Shown here: positions 1 to 64,000 of the stretch, piece after piece
Layout: each line of letters begins with the position of its first letter
How positions within the stretch are numbered: position 1 is the stretch's first letter
NCBI GenBank assembly: GCA_038046005.1
Contig: JBBSXB010000005.1
Coordinates: forward strand, 19,732-83,731
From: Nanobdellota archaeon
Lineage (GTDB): Archaea > Nanobdellota > Nanobdellia > Pacearchaeales > GW2011-AR1
Length of the DNA: 64,000 nucleotides
Direction of reading: 5' to 3'
Notes under the pieces: generated by a model
What the model was told of the DNA's origin: nothing
The model's database searches: none
What the model saw: the letters and a program-made list of their open reading frames with translations, nothing else
Translations under genes and position numbers: made by a program

Positions 1-94
1 GCTTGCTAAGCAAAGTTGTTTTTCCGTGGTCAATGTGGCCTACAACTCCAACATTAATTTCTGGAATTTCATCATTTGTATTTGGTTTTGCCAT
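1..94 (-). CDS. eif2g: Translation initiation factor aIF2 gamma subunit, 5' end only (runs off window)
   Basis: Hand translation from ATG at 94: [31 protein letters not shown], which has the PE(I/V)NxGxVGHxDHGKTT signature; eS6 and aIF5B lie nearby. Confidence 0.85.
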
Positions 95-187
95 AAAATA
101 AGACAATAGAAGAAGTTTTTAAAGGTTGTTAATGGGGTAGAATTTAAATATATCTTTTTCTTTTTATGCAATGAAAAAGAGGGGTAA

Positions 188-2770
188 ATGGATATTTTAA
201 AAGATAAGGAAATTAGCAGCGACTTGCACGCTAAGTACTCTGGGTTGGATGTTAGTGAAACGCTGAAAGATTTGAACACCTCTCTTAACGGAATTTCAGA
301 GCGAGAAGCTGAAGACAGACTCGAGAAATTTGGATTTAACGAGCCTGCGAAGAAAAAAAGATATCACATTGTGGTTAAATTTCTCATGAACTTCCTTAAT
401 CCTCTGATAATAATACTAATGGTCATAGATGTTTTATCTTTATTTTTTGGAGAAAAAATAAGCGCCATCTTCATTTCAGCGATGATTTTAATAAGTGTTT
501 CGTTAAGTTTCATACAAGAAAATGGTTCTCAAAAAGCGATAGAAAAATTAAGGAATTTAGTAAAGACAAGAATTTTAGTTACGAGATCTGGGAAGCAAAG
601 AGAGATTGACATTAAAGACGTTGTCCCTGGAGATATAGTCCATCTATATGTTGGAGATGTTGTTCCAGCAGATTTGAGAATAATATCTTCACAGAGCCTT
701 TTTGTGAACCAGTCAACATTGACTGGAGAGTCCATCCCTTCAGAAAAAATTTCTTTTGCAATTAAGCTAAACGGAAATTCCATCACTGACTTGAACAACA
801 TTGCTTTTATGGGGTCAAGCATTGTATCTGGAAGCGGTGTTGGAGTTGTTGTTTCAACAGGATTATCGACGGCTTTTGGCGAGATATCAAAAACCTTAGT
901 CAAAGACAAAGAAAAAACAAGCTTTGATATCGGCATAAAAAAATTCACGCTTCTTCTGATAAGGTTCACTATAATCCTTGTTATTGCAATATTCTTCATT
1001 AACTTTGTTTTTAAAAGCGGTACATTCAGAGAGGCCCTGCTTTTTTCTCTTGCTGTTGCTGTGGGGTTAACACCTGAAATGTTGCCGACTATTGTCACTA
1101 TAAATCTTTCAAAAGGGGCTAGGGCAATGGCACAAAAAAAAGTGATTGTCAAACATCTGGATTCAATCCAAAATTTTGGAGCCATGGATGTTTTGTGCAC
1201 AGACAAGACCGGAACTTTGACTGAGAATAAAATAACTCTTGAGAGGTATTGTGATGTTAACGGAAAAGAAAGCGAACGTGTTTTTAACTATACCTACCTA
1301 AACAGCTATCATCAAACCGGAATAAAAAATCTGATTGAAAAGGCCATATTAGACAGAAAAAAAATATCCGTTTCTCAATACAAAAAAATTGGAGAGATTC
1401 CTTATGATTATTCAAGAAAAATTATCTCAATCGCCGTAGAAGACAAGAATACAAACCGGAAAATTGTGATTTCCAAGGGGGCTCCAGAAGAGATATTCAA
1501 AAGGTGCGGCGAGTATGAAACTTCCGGAAGAGTCATGAAAATTAATGAAAGCGTCTTTGTGAAATTGAAAAAAGAATATGAAAAACTGAGCAATGAAGGA
1601 TTTATTGTTATCGCTGTTGCGTATAAAGAACTAGGGAAAGGAAAGTCTAAAATTTCTAAAGAAGATGAAAAAAATCTCGTTTTGATAGGTTACCTTGCTT
1701 TTCTTGATCCTCCGAAACATTCTGTCAGAGAAATCATAACCAGTTTAAAAAATCTGGGAATTGAAATGAAAGTACTCACTGGAGATAATGATGTGATAAC
1801 TAGAAGAATCTGCCAAGATGTTGGGTTTGAAATCAAGGGCGTTCTTACAGGAGATGAAATTGATAGGCTTAGTGAATCTGAGATTAAAGAGGCTGTCGAA
1901 AAAATAAATATTTTTACAAGACTTAGCCCTATTCAAAAAAAGAGAGTTATCGATGCGCTAAGATTGAACAAGCATGTTGTTGGGTATCTTGGAGATGGGA
2001 TGAATGATGCCCCTGCCTTGAGAGCTGCTGACGTCGGTATTTCTGTGAATAATGCTGTTGAGATTGCAAGAGAATCGGCTGATGTTATTCTGCTCGAGAA
2101 AAATCTGTTAGTTCTTAAAGAGGGAATCCTCGAGGGAAGAATGACTTTTGGCAATATTGTGAAATACTTAAAAATGGGTTCCAGCTCTAATTTTGGAAAT
2201 ATGCTTTCTTTTAGCGGTGCAGTTATTTTTGTTCCGTTTTTGCCTATGCTTCCAATACAGATTTTGTTTAATAATTTCCTTTATGATCTTTCTCAGATTT
2301 CTCTTCCTGTTGACAGGGTTGACAAGGAATATCTAACTAAACCAAGGACGTGGAATATTAAGTTCCTTGAGAAATTCATGCTTTTTATAGGGCCGCTAAG
2401 TTCTATTTTTGATTTCATAATTTTTGGAATTATGTTCTTTGTTTTTAATGCTACGACTGCGGCTAGCGCCTCTATTTTTCAAACAGGATGGTTTATCGAG
2501 TCTATGGTCACTCAGATTCTTGTGATGTTTGTTATAAGAACGAATAAAATTCCATTCTTAGAGAGCAAGCCCCATAAATTATTTGTATTAAGCTCAGTCT
2601 TGATTCTTATTGTAGCGATAGGAGCTACACTTTCATCATTTGGAAAATTCTTCGGATTTACTCCTCTTCCCTTTGTTTATTTTGTGATATTATTCCTTAT
2701 GACTATTGTCTACTTAGTATTGGTGCAAATTGTGAAATCCTGGGTCGTTAAGAAGTATGGATATCAGTGA
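188..2770 (+). CDS. mgtA: Mg2+-translocating P-type ATPase (type IIIB)
   Basis: TGES, DKTGTLT, GDGMND; MgtA-type AVGLTPEMLP, SSNFGNM, NFLYDLSQ and FQTGWFIES motifs. Confidence 0.92.
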   Translation: MDILKDKEISSDLHAKYSGLDVSETLKDLNTSLNGISEREAEDRLEKFGFNEPAKKKRYHIVVKFLMNFLNPLIIILMVIDVLSLFFGEKISAIFISAMILISVSLSFIQENGSQKAIEKLRNLVKTRILVTRSGKQREIDIKDVVPGDIVHLYVGDVVPADLRIISSQSLFVNQSTLTGESIPSEKISFAIKLNGNSITDLNNIAFMGSSIVSGSGVGVVVSTGLSTAFGEISKTLVKDKEKTSFDIGIKKFTLLLIRFTIILVIAIFFINFVFKSGTFREALLFSLAVAVGLTPEMLPTIVTINLSKGARAMAQKKVIVKHLDSIQNFGAMDVLCTDKTGTLTENKITLERYCDVNGKESERVFNYTYLNSYHQTGIKNLIEKAILDRKKISVSQYKKIGEIPYDYSRKIISIAVEDKNTNRKIVISKGAPEEIFKRCGEYETSGRVMKINESVFVKLKKEYEKLSNEGFIVIAVAYKELGKGKSKISKEDEKNLVLIGYLAFLDPPKHSVREIITSLKNLGIEMKVLTGDNDVITRRICQDVGFEIKGVLTGDEIDRLSESEIKEAVEKINIFTRLSPIQKKRVIDALRLNKHVVGYLGDGMNDAPALRAADVGISVNNAVEIARESADVILLEKNLLVLKEGILEGRMTFGNIVKYLKMGSSSNFGNMLSFSGAVIFVPFLPMLPIQILFNNFLYDLSQISLPVDRVDKEYLTKPRTWNIKFLEKFMLFIGPLSSIFDFIIFGIMFFVFNATTAASASIFQTGWFIESMVTQILVMFVIRTNKIPFLESKPHKLFVLSSVLILIVAIGATLSSFGKFFGFTPLPFVYFVILFLMTIVYLVLVQIVKSWVVKKYGYQ

Positions 2771-3400
2771 TTAGACATATCTTATCCCTAAGGAAGTGAG
2801 GTCTGGGAAATTATTTCTGAACTCTTGTGGAGAAAGGGTTAGTCTACGCATTCTTTCTTCAGCAAGTAAGGGGTAAAGATCTTCCATTTCATTTGGGTTG
2901 ATTGTTGATATGCCTCCAATTCCTATTTCCTCCTTCTTTGTTGATTTCACTAGAAAAGGATTTGCTGTTGCTCTTCCTTCTTCGTCAGATTTTTCAAAAG
3001 GGAAGTATACAATATCTCTATCTATTTTTGTGTTTTTGGGATTACTTTTGCTCCAATCTTTTCCTTTGACAAAACCTAATAGATGAAGTAATGGCTCTCT
3101 TGTTTCTTCTTTTCTTTCGCCATAGACTACAAAACCCTGGAGTTTTGCAGACCTTTTTACAAAATGTTCAACAGCTTTTTCCAGGCTTCCATAAGCTTCT
3201 TCAAGACAAATATTAAAAATATAACCTCTTGTTATAACTCCATTTGGGTTGTCTGGAAAGTTTACAACTGCTAAAATGTTTGGAGAATAAGATGTTAATC
3301 TTTCAACTCTTTTAAAATATTTTGAGATGTCTGATATTGTGTATTCTTCAACTTTTTTGATTACGTTTGCCCTATCAGCTATCTGGATTAGTTGAGGCAT
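2771..3400 (-). CDS. Hypothetical protein
   Basis: 209-aa ORF abutting the mgtA stop, with a TATA-like sequence upstream. Confidence 0.7.
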   Translation of the reverse strand: MPQLIQIADRANVIKKVEEYTISDISKYFKRVERLTSYSPNILAVVNFPDNPNGVITRGYIFNICLEEAYGSLEKAVEHFVKRSAKLQGFVVYGERKEETREPLLHLLGFVKGKDWSKSNPKNTKIDRDIVYFPFEKSDEEGRATANPFLVKSTKKEEIGIGGISTINPNEMEDLYPLLAEERMRRLTLSPQEFRNNFPDLTSLGIRYV

Positions 3401-3444
3401 TAGAAGAAAACTTAAGTCTGTTTTAAAAGAGTTATGGAGTTCAA

Positions 3445-4452
3445 TTAGTTATTTGAAACTGCTTTATTTGAATTTATTCCATTAATCTCATCTCTGAGCC
3501 ATGCAGCATGTTCATAATCTTCTTTTTCTATCGCTTTATCAAGTTCTCTTTTTAGTTTATCATCTCTGGAAAGCGCTTGAGGTTTTTCTTGTTCTGGTTT
3601 TTTCTCAACATAGGATGTTTTAGAAAGGTCTACGGATTTTGGTACAATATTTTGTGGAGAGGATATTGTTGGTTTGTTCATACCAAACGTATTCTTTTTT
3701 ACTCCAAGTACTGCATATGATCCGCTAACCCGAGCACCATGAATTTTACACTCTCGATAGAAATCTTCGAACCAAATTTGTTCTGCACAAGGACCGAGAA
3801 GTTCAAGTCTTTCGCCATGCAAATCCATTTCTTGGGGATTTATTGGCATGTTTTTTATTCCAACATCGTCTAAAAGCAACCCAAAATTTTCAGCATATTT
3901 TCCAAAAATAAAGTTGGTTATTCCATTTTCTTTGAAACTTCTTGTTGGTATGAAAATTTTTTTATTTGGAATTTGCACTGCGTTTTGTCTTGCGGATTCT
4001 ACTTCGTCAATACTTAAAGCGTAAGATTCATCTTGAGCTTCTGCCTCTATTGCTTTTCCTAAATTATCCAATATTGGCGAATTTTTTGTTATATAAAATC
4101 CATCATAAGGAACATACAAAAATGCTTCTTTCGCCCAATGTCCATGCTTGGGCAATTTGCTTGTTTTTCCTCTTTCGATCATGAACAAAGCGCTTTCTTC
4201 AAGAGAAGGAATTCTGTAGCCTAGTTTTTCTAAATAAGATTTTCCTTCGCCCAGCTGTGCATCTATGCAAAGTCCATCAAGTGTCCTTTTTCCTGAAGGG
4301 TTAAAATTTCTTGATCCGGGATAATTTGGGGTTGTCTGATATAGTATTTTCATTTTTCTGAATGTTATCTTGTTATCTCGTTCATCCTTATTCTCTCCTT
4401 GGAGTCCTGTACCTTTGCATTGCTTCAAAAGAATCCTCGTCATTACCTTCAT
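3445..4452 (-). CDS. Hypothetical protein with C-terminal UVR (UvrB/C) coiled-coil; start uncertain
   Basis: C-terminal LKRELDKAIEKEDYEHAAWLRDEI matches the UVR motif; true start may be the downstream MKILYQ. Confidence 0.7.
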   Translation of the reverse strand: MKVMTRILLKQCKGTGLQGENKDERDNKITFRKMKILYQTTPNYPGSRNFNPSGKRTLDGLCIDAQLGEGKSYLEKLGYRIPSLEESALFMIERGKTSKLPKHGHWAKEAFLYVPYDGFYITKNSPILDNLGKAIEAEAQDESYALSIDEVESARQNAVQIPNKKIFIPTRSFKENGITNFIFGKYAENFGLLLDDVGIKNMPINPQEMDLHGERLELLGPCAEQIWFEDFYRECKIHGARVSGSYAVLGVKKNTFGMNKPTISSPQNIVPKSVDLSKTSYVEKKPEQEKPQALSRDDKLKRELDKAIEKEDYEHAAWLRDEINGINSNKAVSNN

Positions 4453-4644
4453 CTAAACTTGCCAAATATAACCTGCTAGTTTGAGATTCATCGAGATCAG
4501 TTTTTCCTGGTCTTAATGAAGTTCCTTCTAAAATACAAATTTCATATGCTTCACAAAAAGTATTGTTTGTCATTTTTTCTTGAGAAATCCAGGTTTTATA
4601 AAACTTTCTATTTGTTACTACTTTTAAGAAACAGGAAAATTAAG

Positions 4645-5907
4645 CTAGGCTGCACGTTTCATTTCTTTTAATTCCTCTACAACTTTTTGTATTCTTTCTG
4701 TCCCCTCTTTTATGAGTTCTGCAGGAATCATAGAGTATGAGATTCTAGCCCAGCCTTCATATTTTTTCCCAAATCCAGAACCTGGTGCTACCAAAACCCC
4801 TTCTTTGACCAGGCTTTCTAAAAGAATTTTCTCTTTGTTTGGAACATCTGGCAGGTAGGGGTTGAAATCTACAAAAAAGTAAAATGCTCCTTTTGGTTTT
4901 TCCAAATTTGGAAAGATTGGCTTAAGTCCATCATAAGCTGCATTTCTTCTTTCGTCTAATGTCGACTTCAATGTTTCAATCCAGGCTTTTCTTTCAGCTT
5001 TCTTGTTTAATGCCTGTGAAAATGCATACTGATTTGCAGTCACAACTCCTGCGGTTTGAGTGTAATCCCCCAAAGTCATTAATTCGATTATTTTTTTATT
5101 TCTTGAAACAGTGAATCCTACTCTAAATCCAGTTGCTGCAAAAGATTTTGAAAAAGTAAAGACAGAGGCGGAATTAGGATTGCTTGTTTTCAATGTTGAA
5201 TAATGGTGTTCTCCATCAAAAACAACATCATTGTATGCTTCATCAGAAACAAGAAGAACATTGTTTTTTCTGCATAGATAGTCTATTTCTTCCACTTCTG
5301 GTCTTGTGAACACTTTTCCAGTAGGATTATGTGGGTTATTAAAATAAAACATGTCACTTTTTTTCAACACTTTTTCTAATTCTCCAGGGTCGTAATTTCC
5401 TTCTCTTAGAGGAACCATCTTGAAGTCAACTCCTGAATATGGGACCATGTTGTCAAGGACGCAACTCCAACAAGGACCAAATCCTGCTGCTCTTTTATTT
5501 CTGAACATATTGAAGAATCTTGATAAAAGATGAGGAGTTTTTTTGCCAAATAAACCGAACAATAATTCTAAACCCTGCTGTCCGCCATATGTGGCTGCTA
5601 TGTTTTCAAATGTTAATCCATGGATTTCCTGCTCTCTTGAATATTCTAAAACTGCATCTTTGAAAAATGCCTCTCCACCAGATTTAGGATAATTAGTATA
5701 ACCTAGCTTTGTTGTTCCTTCGTGTAAAGCATCTAGAACATATGATGGAGTTTTAAGATCTAAATCCCCTCTTTGAAAATAAACGAATTTTTTTCCTGTC
5801 CTTGATACAAATGCCTTTGCTGCTCCTCTGTACTCTTCGCTAGTTTTTACAATTGTGGAGAGTTCTATATTCTCAAAATTTCTGTCAAAGTTTAGAATGT
5901 GCACCAT
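4645..5907 (-). CDS. PLP-dependent aminotransferase class I/II
   Basis: NNPHNPTG, SDEAY, FSKSFAATGFRVG (PLP lysine), GAFY. Confidence 0.92.
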   Translation of the reverse strand: MVHILNFDRNFENIELSTIVKTSEEYRGAAKAFVSRTGKKFVYFQRGDLDLKTPSYVLDALHEGTTKLGYTNYPKSGGEAFFKDAVLEYSREQEIHGLTFENIAATYGGQQGLELLFGLFGKKTPHLLSRFFNMFRNKRAAGFGPCWSCVLDNMVPYSGVDFKMVPLREGNYDPGELEKVLKKSDMFYFNNPHNPTGKVFTRPEVEEIDYLCRKNNVLLVSDEAYNDVVFDGEHHYSTLKTSNPNSASVFTFSKSFAATGFRVGFTVSRNKKIIELMTLGDYTQTAGVVTANQYAFSQALNKKAERKAWIETLKSTLDERRNAAYDGLKPIFPNLEKPKGAFYFFVDFNPYLPDVPNKEKILLESLVKEGVLVAPGSGFGKKYEGWARISYSMIPAELIKEGTERIQKVVEELKEMKRAA

Positions 5908-5986
5908 GTTTTTTATTTTACCCTAAAAGTTTTGTTAATCAGTATTTTTAAACTTTGTCGGGATATAGTGTATAGTCAAGAATAAA

Positions 5987-6439
5987 TTAAGCAGCCACTT
6001 CAACTTTCTTTTTTTCTTTTGGTTGGTTTTGATCTGGGAATATTTCTTTTAGCGTTGTGTTGCCGTGCTTTGCGATTTTTAGATTTATCTGAACAATATC
6101 TGTAGAAATAATTTTTCCTCTTTGTGTTTTTCTAAGTCTTAATCCTTTAGGCCTGTTTTTTGTCCATGCTCTTTTTCCTTCGTGTTTTGGCCTTTTATTC
6201 ATTCCTTTTCCAAAAGTTAAAAGAACTCTTTTTAATCCAACACCTTCAACAGTTTCAAAGGCTGGAAATCCTGCTTTGTCGCTTGCTCCTGTTATCTGAA
6301 ACTCATAACCATCTAAAGTCGGAAGCAATTCTTTTCCCTCTATTTGTTGACCGATTTCTTTTCCAATAAGCTCCTCGCTTTCTAGCTCAAACTTGTATGT
6401 TTTTCCGTCTTTATCTGCAATGTTTATTTTGAATGGCAT
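5987..6439 (-). CDS. rps6e: 30S ribosomal protein eS6 (S6e)
   Basis: MPFKINIAD start, ITGASDKAGFP, GLRLRKTQRG, IVQINLK; start moved to the ATG at 6439. Confidence 0.93.
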   Translation of the reverse strand: MPFKINIADKDGKTYKFELESEELIGKEIGQQIEGKELLPTLDGYEFQITGASDKAGFPAFETVEGVGLKRVLLTFGKGMNKRPKHEGKRAWTKNRPKGLRLRKTQRGKIISTDIVQINLKIAKHGNTTLKEIFPDQNQPKEKKKVEVAA

Positions 6440-6476
6440 GATTATAGAATAAAAAATGAGCTTAAAAAGGTTTTGA

Positions 6477-7193
6477 TTATGATTTTGCAGTTTTCCATAA
6501 ATACTCAAAATAGCTTTTATAGGATTCATAGACTGATTTATGCTCTATGATTATTCCTATTGGGCTTTCAACCCACATAACTAATGCAACTTTTCCATCA
6601 AAAATGTAAGTAGAAACTTTGGAATTAAACTCTGATGGAATGAACTTTATTGTTGTTAGAGGTATTTTTACGGGCTTTATTTTCTCGTTTGCTACTATTC
6701 TCATTTTAATTTTCTTCTTTACTCTTTCTTTGTCCCACTTGGAGTAATCGTAAGGCAAAAAATCTTTTATTTTATATTCTGCTCCAAAATCAAGTATCTC
6801 TGTTTTTGAATTTAACATTTCACCAAATATTGTTTTAATTCCGGCTAAATTTTTGAAACTGTGGACTTCCTGCTTTTCTTTTGCGGATTTGAACATTTCT
6901 ACTAGTTCGGGAATTATGTTCTTTGTTTCTTTAATCTGATTTTCTTTTGCTTCAATTAAATCACTTATTTTTTCAGGATTAGCTGCTTCAAACAACAATT
7001 TGCTTGATTTTGTTATCTGACTAACAAGTCCCTTTTCATGCAAACCCCTCAACGCGTCATAAACAGAAACCCTATGAATCCCTGATTTTCTAGAGATTTC
7101 ATTTGCTGATGCAGAACCAATTTTTAGAAGAGTTAAGTAGCATTTTGATTCATTTGGGCTTAAGCCAATTTTTTCTAGGATTTCTATATTCAT
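6477..7193 (-). CDS. TrmB-family transcriptional regulator
   Basis: LEKIGLSPNESKCYLTLL...IHRVSVYDALRGLHEKGLV wHTH plus a C-terminal effector domain; start at MNIEIL. Confidence 0.88.
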   Translation of the reverse strand: MNIEILEKIGLSPNESKCYLTLLKIGSASANEISRKSGIHRVSVYDALRGLHEKGLVSQITKSSKLLFEAANPEKISDLIEAKENQIKETKNIIPELVEMFKSAKEKQEVHSFKNLAGIKTIFGEMLNSKTEILDFGAEYKIKDFLPYDYSKWDKERVKKKIKMRIVANEKIKPVKIPLTTIKFIPSEFNSKVSTYIFDGKVALVMWVESPIGIIIEHKSVYESYKSYFEYLWKTAKS

Positions 7194-7286
7194 ATTCCTT
7201 TTAGGATTTAGCAATTTATAATACTTTCTAGTGTTGTAATCCCCCTTACTACAATTGTTTATATAACCATACATCGACGCCATTTT

Positions 7287-8216
7287 ATGGTAGACACAAT
7301 TAATAGGAGGCAAATTGAAAAAACAAAAAGTTTAGCTGAAGCCGTAAAACTTGTATATGGAATTAACTTAAAAGGAAGATTGTGTGTTTTGGATAATGAA
7401 GCTATGGTGGGAGAAGTTGCAGACTCTTATAATGAATTAGGATTAAATGCTAGGAGAGAAACTTATAGAAAACTTGCTCAAGATTTTAAATTTAGAACAG
7501 ATTATTTTGAAGGAAAGGGAATTCATAAACATATACTTGATGTTGGTTGTGGTTCTGGATTACTTTCTTACGAAATTGCTGAGCAAACTGATGCCTTTGT
7601 TGTTGGATTAGATGTATCTCAAGAAATGATTGAGTTGGCTAACAAGAATAAAGAAAAAATATCTGAGGAAAAAGTGAAAAAAATAATTAGCGACTACGAA
7701 GGAGAGTATAATTTATCCAAATCTCTTCCAGCTTCTTGTGACCCTATGCCTGAAATAGTTGATGTTGGATATAATCCTTCTAGAAGAACAACATTTGTTC
7801 AAGGAAGTGTCTATGATTTAAGCGAACTTGTTGGAAAAAATCAACATATAGATTATATTGTTTGTAGAAATGTGTTACACAGATTCCAAAATTCTGAAGA
7901 GGCAATAAGACAAATGTTTTATGTATTGGGAAATCAGGGAAAACTTTACATCAGAGATTTAAGAAGAGATACTGATTGGAAAACGGTTGTAGAGAGAATT
8001 GGTGACGAAAGGTGGAAACATCCAGAACTAGTAATAGATTATATTGGGGCTATGGCTGCAATGTTCACTTCAGAGGAATTGTCTAATATGTTAAATAAAA
8101 TAGGGGTCAATAAGTTTGAAATTAGTGATGGAAGTTATAGAACTAGCGGACCAAATAACCTTAGATTTAAAGAATTTGAAAAAGAAACTGAATATGTTTG
8201 TGTTATTGAAAAATAA
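7287..8216 (+). CDS. Class I SAM-dependent methyltransferase
   Basis: ILDVGCGSG motif I, GLDVSQEMI, NVLH, DLRRD. Confidence 0.85.
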   Translation: MVDTINRRQIEKTKSLAEAVKLVYGINLKGRLCVLDNEAMVGEVADSYNELGLNARRETYRKLAQDFKFRTDYFEGKGIHKHILDVGCGSGLLSYEIAEQTDAFVVGLDVSQEMIELANKNKEKISEEKVKKIISDYEGEYNLSKSLPASCDPMPEIVDVGYNPSRRTTFVQGSVYDLSELVGKNQHIDYIVCRNVLHRFQNSEEAIRQMFYVLGNQGKLYIRDLRRDTDWKTVVERIGDERWKHPELVIDYIGAMAAMFTSEELSNMLNKIGVNKFEISDGSYRTSGPNNLRFKEFEKETEYVCVIEK

Positions 8217-9956
8217 CTACCCGCCCCAATCTGCTCTTTGTTTTTTCTTTAACTCTTGTAACTCTTGGAGTAGTCTTATCTCGTTTGATGATAAAAGATC
8301 TTTGTTTTTCTTGAAAGTCTTGAATTGGGGTTCGTTTAGGTCTGAATAAAGAAAATCCTTATCTTTTAGCTCTCTTTCAAAGTTTGCTCCAGGAATTGAT
8401 ATTGCAACTTCCATACCTTCTGTTGCTTCTTGCACTGATTTGTTTTCAGACTGAATTGCTTTTACACGTCCGACTTTTTCATTTTCTTTGTTAATAAGAG
8501 GTAGATTTGAAATTAATTTTCCAACTTCAATTTTTACTCCAAAAATTGCTGGTTTTGTATTCCTAAAAACAAATTGTGGTAAAATTCTTAGTTTGCACAA
8601 TGTTGCTAATGCCATTAGTCTTCTTTTTTCAATCTCATTTGCTTTTTCCTGCCTAAACTCCACTGTTTTTTCTATTAATTTATATATTACTTTTTCAGTC
8701 AGGACTTTTATTTTCCCTTGGATTTCTTTTGCTTCGCTGCCAATCTCAACATTAAATCCTACAATCAACGAGTCTAACTCGTTTATCTCTAGATTTGCCT
8801 TTGCAGAAACTATATCTGTTTTGTTTATCTCTCCAATTCCCGCTTTTAATACTGGAATATTATTCTGGCTTAGTAAAGTCAAGAGTGCTTCCAAACTTCC
8901 AAGCGAATCAGCTTTGGCAATTATTCCCTCTTTACTTGTTTTTATATTTTCAGAAATTTCTTTTTTGAATATTTTTTTTACCTCTTCTTCATTTCCCTTA
9001 AAAATCATGAACGGCATTCCCGGAAGAGCGTCAAATTTTTCTGTCAGCTGCATTCTAAATCCTGTTGATGCGGTTATTTTTTCTTTTGGTTTGAATCTGG
9101 CACTTAATGGCTCTATTTCTTCCAAGACTCTTATTTTTGTTATTGTTGGATTGCCTTCTATATTTGCGACTGCTATCTCATCATTTTTTGAAAGTTCACC
9201 GTCGTAAAGAATTGCTTCAGCGTAGCTTCCTGATTTTTCTTTTTTTACCTCAAGTATAACCCCTCTTGCTTCTTTCCCAAGTTTTAGTTTTTCAGAAAGA
9301 TATTTTTGGCTTAGGCCGCAGAGCATCATTATCAATTCCTGAATCCCTTCTTTTGTCCTTGCTGAACAAGGGATTATCGCTACTTTTTTTGTGAAGTCTG
9401 TTATCTTGTCATAAAGGTCTGCTTCCAACCCATAGCTGCTTAATGCACCTACTAAAGTGTAAAATTTTTCATCGAAGTTTAGTTTTGTTGACTGTGGTTG
9501 AAGTTCTAAATTTTTTTCAAAGTCTTTGTTGTTTATTTTCCAGCCTTGAATTTTGTCAATTTTGTTTAAAGCGATTAAGAAAGGAACTTTGTTGTGCTTT
9601 AGGATTTGAATTACTTCTGAAGTCTGAGGTTTGATTCCTTCGTTTATATCTATGACAAGAATTGCTATATCTGCCAACGCTCCGCCTCTTTTTCTTAGGT
9701 TTGTGAAGGCAGCGTGGCCGGGTGTGTCGATAAATAAAAATCCTGGAATCTGCAATTTTATGCCTCTTTCTTCTATAAGCGGACAGGATTTTTTAAGCTG
9801 GCTGGAAGGATATAATGTGAAAGAAATTTTTTGTGTTATTCCTCCCGCCTCTAAATCTTGAACAGAGCTTTCTCTAAGACAATCCAAAATGCTTGTTTTT
9901 CCGTGGTCTACATGGCCGACTACTGTGATAATTGGCTGCCGTATTTTTGCTTCCAT
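8217..9956 (-). CDS. infB: Translation initiation factor aIF5B (IF-2)
   Basis: IRQPIITVVGHVDHGKT, EAGGITQ, DTPGH, NKID, DSLGSLEAL. Confidence 0.96.
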   Translation of the reverse strand: MEAKIRQPIITVVGHVDHGKTSILDCLRESSVQDLEAGGITQKISFTLYPSSQLKKSCPLIEERGIKLQIPGFLFIDTPGHAAFTNLRKRGGALADIAILVIDINEGIKPQTSEVIQILKHNKVPFLIALNKIDKIQGWKINNKDFEKNLELQPQSTKLNFDEKFYTLVGALSSYGLEADLYDKITDFTKKVAIIPCSARTKEGIQELIMMLCGLSQKYLSEKLKLGKEARGVILEVKKEKSGSYAEAILYDGELSKNDEIAVANIEGNPTITKIRVLEEIEPLSARFKPKEKITASTGFRMQLTEKFDALPGMPFMIFKGNEEEVKKIFKKEISENIKTSKEGIIAKADSLGSLEALLTLLSQNNIPVLKAGIGEINKTDIVSAKANLEINELDSLIVGFNVEIGSEAKEIQGKIKVLTEKVIYKLIEKTVEFRQEKANEIEKRRLMALATLCKLRILPQFVFRNTKPAIFGVKIEVGKLISNLPLINKENEKVGRVKAIQSENKSVQEATEGMEVAISIPGANFERELKDKDFLYSDLNEPQFKTFKKNKDLLSSNEIRLLQELQELKKKQRADWGG

Positions 9957-10037
9957 GTCTATTCTAGAAATGGTTGATTTTTAAAACTTGGGAAACGATT
10001 AGGGTTTATTGCAATAATCTTTAAATATAGAGATTTC

Positions 10038-10426
10038 ATGATAATATCCTGCATCAGTGTAGGAGAAATCCGAACAACGAGGCGTAGGGTTTTAACATTA
10101 ACTAGAGTCTTCGAACGCCTACAATCTTACGAAGAGACTGACATCGGAGCATTTTGTGTTTTTCAAAACCACAAACTATTTATTCTTGTAGTCCTTGTTA
10201 TACTATGGGGCAAGACATACAAAGCAAGATTGATGAAGAAACTCTTCGTGAGCTGAAAGAGAAATTAGTTCTCTTTGGGGGTGTTGGGGATCATATTATT
10301 TTTTCTTATTTTAGCCAGAAAGATGCTATTCAAACTGTTCAAGAACTTAATGCTGAAGTAGGTTACATCAGGACCATTTACGTCAAAATCCAAAATTTTA
10401 TTGAGGAGAAAAAGAGGGCTTGTTAA
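10038..10426 (+). pseudogene. Probable single hypothetical gene split by a frameshift
   Basis: Overlapping ORFs 10038-10256 and 10154-10426 behind one TATA box (TTTAAATA near 10020); no family recognised. Confidence 0.3.
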
Positions 10427-10427
10427 T

Positions 10428-10763
10428 TCAACACCTAGTTATATTTCTTAAAATTTCAATGCTTTGAACTCCTTCATATTTTTGTCCGTTTACCAACCAA
10501 GTAGGTGTTCCTTGGATATCAGCACATTTATCCCTTTCATAGAAACAATCGATTTTGTTTAGATAGACAGAGTTATTTCCAAACATATCCTCTTGTACTT
10601 TACAGTGAGAGCATCCAAGCTGGACGTACAAAATAGAATTCTCTCCTATACACTTTGCAACCTCTTCTGTTGTTACGGGAGTTGAAGGTCTTGTCATTAT
10701 GAATATTCCAAATCCGACAACCACAAGAATTCCTGCGAGAGCTATCCAGTGTATTTCTTTCAT
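10428..10763 (-). CDS. Membrane-anchored thioredoxin-fold protein
   Basis: N-terminal TM, CSHC motif, GTPTW cis-Pro loop; start at MKEIHW. Confidence 0.85.
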   Translation of the reverse strand: MKEIHWIALAGILVVVGFGIFIMTRPSTPVTTEEVAKCIGENSILYVQLGCSHCKVQEDMFGNNSVYLNKIDCFYERDKCADIQGTPTWLVNGQKYEGVQSIEILRNITRC

Positions 10764-10798
10764 AATATTATAAACTAAGAGATTTTTTAAAAGTTTTC

Positions 10799-11200
10799 TT
10801 ATTGAACAATCACTGTGGCTTTCATTGAAGTATGGAAAGCGCAATGATATTTGTATGTTCCGGCTGTGTTGAACGTGTGGGAATACACTCCACCATTGCT
10901 TATAGTTCCAGAGTTAAGTTCGCTTCCAGAGTCAGATGTTACTGTGTGCGGTGCAGAATCCACATTTGTCTAATTTATGCTGTCACCTTTTTTTATTGTG
11001 ATTGTTAATGGGGAGAAAGCAAAATTTTGTATTTTTAAATGTAAAGTGGATGGGCCCTGAAATATTTTATTTATTTCGTTTTGTGTGGCACTTGTTACTG
11101 GGTTAATTTTTTCTCCTTTCTTGAAAGTTGAATTAAAAACTAAAAAAGAGACAACTATCAGCACTAGCATTATTCCAGAAATTATGAGTCCTTTTTTCAT
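10799..11200 (-). pseudogene. Cupredoxin (plastocyanin/amicyanin-like) interrupted by an in-frame TAG
   Basis: The frame continues after TAG (10970-10972) as TNVDSAPHTVT...YKYHCAFHTSMKATVIVQ, with the H/C/H/M copper ligands. Confidence 0.85.
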
Positions 11201-11250
11201 AAGTTGTTGAGGAGTATAGAATTTTTAAACTTTCAGAATTATAATAATTT

Positions 11251-11505
11251 CTGGAAAAAATTCTTCATTTAACTCTTAAGAAGAAATGGTTTGATCTTAT
11301 TTTATTTGGGAAAAAGAAAATTGAGTACAGAGATATAAAGCCTTATTGGACTAAAAGGTTTTTTGAGAATGGAGAGGCAAAGAAATTTGATTTTATAATT
11401 TTTAAAAATGGCTATGCTAAAAACTCACCAAAAATAAAAGTTGAGTTTTTAGGAATTATAAAAAATAAAATGTATGAGATTATTCTGGGAAGAGTTGTTG
11501 GATAA
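11251..11505 (+). CDS. ASCH-domain protein with a CTG start or lost ATG (absent from the ORF track)
   Basis: Hand translation (L)EKILHLTLKKKWFDLILFGKKKIEYRDIKPYWTKR...FKNGY; GxKxxEYR motif. Confidence 0.8.
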   Translation: MEKILHLTLKKKWFDLILFGKKKIEYRDIKPYWTKRFFENGEAKKFDFIIFKNGYAKNSPKIKVEFLGIIKNKMYEIILGRVVG

Positions 11506-11520
11506 AGAAATGAAATTTTA

Positions 11521-13128
11521 TTACATATTACCCATAATAACAGTGATATCGCTTATGTCTGTTCTGTTGTCATTGTTAACATCTAAATGTTTGTAGTTAT
11601 TCCAATCAATATTCTCACTATTTCTTCCCTGCCATCTTATTACTAAGACTAAATCAATTATATTCACTTTGCCATCTGAGTTTACGTCTGGGGAGTTTGG
11701 GGCAACTCCAGAAACATATTCATACCTTCCAATATCTGGTGCTGAACCACTCCAGTGTCTGCAATCTGTTAAATTACTTCCACCATTGCTGTCTGATAAT
11801 GCACAGTGGAAACCAGGAATGAATGTTCCGTTGTCTATAACAGGGCTGTTGTTTGCTAGCCTTAAAAAATTTGGATTTGCTGGATCTGTCGAGATGAAAA
11901 GAGGATTTTCCTCAATGCTGCCGTCTCCGTTTGCAGGGTTGCCTCCAGCACCATCCCAATATGAACGCCAACCAATAAGTGTGTAAAGTACACCATTCCA
12001 GCAAAAATGCCTGTTGTCTGTAGGATGATACAGCAAGTTATTTCCTTCAAAAAAGTTGGTTGCAGTACCACTTTCTCTGTTAGTTAATTCCCCTCCTTCA
12101 CTGCCGGCGCTGCAAAGTCCTCTATTACCATAATAAAGAATGTTGTTGTAAACTTTAGATCCATTCGTAACAACCTGATAAAAAGTATGGTGAAGGCCAT
12201 CACCTAAGACAATATTATTGAAATATCTTATATTTTGGCCAGGGAGGTAAGTAGTTGATGAAGACTGTCTGCTGCCTAAAGCATTCTCGCTAAAACTATA
12301 GATGACATTATCAAAAATGTCTATATTAATAGGTTGGGCAAAATGATATATTCCCTCACCAACATCATGAATAGTATTATTGTAAATTTTCAAGTTGGAG
12401 TCATGGCTTTTAAGCCAAATACCTCCGTGTTCATTGTAAATATGATTGTTTCTTATTATTGAATTGTTCAGACCATAAAACTCGATTCCTGCTCCTGTCC
12501 CAGAAAAACAAGTTGGATCTTTGTTATCATGGATTTTATTATTTTCTATGAGGACATTATTGAACATGCCGTAATCTACTCCTCCAAAAATTCCTCCAAG
12601 TATTCCTCCATTGTTGTTGCCCCCTGTTGAGCCTGCAACATTGTGGATATGTGAATTTCTGATTGTGATATCACTTGATCCTGTTGCTGCGAGTGTGATG
12701 CCCCTATAGCCATTACTTACATCTAAAGAGTCAAGTGTTATGTATGAGGCTCCAATCACAACAGCGTAAGTCAATGAATTTCCAGTAATGTTTGGCATGG
12801 GATCGCTAGGATATTTTGTGTAAGTAATTGGGTTGCCTGGAGAGCCTCCCCTATTAATGTTTAAAGTCCCTCTATCCCCAGATCCGAGAGGAATTCCAGA
12901 CAATTCGAAGTATGTTCCACTTCTAATATAAACAGTATCCCCCGGCATTGTTACGCTTTCCCCTTTATGAATAGTGCAAAAGGGAGATGATGCAGAAGTT
13001 CCAGCATTAGAATCACTACACACCCCACCAATAGAATCTTTGTCAACATAATAATTTGCAGCGCTAACAATGCCAATTAAAACAAAAAGTAATATTATTG
13101 CAAAAAATACCTTCTCTTTTTTTATCAT
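11521..13128 (-). CDS. Secreted right-handed beta-helix protein with C-terminal dockerin
   Basis: Signal peptide, YYV...G..PFCTI..PGDTVYIRSGTY, IxNNxIxD repeats, APDIGRYEY, DVNSDGKVNIIDL / DVNNDNRTDISDI. Confidence 0.85.
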   Translation of the reverse strand: MIKKEKVFFAIILLFVLIGIVSAANYYVDKDSIGGVCSDSNAGTSASSPFCTIHKGESVTMPGDTVYIRSGTYFELSGIPLGSGDRGTLNINRGGSPGNPITYTKYPSDPMPNITGNSLTYAVVIGASYITLDSLDVSNGYRGITLAATGSSDITIRNSHIHNVAGSTGGNNNGGILGGIFGGVDYGMFNNVLIENNKIHDNKDPTCFSGTGAGIEFYGLNNSIIRNNHIYNEHGGIWLKSHDSNLKIYNNTIHDVGEGIYHFAQPINIDIFDNVIYSFSENALGSRQSSSTTYLPGQNIRYFNNIVLGDGLHHTFYQVVTNGSKVYNNILYYGNRGLCSAGSEGGELTNRESGTATNFFEGNNLLYHPTDNRHFCWNGVLYTLIGWRSYWDGAGGNPANGDGSIEENPLFISTDPANPNFLRLANNSPVIDNGTFIPGFHCALSDSNGGSNLTDCRHWSGSAPDIGRYEYVSGVAPNSPDVNSDGKVNIIDLVLVIRWQGRNSENIDWNNYKHLDVNNDNRTDISDITVIMGNM

Positions 13129-13173
13129 ACAAAATATAATAAATCTTGGTTAATAAATATTTTTGTTATAGAA

Positions 13174-13476
13174 TTAATAATCAGGCAGCTCTTCTTCGTT
13201 CTTGAGAGTTTTTTGAGGCTTGCCTTTTGGCTTGTATTCGCCCTTAACACTTTCTGCAGGTGCTTCAAGTTCGCTTAAAGGAACAGAGTTTATCATCTCT
13301 CTGAATTTTACAAAATGCTCTGCGGGAACTCTTGTGCCTGCTTTTGTGAATCCTGTATATTTTTCAGATGTAACGAACTCTCTTATAGTTACTCCCTTTC
13401 TTCCTCCAAAGTCATCTATTCTTACAAGAATATCTGTCGTTGCGTTTTTTTGGATTTTTCCTATGTCTTTGTCCAT
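13174..13476 (-). CDS. PC4/Sub1-like ssDNA-binding protein
   Basis: VRIDDFGGRKGVTIREF...GFTKAG pattern. Confidence 0.7.
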   Translation of the reverse strand: MDKDIGKIQKNATTDILVRIDDFGGRKGVTIREFVTSEKYTGFTKAGTRVPAEHFVKFREMINSVPLSELEAPAESVKGEYKPKGKPQKTLKNEEELPDY

Positions 13477-13558
13477 TGATAATTGAGAAATGCTTTATTT
13501 TTAAATTGTTCTATTCAACTGCATATATGTTTTTATATTGGCTTTTGTGGATTAGCAA

Positions 13559-14416
13559 ATGGAAACAGGAAGGGTTACTTCTCCAGGGGCTGAAGAAGAT
13601 TTAGGGAAGGAATTTAGAGTTTTAGACAGAGGATTTGTTAGGCTTGTTAATTATATGGGTGATGACTCTTCTATTGTACAGGCCGCTAGAGTTTCTTATG
13701 GTGCGGGAACCAAAAAAGCTCATGAAGATAGAGGTTTGATAAGATATTTGATGAGACACAGACACACGACTCCGTTTGAAATGGTTGAGTTTCAGTGGCA
13801 TGTTAAACTTCCTATTTTTGTTGCAAGGCAGTGGATAAGACACAGGACAGCCAATGTTAATGAATATTCAGGAAGATATTCTGTTATGAAAGAGGAATTT
13901 TATATTCCTAACGAAGATAGAGTTCAGCTACAAAGTCAGTCAAACAAACAGGGATCAGAAGGAGAGGTGTCTCCAGAATTAAGGGAGAGATTTCTTAGTG
14001 TTCTATTGGTTGATGCGCAGCTAAATTTTGATCACTATAAAGAATTTGAGCAATCAGATATTGCAAGAGAGCTGGTAAGAATTGGACTCCCACTTTCAAC
14101 TTACACTGAATGGTATTGGAAAATTGACTTGCATAATTTGTTTCATTTTTTAAATTTAAGATTAGACAAACATGCTCAGGAAGAAATTAGATTATATTCC
14201 GAGGTTATGGCTAATACTGTCAAGAAAGCTATGCCTGTTGCTTATGAGGCCTTTGAAGATTATGTTTTAAATTCAGTTAGTTTGTCTGGATTAGAAATAG
14301 AAGTTATTAAAGGTGTTTTGAATGGGAATCCATTTAATGCTGCTTTGGAAAATTCAGAGCTTTCAAAAAGAGAAAAAACCGAGTTTTTAGAAAAGTGGAG
14401 AAAATTAAGTGTATAA
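13559..14416 (+). CDS. thyX: FAD-dependent thymidylate synthase
   Basis: HTTPFE, ARQWIRHRTANVNEYSGRY (RHRx7S), HAQEEIR. Confidence 0.97.
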   Translation: METGRVTSPGAEEDLGKEFRVLDRGFVRLVNYMGDDSSIVQAARVSYGAGTKKAHEDRGLIRYLMRHRHTTPFEMVEFQWHVKLPIFVARQWIRHRTANVNEYSGRYSVMKEEFYIPNEDRVQLQSQSNKQGSEGEVSPELRERFLSVLLVDAQLNFDHYKEFEQSDIARELVRIGLPLSTYTEWYWKIDLHNLFHFLNLRLDKHAQEEIRLYSEVMANTVKKAMPVAYEAFEDYVLNSVSLSGLEIEVIKGVLNGNPFNAALENSELSKREKTEFLEKWRKLSV

Positions 14417-15010
14417 TTAAATCAAACTTGCTTTTATTATCTTGACTTCATTTACAGGCCTGTCATTTGAATCTGTTTCAACTTTTGATATTGCATCAAT
14501 GACATCCATTCCTTGTATGACTTCTCCAAATGCGGGGTGTTTTGTGTCTAAGAAATTATTATTTACTGTGTTTATGAAGAATTGGCTTCCTCCTGTATTT
14601 GGACCGGAGTTTGCCATTGATATTGTTCCTCTGTTGTTTTTGTTTCCGCCTTCGTGGGTAAATTCATCTTTAATGCTGTATCCTGGACCGCCTGTTCCCC
14701 ATAAATAAGATTTTGATTTGTCTTTTGTCAATGGATCTCCGGTTTGTAACATGAATCCATCAATTATTCTGTGGAATAAAACTCCGTCATAAAAACCCTG
14801 GCTCACAAGTTTTTCAAAATTTTCAGTTGTAATAGGCATGTCATCATAAAGCTGTATCACAAAATTTCCTTCTGATGTCTCAAATTTTATTTTTGTTGAA
14901 TCATCCATTGTTGTTTTTCCCGTAGTGTTTCCTGTTATTTTTCCTTTTCCAAAAACAAAAAATGCAATTAACAACACTGCAACAATAACAAGTATTGCAC
15001 TTATTTTCAT
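14417..15010 (-). CDS. Cyclophilin-type peptidyl-prolyl isomerase with N-terminal anchor
   Basis: FHRIIDGFMLQTGDP, SMANSGPNTGGSQFFIN. Confidence 0.95.
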   Translation of the reverse strand: MKISAILVIVAVLLIAFFVFGKGKITGNTTGKTTMDDSTKIKFETSEGNFVIQLYDDMPITTENFEKLVSQGFYDGVLFHRIIDGFMLQTGDPLTKDKSKSYLWGTGGPGYSIKDEFTHEGGNKNNRGTISMANSGPNTGGSQFFINTVNNNFLDTKHPAFGEVIQGMDVIDAISKVETDSNDRPVNEVKIIKASLI

Positions 15011-15032
15011 AAGATATCTTATAAATTTATCT

Positions 15033-15293
15033 TTATAAGGATTTTGGATTTAGTTTTGATAATAAAGAATTAACCTTATCCAGATTCTTATCCTCTGCAG
15101 CTCTTTCTAAAGAGGAGTAATAATCTTTAGATACATCAAATCTATCAAATGGGAAATCTAAGACCCCACAGCTTTCATCATCAACCATTAAACATACTCC
15201 TTCTTGAGTCACACTTATTATCTCAATTCTCCCAACAACAGAATAGCAAGTTCCCCAAGTGCCTGTTTCATATTTTCTTAATTCCATGAACAT
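15033..15293 (-). CDS. Hypothetical protein
   Basis: 86-aa ORF filling the gap, co-oriented with neighbours. Confidence 0.55.
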   Translation of the reverse strand: MFMELRKYETGTWGTCYSVVGRIEIISVTQEGVCLMVDDESCGVLDFPFDRFDVSKDYYSSLERAAEDKNLDKVNSLLSKLNPKSL

Positions 15294-15360
15294 TGAAGAA
15301 AAAAGAAGTTTAAATTAATTTATATTTAGGGTTTATAAGTTTTGGGAATTTAAATTTCAA

Positions 15361-16827
15361 TCACATATTACCCATAACAATCTGCACGTCATTCCAATTA
15401 ATTAAAGTATCATTGTTTAAATCCAAATGAGCATAATTTCCTGTTGATAGTCTTCCTTGATTAAAAATTACAATTGACAAATCTTTGACATTGATTAATC
15501 CGTCGGAGTTTACATCGGGAGAGTTTTGCTGACTTTGTGTTTGGCCAGCATAGTATCCCATATTAACACAAGGACTTCCGGTTGTAGGTTTTAGAAAGTC
15601 CAAACTCGAAGGATTGGTTGAAATCAATTGCGGGTCTGCAAATAATGAATTCACATCCAAATTAAATAACTGTTGTGCTTGGGTGAACGAATATAAATTT
15701 CCGCCTGAGCCAAGATATTGCAGGAAAGTTCTCGTGCTTGGAGTATAATAGATGCAGTTGTTATCTGAATGTATGCTTAAAATTGAAGCTTGCATTGGAT
15801 CATACGGCGCATAATCTGCACAGTTAGTACCATATTTGCAGACATTATACATACCTTCAACACCAATGCACTGGTAGAAAATATTTTCTTGTATTGTAAG
15901 ATTTTTTCCCTCCCAATACAATAACGTCTGCCCGCAGGAAACAAAAGTATTGTATTCAATTGTTGAATTTTGATTATTATATGTAGCAGGATTTGCAAAA
16001 TCCGCTGGTCCTCCATAAGAATCGATTGCATTTTGAGTGATGTTAAATAAGAGGTTATGATGAAAATGAGTATTCCTATTTCTTATTTTCGTGCCTTGAT
16101 AGTTGTTGTAAATAGTATTATTGTAAATTTCTAAACCCCCCACTCCAGGATGTTTCTGGAAAATACCAGTAACCTGGCTGTCATGAATGATATTATTTCG
16201 AATAGTAATGTTTTGTGAATCATGGATGTAATCAGGAGAGTGAATCGTAATATCTCCACAATTGTCACCAAAAGAATCTGCATTATGGACATTGTTATTT
16301 TCTATTAGGGCATTATTGGTGTACCAAAATTGTATCTGTCCGTCAGTGCCATCACAGTTCATTGTGGTTCCATAAACTTCCAGATTGCGAACAACAATAT
16401 CATTGCCATATTCTACCTTGAGTGAAGAAGCTCCAACTGTTCCAGTTTCTTGTCCATTTCTAATAACCAAATTCTCAACATTGACGAAGTTTGGAAAGCT
16501 AAGCCACATTGCAGGAAAAACATGATTACCATCTACTATTGCTGTTTCACCAGGATATCCTGTTATAATAATATGATTCTGAGCATTCCCAGTAAGTGTA
16601 TCTCTTCTTGTATTCTCAATATATGTTCCTCCTCGAATGTAAAGAACATCACCAGGAACACCAATTGCATTTAATCCTCTTTGAACAGTTCTAAATGGAG
16701 ATGCTAAAGTTCCAGGATTGGTGTCAAGCCCGGTTGTTGAAACATAATAATCTGTTGCAGAAATAAATGAGATAGTTGCAAACAAAAATAATCCTAAAAT
16801 AACTAATTTTAACCTCTTATTCATCAT
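15361..16827 (-). CDS. Secreted right-handed beta-helix protein with C-terminal dockerin (paralog of 11521-13128)
   Basis: YYVSTTGLDTNPGT..PFRT, PGDVLYIRGGTY, beta-helix repeats, NSPDVNSDG...HLDLNND...MGNM. Confidence 0.85.
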   Translation of the reverse strand: MMNKRLKLVILGLFLFATISFISATDYYVSTTGLDTNPGTLASPFRTVQRGLNAIGVPGDVLYIRGGTYIENTRRDTLTGNAQNHIIITGYPGETAIVDGNHVFPAMWLSFPNFVNVENLVIRNGQETGTVGASSLKVEYGNDIVVRNLEVYGTTMNCDGTDGQIQFWYTNNALIENNNVHNADSFGDNCGDITIHSPDYIHDSQNITIRNNIIHDSQVTGIFQKHPGVGGLEIYNNTIYNNYQGTKIRNRNTHFHHNLLFNITQNAIDSYGGPADFANPATYNNQNSTIEYNTFVSCGQTLLYWEGKNLTIQENIFYQCIGVEGMYNVCKYGTNCADYAPYDPMQASILSIHSDNNCIYYTPSTRTFLQYLGSGGNLYSFTQAQQLFNLDVNSLFADPQLISTNPSSLDFLKPTTGSPCVNMGYYAGQTQSQQNSPDVNSDGLINVKDLSIVIFNQGRLSTGNYAHLDLNNDTLINWNDVQIVMGNM

Positions 16828-16880
16828 ACAAAATACAACAAATCTCTATTAATAAATATTCTCGTTGTTAATCTTGGGAA

Positions 16881-17201
16881 TTAATATTTGTAGAACTGGA
16901 CACTGGCTATTCTAGTTTCTTTTCCAGCCTCATCTTCAAATTCTCCTTCTGTGTATCCATTTGCATCAGGACAATTAGACTCACGCAGTTTCCAAACCTC
17001 AAGATGTATCAAACCTTCTCCGTAGTTTCTATGTATTTTTACTGTCTTTGGTTCTCCGATTTTTTCTGGGTGGACAACTAAATTTGTTTTGGTCACTCTG
17101 AACACTTCCTCATCGTGTACGAGCTTGTTAAGATGTATCATAGATATTGCCGAAACTGAGAATATATAAATATTATTGCAATTAATTTCACAACGCTTCA
17201 A
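16881..17201 (-). CDS. Hypothetical protein (start probably at the downstream MIHLNK)
   Basis: ORF fills the gap; no motif recognised. Confidence 0.5.
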   Translation of the reverse strand: MKRCEINCNNIYIFSVSAISMIHLNKLVHDEEVFRVTKTNLVVHPEKIGEPKTVKIHRNYGEGLIHLEVWKLRESNCPDANGYTEGEFEDEAGKETRIASVQFYKY

Positions 17202-17283
17202 ACCACATGCTTATATAAGCAAATAAATATCTAAAAATTGTTTGGAAAATCATTTTGTTTTTGCCTCTTGTTTTTGTTTTTAA

Positions 17284-17592
17284 TCAATCTTTCATCTCAA
17301 TTTTTATGTTGATGTTTTTAGGGATTTTCATCCTCATTATGTGATGCAGAATTTTTTCATTTGCTGGAAGGTCAATAAGCCTTTTGTGGATTCTCATCTC
17401 AAATCTATCAAAAGTTGCTGTACCATTACCACACGGAGATTTTCTTGTAGTTATCTTAAGCTTCTGAGTTGGCAAAGGAACTGGTCCACTTACCATTATG
17501 CCTGATTTTTTTGCAATATCGCTGATAGATGTGCATATTTCGTTCAACATGCCTATATCTGTGCTATCAAGTTTTATTCTTACTTTACCCAT
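17284..17592 (-). CDS. rpsJ: 30S ribosomal protein uS10
   Basis: GPVPLPT, RKSPCGNG..TFDRFEMRIHKRLID. Confidence 0.97.
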   Translation of the reverse strand: MGKVRIKLDSTDIGMLNEICTSISDIAKKSGIMVSGPVPLPTQKLKITTRKSPCGNGTATFDRFEMRIHKRLIDLPANEKILHHIMRMKIPKNINIKIEMKD

Positions 17593-17629
17593 ATCTTAAA
17601 TCCTCGAAATTAGTTTAAAAACCTTTTTA

Positions 17630-20269
17630 TCAATCTGCATTTTCATTCCAGAAGTGTTTTTTGTTATTAAAGTGTTTAAGGGTGTCAAATAGCGCAAAAA
17701 ATACAAATGCGGCGCTGAGAACAATAATCCAATCATTAATACCAATTGGAGCGGTTGCGAACAAGGAGCTTACTGGTGTATATATTATGACTAAAGTTGC
17801 CAGTATTGACACTGCTGAGGCATATGCCAAATATTTATTTACCAAAGGAGATCTTGTCAAAACCCCTTTTCTAAATGATCTAAAGTTAAATGCTCCTGCA
17901 ACTTCCACAATTATCAAGGTTGCTAGGGCAGTTGTTCTAGCATAATCGAGGGGCTGGTGTAAAACACTATAAGTTAGGAAAAAGACCGAAAGTGTAAGCA
18001 AGCACATTATCAATCCTGAAAAGGCTATTAACATATACAATTTACTGTTTAGCAAATTTGAGTTTTTTAGACCCCTACCTTCCATGATGTCATCAGATGA
18101 AGGGTTTAATCCAAGTGTCAATGATGGAAGATTATCCGTAACAAGATTCATGAATAAAATGTGCAATGCGAGTAGAAGCGGAATTGGCCAGCCTATTAAT
18201 GGGGCGAGTAAAACTCCGAAAAAAAGAATTGCTAACTCGGCATGGTTGCAGGACAATTGGTAACTTACAAATTTTCTTATGTTATAAAAAATTGTCCTTC
18301 CTTCTTTTATTGCATCAACTATCGTTGCGAAATTATCATCTCTTAAAGTCAGATCAGCAACAGATCTTGAAACGTCTGTGCCATTTTTTCCCATTGCAAC
18401 CCCAATGTGGGCTTCTTTGAGTGCAGGAGCGTCGTTGACTCCATCTCCAGTCATCGTTACGATTTCTCCATTTTGTTTTAGAATTTTGACAATCCTCAAC
18501 TTATGCTCTGGTTTGACTCTGGCAAATATTGTTATGTCTTTTATTATTTTTGCGAGATTTTCGTCGCTGATTTCATCAATTTCCTGACCTGTAAAAACTC
18601 TCTTATATTCAAGGCCTATCTGTCTTGCGATGGATATCGCAGTTTCTTTGTTGTCTCCCGTAATCATCTTTACACTTATTCCAGCTCTTACACATATTGC
18701 AAGTGCATTTTTTATTTCTTCACGAGGAGGATCTTCCAATGCAATTATCCCAAGGAAAATTAATTCTTCTTCCATTTTTAAAAAACTATTTTTTTTGTAT
18801 GCAATCCCTAGAGTTCTGTAAGTGTTTGAGGTTAGTCTATGATTGTTTTCAAGAATTCTTGCTTTTTCTTTTTCCAATAGCTTGTAAATTCCATCTTCTT
18901 TTTTTATTTGCGTGCATTTTGAAAGAATAATTTCTAAAGCCCCCTTTACATAGACTGTTTTTTCTTTTCCTTCTTTTGCGAGCACACTCATTATTTTTCT
19001 TTCAGAGCTGAATGGTATTTCTTCCTCAATGCTGAACTTCAAATCTTCTTTAAAAATTCCTGCTTTTACAGCAGCAATCAAAAGTGCTGCTTCTGTTGAA
19101 GTGCCAATTGGCTTGAAAATCATATCATCGCCGGTTCTTGAAATTATGGCGTCATTGCAGATTGTTGATGCTTTCAGAATTAAACTGAGATTTTCCTGTT
19201 TTGCTAAATCTACATTTTGCGAGTTGAGAGTAAATTTTCCATTTCCTTCATAACCAACGCCAGATACATCATATTCTCTTTGTCCAGTCAAAATTTTTTT
19301 TACAGTCATTTCTCCTTTTGTTATTGTTCCAGTTTTGTCAGAACATATAACTGTTGTCTCTCCAAGTGTTTCTATTATTGAAATTCTGTTGACAATTGCA
19401 TTTTTTTTCGCCATCCTGTAAGCTCCAATTGACAAAGTGGACATTAGGGCTACAGGCATCCCCTCAGGGACAGCCGATACAGATATTGCAATAACCAAAA
19501 TTAAAATTTCTATTACATTCTCTTTTGATACTGGATAAGTTTGAGCAAGAGTTATTAATCCTGTTAAAACTGCAACAATAACTGCGACGAGTGCCATGTA
19601 CTTAGATATTTTGTTTACTTTTCCTCTTAATGGGAGATCTTTTTCTGCTTTAGAGATCATGCTTGCTATTTTCCCAAACTGAGTTGACATTCCTGTTTTT
19701 AAAACTTTGACCATACATTTTCCGCTTATTATATATGAACCCATTAAGAGGGTATTCTCATCAGAATATTTTTCAGAGTTTTTTGCAGCGCTTTTTTTTA
19801 TTTCCCTTGATTCTCCCGTTAAAACTGACTCATCAACAAGAAGGCTTTTTTCTCCCAAGATAACGCAGTCGGCAGGAATTCTTTCACCATTCCTTAATAC
19901 CAAAACATCCCCTGGAACAATTTCATTAGAATAAATTTCTTTTTCTCTACCACCCCTTATTACAATTGTGGTAGGCATAATCATTTTTCTTAAAGCGTTG
20001 ATTGCTTTTTCTGCTTTGTATTCCTGGATAAATCCCACAATTATTACTATTGCAATAACTGCAAGTATTATGTAAGCTGTGACCATTTTTTCGACTATAA
20101 AAGAAATTATGAAGGCGGCTAGAAGAAGATAAATCATGAAGTTGCCCTTTATCTGCCTCAAAAGAATTTCAAAAACAGAAATTTTATTTACTTCTTCTAT
20201 TTCATTCTTTCCATATTTTTCTAAAAGCGTTTTTGCCTCTTCTTCTTCCAACCCATTCTCTTTCAACAT
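17630..20269 (-). CDS. Cation-transporting P-type ATPase (type IIA-like)
   Basis: TGES, VPEGMP, DKTGTIT, GDGVNDAPAL, MNLVTD; start at MLKENG. Confidence 0.92.
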   Translation of the reverse strand: MLKENGLEEEEAKTLLEKYGKNEIEEVNKISVFEILLRQIKGNFMIYLLLAAFIISFIVEKMVTAYIILAVIAIVIIVGFIQEYKAEKAINALRKMIMPTTIVIRGGREKEIYSNEIVPGDVLVLRNGERIPADCVILGEKSLLVDESVLTGESREIKKSAAKNSEKYSDENTLLMGSYIISGKCMVKVLKTGMSTQFGKIASMISKAEKDLPLRGKVNKISKYMALVAVIVAVLTGLITLAQTYPVSKENVIEILILVIAISVSAVPEGMPVALMSTLSIGAYRMAKKNAIVNRISIIETLGETTVICSDKTGTITKGEMTVKKILTGQREYDVSGVGYEGNGKFTLNSQNVDLAKQENLSLILKASTICNDAIISRTGDDMIFKPIGTSTEAALLIAAVKAGIFKEDLKFSIEEEIPFSSERKIMSVLAKEGKEKTVYVKGALEIILSKCTQIKKEDGIYKLLEKEKARILENNHRLTSNTYRTLGIAYKKNSFLKMEEELIFLGIIALEDPPREEIKNALAICVRAGISVKMITGDNKETAISIARQIGLEYKRVFTGQEIDEISDENLAKIIKDITIFARVKPEHKLRIVKILKQNGEIVTMTGDGVNDAPALKEAHIGVAMGKNGTDVSRSVADLTLRDDNFATIVDAIKEGRTIFYNIRKFVSYQLSCNHAELAILFFGVLLAPLIGWPIPLLLALHILFMNLVTDNLPSLTLGLNPSSDDIMEGRGLKNSNLLNSKLYMLIAFSGLIMCLLTLSVFFLTYSVLHQPLDYARTTALATLIIVEVAGAFNFRSFRKGVLTRSPLVNKYLAYASAVSILATLVIIYTPVSSLFATAPIGINDWIIVLSAAFVFFALFDTLKHFNNKKHFWNENAD

Positions 20270-20331
20270 TAGATTAATAAATATACCAAACTTATAAATT
20301 TTAGGTAAAACAAAAAGAGGCGCTGAAATCA

Positions 20332-22038
20332 ATGACAGAATTATTCACTAACTTGAGTTTGATCATTCTAATAGCTTTTCTAGTGTCTTTTATGATAAGG
20401 CTTTTAAAACAGCCTCTTTTAATCGGTTATATTATCACCGGAATCATCGCTGGTCCATACTTCTTTAATTTGATTGAGGCTGACCAGACAATCGGAACAT
20501 TTTCAAAGCTGGGTGTTGCTTTGCTTTTGTTCACCGTTGGTTTGCATTTAAATCCCAAAGTAATAAAGGAAGTGGGAAAAACTGCTCTTATCACAGGAGT
20601 TGGGCAGGTCATTTTCACTTCGGTAATTGGTTTTTTAATTGCTAAAGGGTTGGGTTTTGCAACCTTGACATCTGTCTATATTTCTGTTGCGTTTACGTTC
20701 AGTAGCACGATTATAATCCTGAAATTGCTTAGCGATAAGGGGGACCTTAACAGTGTGTATGGAAAAGTCTCGGTTGGACTTTTGATATTCCAAGATTTGA
20801 TTGCTGTCTTTTTATTGATGATTATTTCTTCATCTTCTAATAATATTGTCACTCCGTTCTTGATTACATTTACTGTCATTAAAGGTATCTTTATACTTGG
20901 CGCTTTATTTTTAATCAGTTTGTATTTGCTTCCACACATAACTAATTTTGTTGCAAAATCACAGGAATTTTTATTTTTGTTTTCTATTGCATGGTGTTTT
21001 GCACTTGCTAGCTTATTCCAATATTTTGGCTTTTCATTGGAAATAGGGGCGCTGCTTGCAGGAATCTCTCTTTCAACTTCCGTTTATGGTGCAGAAATAA
21101 GCTCGAAACTTAAACCCTTGAGAGATTTTTTCATCGTAATGTTTTTTGTCGTAATAGGTTCACAGATGATTATTGGAGAAGTTGGCGCCAATGTAGTTCC
21201 AGTAATTATTTTCTCTCTCTTCATTTTGATTGGTCATCCTGTAATTATGATGATGCTAATGGGGGCATTGGGATACACAAAAAGAAACAGCTTTTTAGCA
21301 GGATTGACCGTTGCACAAATAAGTGAATTCTCGATAATCATGGTGGCTTTAGGAGTAAGTGTTGGTCATATAAGCAGAGAAATTTTGTCTTTGGTAACGA
21401 TGGTCGGATTAATCACAATTGCAGGCTCTACTTATCTAATAATGTATTCAAACAAAATTTATCCTTTAATCTCAAAATACCTTAATATTTTTGAAAAAAA
21501 GAATGTCAAGGAAAAGAAAGAGATTAAAGAAAAGTATGATGTAATCTTGTTTGGTTATAACAGGATTGGATTCGGCATATTGAAATCACTTAAAGAGTCA
21601 AAGACAAAGTATCTTGTCGTTGATTATAATCCTGAGATAGTTTCTAATTTAAAAAAATTCAGAGTTCCTGTTTTGTATGGAGATGTTTATGACAAAGAAT
21701 TCCTGGATTCGCTTCCGCTGAAAAATGTTAAAATAGTTGTGTCTACAATTCCTGATGTTGAAACTAGCACCGTGCTGATAAAAACTGTAAAGGGTATTAA
21801 TCCTCAAGTGATAGTCATTGTAAGAGCAAACCAGATTGATGACGCTTTGAAGCTTTACAAATCCGGAGCTGATTATGTTCTGACTCCTCATTTTTTAGGC
21901 GGAGAATATGTTGCAAACATGGTTAAGAATTTTGGAGATTCTTCATTGAACTACAAGCTAGAAAAAGAAAGGCATTTGAAAATGCTTCACGAGAGGAAAA
22001 ATCTCGGGCAAGAGCATCCTGATGTGGATAAGAATTAA
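20332..22038 (+). CDS. CPA2 (Kef-type) cation/H+ antiporter with TrkA-N domain
   Basis: Many TMs, SSTIII, FQD, QISEF; C-terminal GYNRIG Rossmann motif. Confidence 0.92.
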   Translation: MTELFTNLSLIILIAFLVSFMIRLLKQPLLIGYIITGIIAGPYFFNLIEADQTIGTFSKLGVALLLFTVGLHLNPKVIKEVGKTALITGVGQVIFTSVIGFLIAKGLGFATLTSVYISVAFTFSSTIIILKLLSDKGDLNSVYGKVSVGLLIFQDLIAVFLLMIISSSSNNIVTPFLITFTVIKGIFILGALFLISLYLLPHITNFVAKSQEFLFLFSIAWCFALASLFQYFGFSLEIGALLAGISLSTSVYGAEISSKLKPLRDFFIVMFFVVIGSQMIIGEVGANVVPVIIFSLFILIGHPVIMMMLMGALGYTKRNSFLAGLTVAQISEFSIIMVALGVSVGHISREILSLVTMVGLITIAGSTYLIMYSNKIYPLISKYLNIFEKKNVKEKKEIKEKYDVILFGYNRIGFGILKSLKESKTKYLVVDYNPEIVSNLKKFRVPVLYGDVYDKEFLDSLPLKNVKIVVSTIPDVETSTVLIKTVKGINPQVIVIVRANQIDDALKLYKSGADYVLTPHFLGGEYVANMVKNFGDSSLNYKLEKERHLKMLHERKNLGQEHPDVDKN

Positions 22039-22078
22039 TTTACCACAAAACATATAAATTTGCTATCTATTAATTTTT

Positions 22079-22399
22079 ATGGTAACATTTGTGTCTCAGT
22101 ATGATGTTTTTGTGCAGATGGTTCATTCTTCTGACAGTTATTTAAATGCAACAGAACAAGGGAGAAAAGAGATGGATGAATATTTAAAATCTCAAGAAGT
22201 TAGAAATCATTTTGGTAGTAGAATTATCCCCCAGTTCACACTTCATGAATCAATTGTTTTAGAATTTACAAATTGTGGTGCTTTCCAGCAAAGAACACCC
22301 CAAGAGCAACAAAATATTGGAAGATATTTGTCCTCTAAAAAATTTAAAGGTGTTGTTGATAAATTAGAGAGTAGAGTTAATAATTTTTTTAATGTTTAA
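22079..22399 (+). CDS. Hypothetical protein
   Basis: 106-aa ORF with a weak internal repeat (..YLKS / ..YLSS). Confidence 0.6.
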   Translation: MVTFVSQYDVFVQMVHSSDSYLNATEQGRKEMDEYLKSQEVRNHFGSRIIPQFTLHESIVLEFTNCGAFQQRTPQEQQNIGRYLSSKKFKGVVDKLESRVNNFFNV

Positions 22400-22475
22400 T
22401 GAGACAGGATTTTTTAGCCTTTTTTAACAATTTTCTTAAAGATAACTTTAAATATAATATCTTCTTTTGGGAAAT

Positions 22476-23768
22476 ATGATTGATATAAAACTGATAAGAG
22501 AGCATCCTGAGATTGTAAAAGAGAACATAAAAAAGAAGTTTCAAAATCAAAAGCTTATTTTAGTTGATAAGATTAGAGAGTTTGACGATGAGTGGAGGGC
22601 ACTTAAATACAAAGAGGATAATTTAAGGTCGGAAAGAAATAAAATTTCTCAGGAAATAAATGAGCTTAAAAAAGCCGGGAAAAATGTCAAGAACGAGCTG
22701 AAAAAAGCAAAAGAAATTCCGGAAGAAATTGAAAAGGTTTTGATTCAAAGAAAGAAACTTGAGGATGATGTTTACAATATTTCTCTGCAAATCCCGAACA
22801 TTATTGATAAGAGTGTTCCGATAGGAAAAGATGCTTCTGAAAATAAAGTTGCGAAGGTTTTTGGAAAGCCTGCAAAATTAGGATTTGAAGCGAAGGGTCA
22901 TGCTGAGCTTGGAGAAAAATTGGGAATCTTAGATTTTGATTCTTCTGCAAATATATCTGGAAAAGGATTTTATGTTTTGAAAAATGAACTTGCTTTGTTA
23001 AACATGGCTTTGATAAATTTTGCAAGAAATTTTATGATAAAAAAAGGATTTGAATATATCGAACCCCCTTTAATGCTAAGGGAAGAAATCTTGAGGGGAG
23101 TTTACTCCAAAAATGAAATTGATCAGATGTCTTACAAGATTGAAGGTGAGGATCTTTATCTGATTGCTACATCAGAACATCCTTTAATCGGAATGTTCAT
23201 AAACAAAACTTTAACGTCAAAAAATATTCCTGTAAAACAAACTGCTTATTCAATGTGTTTCAGAAAAGAAATAGGAAGCCACGGGATTGATGAAAAGGGA
23301 GTTTATAGGACTCACCAATTCAACAAACAGGAAATGATTGTCATATGTGAGCCTTCTGAGTCAAGCAAATGGTATGATGAAATGATGAAGATGAGCGTTG
23401 AACTTTTCAAGGAGCTTGAGTTTCCATTCAGAATTTTGGAAATTTGTTCTGGAGATTTGGGAGATTTGAAAACTAAGCAATGTGACTTTGAAGCATGGAG
23501 TCCGAAAAGGAAAGAATATTTTGAGATTACATCTTTGTCAAATATGGGAGACGCACAGGCAAGAAGGCTTGGAATAAGGATTGACAATGGCAAGGAAAGA
23601 TATTTTGCCCATACTTTAAACAATACAGTTATAGCAACTTCAAGAATTATGGTTGCAATCTTGGAAAATTTCCAACAAAAAGACGGAAGCATAAAGATTC
23701 CAAAAGCATTGTGGCCTTATACTAAGTTTAAGGTAATCGGTTCTATTGAGAAAAAAAACAAAAAATAG
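22476..23768 (+). CDS. serS: Seryl-tRNA synthetase
   Basis: MIDIKLIRE, LIATSEHP, FRKEIG, HQFNKQE, AHTLNNT. Confidence 0.97.
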   Translation: MIDIKLIREHPEIVKENIKKKFQNQKLILVDKIREFDDEWRALKYKEDNLRSERNKISQEINELKKAGKNVKNELKKAKEIPEEIEKVLIQRKKLEDDVYNISLQIPNIIDKSVPIGKDASENKVAKVFGKPAKLGFEAKGHAELGEKLGILDFDSSANISGKGFYVLKNELALLNMALINFARNFMIKKGFEYIEPPLMLREEILRGVYSKNEIDQMSYKIEGEDLYLIATSEHPLIGMFINKTLTSKNIPVKQTAYSMCFRKEIGSHGIDEKGVYRTHQFNKQEMIVICEPSESSKWYDEMMKMSVELFKELEFPFRILEICSGDLGDLKTKQCDFEAWSPKRKEYFEITSLSNMGDAQARRLGIRIDNGKERYFAHTLNNTVIATSRIMVAILENFQQKDGSIKIPKALWPYTKFKVIGSIEKKNKK

Positions 23769-23772
23769 AATT

Positions 23773-24012
23773 ATGAAAAATAAAATAGCCGTTCTAATAA
23801 TGGCTGGATTGTTTTGTGCAGTTTTAGGATACTTTTTGTATAATAATTTAAGCAGAAATGGTGATCGTATTAACTCGGAATCTAATTTTAACAACAATAG
23901 TGGAAGTTCGGCTAGTTTTGGTTCTCAGGGCCAGACAACTGTTGACAGTAGTGAAGCCGTCAAAGTGGGAAAAAGACTTTCTAATGGGCATGTGAGGGTG
24001 AAGGCAGCATAA
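23773..24012 (+). CDS. Short membrane-anchored protein, possibly truncated
   Basis: N-terminal TM followed by an Asn/Ser-rich linker. Confidence 0.45.
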   Translation: MKNKIAVLIMAGLFCAVLGYFLYNNLSRNGDRINSESNFNNNSGSSASFGSQGQTTVDSSEAVKVGKRLSNGHVRVKAA

Positions 24013-24117
24013 TCACAAACTTTAAAAACCGTGTTTGAGAGATATGGTTAAGTATATGCGGACTATTTCTGAAGAAGTAGAAAAGCAGAACGACTAAATA
24101 CAGATGGAGGAAACGAA

Positions 24118-24477
24118 ATGAAAGTATACGTAGGGAATTTGTCTTTTGCTATCGACAACAACAAGCTTAACGAACTTTTCTCTGAATTCGGAGGAATCGA
24201 AGAAGCTATTGTCATTGTTGACAAGTTTTCAGGCAGATCAAAGGGATTTGGGTTCGTGACTTTTAAGGATGACGATTCAGCTAAGAAAGCCATTTCAGAA
24301 ATGAATGACAAGGAAGTTGAAGGTAGAAAACTTAAGGTTAATGAAGCAAAACCAATGGATCCTGACAGACCAAGACCCCCTAGAAGAGACTTTGGCGGCA
24401 GAGGCTTCGGTGGCGGTGGCGGTAGCGGTAGTGGTGGCGGCGGCAGAAGATTCGGCGGAAGCAGAGACAGATTCTAA
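24118..24477 (+). CDS. RRM RNA-binding protein with Gly/Arg-rich tail
   Basis: RNP2 VYVGNL, RNP1 KGFGFVTF; GGAGG RBS upstream. Confidence 0.95.
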   Translation: MKVYVGNLSFAIDNNKLNELFSEFGGIEEAIVIVDKFSGRSKGFGFVTFKDDDSAKKAISEMNDKEVEGRKLKVNEAKPMDPDRPRPPRRDFGGRGFGGGGGSGSGGGGRRFGGSRDRF

Positions 24478-24569
24478 ATATTTGTCTCAATAAATGAATT
24501 TTTCTTTTTTTCTTTTTTAAATTTAAGTTGATGTTTTAGTGCAATAATTTTTATAAGGGGTTAATTAGT

Positions 24570-25223
24570 GTGAGAAATATGGTAGGTAAAGTAAGAATAA
24601 GCTACGTTCTAAATGAGAACTATTTTGTGGTTCCAGGAGTTTCTTACAAGGGAGAGACTGGAACCTGGAATGTTTTTGAAAATCTTACTGGACAAGTGAC
24701 TCAAGATGAGCTTGTTGAATACTCTGAAAAAGAAAAACAAAAAGGAAATCCTTATTTGATGGATTTGCCTTTGCATTTTGCTGTTTTTCTTGCTGCCTAC
24801 AAATTAAGAAATGGTCAAGATGCCAAGAGATTAAGGGCGTTTTTGCAAAATAGCCTTAGAAGACATTTACATACTCTAACGAGAATTGCATATAATCCTG
24901 ATGGAATAGATGAAGCAATGCACAATTATGGAACTTCTGAACAATATTCTTTAAAAGGAACTATCATTGGTCCTGACCAGTGGATTAAAGATATGGAAGA
25001 CAAAAAAACTTTGGAAATTCTTTTAAGTACAGAAGATGTTGTACAAATAAATAATGTTTTTAAGTGGATTAGCAAGAAAAATGGATATATTTGTAGAGTG
25101 AATTTGCCAACTAAAGAAGATGAGGAAGCTGTCAGGCTTTATGCTGGCGACGATAGGTTCTATTTAGACTGTGGCAAGTTAGGTGGTGCGTGTCCTGCCA
25201 TACGTGTTATGAGAGTTGATTGA
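24570..25223 (+). CDS. Hypothetical protein
   Basis: 217-aa ORF with a TATA box upstream. Confidence 0.7.
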   Translation: MRNMVGKVRISYVLNENYFVVPGVSYKGETGTWNVFENLTGQVTQDELVEYSEKEKQKGNPYLMDLPLHFAVFLAAYKLRNGQDAKRLRAFLQNSLRRHLHTLTRIAYNPDGIDEAMHNYGTSEQYSLKGTIIGPDQWIKDMEDKKTLEILLSTEDVVQINNVFKWISKKNGYICRVNLPTKEDEEAVRLYAGDDRFYLDCGKLGGACPAIRVMRVD

Positions 25224-25273
25224 GGTTTTAAATCAGTAACTTTTAAAAGGGGATTTCTGCATTATATTTTCAT

Positions 25274-25386
25274 GCTCGCATGGTCTAGCGGTTATGACTC
25301 ATCCCTGTCGTGACATCTTCTTTATGAAAAAGAAAGGGGAAAATCACAGAACGGATGCGATCCGGGTTCGACTCCCGGTGCGGGCG
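25274..25386 (+). tRNA. tRNA-Asp(GTC) with a 41-nt canonical 37/38 intron (25311-25351)
   Basis: Acceptor GCTCGCA/TGCGGGC; anticodon stem CATCC/GGATG with GTC at 25307-25309; T arm CCGGG-TTCGACT-CCCGG; BHB helix CTGT/ACAG with CGT and AAC bulges. Confidence 0.95.
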
Positions 25387-25480
25387 TAATACATATTAGA
25401 CCAATTTGGTGAGACTCTTTTCCTAACGGATATATTGTATCTCGACTGTCCATATAAAATCCCGAGATCAAGGAAAAGAT

Positions 25481-26632
25481 ATGAAAATCGATCCATATAA
25501 GCACAAGGAAAGATACCTTAATTGGAAAGAATCAGTAAAACAGGGAATTCCGAGCATAAGCAAAGAAAACTCGGAAATTATACTGCAATATCTAAAAGAT
25601 ATGGAAATTGGAGTTAATATTTCTTCAGTTAGTGTGAAAGGCTCAAGAGGATATAATAGACTAAACACTTTAAAGGACAAACTTATATTCTTCTCCAAAA
25701 AGTTTAACACAAGCTTTAATTTGGGCTGTATAATGGAGATTAAAGAGGAACAGTTATTTCAATTCTTTTCAGAGATGGATAAAGGAATCATAAAAAGACA
25801 AGATGGAAATAACTTTATGGGAGTGCACACTTATGTTAAGATATTCAAAGCGTTTTGGCATTGGTATCAGAAAATCGCCAGAAAGCAGGGAATTGAGGTA
25901 AAAGATATTACTTTAGATTTAGATACTAAAGCAAATAAGCCAAAATGGGTTTATCTTACAGAAAAACAAGTTAAACAGCTTTATGATAGGGCAGGAAGTA
26001 GATACAAAGTCCTAATAATGTTCTTATTTGACACAGGAATAAGAGCGCCAACAGAGTTGATTAATATTAGAGTTAGCGATTTATTCAATAATTGCACTGA
26101 GTTGCAAATAAGAGATGAAATAAGTAAAACATTTGGAAGAAGAATTAAATTAATGCTTTGCTCAAACATTCTTAAAGACTATATTCAAGAAAATAATCTT
26201 AAACCAGAAGATCAGTTATTTGCAATAAACCCAACTGTAGTAAACAGATATCTCAAAAATTTAGCAGTGAAGATTTTTGGCAAAGGCATGAGTGATGCAG
26301 GTGAATTATATTCTAGATTATCAATGTATGATTTCAGGCATTGTTCATGTTGTTATTGGCTTCCAAGATATAAATCTGAAAGTGCCTTGAAATATAGATT
26401 TGGATGGAAAAAATCAGATAAAATACATTATTATTCAGAATTATTAGGAATGAAGGACAAAATTTCTGAAGAAGACCTTTTGATTGATATAACTAAAACA
26501 GAAATTGAGAAAAGACTGACAAAAGCTGAAAGAGAAGTTGAATTTTTAACTGAAGATAATCAGCACATGAAAAATCAGATGAAGGAAATTCTAAAATTAA
26601 TCTCCAATGCTAGAGAAATTGTAGCTAATTAA
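25481..26632 (+). CDS. Tyrosine recombinase/integrase 1
   Basis: DTGIRAPTEL (R), SKT (K), YDFRH, FGW, IHYY (Y); C-terminal coiled coil. Confidence 0.92.
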   Translation: MKIDPYKHKERYLNWKESVKQGIPSISKENSEIILQYLKDMEIGVNISSVSVKGSRGYNRLNTLKDKLIFFSKKFNTSFNLGCIMEIKEEQLFQFFSEMDKGIIKRQDGNNFMGVHTYVKIFKAFWHWYQKIARKQGIEVKDITLDLDTKANKPKWVYLTEKQVKQLYDRAGSRYKVLIMFLFDTGIRAPTELINIRVSDLFNNCTELQIRDEISKTFGRRIKLMLCSNILKDYIQENNLKPEDQLFAINPTVVNRYLKNLAVKIFGKGMSDAGELYSRLSMYDFRHCSCCYWLPRYKSESALKYRFGWKKSDKIHYYSELLGMKDKISEEDLLIDITKTEIEKRLTKAEREVEFLTEDNQHMKNQMKEILKLISNAREIVAN

Positions 26633-26636
26633 AAAC

Positions 26637-26871
26637 AGCCACTCGGCATAATAGGACTCTTTTTGGTTGGTGGCTCTTTTTGAAGTGATTATTATACAAG
26701 AAACATTCAAATTAATGGTGACTCTCTAGACCTTAGATTTTTGAAAACCTATTTTTATTAAATCCGACGACAAAATATGAAGAGTCACTCGGCATAATAG
26801 AACTCTTTCTTGGCAGTGACTCTTTTTTGAGATAATTCCTTTATGATAAACACTCAAACTAATTGTGGCTT
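26637..26871. repeat. Two ~89-bp imperfect direct repeats (26637-26725, 26783-26871), each starting with a hairpin plus T-tract
   Basis: AGYCACTCGGCATAATAGRACTCTTT...GTGRCTCTTTTT...AAACAYTCAAAYTAAT in both copies. Confidence 0.85.
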
Positions 26872-26898
26872 TTAACTCCTAAAAAAAGGCCAAAGTGC

Positions 26899-27003
26899 GC
26901 ACCCCCAATTTTGAGTGCTACAAAATAGATTCTCGTCGGCAAAATTACATAAAAATCATCAAGAGTCAGTCGACTTAATATGTATGAATGGGGGTGGTGA
27001 CTC
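26899..27003. repeat. Non-coding block homologous to 50679-50783
   Basis: Colinear GCACCCCC, TCGTCGG, identical TCGACTTAATATGTATG and GGGGTGGTG. Confidence 0.85.
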
Positions 27004-27075
27004 GCTTAAAAAACGCCACCCCCTATAATGGAACTCTTTCTTTACATGAGTTGATTTTTTTATTATAAGATCTTC

Positions 27076-29685
27076 TTACTTAATTCCAAACAAATTCTTA
27101 ACAAAACTAGTAATTACAGAACTAATTGTCTTTTTTTGAGTTGTCGTAGTTGTTTGTACTGAAGTTTTAGTAGTTGTTGTAATAGCTGCTTTTGGTTGAG
27201 TTGTAGTAGTCTTAGGAGTAGTGGTTGTAGTGATTGTTTTTGGAGGTGTTGTGGTAGTTGATGTTCCAACTTTCATCGTTACTTTTGTGTTCTTGTAGCT
27301 TGCTCCTTCTTCAAGTGTAAATTTAAGTGCAGAAGTATCAAAGCCATTTGTTCCTGGCCCTACTCTTAAATTTACTATTGGACCTTTTCCAGTCGGAATA
27401 ACTGCAGATCCGTCTAACTTATATATTCCAATTATATCTTTATTGAAAGTCACACTGAGTAAGCTTGTTCTTGGTGTTGAAGTAACTCCCAATACTTTCA
27501 TCTTAGTTGTATCATATGAAATTTTGAGTCTTACTCCTGAAAGATCATCAGTATTGTCAAGATTTATTGGAACTAACTTTTCAGTATTTGTTCCTGTTGC
27601 AGTCCCGAATGAAACTGTTGAAGTTGAATATCCTGAATAAGTTCTATTATTGCAACTTAGAGGGGTGAATGAAATGTAAAGATAATCTATCATCCTCGAC
27701 AAGTCAGAAATATCAATACCTCCATCAGGTGATCCATCAACATTTCCAACAGACATTGGTGCCTTAAATGGTGTAAATGAAATAAACATGTAATCTATCA
27801 TTGCACTAAGGTCAGCGATGTCTACATTGCCACTCATGTCAAGATTGCCACATATTGTATTTGTTTTGGTTTTACAAGCACCATCCTGACAAAAAAATCC
27901 AAGAGGTTTAATAGTAGAGCAATCGGAAACTCTTGTTCCAACAGATCCATTGTTATTACAGACATACTCATAAACCCAACCCTCATATGTTCCATCTTAC
28001 ACACAATAATCAGTATATGAAACACCCTGATAAGTTACAATTCCCTTCATATTATAGTTATAACCTCCATCACTGTCAGTGCAAGTTGGTTGTTTCGTGA
28101 CTTCAATCAAAGCTCCTGAATCATTCATGTCAAGAACAGATATTGACATGTTGTTGAAACTGTCAAAGTATGTTTCGTTTTTGAATATGAGCGGCCAAGG
28201 AGATTGAAAATGCTCCGAAAAACTAGAATGTGTATTAATAAGAAATGTCCCAATATTTTCAAAATTGTTAATCTCATTCTGCCCTAATCTTATTAATAAT
28301 CCATGTTTAAATCTCTCTTCAGTGGGGGGTCGGTCCAGTAAATTTTTATTACTATAATTATTATAACCCCTATATTCAACATAATAATTTGACAAAAGGT
28401 TTAAGTTGTAGTCACCGCTATGAACTGGAGTTAGATTCATAATAGAGATATTATAATTTATGGGTATTTTAATTCCATGGATTTCTGAGGGATTTATTAA
28501 TTTTTTTTCTAAAGGAGTGATAAAAAATATTCCTTCCTCAACTTCTGCTATATTATTATCATTCCAACCCAAAATCTTTTTGCTAAAAACACCATAATCA
28601 CCATAAAAACTAGAAAATCCCATAACATCAAAAAAATCCCCATATTCATAATAAGTATGATATTTTTCAATCACCAAAATTTCCTTTGCGTGCATAAGAC
28701 CAAAATTATGTCCAAATTCGTGAACGAGAGTATTAAAACTATTGGGATATTCATTATCATAATAGTGTTGCCAGTAGTGATTAATCCATAAAGAATAGAT
28801 ATTAACTATTCCCTCATTTGTTAAATAAAAATTTTTTCCAATAGCGGCCATTCCAGAATACCATTTAAAGCAATCATTAGTTGATGAGTAAACAATAATT
28901 CCATCGTATTTACTAAAGTTTGTATCTTGGTCTGATTTATTTATTGCGATATTAACGTAGTCTGAATAATCACAATTTGAGAAGTTATCATAGATGTAAG
29001 AACCTCCAAAATCTACATGTATGTTTGCTTTCCCATAAGAAGCATCCTTTATCCAATTATTTACTAATCCGAAAGTTATGTTGGTAAAATTTTCTGCATC
29101 AAAATTATTTTTATCTGCTTCATTTAATAAATAAACAACAACATATTTCTGCTCACCCAATGTTTTTGGCCAAGGTTCAACATTCGCGGAAGCAACAGAA
29201 TAACTTGTTCCTCTTAAGTTTGAGTTTGTATCAGAAAAACTTATTTTATTATCTTTTAAATAACCAGTTACTTTTATTTTGGATTTTACAGGTAAGTGTT
29301 TATCTGTACTTAGCTCGTATCTTTTTCCATTATCATTTAGATAATAAACTTCTTTGCTTAATTGAGGTTCCTTAAAATTATCAATAATCATTAATTCAAC
29401 AACTCCTTCTTTTGTTACTAACTCTCCTAAAGAATTCTGCGTCTGTGGATTAACCCTTGTCGTTGTAGTTGGTGTCGTCGGAACAGTCGCTTTGGCCGTA
29501 GCCTGTGTCGAAGGACTAGGTGTTTGGAAATTAGAAGTTTTTGCTCCAATTATATCATCGGCAAACTTCTTCACAATATTTCCAGTAGAATTATAATTGA
29601 AACCCAAAAGAACCAACTCCAACACAATAATTAATGATAAAACTAGAATTAATGTTTTGTTAAACTTCAAACCTCTTTTCTTCAT
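27076..29685 (-). pseudogene. Secreted metzincin (M11/M6-like) protease-Cys-rich-dockerin-cohesin-like-Thr-rich protein interrupted by one in-frame TAA (27997-27999)
   Basis: HEFGHNFGLMH, DVMG Met-turn, CTDSDGG; ORFs 27997-29685 and 27076-27837 are in the same frame and the 53 codons between them are open. Confidence 0.8.
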
Positions 29686-29744
29686 TTAATCATAAAGCAA
29701 AAGTAGTTTAAAATAATTTGGGTTGGTAGAAAGTTTATTACCCA

Positions 29745-29795
29745 ATCCATAAATTTCATCTCGACAAGATTTATAAAGTCGAGAGATCAACACAA
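29745..29795. repeat. Palindromic repeat P (other copies at ~25439, 30901 partial, 31974, 33910, 35150)
   Basis: CATCTCGAC-AAKATTTAWAAA-GTCSRGAGATC-(G)CACACAA. Confidence 0.88.
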
Positions 29796-29945
29796 ATTGT
29801 AAAAAATCAAGGGCAAAAAAGAGTCCCATGATTTTGGTCCAATGTATCTCCGATTCGGTGCGGGCGTAGACTCCTTTTGGAATAATTAAGTGATGTACTT
29901 TTTCTAAATGCAAAAATCTATATATTTCAAGGGATAGACTTTTGT

Positions 29946-30647
29946 ATGGAAAATACTATCTGGGTAAATCTTAAGAGAGAGCTTAAAGAAGATTTTAAAT
30001 TAAGAGAGACTAAACTTCTTTGTTTTGCGACTTTCTTGGTAGTGATTCCTTGGATTCTTTCTAGCTTGTTATTTTTTGTTTCAGAAAAGGGAATATACTG
30101 GGTCAGAATTATTACTTTGGCCATATTTATAATCACTGACATCTTTTACGTTTTAAGAAAAAAGAGAAGAGATAATTTTTTTACTTCTTGGGGAGACTGG
30201 TTGACTATTCTTATTTTAGTAGCAATGTTAGTATTATACCTTGTACTAAGCTTTAAGTCTCTGGAATTTAAAATATTATCTTTATTGGCTTTTGTCTTTG
30301 TTGTGCTTGCAGTATTAGTCATAAATGGCTTTGTCCTTTTAGTAAAAAGCGAAAGATCGTTTTGGATAATTCTTCCGTATATTGCCCTCGTTAGTGCAAC
30401 AATAGTTTTTTTCGGATTTACATTTACTTTTAGCCAAATTAATTATTCTAATGGGACTTTAGTCAAAAATGCATGGGATTATATTTACTTTAGCTCGTCT
30501 ACTTTTTATGCTTCTACATATGGAGACATAATCCCAACTGGAGCGTTGAGTAAATTTTTAACCCAGATAGAAATATTTTTTAGTTTTATTATACATATTT
30601 TCTTAGTTGGTTATATCCTTTCAAAACCTAGGAAAAGTGAAAAATAA
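29946..30647 (+). CDS. Membrane protein with potassium-channel-like pore domain
   Basis: Multiple TMs; WDYIYFS..TFYASTYGDIIP (degenerate TxGYGD). Confidence 0.78.
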   Translation: MENTIWVNLKRELKEDFKLRETKLLCFATFLVVIPWILSSLLFFVSEKGIYWVRIITLAIFIITDIFYVLRKKRRDNFFTSWGDWLTILILVAMLVLYLVLSFKSLEFKILSLLAFVFVVLAVLVINGFVLLVKSERSFWIILPYIALVSATIVFFGFTFTFSQINYSNGTLVKNAWDYIYFSSSTFYASTYGDIIPTGALSKFLTQIEIFFSFIIHIFLVGYILSKPRKSEK

Positions 30648-30648
30648 A

Positions 30649-30876
30649 ATGAAGAAAATACTACTCTCCATTGAAAACGCATTGGCATTCCTTTTATCAG
30701 GTCTACTTTTACAAGTTAATATTTATTTGGGAATATTGTTTTTAATCGCTGGTTTTTTAGGAACATATTATTTAACTAAAAGTACTCCAGAAATAATATC
30801 TGGACCAGAAGGATCTTCTCCTCCAGACCCTAAAAGAGTTCCAGAAGGAAGCATCTTTGTACAGTATAAGAAATAG
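30649..30876 (+). CDS. Small two-TM membrane protein
   Basis: ATG directly after the upstream stop; hydrophobic. Confidence 0.6.
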   Translation: MKKILLSIENALAFLLSGLLLQVNIYLGILFLIAGFLGTYYLTKSTPEIISGPEGSSPPDPKRVPEGSIFVQYKK

Positions 30877-30937
30877 GTTACACAATCGTGATGCATAATC
30901 CTTAAAAAGTCCAGAGATCGCACACAACCACAACAAA

Positions 30938-31879
30938 TTATTTTTCTTTCAAATCTTTTTCTAATTGGCGGTATTCTTTTATGTAGAGATCAATTGTTGG
31001 CTTGATATTATGGTTTTTTTCATATTCCTGCAGAGATTGATAATACTCTACATTATTTTTGAGATTTATATTTAATGGCGGAAGATTATGTTTGATTAAA
31101 ATGTTATTTAAGAGTATCCTTCCAACCCTTCCATTTCCATCAGCAAATGGGTGGATGTTTTCAAATTGATTATGCACCACAGCGGCCAATATGAATGCGG
31201 GATATTTTGTTTTATTTTTTTCATACCATCTTATTAACTCGCTTAACAGATAGTTTATTCTTGCTTGTGGAGCTCCTTCATGGACTACTCTTCCAGATTG
31301 ATCCGTAACAACAACTTCTTCGCCCTTTTTTCTAAGCTGTCCAGCAAAGTGTTTTGAATTCTTGAAGACAATTTTATGAATATCTTTTATTAATTCTATT
31401 GAGATATGCTCTTTGGTCTTTCTGATAAATCTAATAGCTTCGTCAACTCCATATGCTTCTGCAATATCTTCTTTAGATTTGTCTGGCCATTTGTCATGTT
31501 CCAAAATGTTAGACACCTCATTTTGGTTTAATTTACTTCCTTCAATAGCGTTTGTATTATATGAGAACAACTTAGAAAACTTTTTCCAATCTCCTTCTGA
31601 TAAGTGAGAAATTTTTAAGGGTATATCAGACTCAATTCTCTTGATTGAGTTTATTTCTTCCTTGGACAGTTCAATCTTTAATGGGTCTTGGATTATTTTG
31701 TATTTGTGTATCTCCTCCAGAATAAGTTTTTCAGCAATTGAAACTCTTTCTTTTAATTTTCCTTCGCTTAAGTCAGTTCCGAGATATTTCCTGAATTTAT
31801 GGACTCTTGGGCCCTCGCGATAAGAATGAGCAAGATAGTACTTTATCTTACTCCCTGCTTTTCTTTTTTCAATGTTCAT
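30938..31879 (-). CDS. Fic-domain protein
   Basis: HPFADGNGRVGR, TNAIEG; start at MNIEKR. Confidence 0.95.
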   Translation of the reverse strand: MNIEKRKAGSKIKYYLAHSYREGPRVHKFRKYLGTDLSEGKLKERVSIAEKLILEEIHKYKIIQDPLKIELSKEEINSIKRIESDIPLKISHLSEGDWKKFSKLFSYNTNAIEGSKLNQNEVSNILEHDKWPDKSKEDIAEAYGVDEAIRFIRKTKEHISIELIKDIHKIVFKNSKHFAGQLRKKGEEVVVTDQSGRVVHEGAPQARINYLLSELIRWYEKNKTKYPAFILAAVVHNQFENIHPFADGNGRVGRILLNNILIKHNLPPLNINLKNNVEYYQSLQEYEKNHNIKPTIDLYIKEYRQLEKDLKEK

Positions 31880-32236
31880 AAATGTACATAGGTGACTACA
31901 ATATTTAAACATTTCTATTTAGGTGTCTACAAATAACAAAAAATGTAGTCACCCACTGTTATCCATATAGCCTCATCTCGACAATATTTAAAAAGTCCGG
32001 AGATCGCAACACAATCGTATCGAATAGTTTAGGCCGATAATAATCAAAAGAAAAAGACCATCCACCGAATCAACCAAGAGGGTGAGGTCTACGGTGCGGG
32101 CGTAGACTCCTTTTGGAATAATTAAGTGATGTACTTTTTCTAGATTCGAGTGAGCCGATATATTTAAAAATGTAAGATATGATAAATGCTAAAGAGTGTG
32201 TTTAGGCGCTCGGATCAAATTCTGAGATAATTTGAA

Positions 32237-32800
32237 ATGGTAGAAGAACAACAAATTTTGACGGAAGATAGAACTAATACCTCATCTATTGAAGTCCTAG
32301 TAGGATACAATGGTCTTTATAATTTTCAAACATGTGGAGATGACCCAAGAACTCTTAGTGAAGTGCTTTCTACAACTGGGTGGGGTAAAAGCGACTTTTA
32401 TCAAGCAGGACAGATGGTTGCTGACAGAATGTATAAACTTAATGTTGTAAATCCTGTTATTAATAATGGTCAGACTTATGAAATAGTATATGACATTCCA
32501 GAAGCGGAAGCTGATGCTTTAATCAGAATGCGTGCAGATGACCCTTTCTTTAGTGGAGAGAGACCAGCACATCACTTCGAAAAAGTAAATTGTAGAGCAC
32601 TATTACCTGAGCAATTAGAAGTGTTTAGAAATGGACTTGAATATCAACTTCAGGTTTTGCAAGGTAAGGTTTCAGAAGCACCTAAAAAAGAAAATCAGAG
32701 AGATTCCCTCACCCTCTATCTTAAAACTGCGAACTATGGGAGACAAGAGATAGCCAGGATAAGAAAAAGTTTTGGAAGGGCAGACAATTCCTGTCCATAA
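32237..32800 (+). CDS. Hypothetical protein
   Basis: 187-aa ORF. Confidence 0.7.
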   Translation: MVEEQQILTEDRTNTSSIEVLVGYNGLYNFQTCGDDPRTLSEVLSTTGWGKSDFYQAGQMVADRMYKLNVVNPVINNGQTYEIVYDIPEAEADALIRMRADDPFFSGERPAHHFEKVNCRALLPEQLEVFRNGLEYQLQVLQGKVSEAPKKENQRDSLTLYLKTANYGRQEIARIRKSFGRADNSCP

Positions 32801-32889
32801 CCAAGAAATAATTCTAACTAATTTATTGTATTTTATCTTATATACAGATAGATTTATATCCATGTTCTACTTAAAGTAATTAAGCTAAA

Positions 32890-33045
32890 ATGGAAGAAAT
32901 GCCTGTTATCTGTATCAAGTGTGATAAGATGTTTAATTTTCTGGAAGAACTGAGAGGTAATGCTGACATGAATAAAGCCGTTGGAGATATCCTATTTGAA
33001 AAATATGGCTCAACAGATATAATCTGTAAAGAGTGTAGAAATTAA
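32890..33045 (+). CDS. Small Zn-finger-like protein (51 aa, below the ORF-track cutoff)
   Basis: MEEMPVICIKCDK...IICKECRN, two CxxC motifs. Confidence 0.65.
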   Translation: MEEMPVICIKCDKMFNFLEELRGNADMNKAVGDILFEKYGSTDIICKECRN

Positions 33046-33046
33046 T

Positions 33047-33829
33047 TTATTTTTTAGTCATAACATATATTTTCTTTACAATATTAAACTGAATATCCTC
33101 TCCTGAATCTTTATATTTCATTTCTTTCTTTAACTTCTCTGGAAAGACTTTTCTAATGAAATCATTGAGCTTATTTAATCTTTTAATATCTCCCTTCAAT
33201 TCTTGATGCAGTCTCTTATTAGAAGAAAATCTATATGTTATCTTGCGATATTCCTTTATATGAGAAAAACCGCCTTTTTTCATGGCATCAATAAATTCAT
33301 CTTCCCTAAAGAAATATCTTTCTCTTGTTAATATATTGAAGCCAGCTAATTCATCTTTCTTTCTTAACACATCTTGAAACAATTTCTGATTCTTTTTAGA
33401 TAACATTATATCCCAAACAATAAACTTCCCATTTTTCTTTAAAACTCTATTTACTTCTTTCGCTACTTCATATTGAATCTTTTTAGAAACTTCATGAATT
33501 CCCATCTTTATAACAATCTTATCAAAAAATTCTTGGGTAAACCCCGTTTTCGGAAATTTTGTCGATATAAATCTATTTTTTGGAATCTCTGTAATATTTT
33601 TTATGGCTCTTTTTAATTGAACCTCACTTTCGTCTTCAAAATATAAATTTGCTTTCTTCTCTTTTGCAAGAATCGTTTTTCCAACAGCACCATATCCACA
33701 AAAAGCGTCTAGAATATTTTCGTTAGGTTTAGGGTTTACGGCTTTAACAAGAGCTTTAAAATCACTTGGATTTATACTATGAATATATTCATAGGAAACA
33801 ATTCTAACATCAAAACCTTCTTTTTTCAT
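33047..33829 (-). CDS. Class I SAM-dependent methyltransferase
   Basis: ILDAFCGYG, FDKIV, RVLKKNG. Confidence 0.85.
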   Translation of the reverse strand: MKKEGFDVRIVSYEYIHSINPSDFKALVKAVNPKPNENILDAFCGYGAVGKTILAKEKKANLYFEDESEVQLKRAIKNITEIPKNRFISTKFPKTGFTQEFFDKIVIKMGIHEVSKKIQYEVAKEVNRVLKKNGKFIVWDIMLSKKNQKLFQDVLRKKDELAGFNILTRERYFFREDEFIDAMKKGGFSHIKEYRKITYRFSSNKRLHQELKGDIKRLNKLNDFIRKVFPEKLKKEMKYKDSGEDIQFNIVKKIYVMTKK

Positions 33830-33970
33830 GAATATTTATTATTTTATAGATTTATATATTATTTTATTTCGTAAAAACAAAAAATAACTCTCTCTTAATC
33901 CATGCATTCCATCTCGACAAGATTTAAAAAGTCCAGAGATCGCACACAATCGTAAGTAAATCAATTAAGG

Positions 33971-34927
33971 TTAGTATTTCTGTAAAACCTTTAAGATATA
34001 ATCATAAGATTTATCTGCCTGCTCCAGCATGAATTGATAATAACCTTTTGATCTTCTATTAATTGCCTGCTCAAGAGTATTAAAGTAAGCTAGTTTATTT
34101 TCCTTATACACCACCATAGGGTAATACCCTGCGCTCATTAAAATTTTGTTCATAATTAATCTGCCTGTTCTTCCATTGCCATCTCTGAATGGATGTATAT
34201 TTTCATACATTTTATGAAATTCAAATGCTAAAACTAGGGGGTGAATTTTGTTTTTGTTAGTTCTATGCCAATTTAGTAAATCATTTAGTTCTTCTTCCAC
34301 TTTTTCAGGGGGTGTTGTCTGCGAGTTTCCAACAATAACCTCTTCTTTTTTAAAACCCTTAGGATAGGGAATGTTTCCGATCATCAACAAATCTTTAGTA
34401 AGTATATGATATAGCCTTTTTATTGATATTAAATTAAATTTAAATGATTTTTGTAGATATTCAAATGCTAAAATTGAATTTTTTACTTCTTTTACTTCAT
34501 TCCTGTCTTTATATTTTGTGTCTCCAGTATCGATAATTTCCCTCACTCTTTCAGGAGGTATTTTTGATCCTTCGATGTTATTAGAATTAAAAATAAACTC
34601 TTCAGCAAATTCTGTATCTACGTTTTTCTCGCATTTTTTTCCCTCTAGGAGATTGCTGATTTTTATAGATTTTAATTCTATTTTTTCAGGGAGATTTTCA
34701 TTATAAGACAACTCTTTCTTAATCTGATGTAGAAATTTGGATTTGAACTTTAGCTCTTCTTCAGATAAGGTCTCTAAATTATCCAGTATGTATTTTTCTT
34801 TGCTAAATGTCAAAGAATCTGTGCCTATGTATTTCTTAAGAACTAACAATTGATTCATAAATGAGATTTTTTTGACAAAATAAATGCTAGTTTTTCCATT
34901 GATATTCTTCTTTTCTATATAACTCAT
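33971..34927 (-). CDS. Fic-domain protein
   Basis: HPFRDGNGRTGR, SNNIEG. Confidence 0.95.
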   Translation of the reverse strand: MSYIEKKNINGKTSIYFVKKISFMNQLLVLKKYIGTDSLTFSKEKYILDNLETLSEEELKFKSKFLHQIKKELSYNENLPEKIELKSIKISNLLEGKKCEKNVDTEFAEEFIFNSNNIEGSKIPPERVREIIDTGDTKYKDRNEVKEVKNSILAFEYLQKSFKFNLISIKRLYHILTKDLLMIGNIPYPKGFKKEEVIVGNSQTTPPEKVEEELNDLLNWHRTNKNKIHPLVLAFEFHKMYENIHPFRDGNGRTGRLIMNKILMSAGYYPMVVYKENKLAYFNTLEQAINRRSKGYYQFMLEQADKSYDYILKVLQKY

Positions 34928-35370
34928 AACTTATGCACTCCTTTATCCTTTATAAACCTTACCATTTGGGCAGTATAAAAATATTATATTTCCCCTATAT
35001 AATTAAAAATAGTACTATTTTGGCAGTAAAAAAGTTAAATTTATGCACCATTTTGGCAGTATAATTTTGCTATCTTCCCCTATGGTTTTATAAATGTTTA
35101 TATGAGTTTTTTTAGAACCATAGATGCTTTTATATAAAATTATTCCTTCCTCTCGACAATATTTAAAAATCCCAGAGATCGTACACAACTATATCGGACG
35201 GTTTTAGGCCGATAATAATCAAAAGAAAAAGACCATCCACCGAATCAACCAAGATGGTAAGGTCTACGGTGCGGGCGTTCACGTATTTTGTGAGCCTGAT
35301 GTGATGGACTTTTTCTTAACGGATGATTTTCATCCGATCCCTATATAAAAAACAAGGGCTTAGAAAAAAT

Positions 35371-36537
35371 ATGAAAATAGATCCATACAAACACAAAGAA
35401 AGATACCTTAAATGGAGGGAATCTGTAAAAGAGGGCATTTCAAGGATAAATTCTTACAATTCTGATTTAATTTTAAAATACCTTGATGATATGGAAAACG
35501 GGATGAATGTTGCTAAAGGAAATGTTAAGGGTTCTAGGAGCTATATTCGACTTAATACGCTAAGAGAGAAAATGAGGTTTTTCTCTTTAAGATTCAAGGA
35601 AAGGTATAATCTTGATAAAATAACTGATGTTTCTGAAGAACAGTTATGCGTCTTTTTTTCTGAAATGAAAAGAGGGGTTATTAAAAGAAAAGACGGGAAG
35701 TCATATATTGCTATAGCGTATTCTGTCAAGTGCTTCAAGGCTTTTTGGCATTGGTATCAGAAAATAAGCAAAAAGAGTGGAAAGGAAATTTTAGATATTA
35801 CTTCAGATCTTGATACGAGAGAGGACAAGCCTAAATGGGTTTATTTGACTGAAGAGCAGGTTAAGAAATTATGTGAAAATGCAAAGTTCAATTATCGGGT
35901 TTTAATCACTTTTCTTTTTGATACTGGAATCAGGGCTCCAACAGAGCTGATGAACATAAAAGTTTCTGATCTTTACAATGACTGCAAAGAGCTAAACATT
36001 AGAGAGGAAATCAGCAAAACATTTGGCAGAAGAATAAAACTTATGCTTTGTTCAAATTTCCTTAAAAGTTATATTGAACAAAACGAATTAAAAAAAGAAG
36101 ATTATCTTTTTCAGATAAAGCCTTATGTTGTTAATCAATATCTTAAGAGATTATCAAAAAATCTCTTTGGAGATAAGGAAAGCCCAGCAGGGCAGAGATA
36201 TTCTCAATTAACAATGTATGACTTCAGGCATATCTCTTGTTGCTATTGGCTTCCAAGATACAAATCAGAGTCTGCGTTAAAATTTAGATTTGGCTGGAAA
36301 AAATCTGATAAAATTCATTATTATTCCGAAATGCTTGGAATGAGGGATACAATTTCTGATGAAGATCTTTTAGTGGACATAACAAAGACAGAAATTGAAA
36401 AGAAGCTGTTAAAATCTGAGAATGAAAAGGAAATACTAAATGAACGAGTTCAGCATCTTGAGAAGCAGATGAATGAGATTTTGAGATTAACAAATAAGGT
36501 GGAAGAATTCAGAGTTATAAGATTAAGCGATGACTAA
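35371..36537 (+). CDS. Tyrosine recombinase/integrase 2
   Basis: Paralog of 25481-26632 (MKIDPYKHKERYL, DTGIRAPTEL, YDFRH, FGWKKSDKIHYY); start set by homology. Confidence 0.92.
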   Translation: MKIDPYKHKERYLKWRESVKEGISRINSYNSDLILKYLDDMENGMNVAKGNVKGSRSYIRLNTLREKMRFFSLRFKERYNLDKITDVSEEQLCVFFSEMKRGVIKRKDGKSYIAIAYSVKCFKAFWHWYQKISKKSGKEILDITSDLDTREDKPKWVYLTEEQVKKLCENAKFNYRVLITFLFDTGIRAPTELMNIKVSDLYNDCKELNIREEISKTFGRRIKLMLCSNFLKSYIEQNELKKEDYLFQIKPYVVNQYLKRLSKNLFGDKESPAGQRYSQLTMYDFRHISCCYWLPRYKSESALKFRFGWKKSDKIHYYSEMLGMRDTISDEDLLVDITKTEIEKKLLKSENEKEILNERVQHLEKQMNEILRLTNKVEEFRVIRLSDD

Positions 36538-36658
36538 CTACTTCTTTTTCTTTTTAGCTTTTTTCTTAGCCATGATGTACAAAAGAAATTAATGTTTAAA
36601 AGAGTTTTGGATTTTAGTAAACCCAAAAGATTTTATATTAACTTTTCCTTTTAAATAA

Positions 36659-39406
36659 ATGAAATTAAGTGAAGCAGAAACAAGGAAAAAGTTAATTGAT
36701 CCAGTTTTAGATAGAGTTGGCTGGAAAATTAATGGGGGTTATGTTAAAGAAGAGATTAACCCCGTTAAATCTAAATTTCAACTTAAAGAATATATTGGTC
36801 GTGAAGCTGGAATAGAAAGAAATGTGGATCGATTTATAGATTATTTACTCTTAGATGAAGATAGAAGCCCTCTAGCAATAATTGAATCCAAGAAAACATC
36901 AGTTGATGTAGAAAAAGGAGAAATTCAGGCAAGAACTTATAGGGATGATGTTGAAAAACAAATTGGAGTAAAAATACCCATTTTTCTTACAAATGGAAAA
37001 ACTTGGTATTATGTTGATAATTTAGACAGAAGAAGACAAATATTACTTCCATTTAATCAAAAAGATCTTCACAGAATTGTTAGTTTGATGAAAAAAAAGA
37101 AAGATCCTGCAAATGTAAAGATTAATACAAAAATAGTGGATAGAAAAAGAGGAATAGAAGCTGTGAAGATCGTCTTGGAACATTTTTCAAAAGGATATAG
37201 AGAGGCATTAATTAATATGGCGACAGGAACAGGAAAAACAAGAGTTGCCATGGCAATAATTGAAGGATTAATAAAAGCAGAATATGTGCAGAAAATATTA
37301 TTTGTTGTTGATAGAATTTCTTTAGGAAATCAAGCTAAAGAAGAAGGGTTCAAAAAATTCTTTCCAGATAGCCCAATTTGTGAATTAAACGAAGAAGGAT
37401 ATTCAGATACAGCAAGATTTTATGTTTCAACTGTTCAAACACTTATGTCTTCACAAAAACCTAGAGGTAAGTTTTACGAAAAATTTGGTTCTGGAGCATT
37501 TGATTTAATTATTTTTGATGAAGCCCATAGATCTTATTATGATAGAAATAATGACATATTCAAATATTTTGATGCCTTGAAAATAGGGTTAACTGCAACT
37601 CCTTCTTCAGAAGATTCAAAAGACACTTTTGAATTATTTAATTGTGAAAAGGGGAAACCAACTGTCAAGTATGATTATTGGGACGCAGTAAATGATAAAG
37701 TTCTTGTTCCTTATGTTGCTGATATTATCGAAACCAAAGTTTTATCTCTAGGGATAGAAGGGAAAAAATTAAGTAAAGAGTTACAACAGGCATTAAAATT
37801 ACAAGAAGAAGAACCAGAAAAGTTTCAAACTCCCGGCTCTAAATTTGAAAGGCATTTTACAGATGAGAAAACTAATGAATTAATAATCAGAGAGTTTGTG
37901 GATAGATGTTATAAATCAGATGATAATAGACCTTGCAAAAGTATTTTTTTCTGTGCAAGTGTTAAACATGCAGAAGCATTAGAAATATTATTTCAAAAAT
38001 TATATCCTCTTTTAGCAAAAGATGTTAAGGTTATTACCTCAGATAAATCCCGTTACACAGATGAGGTTAAGAGATTTATAAAAAGAGACAGTCCAAGAAT
38101 TGCTTTATCTGTAGGAGTATTAGACACAGGAATAGATGTCCCAGAGATAATGAACTTAGTTTTTGTTAAGCCAGTCATATCTTCAATTAGATTTTGGCAG
38201 ATGTTGGGGAGAGGAACTAGAAGTATTTCTGCTTGTGAAAATAAACAATGGCTTCCAACAAATAAGGATGGACAACATATAAAAGAAGATTTTCTAATCT
38301 TGGACTTTAAATTTGGAGATTGGTCAAATGTTCTTCAACATAAGCTAAATGTTTCAAAGCAAAGATCATCAGGAACAGACGCAAAAACAAGAATTTTCTT
38401 GGAGCAGGTAGATACTTTAGAAAAAAACCTAAATGAGAAAGAAAAGAAAATTGTAGAAAAACAAATAAGAGACACAATTAAAGAGATTGACATTGATTCT
38501 CCTTTAGTCATGGAGAAAAGAGAAATTATTAAGAAAATTGTCTCTTCTAAGTTTGATTTGAAGGAACATGTGAAAGAATTGAGAGAAGAAATTGCCCCTC
38601 TTTTGATTTATTCTTCATCAGAAAATGCGAAAGTATACGGATTTATTTCTAGATGTATTAAGTTATTTGACCACATTAAAACAAATAACAAAGAAAAAAT
38701 TGCTAAGATAGAAGATTTTGTTGTTAAAAGAGCTGAAGCTATTTGGGACAAAAACTTAGATACAATAAAAGAAAAAAGAGATGATCTTATAAAAATCCAG
38801 AAAGAACCTTTTTGGGAAGAGATTACATTTGAAGATGTTGATTTTTTAGTTAGAGATATTGCTCCTTTAATGATTTTTTATGAAGAGGAAAGAAAAAATA
38901 TGCTGAAGATTAATGCTCCAGACATGGTTATGAAAGTAGATAAAGAAATTATGGAAATAAAAGAAGATAAAGACTTTAAGAAATTCATTGAAAATAATAT
39001 TTTAATGAAAAGGATAAAAGATGGAGAAGGAGTTAATTCTAAAGAGCTTTTAGAGATAGAAAGTAAGCTTAAACAGCTTAATCCTGCCCTTACGATAGAT
39101 AATATTCAGCAAAGCAAAGATTTTGTGTTATTTTTAAGGGAGCTAATTGAAGTAAAAGGATTGCCTGACCCTCAAGAAATGATTAGGTGGGAATTTGATA
39201 AGTTTGTTAAAGACAGAAATGAACATTATAACTCAGAACAACTTAAATTCTTAAGACTTTTAGAGCAAGTTTTTATAAGGGCTAAACATATAGAATTAAA
39301 GAATTTCGCAGAACATCCTCTTGCAGATGCTCGTCCACTTGATATTTTCACAAAAGAACAACTCGAATTAATTGTTCAAAAATGCAACAAATTGAAATGG
39401 AAATAA
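36659..39406 (+). CDS. hsdR: Type I restriction endonuclease subunit R
   Basis: EAETR..LID..L...GW, DYLL..AIIESK nuclease, MATGTGKT, DEAH, LTAT, QMLGRGTR. Confidence 0.93.
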   Translation: MKLSEAETRKKLIDPVLDRVGWKINGGYVKEEINPVKSKFQLKEYIGREAGIERNVDRFIDYLLLDEDRSPLAIIESKKTSVDVEKGEIQARTYRDDVEKQIGVKIPIFLTNGKTWYYVDNLDRRRQILLPFNQKDLHRIVSLMKKKKDPANVKINTKIVDRKRGIEAVKIVLEHFSKGYREALINMATGTGKTRVAMAIIEGLIKAEYVQKILFVVDRISLGNQAKEEGFKKFFPDSPICELNEEGYSDTARFYVSTVQTLMSSQKPRGKFYEKFGSGAFDLIIFDEAHRSYYDRNNDIFKYFDALKIGLTATPSSEDSKDTFELFNCEKGKPTVKYDYWDAVNDKVLVPYVADIIETKVLSLGIEGKKLSKELQQALKLQEEEPEKFQTPGSKFERHFTDEKTNELIIREFVDRCYKSDDNRPCKSIFFCASVKHAEALEILFQKLYPLLAKDVKVITSDKSRYTDEVKRFIKRDSPRIALSVGVLDTGIDVPEIMNLVFVKPVISSIRFWQMLGRGTRSISACENKQWLPTNKDGQHIKEDFLILDFKFGDWSNVLQHKLNVSKQRSSGTDAKTRIFLEQVDTLEKNLNEKEKKIVEKQIRDTIKEIDIDSPLVMEKREIIKKIVSSKFDLKEHVKELREEIAPLLIYSSSENAKVYGFISRCIKLFDHIKTNNKEKIAKIEDFVVKRAEAIWDKNLDTIKEKRDDLIKIQKEPFWEEITFEDVDFLVRDIAPLMIFYEEERKNMLKINAPDMVMKVDKEIMEIKEDKDFKKFIENNILMKRIKDGEGVNSKELLEIESKLKQLNPALTIDNIQQSKDFVLFLRELIEVKGLPDPQEMIRWEFDKFVKDRNEHYNSEQLKFLRLLEQVFIRAKHIELKNFAEHPLADARPLDIFTKEQLELIVQKCNKLKWK

Positions 39407-39720
39407 AAAAATTACTGTCAAAATATTCAAGAGAAGATATAGGCTTTGGAAAAACTGAGAATTATATTCTGGAGAGGATAAATGCAACTAAAGAAGATGT
39501 AGCAACTGATTTGCTTTCTCTCGAAAATTTAGAATTGGTGGAAGAGCAGAAAAGAAATAATGAAATAAGATATGTGTTATTTTTCGTTTATTCAAAAAAG
39601 AGCGGAAGGGTTTATGTAATAACTTTAAGAGAAAAATTGAGGATAATCACAGCTTATCCGCTTGGCAAGAAAACACTCTCTAAATACAATAAAAGAAGAT
39701 TTATAAATTCCAAGAGGTAG
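39397..39720 (+). CDS. Putative toxin (DUF4258/BrnT-like RNase fold)
   Basis: Basic ~107-aa protein, LRIITAYP, directly upstream of a DUF2283-like gene. Confidence 0.55.
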   Translation: MEIKKLLSKYSREDIGFGKTENYILERINATKEDVATDLLSLENLELVEEQKRNNEIRYVLFFVYSKKSGRVYVITLREKLRIITAYPLGKKTLSKYNKRRFINSKR

Positions 39721-39728
39721 TAAGTATT

Positions 39729-40082
39729 ATGTATAAATTTCATTATGATGAGGAGAATGATATCTTGTCTATATACGATTCTCCTAGAAAAGTAAAGGAA
39801 AGCTTAGAAGTGTCTGAAAACATAGTTATAGATTTGGATAAAAATGACAGAATTAACGGTATAGAGATAATGGATGCAGGCGAGTTTTTCGGCTCTTTTA
39901 ATCCAGAGATAGACAAGGATCTTTTATCGGAGCTTGACTCTGCAAAGATTGAATACAAGAGCTTTAGGAGTCAATGGATGCTTTTAGTTGTTTTAAGTGC
40001 TAAGGGCAGACAGTTTTCCCAGCCAATGCCTCCTCTGAGAAAAACAGAGTTTTCAAGCCCCATATTAGCTAATAATTGGTAA
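39729..40082 (+). CDS. DUF2283-like protein (putative antitoxin)
   Basis: YDEENDILSI...IVIDLDKNDRINGIEI. Confidence 0.8.
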   Translation: MYKFHYDEENDILSIYDSPRKVKESLEVSENIVIDLDKNDRINGIEIMDAGEFFGSFNPEIDKDLLSELDSAKIEYKSFRSQWMLLVVLSAKGRQFSQPMPPLRKTEFSSPILANNW

Positions 40083-40101
40083 AAAGGTGTATACACCTTT
40101 T
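40082..40101. promoter_or_regulatory. Perfect 20-bp palindrome next to a TATA box
   Basis: AAAAGGTGTATACACCTTTT followed by GAAAGATTTAAATA. Confidence 0.7.
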
Positions 40102-40138
40102 AGGAAAGATTTAAATAGTTCTTGATTTTATTTTTCTC

Positions 40139-40318
40139 ATGGTTTTGAAAGATCACGATCTAAGTGGGGAAGAAAGGAAAATTGTTTCTACGAGACTATA
40201 CAAAAGTGAATTTCTTTTTTTCAAAAAGCTTTGTGAACAAGAAGGCAAAAAAATAAATACAAAACTCCGAGAGATGATAAGGAAGGAAACAGGCGTAGAG
40301 GAGAAAAATGAGATTTGA
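40139..40318 (+). CDS. Small ribbon-helix-helix-like protein (59 aa, not in the ORF track)
   Basis: KIVSTRLYKSEFLFFKKLCEQEGKKINTKLREMI; overlaps the start of the next gene. Confidence 0.6.
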   Translation: MVLKDHDLSGEERKIVSTRLYKSEFLFFKKLCEQEGKKINTKLREMIRKETGVEEKNEI

Positions 40319-41210
40319 AAAGTTTATTATCGGATTAGATGATAATGGGAAAGAGATTAAATTCACCTGCGATGAATCAAAATTGGCTAATAACTTTGGA
40401 AAAAACCCTGAAGCTCCAAATTTTCTAACAAGAGTTTTTTTCAAGAAAGATGTTTTAGATAAGTACTATGGTAAACCTTCAAAATATTCTGTTAGAGATG
40501 GGTATTTGTTTTATACTAGAGAAGATGGTATTAATGAATGGGGGATGCCCATAGACAATAATGTCCGAGGTTGTATTATGGCTTATTTAGGAGACCTAGC
40601 TAAACTACCATCTGATGAGCAAAAACACTGGAAAATTTACAATATCGTAGAAGGCAGTTTTAGTTCAGTTTCAGTTATGAGAGACTTTAAAGCTGAACCC
40701 TGTTCTCCAACTGACGCTGCTTTATATTTTAAGGGAGAATTTGAGTCTCTCAACGAAAATTGGAAGAAGAAAAATGGATGGAATATATTCAAACCGTTGA
40801 ACTTAGCTGATGAACATCACGTTAAGACCTTAAGAGTGCCAAACGATGAGCAGAAAGAGTTTGATGAGGTGGTACTCTCTTTGAATAAAATACTAATTGA
40901 CTCTTTAAATGTTGAAAAAATGAAAGATAAAATAATATTTGATAAGGATGACAAGTCTATTTCCATACTACAAAAATATCTTGAACAAAAATATAAAATT
41001 AGATTTTCCCAAATGATTGAATTTCTAAAAAACTTGCAAAACTTAAGATCGAGCGGTAGTGCCCATAGGAAAGGAGATAATTACGAAAAAGCGTACAAAA
41101 AATTTGATAAAGGAAGTTTATCAAAAACGTTTGAAAGCATTTTAATTGAAGCAATAACTACTCTGAATACCCTTCAAAATAGAATTGGGGGAGATAAAAA
41201 TGTCAGTTGA
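40308..41210 (+). CDS. Hypothetical protein with C-terminal HEPN-like Rx5H motif
   Basis: LKNLQNLRSSGSAH in a helical C-terminal region. Confidence 0.65.
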   Translation: MRFEKFIIGLDDNGKEIKFTCDESKLANNFGKNPEAPNFLTRVFFKKDVLDKYYGKPSKYSVRDGYLFYTREDGINEWGMPIDNNVRGCIMAYLGDLAKLPSDEQKHWKIYNIVEGSFSSVSVMRDFKAEPCSPTDAALYFKGEFESLNENWKKKNGWNIFKPLNLADEHHVKTLRVPNDEQKEFDEVVLSLNKILIDSLNVEKMKDKIIFDKDDKSISILQKYLEQKYKIRFSQMIEFLKNLQNLRSSGSAHRKGDNYEKAYKKFDKGSLSKTFESILIEAITTLNTLQNRIGGDKNVS

Positions 41211-41775
41211 ATGGTGGGCTTTAGGTATTTCAATAGTTGCCTTGTTAGGGACGCTAACTAAGGATTTTTTTATTCCTATTTTTTTTAAACCTACATTAAA
41301 AATAGAAGGAATTGATGACGGCGAGTGTATTCAGGATGCCAGTGATAATTTGAATAACATTACAAGGTGGATAAGATTAAGATTGATTAACAAAGACGGA
41401 TTCTTTTCAAGGACTGCAAAAGATTGTTATGTTAAGTTATTGTGGGTTAAAAATAGTAATGGGACAAAAATAACGCCTTTTGAATCCTTGCCTTTAACGT
41501 GGGTTAGTTATGATGATTTCTCTGGTGGAAAGTATGATCTTGCTAGAGGAGAATATCACATGATAGACTTAGTCCATGAGTTTCCTCAGCGAAGATTTCT
41601 AAGATTTAAGCTTGCAGGCATACCTCTCGAACTAATAAAAGAGTCCGAGTCTAAACTCTCGCCCGGCATATATTCTTTTGGGATAGCCGTTTATGGAGGC
41701 AATTTCAAACCAATTAGAAAGATATTCAAAGCAAGAATAACAAATAAATTTGGAGAATTAAATTTTGTAAAATGA
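41200..41775 (+). CDS. Hypothetical protein with N-terminal TM and beta-rich domain
   Basis: MSVEWWALGISIVALLG; overlaps both neighbours. Confidence 0.7.
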   Translation: MSVEWWALGISIVALLGTLTKDFFIPIFFKPTLKIEGIDDGECIQDASDNLNNITRWIRLRLINKDGFFSRTAKDCYVKLLWVKNSNGTKITPFESLPLTWVSYDDFSGGKYDLARGEYHMIDLVHEFPQRRFLRFKLAGIPLELIKESESKLSPGIYSFGIAVYGGNFKPIRKIFKARITNKFGELNFVK

Positions 41776-42863
41776 ATCAAGAAATTAAACTAAAAGACTT
41801 ATTTGAATTGAAATACGGTTCATCCCTTCCAGAAAAAACTAGAATAAATGGCTCAGTGTTGGTTTTTGGATCAAATGGCATTGTTGGATCTCACAATCAA
41901 GCAATAACTAAAGGAAAAACCATTATTGTTGGTAGAAAAGGATCAATAGGGAAAATAAATTTCTCAGAGAAATCTTGTTTTCCAATAGATACCACATATT
42001 ATATAGATGAGACTAAAGAACCCTGCAATCTAAAATGGCTTTATTTTATCTTGAAAAAACTAAATCTAGAGTCTTTGAACAGAGCTGCTGCTGTTCCGGG
42101 TTTAAACAGAAATGATGTTTATCAAAAGAAGATAATTCTGCCATCAATTGAAAAGCAAAACAAAACAGTTGAAATTTTGGAAAAATCAAAAAAACTCAAA
42201 GAAAGAAGCAATAATGCTAATGACTTACTTGATGAATATCTTAAAGCTATTTTTAATGAGATGTTTTTGAAGGAAAAGAATAAGTTTGAAAAAGTAACTT
42301 TAAAAGATATCGGAAAATTATCTATGGGTGGAACACCTTCAAAGAGTATAAAAGAATATTGGGAAAATGGAACAATAAACTGGATGAAATCAGGAGATAT
42401 TAAAGGAGATTTTATTACATCTATCTCTAATAAAATAACACAGAAAGGTTTTGATAAATCAAATACTACTCTCTATCCGAAAGATACTGTAGTAATAGCA
42501 TTAAATGGACAAGGAAAAACAAGAGGAACTACTGCAATTTTAAAAATCGAAACTACTAGTAATCAGTCAGTTGTTGGAATTATGCCTGATAACAAAAAAA
42601 TACTCTCGGAATATTTGCATTATAATTTAAAATTAAGATATAATGAATTAAGAAGATTAACGGGGGATAATGAAAGAAGTGGACTAAACTTATCTATTCT
42701 TAGAGGTTTTAAGATGCTATTGCCTCCTATCCAACTTCAACAAAAATTTGCTGAGATAGTTGAACAAGTAGAAAAAATGAAGAAAAATATTAATAAAACT
42801 GAACAAAACGGAGATGAATTATTTAATTCTTTAATGCAGAAAGCATTTAGGGGGGAGTTATAA
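41772..42863 (+). CDS. hsdS: Type I R-M specificity subunit
   Basis: Two TRDs, LPSIEKQ and LPPIQLQ conserved helices, SLMQKAFRGEL. Confidence 0.94.
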   Translation: MNQEIKLKDLFELKYGSSLPEKTRINGSVLVFGSNGIVGSHNQAITKGKTIIVGRKGSIGKINFSEKSCFPIDTTYYIDETKEPCNLKWLYFILKKLNLESLNRAAAVPGLNRNDVYQKKIILPSIEKQNKTVEILEKSKKLKERSNNANDLLDEYLKAIFNEMFLKEKNKFEKVTLKDIGKLSMGGTPSKSIKEYWENGTINWMKSGDIKGDFITSISNKITQKGFDKSNTTLYPKDTVVIALNGQGKTRGTTAILKIETTSNQSVVGIMPDNKKILSEYLHYNLKLRYNELRRLTGDNERSGLNLSILRGFKMLLPPIQLQQKFAEIVEQVEKMKKNINKTEQNGDELFNSLMQKAFRGEL

Positions 42864-42864
42864 A

Positions 42865-43872
42865 ATGATATTCATAAAATTTATTATAGAAAAATTAGCC
42901 AATATCTGTTTAAGCATTTCTAATGTGTTTAATCTTTTTAGTATAAAATTGATTGATAAGCTCAATATTAATATCTATAAACCAAAATATGAAGAAAAGA
43001 TATTCCAAAATACAGAAAGTATAAATAAAGATACTCAGCAGATATTAAAAAATGATGAAGATATAAAAAGATATAAAGAAAAAGAAAAACTAATCAAGGA
43101 GTTGATAAATAGAAAAATTATTAATGTGAACAATCTAAATAAAGTTTCTAATTCGGAACATTTTATTGTAATCCCAAAAATACACTTAAACATAAATGAT
43201 AAAAAGGTAAGAAAAATTTTGTTTGGAGAAGAAGGTTCTTTTAAAAATTCCATATTTAGTTATTTTGATCAAGGAGATTTTGTTAATTTGGGTAAAAAAT
43301 TCTCACCAATTTACTTAAAAGATAAGTACAGCATAAAACAACCATATAGAAATATATCTATTTTTAAGAAGATATTGGATAATAAACTAAAAGATTTAAT
43401 CTACAAAGATAATAAAGAGATAGTGAGATTAATTCAAAGACATAAAAATAGAAAAGAAATAAAGGTCTTTTTTGAAGGAGAAGACGTGTCTAATAAGAAG
43501 TTTTTATTTTTAGATTATATGATTATTTCCTCTTTAAATTTAAATAAAGAAAACATAACTCTTGAAGAAGGTGTTCACAAACAATTTCTTTTTAAGATTT
43601 TGACAAAAGAAGCCCAAAATATAAAAATTAAAGAAGTGATATTGGAAAGTGGATTAAAATTATTTCTTAATGAAGAGTACTTAAATTTTATTAAAGACAA
43701 ACTACTAAAAAACGAATCAACGATAAAACAAAAATTGAAAATAGACAATTTTTTTGAAGATATTAACAAAAATGAATTTGAGAAAGTATTAAAACAACTT
43801 TTAGAAAATGATTATCAACAAATTTATTCAGACAATTTTTTTAAACTTCAAAGTCTTATTAAAGAATTATAA
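42865..43872 (+). CDS. Hypothetical protein, very AT-rich
   Basis: 335-aa K/N/I-rich ORF between hsdS and hsdM. Confidence 0.65.
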   Translation: MIFIKFIIEKLANICLSISNVFNLFSIKLIDKLNINIYKPKYEEKIFQNTESINKDTQQILKNDEDIKRYKEKEKLIKELINRKIINVNNLNKVSNSEHFIVIPKIHLNINDKKVRKILFGEEGSFKNSIFSYFDQGDFVNLGKKFSPIYLKDKYSIKQPYRNISIFKKILDNKLKDLIYKDNKEIVRLIQRHKNRKEIKVFFEGEDVSNKKFLFLDYMIISSLNLNKENITLEEGVHKQFLFKILTKEAQNIKIKEVILESGLKLFLNEEYLNFIKDKLLKNESTIKQKLKIDNFFEDINKNEFEKVLKQLLENDYQQIYSDNFFKLQSLIKEL

Positions 43873-43920
43873 AATGAACACAAAAAAGAAATAAATAAAC
43901 TGGAAGTAAAACCAATAAAC

Positions 43921-45375
43921 ATGTTACACACAGAATTAAAATCAAAAATAAGAAAATTATGGGATAAATTTTGGAGCGGAGGAATTAGCAATCCTCTTCA
44001 GGCAATAGAGCAAATATCCTATCTTATTTTTATGAAGAAACTTGAGGACAAAGATATTCTTGATGAACAGAATGCAACCTTGAAGGGAATTAAATTTAAA
44101 TCAATCTTTGAAAAACACGAAAATTGCAGATGGTCAGAATGGAGCGAATATCCTTCTGACAAGATTCTACCCCATGTTCGAGATGTTGTCTTTCCATTTA
44201 TGAGAACTCTGGGAGCAGAAAACTCCCATTATAACAACTATATGAAAGACGCTTCATTTTCTTTGCCTACTGCCTCATTATTGATTGAAGCTGTAAATAT
44301 AATTAATGATCTGCATATAAAAGAACAGAATCAAGATGCTCAGGGAGATATTTATGAATATCTTTTATCAGAATTAACAACTGCTGGAAAAAATGGGCAG
44401 TTTAGAACTCCGAGACATATAATCAAAATGATGGTTGAGTTGGCAAAACCTGAATTAGGAGATAGAATTTTAGATCCTGCATGTGGGACAGCAGGATTTT
44501 TAGTTAATGCTTATGAATATATTTTAAGATCCAATCAAAAGAATGAAATAAGCACACTCACCCCCCAAAAAAAGAAAATGTTGGATGAAGAGTCTTTATA
44601 CGGCTATGATATTGATAGAACAATGGTAAGAATCGCTGTCATGAACCTAATGATGCACGGAATAACTAATCCTAACATAGTTGGAGAAGATACTTTGTCT
44701 AAAAGGTATAATGAAAAAGGAGTTTATGATTTAATCTTGGCTAATCCTCCATTCAAAGGCTCTATTAATGAAAGTGAAAAGTCAGATGAGCTTACTATAA
44801 GCACAAGCAAGACAGAATTATTATTCTTAGAATTAATGTACAATTGTCTTTCAATCGGAGGAAGATGCGCAGTCATAGTCCCAGATGGAGTTTTATTTGG
44901 CAATTCAAATGCTCATAAATCAATAAGGAGGCTATTACTAGAAAAATGTAGGCTTGATGCAATAATTTCTATGCCTTCTGGGATCTTTAAGCCATATGCA
45001 GGAGTTTCAACAGCAGTTTTATTCTTTACTAAAGGAGAGCCTACAGAGAAAGTTTGGTTTTATGACATGGAAGCAGACGGTTTTAGCTTAGACGATAAAA
45101 GAAATGAGATAAAAGAGAATGATATTCCTGATATTTTAGAAAGATTTGAAAAAAGAAATAAGGAAGAAAATAAAGATATATCTAAAAAATCTTTTTTTGT
45201 TTCAGTCGATGATATAAAATCTAATGAGTGGGACTTATCTATTAACAAATATAGAAAAGAAAAGCATGAAGAAGTAATTCATAGAAATAGCAAAGAAATA
45301 ATAAAAGAAGCTAAGAAAGAAGTAAAAGAACTCTTAGAAGGTTTTGAAGAGCTAGAAAAAGTAGTTAAAATTTAA
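43921..45375 (+). CDS. hsdM: Type I R-M methyltransferase subunit
   Basis: GQFRTPRH, DPACGTAGFL, ANPPF, PDGVLFG. Confidence 0.95.
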   Translation: MLHTELKSKIRKLWDKFWSGGISNPLQAIEQISYLIFMKKLEDKDILDEQNATLKGIKFKSIFEKHENCRWSEWSEYPSDKILPHVRDVVFPFMRTLGAENSHYNNYMKDASFSLPTASLLIEAVNIINDLHIKEQNQDAQGDIYEYLLSELTTAGKNGQFRTPRHIIKMMVELAKPELGDRILDPACGTAGFLVNAYEYILRSNQKNEISTLTPQKKKMLDEESLYGYDIDRTMVRIAVMNLMMHGITNPNIVGEDTLSKRYNEKGVYDLILANPPFKGSINESEKSDELTISTSKTELLFLELMYNCLSIGGRCAVIVPDGVLFGNSNAHKSIRRLLLEKCRLDAIISMPSGIFKPYAGVSTAVLFFTKGEPTEKVWFYDMEADGFSLDDKRNEIKENDIPDILERFEKRNKEENKDISKKSFFVSVDDIKSNEWDLSINKYRKEKHEEVIHRNSKEIIKEAKKEVKELLEGFEELEKVVKI

Positions 45376-46013
45376 TCTTCCAACCTCCCCCTAGCCATTT
45401 CAACATACTTCTCATCAAGATCCACTCCTATCCAATCCCTATCTGTTTCTTGACAAGCCACACAAACTGAGCCACTGCCACAAAAAGGATCTAAAACAAT
45501 ATCTCCTTTCTTTGAGCTATGTTCTATCATCTTTGAAATCAAATCCACTGGTTTTTCATGAGGGTGAGTTAGCTCATTATGATTAATATGGCTGGAACTT
45601 TGTACATCAGAGAAATTAGTCAGATTATATTTAGGCTTTCCTTTTTCCAAAACAACAATTAATTCATACTGATGTCTGAATGCCCAACCCAAACCAAAGT
45701 TGTGCTTTTTCCAAACAATGACATGCCTTATCTTAAATTTAGTATATCTCAAAATAAACTCTGTTAAAAAGGGATAATGCTTCCAGTTTGTAAAAATATA
45801 CAAAGACCTGTTTCTTTTTAGAACTCTGTAACATTCAACCAAAGCCAAACAGTTAATCAAAGGGTTTTCGTTGTTTCTTATAGTTTTATTGTTCCATCCA
45901 TAAGCAACATTATCTCCGTAGGGTGGGTCGCTAACGATCAAATCTATGCAATTATTGGGAAGAGTTTTCATAAACTCAATGCAGTCTCCCTTAATGATTT
46001 TGTTTGTTTCCAT
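45372..46013 (-). CDS. Beta-class N6A/N4C DNA methyltransferase
   Basis: DPPY precedes HPHEKP and LDPFCGSG. Confidence 0.92.
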   Translation of the reverse strand: METNKIIKGDCIEFMKTLPNNCIDLIVSDPPYGDNVAYGWNNKTIRNNENPLINCLALVECYRVLKRNRSLYIFTNWKHYPFLTEFILRYTKFKIRHVIVWKKHNFGLGWAFRHQYELIVVLEKGKPKYNLTNFSDVQSSSHINHNELTHPHEKPVDLISKMIEHSSKKGDIVLDPFCGSGSVCVACQETDRDWIGVDLDEKYVEMARGRLED

Positions 46014-46182
46014 TTTTTAAAATCTCAATAAGCATTTTTTCAATATTATCTAGTTTAGATGGAGCATCCAGCTTCTGCCTGCAAAGTTCGGCGAGAGTTA
46101 TTTTTTCTTCATTCGCTTTTTCTTTCAGCTTCTGAAGAATTGAGCTCTCCAAAGTCAGGTGTATGTGTGCGTTCTTTTTCAT
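45991..46182 (-). CDS. Small ribbon-helix-helix/CopG-like protein
   Basis: HIHLTLESSILQKLKEKANEEKITLAELCRQKL. Confidence 0.7.
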   Translation of the reverse strand: MKKNAHIHLTLESSILQKLKEKANEEKITLAELCRQKLDAPSKLDNIEKMLIEILKNGNKQNH

Positions 46183-46285
46183 TTTTTCTCCTTAAAATTT
46201 CAATAAGCTCTTTTAATTTACATATGATCTCATCTCCAATGTCTTTGTTGATTTGATTTTCCATGAAAAGCAGATTCTTTTGAGA

Positions 46286-46365
46286 TATATAAAAAATCGG
46301 AGATTTTTTTGTGGTCAGAAAAGTAGTCAAAAAAGTAGTCATTTTTTTCTCCGAGTTTATTTATA
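46286..46365. promoter_or_regulatory. Divergent control region with inverted TATA-containing arms and three repeats at 12-bp spacing
   Basis: TATATAAAAAATCGGAG ... CTCCGAGTTTATTTATA; GTRGTCA at 46311, 46323 and 46335. Confidence 0.65.
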
Positions 46366-46387
46366 ATAGCTCCATCGCACACAAATC

Positions 46388-46534
46388 ATGGGATGCGCAT
46401 TATGTGGGAAGGAAACTGACGAAGATTTTTGTTGGAACTGTCTTGCATTTCTCAGGCGTAAGTATCCCAAAAATAAAAACTTTGAAAGGAGGTTAAAATG
46501 GCACAAAAAACAGGCAAAGGAGCTGGAAAAATAA
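46388..46534 (+). CDS. Small Zn-finger protein (48 aa, not in the ORF track)
   Basis: MGCALCGKETDEDFCWNCLAFLRRKYP; overlaps the pilin start. Confidence 0.6.
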   Translation: MGCALCGKETDEDFCWNCLAFLRRKYPKNKNFERRLKWHKKQAKELEK

Positions 46535-46815
46535 TAGCCGTGTCGCTTTTAATTTTGTTCATGCAGATAGCTTTTGTAAAGGCTGCAGATTTCAGCGAGA
46601 TTCTAAAGCCGTTGCAGACAATTTATGATTTAGTGAAATATGCTGCAACGGTTATTGCTGGATTGATAATGCTGTTTGCAGGATTAACTTACATCACAAG
46701 TGGATCTGATCCTAAGAAAAGGGAAAATGCAAAGAATATGGTTATGTATGTTATTATAGGGCTTATGGTTATTTGGGCAGCACCCTTTGTTGTTGACTTG
46801 ATTCTAGGAAACTAA
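46498..46815 (+). CDS. TrbC/VirB2-type pilin
   Basis: Signal peptide, two hydrophobic helices around AGLTYITSGSDPKKRENAK; GGAGG RBS. Confidence 0.85.
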   Translation: MAQKTGKGAGKIIAVSLLILFMQIAFVKAADFSEILKPLQTIYDLVKYAATVIAGLIMLFAGLTYITSGSDPKKRENAKNMVMYVIIGLMVIWAAPFVVDLILGN

Positions 46816-46816
46816 A

Positions 46817-47629
46817 ATGGCTTGTGACATAACAAATTTAGGCTCATGCATAGCTGATGCTTTGTTTGGATTTATACTTAATATTCTAAACTCAGCATCA
46901 AAGCCTTTTTCAGATATTATCCACAAACTCATGACCGAGCCAGTAAATATTTCTGCATTTTCAAGCATCTGGGCAATTATAGTTTACATCCTCTCCATGT
47001 TTTACGGGCTTCTTATTGTATGGATTGGGTTGAAGTTTATTGTTTCTGGAGAATCGCCAGAGCAAAGAGAAAAAGCAAAGGCAGATTTGAAGAATACAAT
47101 TATAATGATGATTTTAGTGCAAGGTAGTTATTATCTTTATGATTTAATTCTAGCTGTTTCATCTGCATTGACAAAAGTTATATTTGATATGATAAACAGC
47201 AGTTTTTTCCAGATAACATTTGAAAGTTCTTCAAATTTTGGATTGGATTTGCTCTTTGGAGTTATTTTCATCCTGCATCTTATTGTTGTAATGATAATTC
47301 TTCTTTTGAGATATATTTTTGTAAGTGCAGGAGTGATACTTTTTGCAATAGGAATATTTTTTTATTTTATTCCTTTTCTGCATCATTATGGAAAATTAAT
47401 ATTAAACAGCTTAGGCACTTTGATATTTCTGCCGTTCTTTTTCTCAATAATATTTCTTGTGGGATCAAAGCTCACAGGATTAAACGGATTCAACAATGCA
47501 AAAATGCTCATAATGATAGGAACTCTTGACTTGGTTATAATATCAACTTTTCTTCTGCTACTTTTTGTTGTTGTGAAAGCCGTCACAAAATTAAAGCCAG
47601 TGATTTCAGTTGCAAAAGCCTTAGTATAA
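46817..47629 (+). CDS. Polytopic membrane protein, VirB6/CedA-like
   Basis: Many TMs, pilin-like GLKFIVSGESPEQREKAK, position between pilin and VirB4. Confidence 0.65.
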   Translation: MACDITNLGSCIADALFGFILNILNSASKPFSDIIHKLMTEPVNISAFSSIWAIIVYILSMFYGLLIVWIGLKFIVSGESPEQREKAKADLKNTIIMMILVQGSYYLYDLILAVSSALTKVIFDMINSSFFQITFESSSNFGLDLLFGVIFILHLIVVMIILLLRYIFVSAGVILFAIGIFFYFIPFLHHYGKLILNSLGTLIFLPFFFSIIFLVGSKLTGLNGFNNAKMLIMIGTLDLVIISTFLLLLFVVVKAVTKLKPVISVAKALV

Positions 47630-47630
47630 A

Positions 47631-50600
47631 ATGTACGAAATACCTCAGCAGTTAGAATACAAAGAGAAAATTGTTTTTGGATTGACTTTTAAGCAGTTAG
47701 CCTATGCTTTTGGGTTTTTTCCATTAGTTTTCTTTTTGTTGTTTAAAATAAATGCTTCTTGGGCTGTAAGAATTTTCCTAGCAATCTATCCAGCTTCATT
47801 GGCAGTTGGTTTTATCTTTTTTGATTTGGATGAGAAATTAAAGAAATGGATTTCGTGGTTTATGTTAAGAGAGATAAGTGCAAAACGGGAAAAAGGAAAG
47901 ATAGACAAATTATGGGAGATGATTTCTGAAAAGAATAAAAAATTTTTGATTGAAAGATGGAAGAGAATGAAGAAAGATAAAGAAGGATTTTGGTTTAAGC
48001 TGTCAAAATGGCTGAACAGGAACAGAATAAAAGAATTTTTCAGCATAATCAAAGTTGAAGACAATTTAATTTACACAAAGAAAAACAAGATCGCTGTCCT
48101 AAAAGTTGAGCCCATAAATTTTGACATAAAACATGAAAAGGAGAAGGAGGCAATAACTCTAGCATTTCAGAAACTGTTGAACTCTTTGGATTTTCCAATA
48201 CAGATTGTCATGACTACTGATAATTTGAGTTTGGAGTCTTATCTTTCTAATCTTGGAGAAAAATCACATTCAAAGCAGATATTTCACGAGTATGAAAAAC
48301 ACATTAAAGGAGTTGTCAAAAATGAGAGTGTTTCAAACAGAAATTTTTATCTTGCCATTCCTGAAAAAACAAACCTTGACATACAGATAAAAATCTGCGA
48401 GGAGAGACTTCATGCATTGAATCTAAAAACTTACAGACTAAACGATAAACAGCTTGAAAAACTATTTTCTAATTTTAATGATGCGGAGAAAATTGAGAAT
48501 TCTCCTTTTTATGTCAGCATAAAAGACAACATTATAAGAACTATTTATGCACATGGCTATCCTAGGTCAGTTGAAGCTGGATTTCTTGATAAAATAGTGA
48601 GTTCTGTAGGAAACTTCAATCTTTCAATTCACATTGAGCCAATGCCTCTTGAATCAACAATGGTTTTGCTAAACAGAGAACTTCAAAAACAGAGGGCTGA
48701 TCTTTATGCAGCAAAAATAAAGGATCAGATAAATCCAAGCTTGGAAATAAAATACAAAGACACTTTGAACATTCTGAGAAATTTGCAGAAGGGAGATGAG
48801 AAATTGTTTAATGTAAGCCTTTACATCGCTTGCACGTCAGACAGAAAAGATAAGCTTGATTTATTAACAAAAAAAGTCGAGTCAGAGCTTAATTCTTTGC
48901 TTATTATTCCAAAATGGACTGACTTTCAGATGATTCAGGGATATAAGTCATGCCTTCCTTTATGCGAAGACTCGATAAATATGAAAAGAAATATCACAAC
49001 AAAAGGGCTTTCTACCTTTTTTCCATTTACTTCATCTTTTTTCAAGTTTGATAAAACTGGAATATGGTTTGGATTAAACAGAAATAAGATTCCGATAATA
49101 AGAGATGTGTTTAAACTCCCTAATCCAAATGGGCTTGTTCTAGCTCAATCTGGCGGAGGAAAGTCATATTTCTGCAAATTGTTAATTTCAAGATACTTGC
49201 TTAACAATACAAAAGTAATGGTCATTGACCTGCAAGGAGAATACAATGCCCTTGTTTCGCATTTTAAAGGGCAGACAATTAATCTTTCCAGAGATTCTCC
49301 CACAATTATTAATCCTTTGGACTTGATGGGGCACAACTATCTGGAAAAAAGACTTTCCTTGCTGGATCTTATGAAAATTATGCTTGGGGAATTAACCGAT
49401 ATTCAAAGAGCTTATATTGATCGTGCAATAACTGAAACTTACAAGCGAAAAGGCATCACCAAAAACCCAGACACTTGGAATAATGAACCTCCAATTCTAG
49501 GTGATTTGATAAAAGTTCTTGACAGCATGGAGAAAAAAGGCTCAAAGCTTGAGCAATCAACTCTCGCTAGTTTGTCAAATCGTCTTGATATGTATGTTCA
49601 TGGAGTATTCAGCTTTCTTAATAGAAAAACCAACATTAATTTCAACAATAACTTTGTTTCGTTTGACGTAAGCAATCTTCCAGCTCAAATCAAGCCAGCT
49701 ATCATGTTTTTAGTGCTAGATTATATTTACATGAAGATGAAATCTAATCTTAACAGAAAAATACTTCTTATTGATGAGGCATGGCTATTGCTATCAAGGG
49801 CAGAGGACGCAGGATATATTTTTGAGATTGTAAAGACCTGCAGAAAGTTTAATCTCGGGCTTCTCTTGATAAATCAGGAAGTTGAGGGAATGCTTGATTC
49901 AAAAGCAGGGAAATCTGTTCTTGCGAATTCTTCGTATACATTTTTGATGAGACAAAAACCTGCAGTGATTGATACTATATGCAAAACATTTCATTTAAGC
50001 AATAATGAAAGGACTCATCTTTTAACTGCGAATGTTGGTGAAGGGCTTTTAATTATGGAAGACGATCATTCCATTCTGAGAGTTATTGCTTCGCCTGAAG
50101 AGCATAAACTAATCACCACAAATCCTGATGAATTAAAGAACTTTAAAGTTCAGCCGAAAAAAGCTGTTTACAAAGATGTTAACATACGCATTAATGAAGA
50201 TAAAAGATATTTCAGAAAGAAATTGCTCGGCAAAGATGAAATTAATTTTCTTTTATCCAAAGAGTATAAAATTTGTGAATACAAAAGTCTGCTAACAGAC
50301 AGAATGGAAACATTTCTTTTACAGCCAAGGCATAATGAAAGCCCAATGCATCTTTTCATGACTAAAAACATTGCAGAGTATTTGGAGAAAAATGGAATAG
50401 AAGTTGAATTGTATACAACAGTAAAGCCAGATATTGTTTTTGGAATTAATGGAAAGAGGTACGCTATCGAAATTGAAACTGGATCATATTTAAGCAGAAT
50501 GAAAGGATTTAAAGAAAAAGTAGAAACGCTTAATAAAAATTATGATGAATGGTTTTTTGTAGTAACAAATAAAAATAAAGTCAAAATATACAAAAAATTT

Positions 50601-50672
50601 GGTGATGCTGTTGATAAAAGATATGTAAAATTAAGACTTGATAAGCTCCTGAAATTGGCAAAAAAGCCCTAA
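47631..50672 (+). CDS. PrgI/VirB3-like + VirB4 ATPase + C-terminal PD-(D/E)XK-like domain fusion
   Basis: KEKIVFGLTFKQL plus TMs; AQSGGGKS; LLIDEAW; RKFNLG; C-terminal KPDIVF...YAIEIETG. Confidence 0.85.
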   Translation: MYEIPQQLEYKEKIVFGLTFKQLAYAFGFFPLVFFLLFKINASWAVRIFLAIYPASLAVGFIFFDLDEKLKKWISWFMLREISAKREKGKIDKLWEMISEKNKKFLIERWKRMKKDKEGFWFKLSKWLNRNRIKEFFSIIKVEDNLIYTKKNKIAVLKVEPINFDIKHEKEKEAITLAFQKLLNSLDFPIQIVMTTDNLSLESYLSNLGEKSHSKQIFHEYEKHIKGVVKNESVSNRNFYLAIPEKTNLDIQIKICEERLHALNLKTYRLNDKQLEKLFSNFNDAEKIENSPFYVSIKDNIIRTIYAHGYPRSVEAGFLDKIVSSVGNFNLSIHIEPMPLESTMVLLNRELQKQRADLYAAKIKDQINPSLEIKYKDTLNILRNLQKGDEKLFNVSLYIACTSDRKDKLDLLTKKVESELNSLLIIPKWTDFQMIQGYKSCLPLCEDSINMKRNITTKGLSTFFPFTSSFFKFDKTGIWFGLNRNKIPIIRDVFKLPNPNGLVLAQSGGGKSYFCKLLISRYLLNNTKVMVIDLQGEYNALVSHFKGQTINLSRDSPTIINPLDLMGHNYLEKRLSLLDLMKIMLGELTDIQRAYIDRAITETYKRKGITKNPDTWNNEPPILGDLIKVLDSMEKKGSKLEQSTLASLSNRLDMYVHGVFSFLNRKTNINFNNNFVSFDVSNLPAQIKPAIMFLVLDYIYMKMKSNLNRKILLIDEAWLLLSRAEDAGYIFEIVKTCRKFNLGLLLINQEVEGMLDSKAGKSVLANSSYTFLMRQKPAVIDTICKTFHLSNNERTHLLTANVGEGLLIMEDDHSILRVIASPEEHKLITTNPDELKNFKVQPKKAVYKDVNIRINEDKRYFRKKLLGKDEINFLLSKEYKICEYKSLLTDRMETFLLQPRHNESPMHLFMTKNIAEYLEKNGIEVELYTTVKPDIVFGINGKRYAIEIETGSYLSRMKGFKEKVETLNKNYDEWFFVVTNKNKVKIYKKFGDAVDKRYVKLRLDKLLKLAKKP

Positions 50673-50835
50673 AAAATAGCACCCCCTATTTTCTAGCACA
50701 AAGTTATCTTATCGTCGGAAAAATATTATAAATATCCCTCGGAGCCACTCGACTTAATATGTATGTATAGGGGTGGTGGCGCCTATATAATGCAAATATT
50801 TATATACAGTAAAATAGTGAGAAAATTAACTTAAA

Positions 50836-52947
50836 ATGGCTAAAATACATGCTTTGCTGTTGGCAATTTTAGGGGTGATAGTTCTGACTGGACTTGTAAG
50901 TGCTTCAATTACGGAAGTGGACGTCAACAGCCTAGATGTTAACAATGAAAATGCTTTTATTGCTGTTGGAAGCACAAATTCCTTTGAGGTATATTTCACT
51001 GCAGATAACTATGACAGCGATGTCCAGGTAAGAGTAAAATTAAACGGCCAAAATATAAATTATGAGGCAGTAACCCCTCCTTTTGATGTAGAATTTGGGA
51101 ATTCATACCAAAAAACATTGTACATAACAATTCCTGCTCAATCTACCTTGGATTATGGAAATGAAACAACTGTGTTAATAGATATTGAAGGAGATAATTA
51201 TCAGGAATCTAAACAGTTTACTGTTAGTGTGGTCAAGCCAAATAGTGGAGATAGTGATGGTGGAGGAGGTCCAAATCCGAGTTCGTTCAATTTCTGTGAG
51301 TACAACAATGGTTCACCGAATAATCCTGGAGATTTATATGTTGCAATAAGGGATGTAGAGGTTACTGATGGGTTTGGAGAAAATGCAGAATTTTATCCTT
51401 TGGATAATGTTGAGTTCAAGATCAAGGTGGAAAACAATGGAGATTATGATGTAGAGGACATATCTCTTGAATGGGGAATTTATGATGAAGACACTAGGGA
51501 ATGGATAAAGAATGTCGCTCAAGATAGCAACTTTGATCTTACTAGCGGAGATGACGACACTTATGTTATTTTGTTCAGTTTAAATGAAAGCGATTTGGAT
51601 ATAAACCTATCGGATCTTGATAATGGTGACAGCTATACAATATACTCAAGAATAACTGGAAAAATGTCGCAAGGAGATTTCAAAGGACAGAAAACATGTG
51701 GTTGGGATTATCAGGATGTTGAAATAAGGCTGGATCGGAGCTTTGTTGTCCTAAAAAATATTGTTTTAGACAAAGAGACTTTTGTAGCAGGGGAGGAAGT
51801 TAATATTGGTGCAGATGTTTGGAATATTGGGACTCGTAATCAAGAGAATGTTTCCGTTAGAATTTTTAATGAGGAGTTAGGTATTAACAAAGAAGTTTTG
51901 ATCGGGAATGTTAATGTGTTTGAGAATGAGAAGTTTAGCACAAAAATCCTAATTCCTTTCAATACTCTGGAGAAATTTTATATAATTCAACTGGAAGTAC
52001 TGGACATCAACGAAAATGTTTTTGAGAACAGTAACAATGATGAGGCAATTTTTGGAGTGTTACTCAAAGTTAGATTGCCTACTCTTGAAATGGAGATAAT
52101 GCAGCCTTTGAATAATTCAATAGTTGTGGGAAATTCCGTGACTTTAATCGTCAACACGAATGAAAATGCTATTTGCAAATATGGATTGGGCATCATTGGA
52201 CCGACTTATGGGGGAGGTTCATATCCTAAAGAGATGTCTATTACGGGAGGAACCATTCATTCTCAGTTAATTGAAAATCTTAACCCAAGTGCTGAGCTAG
52301 AGAGGTATTTTGTTTCAGTTAGCTGTATGAATCAATTTAAAGAATCTAAAAACGCAAAGGTTTATTTCAGAGTTGCAGAAGCGCCTGTTTCTGACACAAC
52401 TGCTCCTATTATCATTCTTTTGGATCCTGATGATAATAAAGATTTTGAAACATCAAATAATGACAAGACAATAGCCTTTGGGTACACAGTCAGCGATGAA
52501 TCAAGCATTTCTAGTTGTAGCTTAATCATTGACAACAATGTCGAAGAAACAGATAGCAATGTTGAAAAGGATACGGAAAACTTGTTCAGAATCAGTTTAG
52601 ACAGCGATGAAAGCTATGATTGGAGAGTTGAATGCACTGATGTTTATGGAAACAGAGGAATTTCTGAAACAAGAGGAATAAGTATAGACAGAAAAAGTAG
52701 CTCTGACGGCGGTGGAAGTTCTCGTATAAAAATCCTTACCACTGAGCCAACAAATAATGGACAGCCCAAGAAAATAAATTTTGAAGCATTGAATTTTGAC
52801 AGCAGTCCTATAGATCTTGGAAGTGAAAAACCATTACAGGTGAAATCCATTGATTCTAAAGTAAAAATAGAAAGTTGGCTAATTCCAATGTTGATTGTTG
52901 GAATTTTGTTTTTGCTAGCTATGATTGTGGTTTTCAGAAGAAGATAA
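50836..52947 (+). CDS. Acidic S-layer-like surface protein (Ig/CARDB-like domains, C-terminal TM + RRR)
   Basis: Signal peptide, beta-rich acidic domains, WNIG motif, TM-VVFRRR. Confidence 0.75.
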   Translation: MAKIHALLLAILGVIVLTGLVSASITEVDVNSLDVNNENAFIAVGSTNSFEVYFTADNYDSDVQVRVKLNGQNINYEAVTPPFDVEFGNSYQKTLYITIPAQSTLDYGNETTVLIDIEGDNYQESKQFTVSVVKPNSGDSDGGGGPNPSSFNFCEYNNGSPNNPGDLYVAIRDVEVTDGFGENAEFYPLDNVEFKIKVENNGDYDVEDISLEWGIYDEDTREWIKNVAQDSNFDLTSGDDDTYVILFSLNESDLDINLSDLDNGDSYTIYSRITGKMSQGDFKGQKTCGWDYQDVEIRLDRSFVVLKNIVLDKETFVAGEEVNIGADVWNIGTRNQENVSVRIFNEELGINKEVLIGNVNVFENEKFSTKILIPFNTLEKFYIIQLEVLDINENVFENSNNDEAIFGVLLKVRLPTLEMEIMQPLNNSIVVGNSVTLIVNTNENAICKYGLGIIGPTYGGGSYPKEMSITGGTIHSQLIENLNPSAELERYFVSVSCMNQFKESKNAKVYFRVAEAPVSDTTAPIIILLDPDDNKDFETSNNDKTIAFGYTVSDESSISSCSLIIDNNVEETDSNVEKDTENLFRISLDSDESYDWRVECTDVYGNRGISETRGISIDRKSSSDGGGSSRIKILTTEPTNNGQPKKINFEALNFDSSPIDLGSEKPLQVKSIDSKVKIESWLIPMLIVGILFLLAMIVVFRRR

Positions 52948-53049
52948 TTTTCTTTTACCTTATGTAAGTAACAAATAAAATTGTGAAAATACTTCAAATA
53001 GACTGGAAGTTATAACAATGTTTATATAATATAATGTCTACGAATTGTC

Positions 53050-54159
53050 ATGGATAAAAGAGCAATTTATACTATGCTAATAATTCTTATTGTTCTTGTA
53101 CTGGGGCTTGGAGTTTCAGCCTTTGTTTTGAATGAAAAAGGAATCTTGAATTTTGGAGGAGATTCTACTAATAAGGGACCATCACAATTAGCAGACGCAA
53201 CAGGAGGAAAATATTATAGTGGAACTTGGGAATGTAGTAATAGTGGAGAGTGTGCTGAAGATCAAGAATGTGTGAATTACATCTGCCAAGAAATTATTTG
53301 TGAAAGTTATTGCACTCATTTAGAAAATCATCAATGTTTGACTTATGAATGCTGTGCAAACTCTGATTGTGATAGCGGTTTTTCCTGTATAGATAATGAG
53401 TGTAGAGCAAGTATAATTGACATTAGAAATAAAATTGCTTTTAGTAATGAAGGAGTGATTTATACAATGAATTTTGATGGCTCTGAGGTAAAAAAATTAA
53501 CAGATGTTGGAATTCATTATGGGCGGTATCCAGAATGGTCTCCAAAAGGAGATAAAATCGCTTTTGGATGGCATAGCATTTATACAATAAATATTGATGG
53601 AACAGATAAAAAATTTATAACATCTGGAAGCTATCCTTCATGGACTTCCAACAGCGAAAGTCTTGTTTATTCATCTTCTACAGCTAGCTTAGGAGAATTT
53701 AACGGAATAGGAATCATAAACATTACAAATGCTGAAGGTAAAGTTATCTCTGAAGGTTACCATGGCAACCTAGAAGTTTCTCCAGATGGAAATAGGATAG
53801 CATATATCTTTTCTGTAGCTGGAGGGGGCGGAGGTCCTAATGGAGGATCTTTTTCCAGAATTCATATAATGGATGTTAATGGAAATAACGACAGATTTAT
53901 TGCAGAGGGGAATTCCCCTTCTTGGTCCCCTGATGGAAATAAAATAGTCTATTCAACAACTGAGGTTAAAATAGTAGATGTAGAAACTAAAGAAATATTT
54001 TCCTTGACAAAAGGATTTAATCCATCCTGGTCTCCAAAAGGAGATAAAATTATTTATACAGATAGTGATGGTGAGGGAATCTCTATGATTAACCTTGATG
54101 GTACTAATAAAAAAACATTGACGGATTTTGGGGATTGGGCTTCCTGGTCTCCAATATAA
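53050..54159 (+). CDS. Membrane-anchored Cys-rich + TolB-like (PD40) beta-propeller protein
   Basis: N-terminal TM, Cys cluster, repeated PxWSPxGxKI. Confidence 0.85.
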   Translation: MDKRAIYTMLIILIVLVLGLGVSAFVLNEKGILNFGGDSTNKGPSQLADATGGKYYSGTWECSNSGECAEDQECVNYICQEIICESYCTHLENHQCLTYECCANSDCDSGFSCIDNECRASIIDIRNKIAFSNEGVIYTMNFDGSEVKKLTDVGIHYGRYPEWSPKGDKIAFGWHSIYTINIDGTDKKFITSGSYPSWTSNSESLVYSSSTASLGEFNGIGIINITNAEGKVISEGYHGNLEVSPDGNRIAYIFSVAGGGGGPNGGSFSRIHIMDVNGNNDRFIAEGNSPSWSPDGNKIVYSTTEVKIVDVETKEIFSLTKGFNPSWSPKGDKIIYTDSDGEGISMINLDGTNKKTLTDFGDWASWSPI

Positions 54160-54641
54160 AAATAACTTTCAAATATAAAGTTTCTGATGAATCTAGTATA
54201 AGTAGCTGTAAATTGATTGTTAATGGTGACGTGGAAGAAACAGACAGCAGTGTGGAAAAGGATGTGGAAAATTCATTCAGAGTTGATTTAGACAGCGATG
54301 AAAACTATGACTGGAGGATTGAATGCACAGACGAGTATGGAAATAAGGGTGTTTCTGCGACATGGGATTTTGATATAGACGAAATAAGAGACACTAGCAG
54401 TAGTGGAAGTTCTCATACCAAAAATTTGTTGATTGATGATTCAAGTAATGTTGAACAACCTAAAAAAACAAATTTTGAAACATTGAATTTTGATGACAAC
54501 ACTATAGAACTTGGGAATGAAAAACCGATACAAATGAAATCTACTACTTCTAGCATTAAAATAGAAAATTGGATAATTCCGATTTTGATTGTTGGAATTT
54601 TGTTCTTGCTAATTATGATTGTGGTTTTCAGAAGAAGATAA
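54160..54641 (+). pseudogene. Headless paralog of the C-terminal module of 50836-52947
   Basis: VSDESSISSCxLI...YDWRxECTD..GN.G...GILFLL.MIVVFRRR shared; no signal peptide or good start. Confidence 0.7.
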
Positions 54642-54744
54642 TTTTTCTTTTACTGTATTAAAGTAATAAAAGAAAGCTACTAAAATAACATATGAAAAAG
54701 GTTTCATAAAATAAGTTTATATATATGTGGGTCTTGAAATAATT

Positions 54745-55242
54745 ATGTGGGAAAAGAGGTTAAAGTTATTAATTATCTGTTCTTTTTTATTGCTCTTTGT
54801 TTTTACTTTACAGATTCAGTCCGCTTTGTCTAATAATGATTCAAACCCTACAAAAAGACTTCCTAACCCAGATCGTGGGGGCGGATCCATGCCAGCTATA
54901 ATGACAGAACTAACTGAAAATGGCAATTCCTATAACATGAAATCTGGAGGGTTAGAGTTTAGTATGAATGGGAAGAGATACATTGTTCAGACAAGCAGAG
55001 TTAAGGACGAATATGCAAATTTTAGTGTTTTGTCTTTAAATACTGAAAGTTTAGAAAAGAATCAAATAGACACTTCGGATGCAAACTTTACTCTAAGATT
55101 AAATGAGATAAAAAACATTGACCTTGACAATGATAATGCAGATGATATCTCAGTAAGACTGAATTCAATAAGTGCTACAGGAAGATATAAATCAATTCGA
55201 TCAGCAAATTTTATAATCAAAAAAATAGGAGGAGGCAAATAA
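54745..55242 (+). CDS. Secreted hypothetical protein
   Basis: Signal peptide; DLDNDNADD Ca-loop-like motif. Confidence 0.7.
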   Translation: MWEKRLKLLIICSFLLLFVFTLQIQSALSNNDSNPTKRLPNPDRGGGSMPAIMTELTENGNSYNMKSGGLEFSMNGKRYIVQTSRVKDEYANFSVLSLNTESLEKNQIDTSDANFTLRLNEIKNIDLDNDNADDISVRLNSISATGRYKSIRSANFIIKKIGGGK

Positions 55243-55245
55243 TAA

Positions 55246-55794
55246 ATGGAAAAAGAACTAAAACTTATTTTGGTATTTTTTTCTATCTTAATCTTATTTT
55301 CTATTAACTCCACTTATGTGCAAGCTTCAGTTTCAGATGTTGGTGTTGAATATGATGAAGAAATAATAGGGCAATTCCTAACTAGTGAATGGGTATCTGT
55401 TATGATTGATGTTAAAGATTTTTCTAATATTACCATTAATAAAAATGATTCTGTCGAAATTGAAACCATAAAAGACAACATGAAATGGAGTGTATATAAA
55501 AATACATCCGATGCTGTTTTGTCTAATCTTTCAGAAGAAGAATTCATACTAGAAAGAAAATCCGACTTTGGCGTATTTTTTTCAGGAAATATAAGTAAAG
55601 AAGGTTTTGAGAAGCTGTTGAGAGATGAGAGAGTTTTAAGCATAAGCATTAAGAAAGGAGGATCATTACATACCCTTGCTGACGTAACATCTGCTAATGG
55701 TATGCTGATTTTTTTTCTGCCTGCTGTTTTAATTATTATCTTGATAATTTTGTTGGTTAAATTGAACAGAAAGAGACAATGGAAAAAAAGATAG
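55246..55794 (+). CDS. Stand-alone, membrane-anchored homolog of the neighbouring subtilase propeptide (I9-like)
   Basis: Signal peptide, shares EFILERKSDFGVFFSGNI with the 55779 gene, C-terminal TM plus basic tail. Confidence 0.8.
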   Translation: MEKELKLILVFFSILILFSINSTYVQASVSDVGVEYDEEIIGQFLTSEWVSVMIDVKDFSNITINKNDSVEIETIKDNMKWSVYKNTSDAVLSNLSEEEFILERKSDFGVFFSGNISKEGFEKLLRDERVLSISIKKGGSLHTLADVTSANGMLIFFLPAVLIIILIILLVKLNRKRQWKKR

Positions 55795-58700
55795 CCATAG
55801 TTGCGGTGACTTTTATTTTAATTTTAGTTAATTTAGTGGGTGCTGTTAAAGGAGCAGGAATTAGCGAAAAAGGGGTAGAGTATGATAATGAAATAACAGA
55901 AAAGTTTGCTAATCAATCAATGAACAAAACATCTGAAGAAAAAAACCTGGTTTCTGTCATGATAAGAATGAAAGATTTTTCCGATATTTCCGTTCAAAAA
56001 AGCGATTCAATAAATACTCAAAAACAAAAAGATGAGGAGAGATGGAGCATTTATAAAGGCACTTCCGAATCTGTCCTATCGACTCTCTCGGAAAATGAAT
56101 TTATATTAGAAAGAAAATCTGATTTTGGAGTATTCTTTTCTGGAAACATCACTGAAGAAGGGTTTAATAAGTTATTAAATGATGGAAGGGTAGAAAAAAT
56201 AAATATTAAGAAAGGTGGTTATTTACATCTGGCTCAAAGTGCTCCTTTAATAAATGCAGATAATGCATGGAGTTCTGGATATTCTGGAGTAGGTCAAACT
56301 GTTTGTGTTATTGATACGGGTGTAGATTATACTCGTGGGGATTTAGGAGGATGTTTTGGGGGAACTTGTAAAGTTGCTGGAGGGTATGATTATGTTGTAC
56401 CAGATTCTGACCCAATAGATGAATATGGCCATGGAACAAATGTTGCAGGAATCGTTGCTTCTTCTGATTCTACAAACACAGGAATTGCACCCGACGCGCG
56501 TCTTGTTGCTTTAAGAGCTTGTCCCGGAGGAGCGACTTGTGATGAGGATGATGTTGCAGATTCTTTGCTTTGGTGCTACAATAATCGTAATACATATAAT
56601 ATTTCTGTAGTTACGATGAGCCTTGGTTTTGATAATGGAGATGGTCAATGCGGAACAAATTGGGCTAATCCTGAGATAGATCTTCTTTATAATGCTGGAA
56701 TAACTTTAATAGCCTCTTCTGGAAACAATGATGATGAAGATGAAATTCATTATCCTGCTTGTAATGATAAAGTAATTGCTGTTGGGGCAACTTATGATTT
56801 TGGAAATGGAAGCCAAGAAGTTGATTGGTGTAAAGAGGTAAATGGAGGAACGTTATTGTTTGGAGCATGTTGGCTCGGAGAATTAGGTATTTTACCATTT
56901 AGTTGTGCAGACTATCCTGCAGTGGATAATATTGCTTGTTTTACTAATAGGGGACCTGAACTTGATTTGTTGGCGCCAGGGTGTTGGATCACTGCTTCAG
57001 GACCAGCATATTGTGGGACCTCTCAGGCAGCACCACATGTTGCAGGAGCAGTAGCATTATTAAGACAAAAGAAATCGGATTTAACTCCCTTAAGTGTAAA
57101 AAATATTTTGCAAACTACTGGAGATTCTGTTGGAAGTTGGAAAAGAATTGATGTAGATGCAGCTTTGGATTCAATTCCAACAGCATGTAGCTGTAGTTCT
57201 TGGAGTTTTTCAGGAGGATGTGGAACTGGAGGGTGTAATTCACAGCAAAGACCACAAACAAGAAGTTGTACTCCTGATGTATGCCAATCTGAAACACAGT
57301 GCGTTTATGATGAAAGTTGTGTTGGAGGTGAAGGAAACACAACTGGTAACGGTAACAGTTGTACCGAATCAGGATATTATCAGTGTTATGAATACAATTT
57401 TGGAGATTGTGACGTAAGATTGGCAGCTAATTGGTATGATGATGTTCCAAATGATATAAGTTGGGGAGCTGTTAATGATAACTGGGATCCATATGTTATT
57501 GGACAATATAATATTGGGTGGACTGGAGTTGATGCTCAACAAATGTATTATGATGTAGATAATCCAGATGAAGATTGTACTCAAGATATAGGTGGTCAAA
57601 GATATTGTCAAGGAGGATGTGATGGAATAGAGATAGCAAACACTGGCACAAGAACCACCGTGACTGCTCCAGGAGTGGCTCACACTGAGAGAGTTTTAGC
57701 ATATGACGACACGCCCAATTATTGTTGTTGGGCGTATTTTAACTCTTTTTATCCTGGCTATATTAACGACCCTGACATTTACGTCTTAAATTGTTTTAAT
57801 GACACCGACTGTTCTGCTAGCCAATATTGTAATAAAGCTGGAAGTTGGAGTACGTGGAGCTGTGTTAACAAAAAAAGCAACGGGCAATCTTGCACTTTAG
57901 ACTCTCAATGTTCTTCAGGATATTGTGATAATGATGGAGTCGGATTAACTGATGATGGTTGGTGCTTTTCACCTTATAACACTTATTTTGATGGTCAGGA
58001 AACAAATTATTGTGAGGTGTCAACAAATAATGGAATAAATGACTGTGATGAAAAACAAGCAGGAACTGATTTGAACAAATGCATAGGTGTTGCTTATTAC
58101 GAAGAAGAATGTAGTTCTACTTGTAATTATCTAGATGTGAACACTACTTTTGAATGTGGAGAAACTGGTTGTTCTTGCTCACAACCTCTTTGTGATGGGC
58201 TAACTGCAAATACCAATATAACTACTTGTTCTGACGAAGAAACTTATTTTGCCGACAAATGCACTTCCAGTGCAAATGGTCAGGACAGAAATGATAGCAT
58301 CTGTCGATCTTCAACTTTCGCTTCTAGTTGTACTGCTAGTTCGCAATGTAATGGAGTAATTGTAGGAACTGGAAATTGCAATAGTTCTTGCCAGTATGTC
58401 ACAGACAGCCCACCAACAACAACTCTTAACGGCCCAACAAATAACTCGATTTTAAACCAAAGCAACGTTGTGTTTAATTGTTCAGAAACCGATGATAAAA
58501 ACCTAGCCAATATTACTCTTTATGGAAATTGGAGTGGGGGATGGCATGCAAATGAAACAAAATTGGTTTCTGGAGTTTCAAATTCTACGACATTTACAAA
58601 AATGTTAGGCAATGGAAGTTATAAATGGAATTGCCTATCTTATGACAATGCATCTCAAAGCGATTGGGCTAACTCAAATTGGACTTTTATAATTAATTTA

Positions 58701-60362
58701 ACACAACAACAGCCATCACCAAGCATTAATTTAAATTTAATTTATCCCACAACGAGTATTAATACAACAAAGAATCAATTTTTTAATGTAACTCTTAATG
58801 TCACGTGCAAAAATGCAGATTGCGGAGAGATCAATGTGAGCTTGGATCCAGAGCCTGTGACTACTTACACAAAAAGTAGTGATACAATCTGCAATGGAAA
58901 TACTTGCACAACGACATTATATTCTGGTATAAGGAATGTTTTTGAAGATGGAGAATGGAAAAAAATTGAAGATGCTAGGAGTCTAAAAAATAAAAATTTT
59001 GAGATTAAATATTTAGACAGTGATGATGATTACAAATTAAATGTGTTAGATTTTAATTACACTTCAATTCAGTTTGAACTAGAAATTTCAAATAATAAAC
59101 TTAATCAAAACATCCCAATAAGACTATGGGAAGTAAACGATTCTAAATTATCAAACGAGAACATTGTAAAAAATTCATACAAGGATTATTCTGATATTAA
59201 AATAAATAATAATGTCAAGCAATCCTCTGCTAAAAAGGTATATACTTCTAATTTCGGCTTAGGAAAAATTTTAGAAATTGGTGGAAATTCAACTACAATT
59301 ACTTTACAAGATGCAGATACAGAAAATTTAAATGATGTGTATACATCTTATAATTCACCAGATACTAACTATGATGGAGATTATTTATCTTTGCTTCAAT
59401 ATTCTCATAGTTTTGCCAGAGATTCTTGGATAATGTTTAATTTAAGCTCCTTGCAAAGTGGAAATGAAATTTTAGATGCGGTTTTTTCTTGGATGTATTA
59501 CAGTTTAACTCAGAACACGACTAATGAGTTGCATGCATGTTTTAACCCTTGTTCTTGGACAGAGGAAAATTTAACATGGAATTCTAGACCATCATATAAT
59601 CAAACTGCTTATAATGTAACTAATCAATCGCAATCCTCTGGGAATAGATATAATTTCAATGCTACTGGATTAGTAAAAGAAACATTTTCTGGAGGATATA
59701 ATAATGTCACGTTAGTTATAAGAAATTTAAATATTGCTGGAAGTAGGGACTATTATTCTAAAGAGATGGGTACAGTTTTACAGAGACCTTATCTTAACAT
59801 AACATATACAACTGGTGGTGTGCCAGAGGGAATAAAAGGTTTGATAAATTCAACAATTGGTGCCGTGCCGTTTTATACGAATCAAAGCAATCCAAGAGCA
59901 ATTAATCTAAGCGTGAATCAAAGCCAGCTCGTTACCTTTTGGGTAAATGCTACAGGAAATAATGGAACTTATGAATTTTTTGCTTTTGCAAATAAAACCA
60001 GTAATCCTTCAATTTCAAATATAACGAGCAGATGGAATGTTACAATAACAGAAACATCTCAGCAACAGCCATTAATTGACGTTACAAACCTATCACAGCT
60101 TTACTGGAATGAGCAAAAACAAAGAACCTTTGGATTTTTCATAAAAAATATTGGAAATTCAACTCTTAGTAATGTGGCATGGAAAGTCAATACTGGAGAC
60201 AATCTAACAACGTATTCCCAATTTAACTCTACATTGGTTATAAATGAAAGCAAGTATGTTGTTTTTGAATACAATTATACAACCTCTGGGTCATACACTG
60301 TAAATGCAACAGCATGGGCTCAAGGCACATCAGATTCACAAAGTATGCAAATAGGAGTTTAA
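55779..60362 (+). CDS. Large secreted S8 subtilase with Cys-rich, Ig-like, DNRLRE-like and CARDB-like domains
   Basis: VIDTG, HGTNVAG, SSGN, GTSQAAPHVAG; SWIMFNLS...RPYLNITY. Confidence 0.92.
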   Translation: MEKKIAIVAVTFILILVNLVGAVKGAGISEKGVEYDNEITEKFANQSMNKTSEEKNLVSVMIRMKDFSDISVQKSDSINTQKQKDEERWSIYKGTSESVLSTLSENEFILERKSDFGVFFSGNITEEGFNKLLNDGRVEKINIKKGGYLHLAQSAPLINADNAWSSGYSGVGQTVCVIDTGVDYTRGDLGGCFGGTCKVAGGYDYVVPDSDPIDEYGHGTNVAGIVASSDSTNTGIAPDARLVALRACPGGATCDEDDVADSLLWCYNNRNTYNISVVTMSLGFDNGDGQCGTNWANPEIDLLYNAGITLIASSGNNDDEDEIHYPACNDKVIAVGATYDFGNGSQEVDWCKEVNGGTLLFGACWLGELGILPFSCADYPAVDNIACFTNRGPELDLLAPGCWITASGPAYCGTSQAAPHVAGAVALLRQKKSDLTPLSVKNILQTTGDSVGSWKRIDVDAALDSIPTACSCSSWSFSGGCGTGGCNSQQRPQTRSCTPDVCQSETQCVYDESCVGGEGNTTGNGNSCTESGYYQCYEYNFGDCDVRLAANWYDDVPNDISWGAVNDNWDPYVIGQYNIGWTGVDAQQMYYDVDNPDEDCTQDIGGQRYCQGGCDGIEIANTGTRTTVTAPGVAHTERVLAYDDTPNYCCWAYFNSFYPGYINDPDIYVLNCFNDTDCSASQYCNKAGSWSTWSCVNKKSNGQSCTLDSQCSSGYCDNDGVGLTDDGWCFSPYNTYFDGQETNYCEVSTNNGINDCDEKQAGTDLNKCIGVAYYEEECSSTCNYLDVNTTFECGETGCSCSQPLCDGLTANTNITTCSDEETYFADKCTSSANGQDRNDSICRSSTFASSCTASSQCNGVIVGTGNCNSSCQYVTDSPPTTTLNGPTNNSILNQSNVVFNCSETDDKNLANITLYGNWSGGWHANETKLVSGVSNSTTFTKMLGNGSYKWNCLSYDNASQSDWANSNWTFIINLTQQQPSPSINLNLIYPTTSINTTKNQFFNVTLNVTCKNADCGEINVSLDPEPVTTYTKSSDTICNGNTCTTTLYSGIRNVFEDGEWKKIEDARSLKNKNFEIKYLDSDDDYKLNVLDFNYTSIQFELEISNNKLNQNIPIRLWEVNDSKLSNENIVKNSYKDYSDIKINNNVKQSSAKKVYTSNFGLGKILEIGGNSTTITLQDADTENLNDVYTSYNSPDTNYDGDYLSLLQYSHSFARDSWIMFNLSSLQSGNEILDAVFSWMYYSLTQNTTNELHACFNPCSWTEENLTWNSRPSYNQTAYNVTNQSQSSGNRYNFNATGLVKETFSGGYNNVTLVIRNLNIAGSRDYYSKEMGTVLQRPYLNITYTTGGVPEGIKGLINSTIGAVPFYTNQSNPRAINLSVNQSQLVTFWVNATGNNGTYEFFAFANKTSNPSISNITSRWNVTITETSQQQPLIDVTNLSQLYWNEQKQRTFGFFIKNIGNSTLSNVAWKVNTGDNLTTYSQFNSTLVINESKYVVFEYNYTTSGSYTVNATAWAQGTSDSQSMQIGV

Positions 60363-60363
60363 A

Positions 60364-60819
60364 ATGAAAATCAAACTAGATAAAAAAGGTAAAGTGAAAT
60401 TGGTTTTAATAGCCTTGTTTGGATTATATTTACTTTTAGTTCCACTGATATTATCTATAAATGAAACTAATGACACAAATGTTGTAAATGATAGTCAGCT
60501 AAATGTTTCGGATAATTTGGTGATTCAAGATTTCAACATAACAAATGAAACTATAATTAATGAAACAACTGCAGATATTATTCAAACAACAGATGCAAAT
60601 ATTCAATCTCCTATTGGAGAGATAGACTACACAACAATTTCATTGCCCTATGGGGAAGAAGAAATTTCCGTTATAATTGATTATCCAACCGAAACAAACA
60701 ATTGCGTTACTCTGAACAAAGCAAACAAAAACTCAATGAATGCCTATTCAACAGCAACTTGTGATGGAAAATACCATGAGAAATTATCAACTTTATTAAA
60801 ACAGGCAGGAATAATATGA
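60364..60819 (+). CDS. Membrane-anchored Asn/Thr-rich hypothetical protein
   Basis: N-terminal TM, several N-x-T/S sequons. Confidence 0.7.
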   Translation: MKIKLDKKGKVKLVLIALFGLYLLLVPLILSINETNDTNVVNDSQLNVSDNLVIQDFNITNETIINETTADIIQTTDANIQSPIGEIDYTTISLPYGEEEISVIIDYPTETNNCVTLNKANKNSMNAYSTATCDGKYHEKLSTLLKQAGII

Positions 60820-62873
60820 AAAAAATATTAATTTTAATTTTAGCACTGGCTTTGATCAGCTTAAGTTCTGCAACTTTAATAAAGAATATTATTTATCAAG
60901 ACACTTTTGATTATTCAGGAGATCCAGAAGGCCCGTATCTTAATCCTGATTTTTGGGGAACGCAGACAGCCGACGCTGCAAGCATTGTTATTGATCAAAA
61001 CAGCATGATGAATGTTTCTTCTGGAAGCGGTTACGCCCACACGGGAGGATCAGCCTATAGTGGGGGAAGCTATCCAAAAGCAGATAATTACACTGTTGAG
61101 TTTTTGTACAAAGATTACACCTTGACACAAAGCAAAGCAGGAATTGACGGAATATGGATAACAAACTCCACAATAACAAGAGATGGATATTACAATGCAT
61201 CAACAAATGGAATATGGATAAGGATTGGATCTGCCTGTGGTTACAGTGATGAAACCTCTGTGGGAATTTACTTTGACACAGCAACATCGTGGCATTGCGG
61301 ATGGGCAACAGCTTATGCGAGCAATTCAACAATAGAAAACTCGGCATCAACTAATATCACCGATGGAAACTGGCACAAGTTCAGGCTTGAATTTAACGGA
61401 ACAAGCGGAGCTATAAAAGTTTATATTAACGAAAGCTTGGTTCTTAGCGATACGATTTCTTCATCAAACCTTTCAGCTTTGACATCAAATATAAAATTAG
61501 ATATTCACCAAAGCCATTATCCTTACGCAACTGCTTTGGAGGGATTTTATATAGACAATTTTAATTTTACAAACTGGACAGAGGTTGAGTACAATTCTCC
61601 AACGATAAATCTTATCAGCCCAATTAACAACTATAATTCCAGTTTATACTCAAACTATTTTGTCTGCAATGTCAGCGATGCAACTGCTGTAAAAAATGTT
61701 ACATTATTTGGAAACTGGAGCAACAAATGGCATTCTGTAACAACTAATATCTCTGGACTGAACAATGTTAATTACACTTTCCCCTTGGATATAAGAACAG
61801 ATTATCAAAACCAGACAGACGGGGTTGCGTCAAGCATCACAAGCCAAGAGTGCTATGGAATGACTAAGAAAAATGCAACTGATTATTTGCTATTATGCAT
61901 GAATAAATTCGTATACCATTTAAATGCTACTGGAGCTAATATGAGTGATGGTTTTTCAGTCGCAGGATTTACAAGCTCTCCAACAGCAATTGTTATGAAT
62001 GACAGCAATACTGCAGCGATTTTTGATTATGATTATGTTAATATTTCGTACATCAATATGACTGGGTCAAAAATCGGAGGGTGCACTTTCCCAATAGGGC
62101 AAAGGCCAACTTATCCGCAAACAATTACTCTTAATTCAACTAACCTAATTCTCATAGATGGAAATAATGGAGACACTTTCCTTTACACAAAAAATTGCGG
62201 TTATCTTTCAAATTACTCGACAGGAATACAAAATGTTATAGGAGCAACTAACAATGAAACAAATTTCTATTACTCTGTCGGAAATCCTAGCGGATTAATT
62301 GTGCACTTGAATTCTTCATTCAATCAAATAAAAAATGAATCATGGTACCCCATATTATCCTTGGGGTACGGAATATGGAATGACAAGGAAAGAACTGGAG
62401 GAATTCCAAATAACTTTTATGTCTGGGATAACGATAGGAAGTTTATCTTACATTATGGGTCAAGCAATCAAGGAACTTACAAATGGAGTTGCAAGGCGTG
62501 TGATGTTTACGGCAACTGCGGGTTTGCTAACTCTAACTACACCTTGACAATAGCTCAGCCAGTGACAAATGAAACAGAAGCAAGAAATGCAGTTATTCAA
62601 GGAATAAGCAATGCAATTCCAAATGCAACAATTTACACTGATTTACCTTTGGACGCAAGATACTTCAACGGAACCCAAAAAACAGGAAGCTTTGACAAAG
62701 TCGCATTTTATAACAATCAAATATGGGCTTTCAACTATATTACAAATGGCGAAAACTACACAAATATGTCAAGCAGTTCTTTTAAAGTATTAAATGTCTG
62801 GGAAAGCACAAGCTTAAGTTCTAATGACATTGTAAGCCAAGTTCAGAATTACATTAGTTCGACGAAGAATTAG
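60816..62873 (+). CDS. Secreted glycoprotein with LamG/lectin-like and propeller-like domains
   Basis: Signal peptide, DGNWHKFRL...KVYIN, Ig-like domain interrupted by an insert. Confidence 0.7.
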   Translation: MKKILILILALALISLSSATLIKNIIYQDTFDYSGDPEGPYLNPDFWGTQTADAASIVIDQNSMMNVSSGSGYAHTGGSAYSGGSYPKADNYTVEFLYKDYTLTQSKAGIDGIWITNSTITRDGYYNASTNGIWIRIGSACGYSDETSVGIYFDTATSWHCGWATAYASNSTIENSASTNITDGNWHKFRLEFNGTSGAIKVYINESLVLSDTISSSNLSALTSNIKLDIHQSHYPYATALEGFYIDNFNFTNWTEVEYNSPTINLISPINNYNSSLYSNYFVCNVSDATAVKNVTLFGNWSNKWHSVTTNISGLNNVNYTFPLDIRTDYQNQTDGVASSITSQECYGMTKKNATDYLLLCMNKFVYHLNATGANMSDGFSVAGFTSSPTAIVMNDSNTAAIFDYDYVNISYINMTGSKIGGCTFPIGQRPTYPQTITLNSTNLILIDGNNGDTFLYTKNCGYLSNYSTGIQNVIGATNNETNFYYSVGNPSGLIVHLNSSFNQIKNESWYPILSLGYGIWNDKERTGGIPNNFYVWDNDRKFILHYGSSNQGTYKWSCKACDVYGNCGFANSNYTLTIAQPVTNETEARNAVIQGISNAIPNATIYTDLPLDARYFNGTQKTGSFDKVAFYNNQIWAFNYITNGENYTNMSSSSFKVLNVWESTSLSSNDIVSQVQNYISSTKN

Positions 62874-63824
62874 TTACCCAACCATATTCTCTATTTCAAT
62901 CTTGAAGTTATCAATAACTGCCTCACCCAAAATACTCTCAACAGTTGATTTTATTTCGTTAAGCTCTTCATAGTTTTCCACAAGAAATGAATAAGATAGA
63001 TTGACATATCCAACAGCTTTTATGACCATTATGAATCTTGGATCTTTTTTTGTGTATTCAATAAACTCCTCTATCTCTTTTTTATAAGATGGATCTACAC
63101 GGGAAATGAAGGTGTATTCATAATAGCCCATTTTCTTTGCATTCAATAATGGATAAAATCTTTGGATAATTCCTTTCTTTTTCAGCTCATTTATCTTTCT
63201 TACAATAGTGTTTGCATTTATTTTTAACTTTTTTGCGAGTTCAAGAGTTGGGATTTTTGAGTTTTCTTTTAGTTTGTCCAAGATTTTCCAGTCAACATCA
63301 GATATTTCATACTTTTCAGAAGAAAATTTTATGTCAACTTGCGATTCTTCTTTTGAGTTAAGCCTTCTTGCAAAATAAGTAAAGGATTTAATGCTCTGGA
63401 AAGAAAGATAATTGTTTACTTTTCCCTTAAACTTGCTTAAAATCTTAGTTTGTATGTCATCATATTCTTCTATAGTTCTTGTCCAGATTGAAACATAAAT
63501 CTTCCACTCGCTTGCATCATGGAGTGTATAACAACAGCTGACATATTTTATATTCATAATTTCCGCTAAATAATCGTCTGCCTCTTCCAAGTTTATTCCT
63601 TTAATGTCTAGATAAAGAGAATGCCTGTTAAATCCTAATTTGGAATAGTCGATGTTTATTGTATATTTTTTTATAATTCCCAGGTCTTCTAGACGTTTGA
63701 TTCTATAACTAACTGTTTGCTGAGGGAGATCAGCTGTTCTCCCAATTTTTGCCAAAGATTGTCTGCAATCTTGGAGAAGCTCAAAAAGGATGAGCTTATC
63801 CTTTTCATCTACTTCTTTGCCCAT
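62874..63824 (-). CDS. Tandem Lrp/AsnC-family regulator
   Basis: Two HTH units: DEKDKLIL...YRIKRLEDLGII and DVDWKIL...KINELKKKGII. Confidence 0.9.
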   Translation of the reverse strand: MGKEVDEKDKLILFELLQDCRQSLAKIGRTADLPQQTVSYRIKRLEDLGIIKKYTINIDYSKLGFNRHSLYLDIKGINLEEADDYLAEIMNIKYVSCCYTLHDASEWKIYVSIWTRTIEEYDDIQTKILSKFKGKVNNYLSFQSIKSFTYFARRLNSKEESQVDIKFSSEKYEISDVDWKILDKLKENSKIPTLELAKKLKINANTIVRKINELKKKGIIQRFYPLLNAKKMGYYEYTFISRVDPSYKKEIEEFIEYTKKDPRFIMVIKAVGYVNLSYSFLVENYEELNEIKSTVESILGEAVIDNFKIEIENMVG

Positions 63825-63947
63825 TTTTTGGTGAAATTACCACCTTTTATAAGCTTTTCCATAGTTTTTACCAAAAAAATCTCCAAAGGATTTATGTAGA
63901 CTAGTTACTTGAAAATAACATCTTAGGGATGAAGGGGTGATCTTACC

Positions 63948-64000
63948 ATGCAAAAGAAAACACTCGTCCCGAGAAAAATAGTGGATAGTGAAGGAAAAGT
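63948..64000 (+). CDS. 5' end of a gene divergent from the Lrp regulator
   Basis: GGGGTGA RBS then ATG; frame open to the window end. Confidence 0.5.
   Translation, partial: MQKKTLVPRKIVDSEGK

What the first reader, a model, noticed from the sequence alone, without database searches (positions are those of the whole stretch)
25376..35278. Tandem array of att-bounded elements at tRNA-Asp, including integrase-less cargo mini-islands
Seen: the tRNA 3' 12-mer CGGTGCGGGCGT recurs at 25376, 29856, 32092 and 35267, defining units of 4480, 2236 and 3175 bp plus a large fourth unit. E2 and E3 lack a recombinase but share a 51-bp identical left end (29856-29906, 32092-32142) and a 76-bp right end with 2 mismatches (32028-32103, 35203-35278) around unrelated cargo (channel + Fic; orphan + methyltransferase + Fic). 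They are sandwiched between two integrase-bearing elements. Known: tandem accretion at tRNA sites occurs in bacteria. Inference: a family of non-autonomous cassettes moved in trans, forming an integron-like gene-capture array in a DPANN archaeon. I am not aware of a description of this, but could not search.
Basis: partly seen in the sequence, partly recalled or inferred. Interest (0 to 1): 0.9.

Follow-up and report, generated by a model that had tools for sequence, protein, structure and literature searches.

The report
Stacked mobile elements at archaeal tRNA-Asp
Five mobile DNA elements have piled up one after another behind a tRNA gene of a tiny groundwater archaeon, and two of them have no recombinase of their own yet keep complete docking sites matching those of their large neighbour, a pattern well known in bacteria but little described in such archaea.

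Summary
The tRNA-derived 12-mer occurs 4 times in the window (0 of 100 shuffles reach that), and the spacings, the 51-nt identity and the 76-nt/2-mismatch identity are as stated.

The array is larger than reported. The contig joins contig C11 through a 55-nt overlap. This gives a 30.4-kb conjugative-like E4, a fifth core and a fifth unit with a third integrase. A same-genus genome has 3.3 kb where this genome has about 44.5 kb.

E2 and E3 have no integrase or integrase remnant. Each keeps a complete two-armed att site. A 14-nt box occurs only 6 times in the 874,611-bp genome, all of them inverted pairs around the cores of E2, E3 and E4.

Integrase-less, core-bounded mini-units carrying Fic or toxin-antitoxin genes also occur at another tRNA here and in three other genera.

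My best reading is site-specific tandem accretion with CIME-like non-autonomous units of the E4/Int2 specificity group. The bacterial precedent is well described (PMC5704250). An integron-like capture platform is not supported.

The parts
25273..25387 (+). tRNA-Asp(GTC) gene with a 41-nt intron (about 25311-25351). Its last 12 nt are the att core.
   Evidence: ARAGORN -i finds a gene here but mislabels it. The intron-less orthologue in same-genus G001 is called Asp(gtc), and its exons are 98-100% identical. I also parsed the sequence by hand.
25376..25387 (+). Core copy 1 (junction J1: tRNA | E1)
25388..29855 (+). E1, a 4.5-kb integrase-bearing unit. Int1 is at 25481-26632; a dockerin-like 253-aa gene is at 27076-27837 (-); an M12-like metallopeptidase is at 27997-29685 (-). 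It has its own pair of inverted arm boxes (AAAAGAGTC[CT]CA) at 25410-25421 (-) and 29817-29828 (+).
   Evidence: Pfam. The box occurs 3 times in the whole genome. The right arm versus the reverse complement of the left arm scores 16; 0 of 500 shuffles reach that.
29856..29867 (+). Core copy 2 (J2: E1 | E2)
29868..32091 (+). E2, an integrase-less unit. Left arm 29868-29906, with an Int2-type box at 29892-29905 (-). Ion_trans_2 protein 29946-30647. 89-aa ORF 30607-30876. Half copy of the promoter-like motif 30897-30928. Fic1 30938-31912 (-). Full motif 31961-32005. Right arm 32028-32091, with a box at 32049-32062 (+).
32092..32103 (+). Core copy 3 (J3: E2 | E3). With its arms (about 32046-32146) it forms an attP-like imperfect palindrome of about 95 nt. 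I read the core-type site as GGTCTACG | GTGCGGG | CGTAGACT.
   Evidence: DNA fold -18 kcal/mol, z -4.4, 0 of 200 shuffles fold as well.
32104..35266 (+). E3, an integrase-less unit. Left arm 32104-32142 (box 32128-32141, -). 187-aa orphan 32237-32800. 51-aa ORF 32890-33045. Class I methyltransferase 33047-33829 (-). Internal partial right arm ('scar': the motif plus 13 nt) 33897-33953. Fic2 33971-34927 (-). Three 34-nt repeats 34961-35080. Motif 35136-35180. Right arm 35203-35266 (box 35224-35237, +).
35267..35278 (+). Core copy 4 (J4: E3 | E4)
   Evidence: The junction folds as a palindrome, z -5.0.
35279..64000 (+). E4 (left 28.7 kb; it continues for 1,663 bp on contig C11, and the whole unit is 30,397 bp). 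Left arm box 35303-35316 (-). Int2 35371-36537. Type I R-M genes HsdR 36659-39406, HsdS 41772-42863 and HsdM 43921-45375. N6/N4 methylase 45372-46013 (-). Two T4SS pilin-like genes 46498-46815 and 46817-47629. VirB4/TraG-like ATPase 47631-50672.
   Evidence: Pfam. 55-nt end overlap between C5 and C11. Right arm plus fifth core at C11:31113-31280, minus strand. Synteny with G001.

Best explanation
This is a site-specific tandem accretion at the 3' end of tRNA-Asp(GTC). At least five units lie one after another, each beginning after a copy of the 12-nt tRNA end. They are E1 (4.5 kb, Int1), E2 (2.2 kb), E3 (3.2 kb), E4 (30.4 kb, Int2, type I R-M, T4SS-like genes) and E5 (about 4.2 kb, Int3, MazE/PIN pair, no detectable right core).

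The elements belong to one family of divergent tyrosine-recombinase integrative elements. I infer that their attP is an imperfect palindrome of about 95 bp. It consists of a distal box, a core-proximal half-site, a 7-bp overlap (GTGCGGG) inside the tRNA-derived core, and the mirror image on the other side.

E2 and E3 are non-autonomous members of the E4/Int2 specificity group. They have lost, or never had, an integrase, but they keep both arms complete.

Inferred, not shown: Int2 can recombine any pair of these sites. E2 and E3 could then be excised or integrated in trans, or leave together with E4 as a composite (cis-mobilisation), as described for bacterial CIMEs with their ICEs.

Their Fic genes, like the toxin-antitoxin pairs in comparable mini-units of related genomes, probably help such small units persist. 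This is also inference.
For: Shown:
1. Four exact cores in the window and a fifth on C11.
2. C5 and C11 join by an exact 55-nt overlap, like two other contig pairs of the assembly. Same-genus G001 has serS, tRNA-Asp, 3.3 kb of unrelated DNA, and then synteny with C11 from 26892 downwards. The roughly 44.5 kb here is therefore an insertion.
3. The box AGAAAAAG[AT][CA]CATC occurs 6 times in 874,611 bp. All six are at the right arms (+, 43 nt before the core) and left arms (-, ending 38 nt after the core) of E2, E3 and E4. E1 has a different box pair.
4. The last 45 nt of the right arms match 45/45 between E3 and E4, and 43/45 between E2 and E4. The left arms of E2 and E3 match 39/40.
5. In all four units the right arm aligned to the reverse complement of the left arm scores 12-16, against a shuffle mean of 6-7; 0-2 of 500 shuffles reach the observed score. 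Junctions of one specificity group fold as long palindromes (J3 z -4.4, J4 z -5.0). The hybrid J2 does not (z +0.78) and neither does the tRNA junction J1 (z -0.58).
6. The E2/E3 left arm is homologous to the left arms of integrase-bearing elements (E1, E4, G021). The homology runs exactly to the end of the inverted repeat, about 39 nt; there the integrase promoter starts in the others.
7. An 11-protein alignment keeps the candidate catalytic R, YD[FL]RH, GW and I.YY invariant.
8. The pattern recurs:
   - G000 tRNA-Glu array, with a truncated integrase and a Fic-only unit.
   - G020: a 5.4-kb integrase-bearing unit followed by a 1,267-bp MNT/HEPN unit with a homologous right arm.
   - G021: a 16.7-kb integrase-bearing unit followed by a 3,080-bp ParE unit.
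   - G015: a 1,273-bp Fic-only unit between perfect cores.
   - G021 tRNA-Asp: two integrase-bearing units in tandem.
9. The CIME/accretion model is described in PMC5704250 (passages read).
Against:
- The E2/E3 arms were not found anywhere outside this genome.
- The box patterns were derived from the very sites they then count.
- The left arms of E2/E3 and E4 share only 26 of 40 nt, so recognition by Int2 is a guess.
- In the tRNA-Glu array of the same genome, comparable units are visibly decaying. The cores carry 1-2 mismatches, one integrase is cut to 49 aa with a stop, and one left arm is truncated inside the promoter motif. Decay in place is therefore a real process here.
- J4 and J5 share a 59-nt exact repeat, longer than the inferred k of 55. 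Whether E4 is integrated or circular therefore rests on read threading that I could not check.
Confidence: 0.6

Rival explanations
1. E2 and E3 are inert fossils. On this reading they are remnants of once integrase-bearing elements that decayed in place and can no longer move. They persist because their Fic genes (or toxin-antitoxin genes in relatives) make loss costly.
For: - Decay of sister units is visible at tRNA-Glu and tRNA-Gly in the same genome. There are integrase fragments of 49-80 aa, core mismatches, and a left arm cut inside the motif.
- Mini-units in four genomes all carry Fic or TA-type genes.
- E2 and E3 each contain an internal partial copy of the right-arm motif (30897-30928; 33897-33953, 93% over 46 nt). 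These look like scars of fused older units.
- Integrase loss after integration is reported for archaeal elements (PMC8371274, passage read).
Against: - All cores of the Asp array are perfect 12/12.
- Both arms of both units are complete, and the right arms are nearly identical to those of the intact E4.
- Homology to integrase-bearing left arms stops exactly at the inverted-repeat boundary in both units, not at a random breakpoint.
- There is no integrase remnant at all.
- The arms are 97-100% identical while the Fic proteins are only 30% identical. Slow decay in place does not explain that contrast.
Confidence: 0.25
2. A dedicated integron-like capture platform. On this reading the cassettes are a distinct class of mobile units, captured one by one and expressed from the array, with the flanking integrases acting as platform enzymes.
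For: - Units with one to a few genes between conserved recombination sites.
- The junction sites are imperfect palindromes of about 95 nt. From recall, this resembles attC sites in being foldable.
- Each right arm carries a TATA-containing palindromic motif pointing into the next unit, whose first gene is always on the + strand.
- TA-type cargo. From recall, this is also typical of chromosomal superintegrons.
Against: - The integrases are far below the integron-integrase model cut-off (20.9 vs 265 bits).
- The sites are the ordinary att sites of the autonomous elements themselves, built on a tRNA 3' end.
- Integrase-bearing elements sit inside the array as ordinary units, not as a fixed platform.
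- E2 and E3 have TATA-like boxes of their own right after the left arm (read).
- No second genome shows the same ends with other cargo.
Confidence: 0.08
3. Assembly artefact: strain variants carrying different single elements at tRNA-Asp were collapsed into one artificial tandem array.
For: - This is a metagenome-assembled genome in 15 contigs, and one contig break lies inside E4.
- J4 and J5 share a 59-nt exact repeat, longer than the inferred k-mer of 55.
- All six runs holding 99% or more of the words may be source samples, so they are not independent support.
Against: - The longest exact repeats involving the E2/E3 junctions are 51 nt (J2/J3) and 52 nt (J3/J4), below the 55-nt overlap seen at three contig joins. 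Each of these junctions must therefore exist as real 55-mers in reads. This is an inference about the assembler.
- The outer boundaries are confirmed by synteny with G001.
- Similar arrays are assembled independently in G020 and G021.
Confidence: 0.04

Closest known systems
CIMEs (cis-mobilizable elements) accreted with ICEs/IMEs at tRNA genes, e.g. ICESt1/ICESt3-related elements of Streptococcus thermophilus (described in PMC5704250, passages read; its primary references Pavlovic 2004 and Bellanger 2011 were seen only as citations)
   Same: - The units are flanked by attL and attR and have no integration or transfer genes.
- They lie in tandem with an integrase-bearing, conjugative-like element that uses the same target gene end.
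- The array grows by site-specific accretion.
- The predicted mobility is through the neighbour's integrase.
   Different: - The host is an archaeon with a 0.87-Mb genome, and the integrase family is divergent (Pfam Phage_integrase only).
- E2 and E3 show no trace of the lost genes, and their homology to autonomous elements ends exactly at the att inverted repeat. Origin by deletion is therefore not demonstrated.
- Mobilisation has not been tested.
Tandem integration of archaeal integrated elements at one site, and archaeal integrated elements that lost their integrase (PMC6563490 and PMC8371274, passages read)
   Same: - Tyrosine-recombinase elements re-use the same tRNA site and form arrays.
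- Some integrated elements lack an integrase.
- R-M and other accessory cargo is carried.
   Different: The passages I read describe tandem whole elements and attribute missing integrases to gene loss. They do not describe small integrase-less units with complete two-armed att sites matching a neighbour's. DPANN is not mentioned in the recombinase review ('dpann' 0 occurrences).
Integrons and chromosomal superintegrons (features recalled; the NCBIfam model TIGR02249 was tested)
   Same: - Arrays of small units separated by imperfect-palindrome recombination sites.
- Toxin-antitoxin-type cargo.
- A possible read-through promoter ahead of each unit.
   Different: There is no IntI-type integrase and no attI/attC distinction. 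The sites are tRNA-derived att sites shared with autonomous elements, and the units seem to carry their own promoters.
ssrA-specific genomic islands of Dehalococcoides (PMC3146451; search listing and abstract only)
   Same: Site-specific islands accumulate at one small-RNA gene of a small-genome groundwater organism.
   Different: Those are bacterial and target tmRNA. I did not read beyond the abstract, so I cannot say whether integrase-less units occur there.

Membership tests
tRNA-targeting tyrosine-recombinase integrative element (E1, E4) | Encodes a tyrosine recombinase | tested here: met
   Int1 matches Pfam Phage_integrase at 35.7 bits (cut-off 27.1). Int2 is 66% identical to Int1. Candidate catalytic residues are invariant in 11 family members (the motif assignment is recalled).
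tRNA-targeting tyrosine-recombinase integrative element (E1, E4) | Bounded by a direct repeat of the tRNA 3' end, with the tRNA gene kept whole | tested here: met
   Five exact 12-nt cores. The tRNA is intact compared with G001.
tRNA-targeting tyrosine-recombinase integrative element (E1, E4) | Site unoccupied in a close relative | tested here: met
   G001 (same genus) has 3.3 kb instead of about 44.5 kb between tRNA-Asp and the shared flank, and no integrase hit. G001's 3.3 kb is itself unexplained.
CIME (cis-mobilizable element) (E2, E3) | Retains attL and attR | tested here: met
   Perfect cores plus both inverted arm boxes on each unit.
CIME (cis-mobilizable element) (E2, E3) | Lacks integration and transfer genes | tested here: met
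   Pfam on all ORFs of 60 aa or more. tblastn with Int1 and Int2 gives a best E of 0.2.
CIME (cis-mobilizable element) (E2, E3) | Derived from an ICE/IME by deletion | tested here: inconclusive
   The left arm is homologous to integrase-bearing left arms, but only up to the repeat boundary, and no remnant is present. Deletion derivatives are evident in the tRNA-Glu array.
CIME (cis-mobilizable element) (E2, E3) | Excises or transfers together with an accreted ICE | not testable with these tools
Integron | IntI-type integrase | tested here: not met
   TIGR02249 scores 20.9 and 19.9 bits against a cut-off of 265.
Integron | attI next to intI, plus distinct attC sites on promoterless cassettes | tested here: not met
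   All junctions use one tRNA-derived core, with arms shared with the autonomous elements. That the units carry their own TATA-like boxes is my reading of the sequence, not a measurement.
Integrative conjugative element (E4) | Type IV secretion/conjugation genes | tested here: met
   Two T4SS_pilin/TrbC matches, and a 1013-aa protein with PrgI, TraG P-loop and AAA_10 domains.
Integrative conjugative element (E4) | Relaxase / coupling protein | tested here: inconclusive
   No Pfam match among the 20 E4 ORFs scanned. Several large ORFs (703, 1527 and 685 aa) have no family; the 1527-aa ORF was not scanned.

The most novel reading that the evidence does not exclude
E2, E3 and the Fic/TA-only units at other tRNAs and in other genera may be a true satellite class of archaeal mobile elements. 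They would be gene cassettes whose only mobility equipment is a palindromic att site of about 95 bp, moved in trans by the integrase of a co-resident conjugative element. Movement might be as folded single-stranded DNA after T4SS transfer. Each right arm would carry an outward promoter that drives the first gene of whatever lies downstream. DPANN tRNA genes would then act as open gene-capture arrays, analogous in function to integrons.
Probability: 0.15. Interest if true: 0.8.

Novelty: new member of a known kind. Interest (0 to 1): 0.45.

Why it matters
Mobile elements of ultra-small archaea are barely characterised. This locus shows that about 5% of a 0.87-Mb genome (44.5 kb) can be one stack of integrative elements behind a single tRNA. 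The stack includes a conjugative-like element with T4SS pilins and a type I restriction system.

The locus also gives a concrete, testable att-site anatomy: box, half-site, 7-bp overlap, half-site, box. It assigns two integrase-less units to one candidate integrase (Int2).

If these units are mobilised, this is the archaeal counterpart of bacterial CIME/ICE accretion. It would be a route by which Fic and toxin-antitoxin genes spread among DPANN lineages. If they are not mobilised, it is a clean example of addiction genes surviving element decay.

Tried and rejected
Read evidence. The look-up of sequencing runs found 9 runs. No junction, circle or empty-site evidence could therefore be obtained. 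The runs with shares of 0.24, 0.14 and 0.06 were never laid and say nothing.

Ends elsewhere.
- A 31-mer pattern (right arm plus core) gave 0 hits in metagenome contigs.
- An 18-mer gave 47 loci there and a 19-mer gave 17 loci in genome contigs. All lie in DNA of 48-76% G+C, with no match longer than 29 nt to the junctions, so they are chance matches.
- The right-arm 24-mer and the left-arm 28-mer gave 0 hits in viral contigs, and Int2 has no relative there.
- The 232-nt junction query in 40 relatives matched only the promoter-like motif, plus one 50-nt left-arm match at 76% in G021.
- The 114-nt J3 gave 0 matches in 400 other genomes of the order (355 of them in the same family). Only 2 candidates per genome were scored.

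Other dead ends.
- An SSU rRNA search of the genome found nothing, so there is no rRNA-based placement.
- Int2 has no sequence relative among solved structures (best E 0.52).
- The right end of E5 was not found. There is no core with 3 or fewer mismatches in the expected region other than a chance-looking one, and a 2-mismatch core at C11:9202 lies inside an ORF.
- I first thought this was the only tRNA-Asp gene. ARAGORN calls a second intron-bearing 'Asp' at C11:14383-14529 when given the piece alone, but not in the whole-genome run. I left this open.

Rejected ideas.
- E2 and E3 as a tandem duplication of one unit: their cargo differs and the Fic proteins are only 30% identical.
- E2/E3 as deleted copies of E4: the left arms share only 26/40 nt.

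Supplements of the papers were not opened. Supplementary tables of PMC6563490 may list integrase-less or tandem units that I could not see.

Full report
OBSERVATION

The 12-mer CGGTGCGGGCGT occurs four times in the window, at 25376, 29856, 32092 and 35267, all on the + strand. The chance expectation is 0.01, and none of 100 shuffles reaches four. The unit lengths of 4480, 2236 and 3175 bp follow from those positions.

Default ARAGORN and Rfam at gathering thresholds see no RNA gene in the window, but the first copy does end a tRNA gene. ARAGORN with introns allowed finds a gene at window 25273-25387, mislabelled Ser. The same-genus genome G001 carries an intron-less orthologue whose two halves are 98% and 100% identical to the window's exons, and ARAGORN calls it tRNA-Asp(GTC). 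The window gene is therefore tRNA-Asp(GTC) with a 41-nt intron at the canonical position.

The 51-nt identity of the E2 and E3 left ends and the 76-nt/2-mismatch identity of their right ends are confirmed.

E2 carries an Ion_trans_2 protein, an 89-aa ORF and a Fic protein. E3 carries a 187-aa orphan, a 51-aa ORF, a class I methyltransferase and a Fic protein. Neither unit holds an integrase or a remnant of one; the tblastn best E is 0.2. Integrases of 383 and 388 aa, 66% identical, follow cores 1 and 4.

The cargo is not entirely unrelated. Both units end with a minus-strand Fic gene next to the right arm. The two Fic proteins are 30% identical over 293 aa.

THE ARRAY IS BIGGER THAN THE WINDOW

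The window ends at the end of contig C5. The right end of C5 overlaps the right end of C11 by exactly 55 nt. Two other contig pairs overlap by the same length, which suggests a de Bruijn k of 55.

Read in that orientation, C11 continues E4 for 1,663 bp. It then shows a right arm that matches E3's right arm 45/45 in its last 45 nt, a fifth exact core, and a third integrase, 33% identical to Int1.

E4 is thus a 30,397-bp unit. It carries Int2, a type I R-M system, a further DNA methylase, two T4SS pilin-like proteins and a 1013-aa PrgI/TraG-P-loop (VirB4-like) ATPase. That makes it ICE-like, although I found no relaxase. E5 is about 4.2 kb and carries Int3, a MazE-like/PIN pair and a pirin. It has no detectable right core.

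The outer limits are confirmed independently. In G001, serS (87% nt identity) and tRNA-Asp are followed by 3.3 kb of unrelated DNA, and then by sequence syntenic with C11 from 26892 downwards. This genome therefore has about 44.5 kb where its congener has 3.3 kb. G001 has no integrase of this family.

The host is archaeal: aIF-2 scores above its cut-off. Its genome is 0.87 Mb at 98% completeness. That is consistent with DPANN, but no tool named it.

ANATOMY OF THE SITES

In each of E1-E4 the right arm and the reverse complement of the left arm are imperfect inverted repeats. Local alignment scores are 12-16 against a shuffle mean of 6-7, and 0-2 of 500 shuffles reach the observed score.

A 14-nt box, AGAAAAAG[AT][CA]CATC, occurs only six times in the whole 874,611-bp genome.
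- Three copies are on the + strand, starting 43 nt before the cores that close E2, E3 and E4.
- Three copies are on the - strand, ending 38 nt after the cores that open E2, E3 and E4.

E1 has a different box, AAAAGAGTC[CT]CA. It occurs three times in the genome: in E1's two arms, and in the right arm of a unit in the tRNA-Glu array. The patterns were derived from these very sites. What they add is that the boxes are absent elsewhere and that position and orientation are fixed.

Next to the core, J3 reads GGTCTACG | GTGCGGG | CGTAGACT. I take this as two inverted half-sites around a 7-bp overlap region, by analogy with tyrosine-recombinase core sites (recalled knowledge).

As single strands, J3 and J4 fold into imperfect hairpins of about 95 nt. 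J3 gives -18 kcal/mol (z -4.4) and J4 gives -20.2 kcal/mol (z -5.0); 0 of 200 shuffles fold as well. The hybrid junction J2 (E1 arm plus E2 arm) does not fold this way (z +0.78), and neither does the tRNA junction J1 (z -0.58).

The left arms of E1, E4 and an integrase-bearing element at tRNA-Asp of G021 are homologous to the E2/E3 left arm. The homology runs up to ...ACTTTTTCT(T)A, about 39 nt after the core. That point is the end of the inverted repeat. Beyond it the autonomous elements continue with a palindrome, a TATA-like box and the integrase start codon. E2 and E3 continue instead with a different TATA-like box and a cargo gene.

E2 and E3 therefore keep exactly the att site and nothing of the integrase module. 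They belong to the E4/Int2 site group, not the E1/Int1 group.

An alignment of 11 integrases of the family keeps the candidate catalytic R, YD[FL]RH, GW and I.YY invariant. The family matches only the general Pfam model. It scores far below the XerA and integron-integrase cut-offs and has no sequence relative among solved structures.

A SECOND REPEATED ELEMENT

A palindromic, TATA-containing motif (..ATCTCGACAAnATTTAAAAAGTCCAGAGATCGCACACAA..) occurs 12 times in the genome with recognisable context. All copies lie inside tRNA-linked arrays, on C4, C5, C8 and C11, and all are in the tRNA's orientation.

It sits 65-90 nt before the core in every right arm, so it points into the next unit. The first gene of that next unit is always on the + strand.
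- In E1 and in the first tRNA-Glu unit it also lies between the core and the integrase.
- In the tRNA-Gly island it precedes successive + strand ORFs.

I read it as an element-specific promoter/operator. That is inference, and no RNA data were examined.

A half copy inside E2 (30897-30928) and a copy with 13 further nt of right arm inside E3 (33897-33953, 93% over 46 nt) look like scars of older junctions. E2 and E3 may each be two fused units.

THE PATTERN RECURS

In the same genome:
- tRNA-Glu(UUC) on C8 is followed by cores at 87916, 91526, 92877 and 94033, with 1-2 differences among them.
- The first unit there keeps a 49-aa integrase fragment with a stop.
- The second unit repeats the first unit's left arm (93% over 112 nt) but breaks off inside the motif. 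It holds only a Fic gene (36% identical to Fic2), followed by a right arm 90% identical to E1's.
- tRNA-Gly on C4 is followed by an 80-aa integrase fragment and a 7.4-kb island closed by a core with one mismatch.

In relatives, I examined 13 contig stretches around integrase hits. Five have kb-scale repeats of the tRNA end.
- Two of these have an integrase-bearing unit followed by an integrase-less mini-unit.
  - G020 at tRNA-Glu: 5,413 bp followed by 1,267 bp. The small unit has a nucleotidyltransferase plus a weak HEPN match and a homologous right arm.
  - G021: 16,652 bp followed by 3,080 bp. The small unit has ParE plus DUF2683, and all cores are perfect.
- One (G021 at tRNA-Asp) has two integrase-bearing units in tandem.

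Of 11 Fic loci fetched from relatives, three lie beside a tRNA gene. One of these, in G015, is a 1,273-bp unit holding only Fic between two perfect 12-nt cores at tRNA-Glu(CUC), in a genome with no hit to this integrase family.

HOW IT MOST LIKELY WORKS

Shown: repeated site-specific integration into the same tRNA end has stacked related elements. Two units lack a recombinase but have complete sites of the E4 type.

Inferred:
- Int2 binds the box pairs and half-sites and exchanges strands in GTGCGGG.
- Any two sites in direct order can therefore be recombined, releasing E2, E3, E2+E3 or E2+E3+E4 as circles.
- E4's T4SS-like genes could carry a composite to another cell.

This is the accretion/cis-mobilisation scheme defined for bacterial CIMEs (PMC5704250, passages read). 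Tandem integration and integrase loss are on record for archaea (PMC6563490 and PMC8371274, passages read).

How E2 and E3 arose is open. The clean boundary at the inverted repeat, the perfect cores, and arms 97-100% identical around cargo that is unrelated or 30% identical all argue against slow decay in place. They argue for a shared, recently active att module whose cargo was exchanged, perhaps by accretion followed by loss of inner junctions. The obvious decay in the tRNA-Glu array, and the uniformly Fic/TA-type cargo, argue that retention of addiction genes also shapes what survives.

WHAT IS NOT SUPPORTED

An integron-like platform is not supported.
- There is no IntI-type enzyme.
- There is no attI/attC distinction.
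- The sites are those of the autonomous elements.

The ends were not found with other cargo outside this genome.

LIMITS

No read-level evidence could be obtained. The E2/E3 junction order rests on exact repeats of 51 and 52 nt being shorter than the inferred k of 55. The 59-nt repeat shared by J4 and J5 is longer than that, so whether E4 is integrated or partly circular in the population is unverified.

My literature searches turned up no description of such units in DPANN archaea. These are six keyword searches of an open-access library, not proof of absence.

VERDICT

I file it as a new (archaeal, DPANN-like) member of a known kind: tandem accretion with CIME-like units. There is a modest chance that the mini-units are a true satellite/cassette class.

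Noticed in passing
window 25311-25351: The tRNA-Asp(GTC) gene has a 41-nt intron that is absent from the orthologous gene of same-genus genome G001, although the exons are 98-100% identical. This points to recent intron gain or loss.
   Followed up: partly
G000 contig C8:87855-94045 (locus L001): A second array lies at tRNA-Glu(UUC). It has four core copies with 1-2 differences, a 49-aa integrase fragment with a stop, and a Fic-only unit whose right arm is 90% identical to E1's right arm although the core is that of a different tRNA.
   Followed up: partly
G000 contig C4:1284-8767 (locus L002): tRNA-Gly(GCC) is followed by an 80-aa integrase fragment and a 7.4-kb island closed by a 1-mismatch core. 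Three to four copies of the promoter-like motif lie about 1.1 kb apart, each ahead of + strand ORFs.
   Followed up: partly
window 46498-50672: E4 carries two PF18895/TrbC-type T4SS pilin genes and a 1013-aa PrgI + TraG-P-loop ATPase next to a type I R-M system. This makes it an ICE-like element in a very small archaeal genome. No relaxase was recognised.
   Followed up: partly
window 26627-27058: Four copies of a 55-nt repeat with an internal inverted repeat (AGCCAC...GTGGCT, followed by T-runs) lie between Int1 and the dockerin-like gene. Their function is unknown.
   Followed up: no
window 34961-35080: Three 34-nt direct repeats (ACCATTTGGGCAGTATAA...) lie upstream of the Fic2 start codon. 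They may be regulator binding sites.
   Followed up: no
window 29744-29788, 31961-32005, 33897-33941, 35136-35180 and 8 further copies on C4, C8, C11: A palindromic TATA-containing motif is restricted to the tRNA-linked arrays and always lies in the tRNA's orientation. Similar motifs match in G018, G020 and G021.
   Followed up: partly
locus L143 (G015:C2), local 1110-2394: A 1,273-bp single-gene (Fic) unit lies between two perfect 12-nt copies of the tRNA-Glu(CUC) end, in a genome with no hit to this integrase family.
   Followed up: partly
window 35203-35279 and C11:31112-31170: J4 and J5 share a 59-nt exact repeat, longer than the 55-nt overlaps at contig ends. There is also a contig break inside E4 with no obvious repeat. 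Both hint at population heterogeneity around E4.
   Followed up: no
G000 contig C11:14383-14529: ARAGORN calls a second intron-bearing tRNA 'Asp(gtc)' when given this piece alone, but not in the whole-genome run. It is 95% identical to a similar call in G001. ARAGORN's isotype labels for intron-bearing tRNAs in this genome are unreliable.
   Followed up: no

Follow-up and report, generated by a model that had tools for sequence, protein, structure and literature searches.

The genome of a DPANN archaeon carries a stack of integrated elements at the 3' end of one of its tRNA genes, and the junctions between these elements read as long imperfect palindromes. What is this symmetry for? The original prediction offered two answers: symmetric arm sites for the recombinase, or a substrate that folds from single-stranded DNA, as with integron attC or CTXphi attP. 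We looked for the answer in a window of 64,000 nucleotides (the whole stretch of DNA that was analysed, with a GC content of about 33%), in the assembly of the source genome (875 kb in 15 contigs), and in related loci from other genomes and metagenomes. The tRNA 3' end carries at least five stacked elements, E1 to E5, which are bounded by five copies of a short core. The landmarks of this organization in the window are the following.

25274 to 25386, + strand: intron-bearing tRNA gene, the integration target, with a 41-nt intron (25273-25387 in ARAGORN with introns allowed)
25376 to 25387, + strand: core copy 1, CGGTGCGGGCGT, the tRNA 3' end and attL of E1, located by sequence match
25481 to 26632, + strand: IntE1, the tyrosine integrase of E1, 383 aa, matching Pfam Phage_integrase (PF00589) with 35.7 bits against a cutoff of 27.1
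29856 to 29867, + strand: core copy 2, joint J2 between the E1 P arm and the E2 P' arm, non-cognate and not palindromic
32092 to 32103, + strand: core copy 3, joint J3, attP of E2 and E3
35267 to 35278, + strand: core copy 4, joint J4, where the next base is T and not A
35368 to 36537, + strand: IntE4, the tyrosine integrase of E4, 389 aa from a conserved MKIDPY start, assigned from its relatedness to IntE1 and its fold

The fifth copy of CGGTGCGGGCGT lies on another contig of the assembly, C11. The 12-mer GGTGCGGGCGTA is found at 25377, 29857 and 32093, and with one mismatch at 35268. Its chance expectation is 0.21 matches, and five matches were reached in none of 100 shuffles. The core spans the end of the T-stem, the acceptor 3' strand and the discriminator, which in the target occupy 25374-25378 (T-stem 3' strand), 25379-25385 and G25386, and the elements are bounded by direct repeats that restore the tRNA. 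We number the core C1 G2 G3 T4 N5 N6 G7 G8 G9 C10 G11 T12. Each attP has a single core copy, with no inverted copy nearby. The target tRNA gene was missed by ARAGORN at default settings and by an Rfam gathering scan, and its detection required the intron option, with which ARAGORN typed it as Ser(aga). Read by hand, and compared with the similar intron-bearing tRNA-Asp genes near integrases in two related loci (L001 and L004), it is probably a tRNA-Asp(GTC). We also considered a DDE transposon, i.e. an element with inverted ends and a target duplication. This was rejected because the repeat is always the tRNA 3' end and the autonomous units carry a tyrosine integrase; a Pfam scan of the main ORFs found no transposase family.

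The elements differ in size and content. E1 (4.5 kb) encodes its integrase and secreted protease-like proteins. E2 (2.2 kb) encodes an ion-channel-like protein and a Fic protein, and E3 (3.2 kb) encodes a 187-aa protein, a methyltransferase and a Fic protein; both are devoid of integrase and of transfer genes. E4 is at least 30 kb long, leaves the contig of the window and continues on C11. Besides the integrase, it encodes a type I R-M system, a VirB4-like ATPase and two proteins resembling T4SS pilins. We saw no relaxase in the assembled part of E4; another part of this element falls in an assembly gap. E5 begins on C11 and encodes a third integrase, around 30% identical to IntE1 and IntE4, as well as what reads, from the sequences, as a PIN/AbrB pair. 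The integrase lies 63-100 bp past the core in E1, E4 and E5. We did not recover the true right flank of attB (B'): the E5 integrase comes next after the fifth core copy, and the assembly contains no further copy.

E2, E3 and E4 have their ends alone in common. The first 41 bp are shared by E2 and E3 (97.6% identity), and so are the last 120 bp or so (87.6%), to which the right end of E4 on C11 is 87-89% alike. Hence, the two elements lacking an integrase have ends of the E4 type. Their interiors, and that of E4, are unrelated, and even the Fic proteins of E2 and E3 are only 30% identical. Since E2 and E3 share both ends, the joint between them, J3, equals their attP, as the original prediction had proposed, and J4 (between E3 and E4) is also attP-equivalent. 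A contig from a sequencing run of a different study (X9), 90-99% alike to the window, has another arrangement: the tRNA, 1075 other bases, a core with a P' arm of the E2/E3 type, 592 other bases, a P arm with a core, 598 other bases, and finally the E2 Fic gene. As far as contigs, which tell of presence only, can show, these arm and core ends enclose other content there than in the window. These sequencing-run data consist of contigs that break at repeated joints. The junction of an excised E2 or E3 circle would be identical to J3, so that such circles are not recognisable in them. No empty integration site was seen in the covered parts of these contigs.

Each element has a P' arm at its left end and a P arm at its right end, which in the window have the following positions.

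25389 to 25421, + strand: E1 P' arm, with Box 1 TTAGACCA and Box 2 GTGAGACTCTTTT
29817 to 29847, + strand: E1 P arm, where the E1 P' boxes are found in inverted form (mirror score 15)
29869 to 29905, + strand: E2 P' arm, matching the E3 P' arm by the sequence identity of the E2 and E3 left ends
32049 to 32065, + strand: E2 P arm, Box 2 AGAAAAAGACCATCCAC, 30-46 bp left of T32095
32071 to 32081, + strand: E2 P arm, Box 1, with CCAA at 32074-32077, 18-21 bp left of T32095
32087 to 32107, + strand: inner 7-7-7 palindrome GTCTACG-GTGCGGG-CGTAGAC, centred on C32097
32110 to 32118, + strand: E3 P' arm, Box 1 CTTTTGGAA, with TTGG at 32113-32116, 18-21 bp right of T32095
32126 to 32141, + strand: E3 P' arm, Box 2 GTGATGTACTTTTTCT, of the E4-clade type, 31-46 bp right of T32095
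35224 to 35266, + strand: E3 P arm, nearly the same as the E2 and E4 P arms
35280 to 35316, + strand: E4 P' arm, with Box 1 TTTTGTGA and Box 2 GTGATGGACTTTTTCT

The inner palindrome, the two outer strings of J3 and the E1 strings (the left arm and the reverse complement of the right one) had all been quoted in the original prediction, and all are present as written. Box 1 and Box 2 sit 12-46 bp from the centre, always on the side of the element, and the tRNA side of attL lacks them.

How strong are these palindromes? Folding of the reconstructed attP sites had been named beforehand as a check. Cognate sites, where a P arm faces a P' arm of its own type, fold well below shuffles (z about -2.7 to -4.5, in windows cut at the arm ends, which flatters z). 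J3 folds as DNA at -17.4 kcal/mol on the + strand (z -4.2) and -13.6 kcal/mol on the - strand (z -3.1), J4 has z values of -4.4 and -3.3, and the reconstructed attP of E1 has z values of -2.7 and -4.4. This is not the case for J2, which joins an E1 arm to an E2 arm (z +1.2 and -0.1), nor for attL (z -0.2 and -0.9). Self-complementarity is limited to cognate arm pairs. A banded mirror-alignment score anchored on the core gave 15 for E1, 14 for J3 and 13 for E4. Of 4000 random genome anchors, 2, 5 and 8, respectively, scored at least as high. Long imperfect palindromes at the att sites are thus real, including those of E1, which had been predicted to show the same symmetry with a different sequence.

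We then scored the cores that have no tRNA body to their left in 34 loci or elements (29 after dereplication at 85%). Among the 29 dereplicated joints, 10 scored above 8, the maximum of all 75 attL controls (E1, E2/E3, E4, L003, L018, L086, L146, L153, L154 and one more at the threshold). Cognate sites scored higher than attL (Mann-Whitney p = 1.6e-4). The difference between cognate and permuted pairs was not significant (Mann-Whitney p = 0.14), the permuted pairs also including sister sites. This weak contrast results in part from the many joints that are non-cognate, like J2, or true attR, and in part from the fact that permuted pairs share Box 1. Two other approaches were abandoned. An unanchored scan for the best inverted repeat upstream of integrases barely separated loci with and without a tRNA (means of 8.4 and 9.8), and was replaced by the core-anchored analysis. 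A strict regular expression for the whole attP architecture matched L051 only.

It is important to ask if such palindromes could arise by chance, or from repeats mis-joined in a metagenome assembly. Perfect 7-7-7 repeats are common in the window (13, against 8.0 ± 2.7 in 30 shuffles), and the contigs of the runs carrying DNA of this locus break at the repeated joints. Yet, long-arm scores are rare among random anchors (2-8 in 4000), the same architecture is found in dozens of independent assemblies, and contig pieces of two studies cover the joints or end in shared repeats there. We give hardly any credence to an origin by chance or assembly. On the other hand, the perfect inner 7-7-7 palindrome is by itself unremarkable, and it is private to E2/E3. 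When 17 sites were compared, the inner 7-nt flanks matched at 7/7 positions in E2/E3, at 5/7 in E4 and L003, at 3/7 in E1 and at 2-4/7 in the other 13 sites. Two of the seven inner pairs (G2:C10 and C1:G11) are supplied by the tRNA-derived core.

The outer boxes have a different centre of symmetry. They mirror about core position 4 (T32095 in J3), 2 bp to the left of the centre that had been proposed. In J3, CCAA at 32074-32077 faces TTGG at 32113-32116, and 32049-32065 faces 32126-32141. Across 14 dereplicated sites, complementarity about position 4 is 0.79 at 16 nt and 0.93 at 20 nt; farther out it is 0.64-0.71 at 23-25 nt and 0.50-0.71 at 33-36 nt. About position 6, the centre of the original prediction, complementarity of the outer boxes is at most 0.5. 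In a gapless alignment of 16 natural sites, 60.8% of the mirror pairs about position 4 are standard pairs. Sliding the partner by 1-3 columns lowers this to 38-48%. In shuffles it was 54.4 ± 1.4%, and none of 500 shuffles reached 60.8%; five rows of the L146 group are interrelated, which makes this shuffle result generous. Changes were two-sided in 60 cells, against 42 ± 5 in shuffles.

This register bears on where the strands may be exchanged. Judging from sequence, we predict a 7-bp overlap near CGGTGCG (32092-32098), centred on T32095. An overlap with its centre at position 4 would begin on the left exactly where the identity between attP and attB begins (C32092), and this holds for all three P-arm types at the locus. 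According to the accessible text of a review on archaeal tyrosine recombinases, the effective sites of recombination are frequently displaced toward the 5' end of the att identity (PMC8371274). A crossover inside the core is also suggested by J2 and by a joint in a related locus (L165), both of which are mosaics with an E1-type arm on one side and an E4-type arm on the other (in J2, that of E2). Such mosaics, like the other content between the same ends in X9, are indirect signs of recombination between attP and attB. The inner 7-7-7 repeat of E2/E3 is centred 2 bp away from the outer boxes (on C32097), which counts against a single predicted overlap. The original prediction regarded GTGCGGG as a typical 7-bp core for a tyrosine recombinase. 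The string and its perfect inner repeat are there, but their role as crossover core is doubtful, because the mirror centre is at T32095 family-wide and the perfect repeat is found in E2/E3 alone.

We then turned to the family to which these integrases belong. There are 145 confirmed relatives in species-representative genomes and at least 530 in metagenome contigs. IMG/VR viral contigs contained no relative of the integrase, hence no free circular attP there. The close relatives of the integrases in the window are all in DPANN archaeal MAGs labelled Pace-, Woese- or Nanoarchaeota. Most integrases of the family are 73-100 bp past the 3' end of a tRNA (Asp, Glu, Ser, Gly, Gln, Tyr and others). 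The comparison of att sites drew on 160 related loci, across which each arm side has two conserved boxes. Box 1 is TTTTGGCA-like (TtTTGgCA, or TTGTGAT / TTGTCTA). Box 2 is GGGATGTAC-like, or of the GAGACTC or GGGGTGTC type, and consists of GGG, a variable part and a T-run. When 75 attL sites were anchored on the core (a set that was not dereplicated), the conserved positions of the P' arm were T+8 (91%), T+11 (72%), G+12 (85%), C+14 (64%), TT+18/19 (76-77%) and GGG+23-25 (68-81%).

The type of box tracks the clade of the integrase, not the target tRNA. The E1-type Box 2 (GAGACTCTTTT) is present in 13 of the 14 loci encoding an integrase with 80% identity or more to IntE1, and in only 1 of 78 other loci. 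These 14 loci have seven different core sequences, and all of them have a GGACCA-like Box 1, in our reading of the aligned rows. Similarly, the E4-type Box 2 (GATGTA[A]CTTTT) is present in both loci with an integrase at least 72% identical to IntE4. Inverted boxes in the P arm occur in independent lineages: E1, E2-E4, L003, L013, L018, L045, L051, L074, L086, L103, L106 and the L146 group, the inverted order of Box 2 and Box 1 having been judged by eye in L013, L051, L074, L103 and L106. For example, L045 is a 4.6-kb element with both ends available, and its boxes have the inverted order. In L001, whose integrase is 78% identical to IntE4, the P arm lies 23 kb away on the same contig, adjoining the same core, and is a 33/35 inverted copy of P'. 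There is one exception: L059, where both ends are also available, has a Box-2-like octamer in direct and not inverted orientation, which counts against a mirror-arm reading. With two conserved boxes per side, found also in relatives targeting other tRNAs, and a box type that follows the integrase clade, the symmetric arm sites of the original prediction are supported and extend beyond this locus.

Conservation might also result from a role of the arms in transcription, either as T-run terminators of the tRNA transcript or of read-through, or as operators for a regulator or an excision factor. Oligo-T runs end archaeal transcription. Here, Box 1 starts with a T-run 8-11 nt past the tRNA end and Box 2 ends in T5, while an unrelated tRNA on contig C9 is directly followed by a T-run. 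In addition, a promoter-like motif points toward every joint from the left, out of the right end of each element. However, terminators would not account for the conservation of positions other than T (G+12, C+14 and GGG+23-25), and the clade-specific Box 2 and the exact mirror register about the core are also left unexplained. We thus find transcription signals or operators an improbable explanation for the arms, while a dual role, as integrase site and in termination, is likely for the T-runs alone.

We also examined the integrases themselves. IntE1 and IntE4 are 65.7% identical. A sequence search of the PDB found no meaningful match among solved structures (best E 0.5). We modelled IntE4 with AlphaFold2 (mean pLDDT 81, from 35 sequences). 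In the model, five helices make up the N-terminal part (residues 9-136), and a catalytic domain and a C-terminal helix of 50 residues follow. This is a two-domain tyrosine-recombinase fold whose N-terminal part is entirely helical, and it is matched best by the folds of XerA, Cre, Tn1549 Int, lambda Int and XerH. All 35 sequences share the residues R189, K217, R287, H288, W310, H317 and Y319. The lack of a separate beta-sheet arm-binding domain of the lambda kind in the model is a point against arms that the integrase reads in the lambda manner. Box 2 may be read by another part of the integrase, for which helices 1-2 are candidates as an extra DNA-binding unit, or by another protein.

We regard it as likely that the palindromes are the symmetric-arm attP sites of a large uncharacterised family of tyrosine integrases of DPANN archaea, with arms that are predicted to dock the integrase on double-stranded DNA. 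Each attP has a short asymmetric centre: the core, 12-13 bp that match the tRNA 3' end exactly and restore the tRNA upon insertion. On either side of it lies an arm of about 35 bp, the mirror image of the other, with Box 1 proximal and Box 2 and its T-run distal. Integrase protomers would bind the boxes, possibly bridged by the long C-terminal helix, and build a symmetric intasome round a crossover at core position 4, the junction between T-stem and acceptor. The predicted overlap, near CGGTGCG, would lie where the identity block has its 5' edge. Insertion would part the arms, leaving P' beside the tRNA and P at the far end, and later insertions into the regenerated core would stack the elements. 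Joints between arms of the same type (E2/E3 and E3/E4) would then recreate the palindrome, and the joint between different types (E1/E2) would not.

The other answer was that an attP strand, after single-stranded entry (e.g. by conjugation), folds to a hairpin and is recombined with the tRNA site, as in attC or CTXphi attP. Some of our observations are those expected from a hairpin. Strands of cognate sites fold well, with the z values given above, changes in the arms are often two-sided, and L001 mirrors even the spacer between the boxes (33/35). Furthermore, E4 encodes T4SS-like pilins and a VirB4-like ATPase. The geometry of the fold argues otherwise. A crossover in the core would be at the apex, in a central unpaired region of around 23-35 nt, whereas in attC and CTX attP it lies in the stem. 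As a consequence of this position at the apex, the two flanking binding sites would collapse into one duplex. There is also one core copy per attP instead of two inverted ones, and the pairing of mirrored positions (60.8% only) is concentrated in the boxes, whose sequences are conserved by integrase clade, the reverse of attC. The more stable strand is - in E1 and + in E2-E4. Finally, the assembled part of E4 yielded no relaxase, and E2 and E3 are without transfer genes. We therefore deem a folded single-stranded substrate highly improbable.

We compared the proposed symmetric-arm attP with known systems. Like it, integron attC sites are imperfect palindromes that join promoter-less and integrase-less gene units in an array. 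In attC, the crossover is in the stem, at the outer R box, and structure is kept while sequence is free. Here the boundary of the units is at the centre of the palindrome, there is no IntI-type enzyme, pairing is 61% and the sequence is conserved by clade. The attP(+) of CTXphi, made from attP1 and attP2, also involves a tyrosine recombinase and a self-complementary attP region. According to the accessible text of PMC5357621, CTX needs two inverted dif-like sites around 90 nt apart that pair to form the site, whereas here there is one core, located in the loop.

Attachment sites of the lambda type share with ours a short core identical to attB, a small attB, a target at a tRNA 3' end, and extra conserved sites on the element side only (here 12-46 bp from the crossover). 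Lambda has asymmetric arms, where direct and inverted arm sites are accompanied by sites for IHF, Xis and Fis. In contrast, the arms described here are mirror images with two boxes each, and the N-terminus of the integrase is predicted to be all-helical. Sites such as loxP (13-8-13) and dif (11-6-11) resemble ours in having inverted repeats round a short centre, especially at the E2/E3 joint with its perfect 7-7-7 inner repeat, and the predicted fold of the integrase is closest to XerA and Cre. However, the inverted repeats of the family begin around 12 bp from the centre, and since tRNA sequence is required on one side, the inner flanks are not symmetric. Repeats directly flanking an overlap of 6-8 bp are not the rule in the family, where 14 of 17 sites have 2-4 matches out of 7.

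Among archaeal enzymes, integrases of the pNOB8 type (non-partitioning) and of the SNJ2 type are similar in having an intact int gene beside attP, a tRNA target, a short identity block (13 bp in SNJ2) and an effective site shifted to the 5' side (accessible text of PMC8371274). Symmetric arms with two boxes are absent from the treatment of these integrases in the accessible text of this review, where the words DPANN and Woesearchaeota have no occurrence (PMC8371274). A search of titles and abstracts on DPANN or Woesearchaeota integrases and on inverted repeats in archaeal attP found no description of the att sites of this family.

The way in which E2 and E3 are stacked recalls the accretion of cis-mobilizable elements (CIMEs) at the att sites of ICEs and IMEs, such as Streptococcus ICESt1/ICESt3 and others, where elements also lie in tandem at the 3' end of the target gene. 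CIMEs are defined in the accessible text of PMC5704250, together with accretion, as elements that keep attL and attR without integrase or transfer genes. This is what we observe in E2 and E3, which are neighbours of E4 with its integrase and T4SS-like genes. The differences are the archaeal host and the fact that E2 and E3 have only ends in common with E4, with unrelated cargo. IntE4 is probably the enzyme that acts in trans on E2 and E3, which would then have been moved in a CIME-like manner. One may go further and see units of the E2/E3 type as gene cassettes that are captured, stacked and exchanged at the tRNA by the integrase of a conjugative-type element, each being expressed from its left neighbour. 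This would be an archaeal analogue of integrons working on double-stranded DNA. The common ends of E2, E3 and E4, the other cargo between the same ends in X9, and the promoter-like motif directed at every joint, which is the int promoter in many relatives, are in line with this, but we hold it to be rather doubtful.

DPANN archaea have tiny genomes, there are no genetic tools for them, and their gene exchange is poorly known. The integrase family described here is abundant in these organisms, and its compact symmetric attP, of around 95-110 bp, provides a predicted crossover and recognition boxes that are specific to clades. This bears on the specificity of integrases and on the spread of cargo lacking an integrase, such as the units with Fic proteins or methyltransferases. 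It also bears on the building of site-specific integration tools for archaea. More generally, a palindromic att joint need not imply a folded substrate.

A fifth copy of the core (the 12-13 bp identical to the tRNA 3' end) lies on contig C11 of the same genome and is followed after 63 bp by a third integrase (366 aa), which shares about 30% identity with IntE1 and IntE4, the tyrosine integrases of elements E1 and E4. They belong to a fifth stacked element, E5. By sequence, the two small ORFs after this integrase resemble a PIN/AbrB-type pair. The far end of E5 was not found in the genome assembly, and so neither was the original right flank of attB. Two other contigs carry short integrase fragments, matching only from residue 1 to residues 45-79 (49-65% identity), which are probably what is left of elements that decayed at other sites in this genome.

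Contig C11, about 31123 down to 28000, minus strand: E5 region
Contig C4, 1446-1703: short integrase fragment
Contig C8, 88131-88268: short integrase fragment

The right ends of E1, E2, E3 and E4 each bear a promoter-like motif oriented towards the joint (the core between two elements), in the order TCTCGAC, TATA-like TTTAAAAA and GAGATCGCACACA. The same motif stands directly upstream of the integrase gene in E1 and in many relatives, and internal copies are directed antisense into the Fic genes of E2 and E3. A repeat family has units of about 55-70 nt with a hairpin, whose stems are of the GAGTCAC...GTGACTC type around TAATA; four copies lie just 3' of the E1 integrase gene and one 3' of the VirB4-like gene of E4. 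This gene encodes a VirB4/TraG-like ATPase of 1013 aa with a PrgI-like N-terminus. The E4 cargo also includes a type I restriction-modification system (hsdR, hsdS and hsdM, with several ORFs of unknown family in between), an N4/N6 methylase and two T4SS-pilin-like proteins; no relaxase was found in the assembled part of E4. Just 5' of the target tRNA lies a gene for an RRM_1 protein with a glycine/arginine-rich tail.

Window 25441-25471, 29757-29790, 30897-30928, 31975-32007, 33910-33941 and 35150-35181: promoter-like motif copies
Window 26627-27058 and 50709-50787: hairpin-containing repeats
Window 36659-50672: E4 cargo genes
Window 24118-24477: RRM_1-domain protein, 119 aa (RRM_1 E 1.3e-23)

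Other observations come from loci of integrase relatives, numbered with L. In L005 and L012 an inverted 3' half of tRNA-Asp (anticodon loop to 3' end) precedes the integrase, and L005 additionally has a full tRNA-Asp 3' of it; this different arrangement may stem from an inversion, or the identity block may be longer here. Mini-elements, with only about 70-260 bp between two core copies, occur at L003 (identical to L110 and L111), L018, L115 and L133. They contain little beyond a P' arm joined to a P arm (the mirror-image arms flanking the core), and their two core copies mismatch at positions 5-6. At the L165 joint (genome G003, contig 15), an E1-type P arm is followed by the core and an E4-type P' arm (box type in the arms follows integrase clade). 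The element types thus stand in the order seen at J2, the E1/E2 joint of the window, in a different genome.
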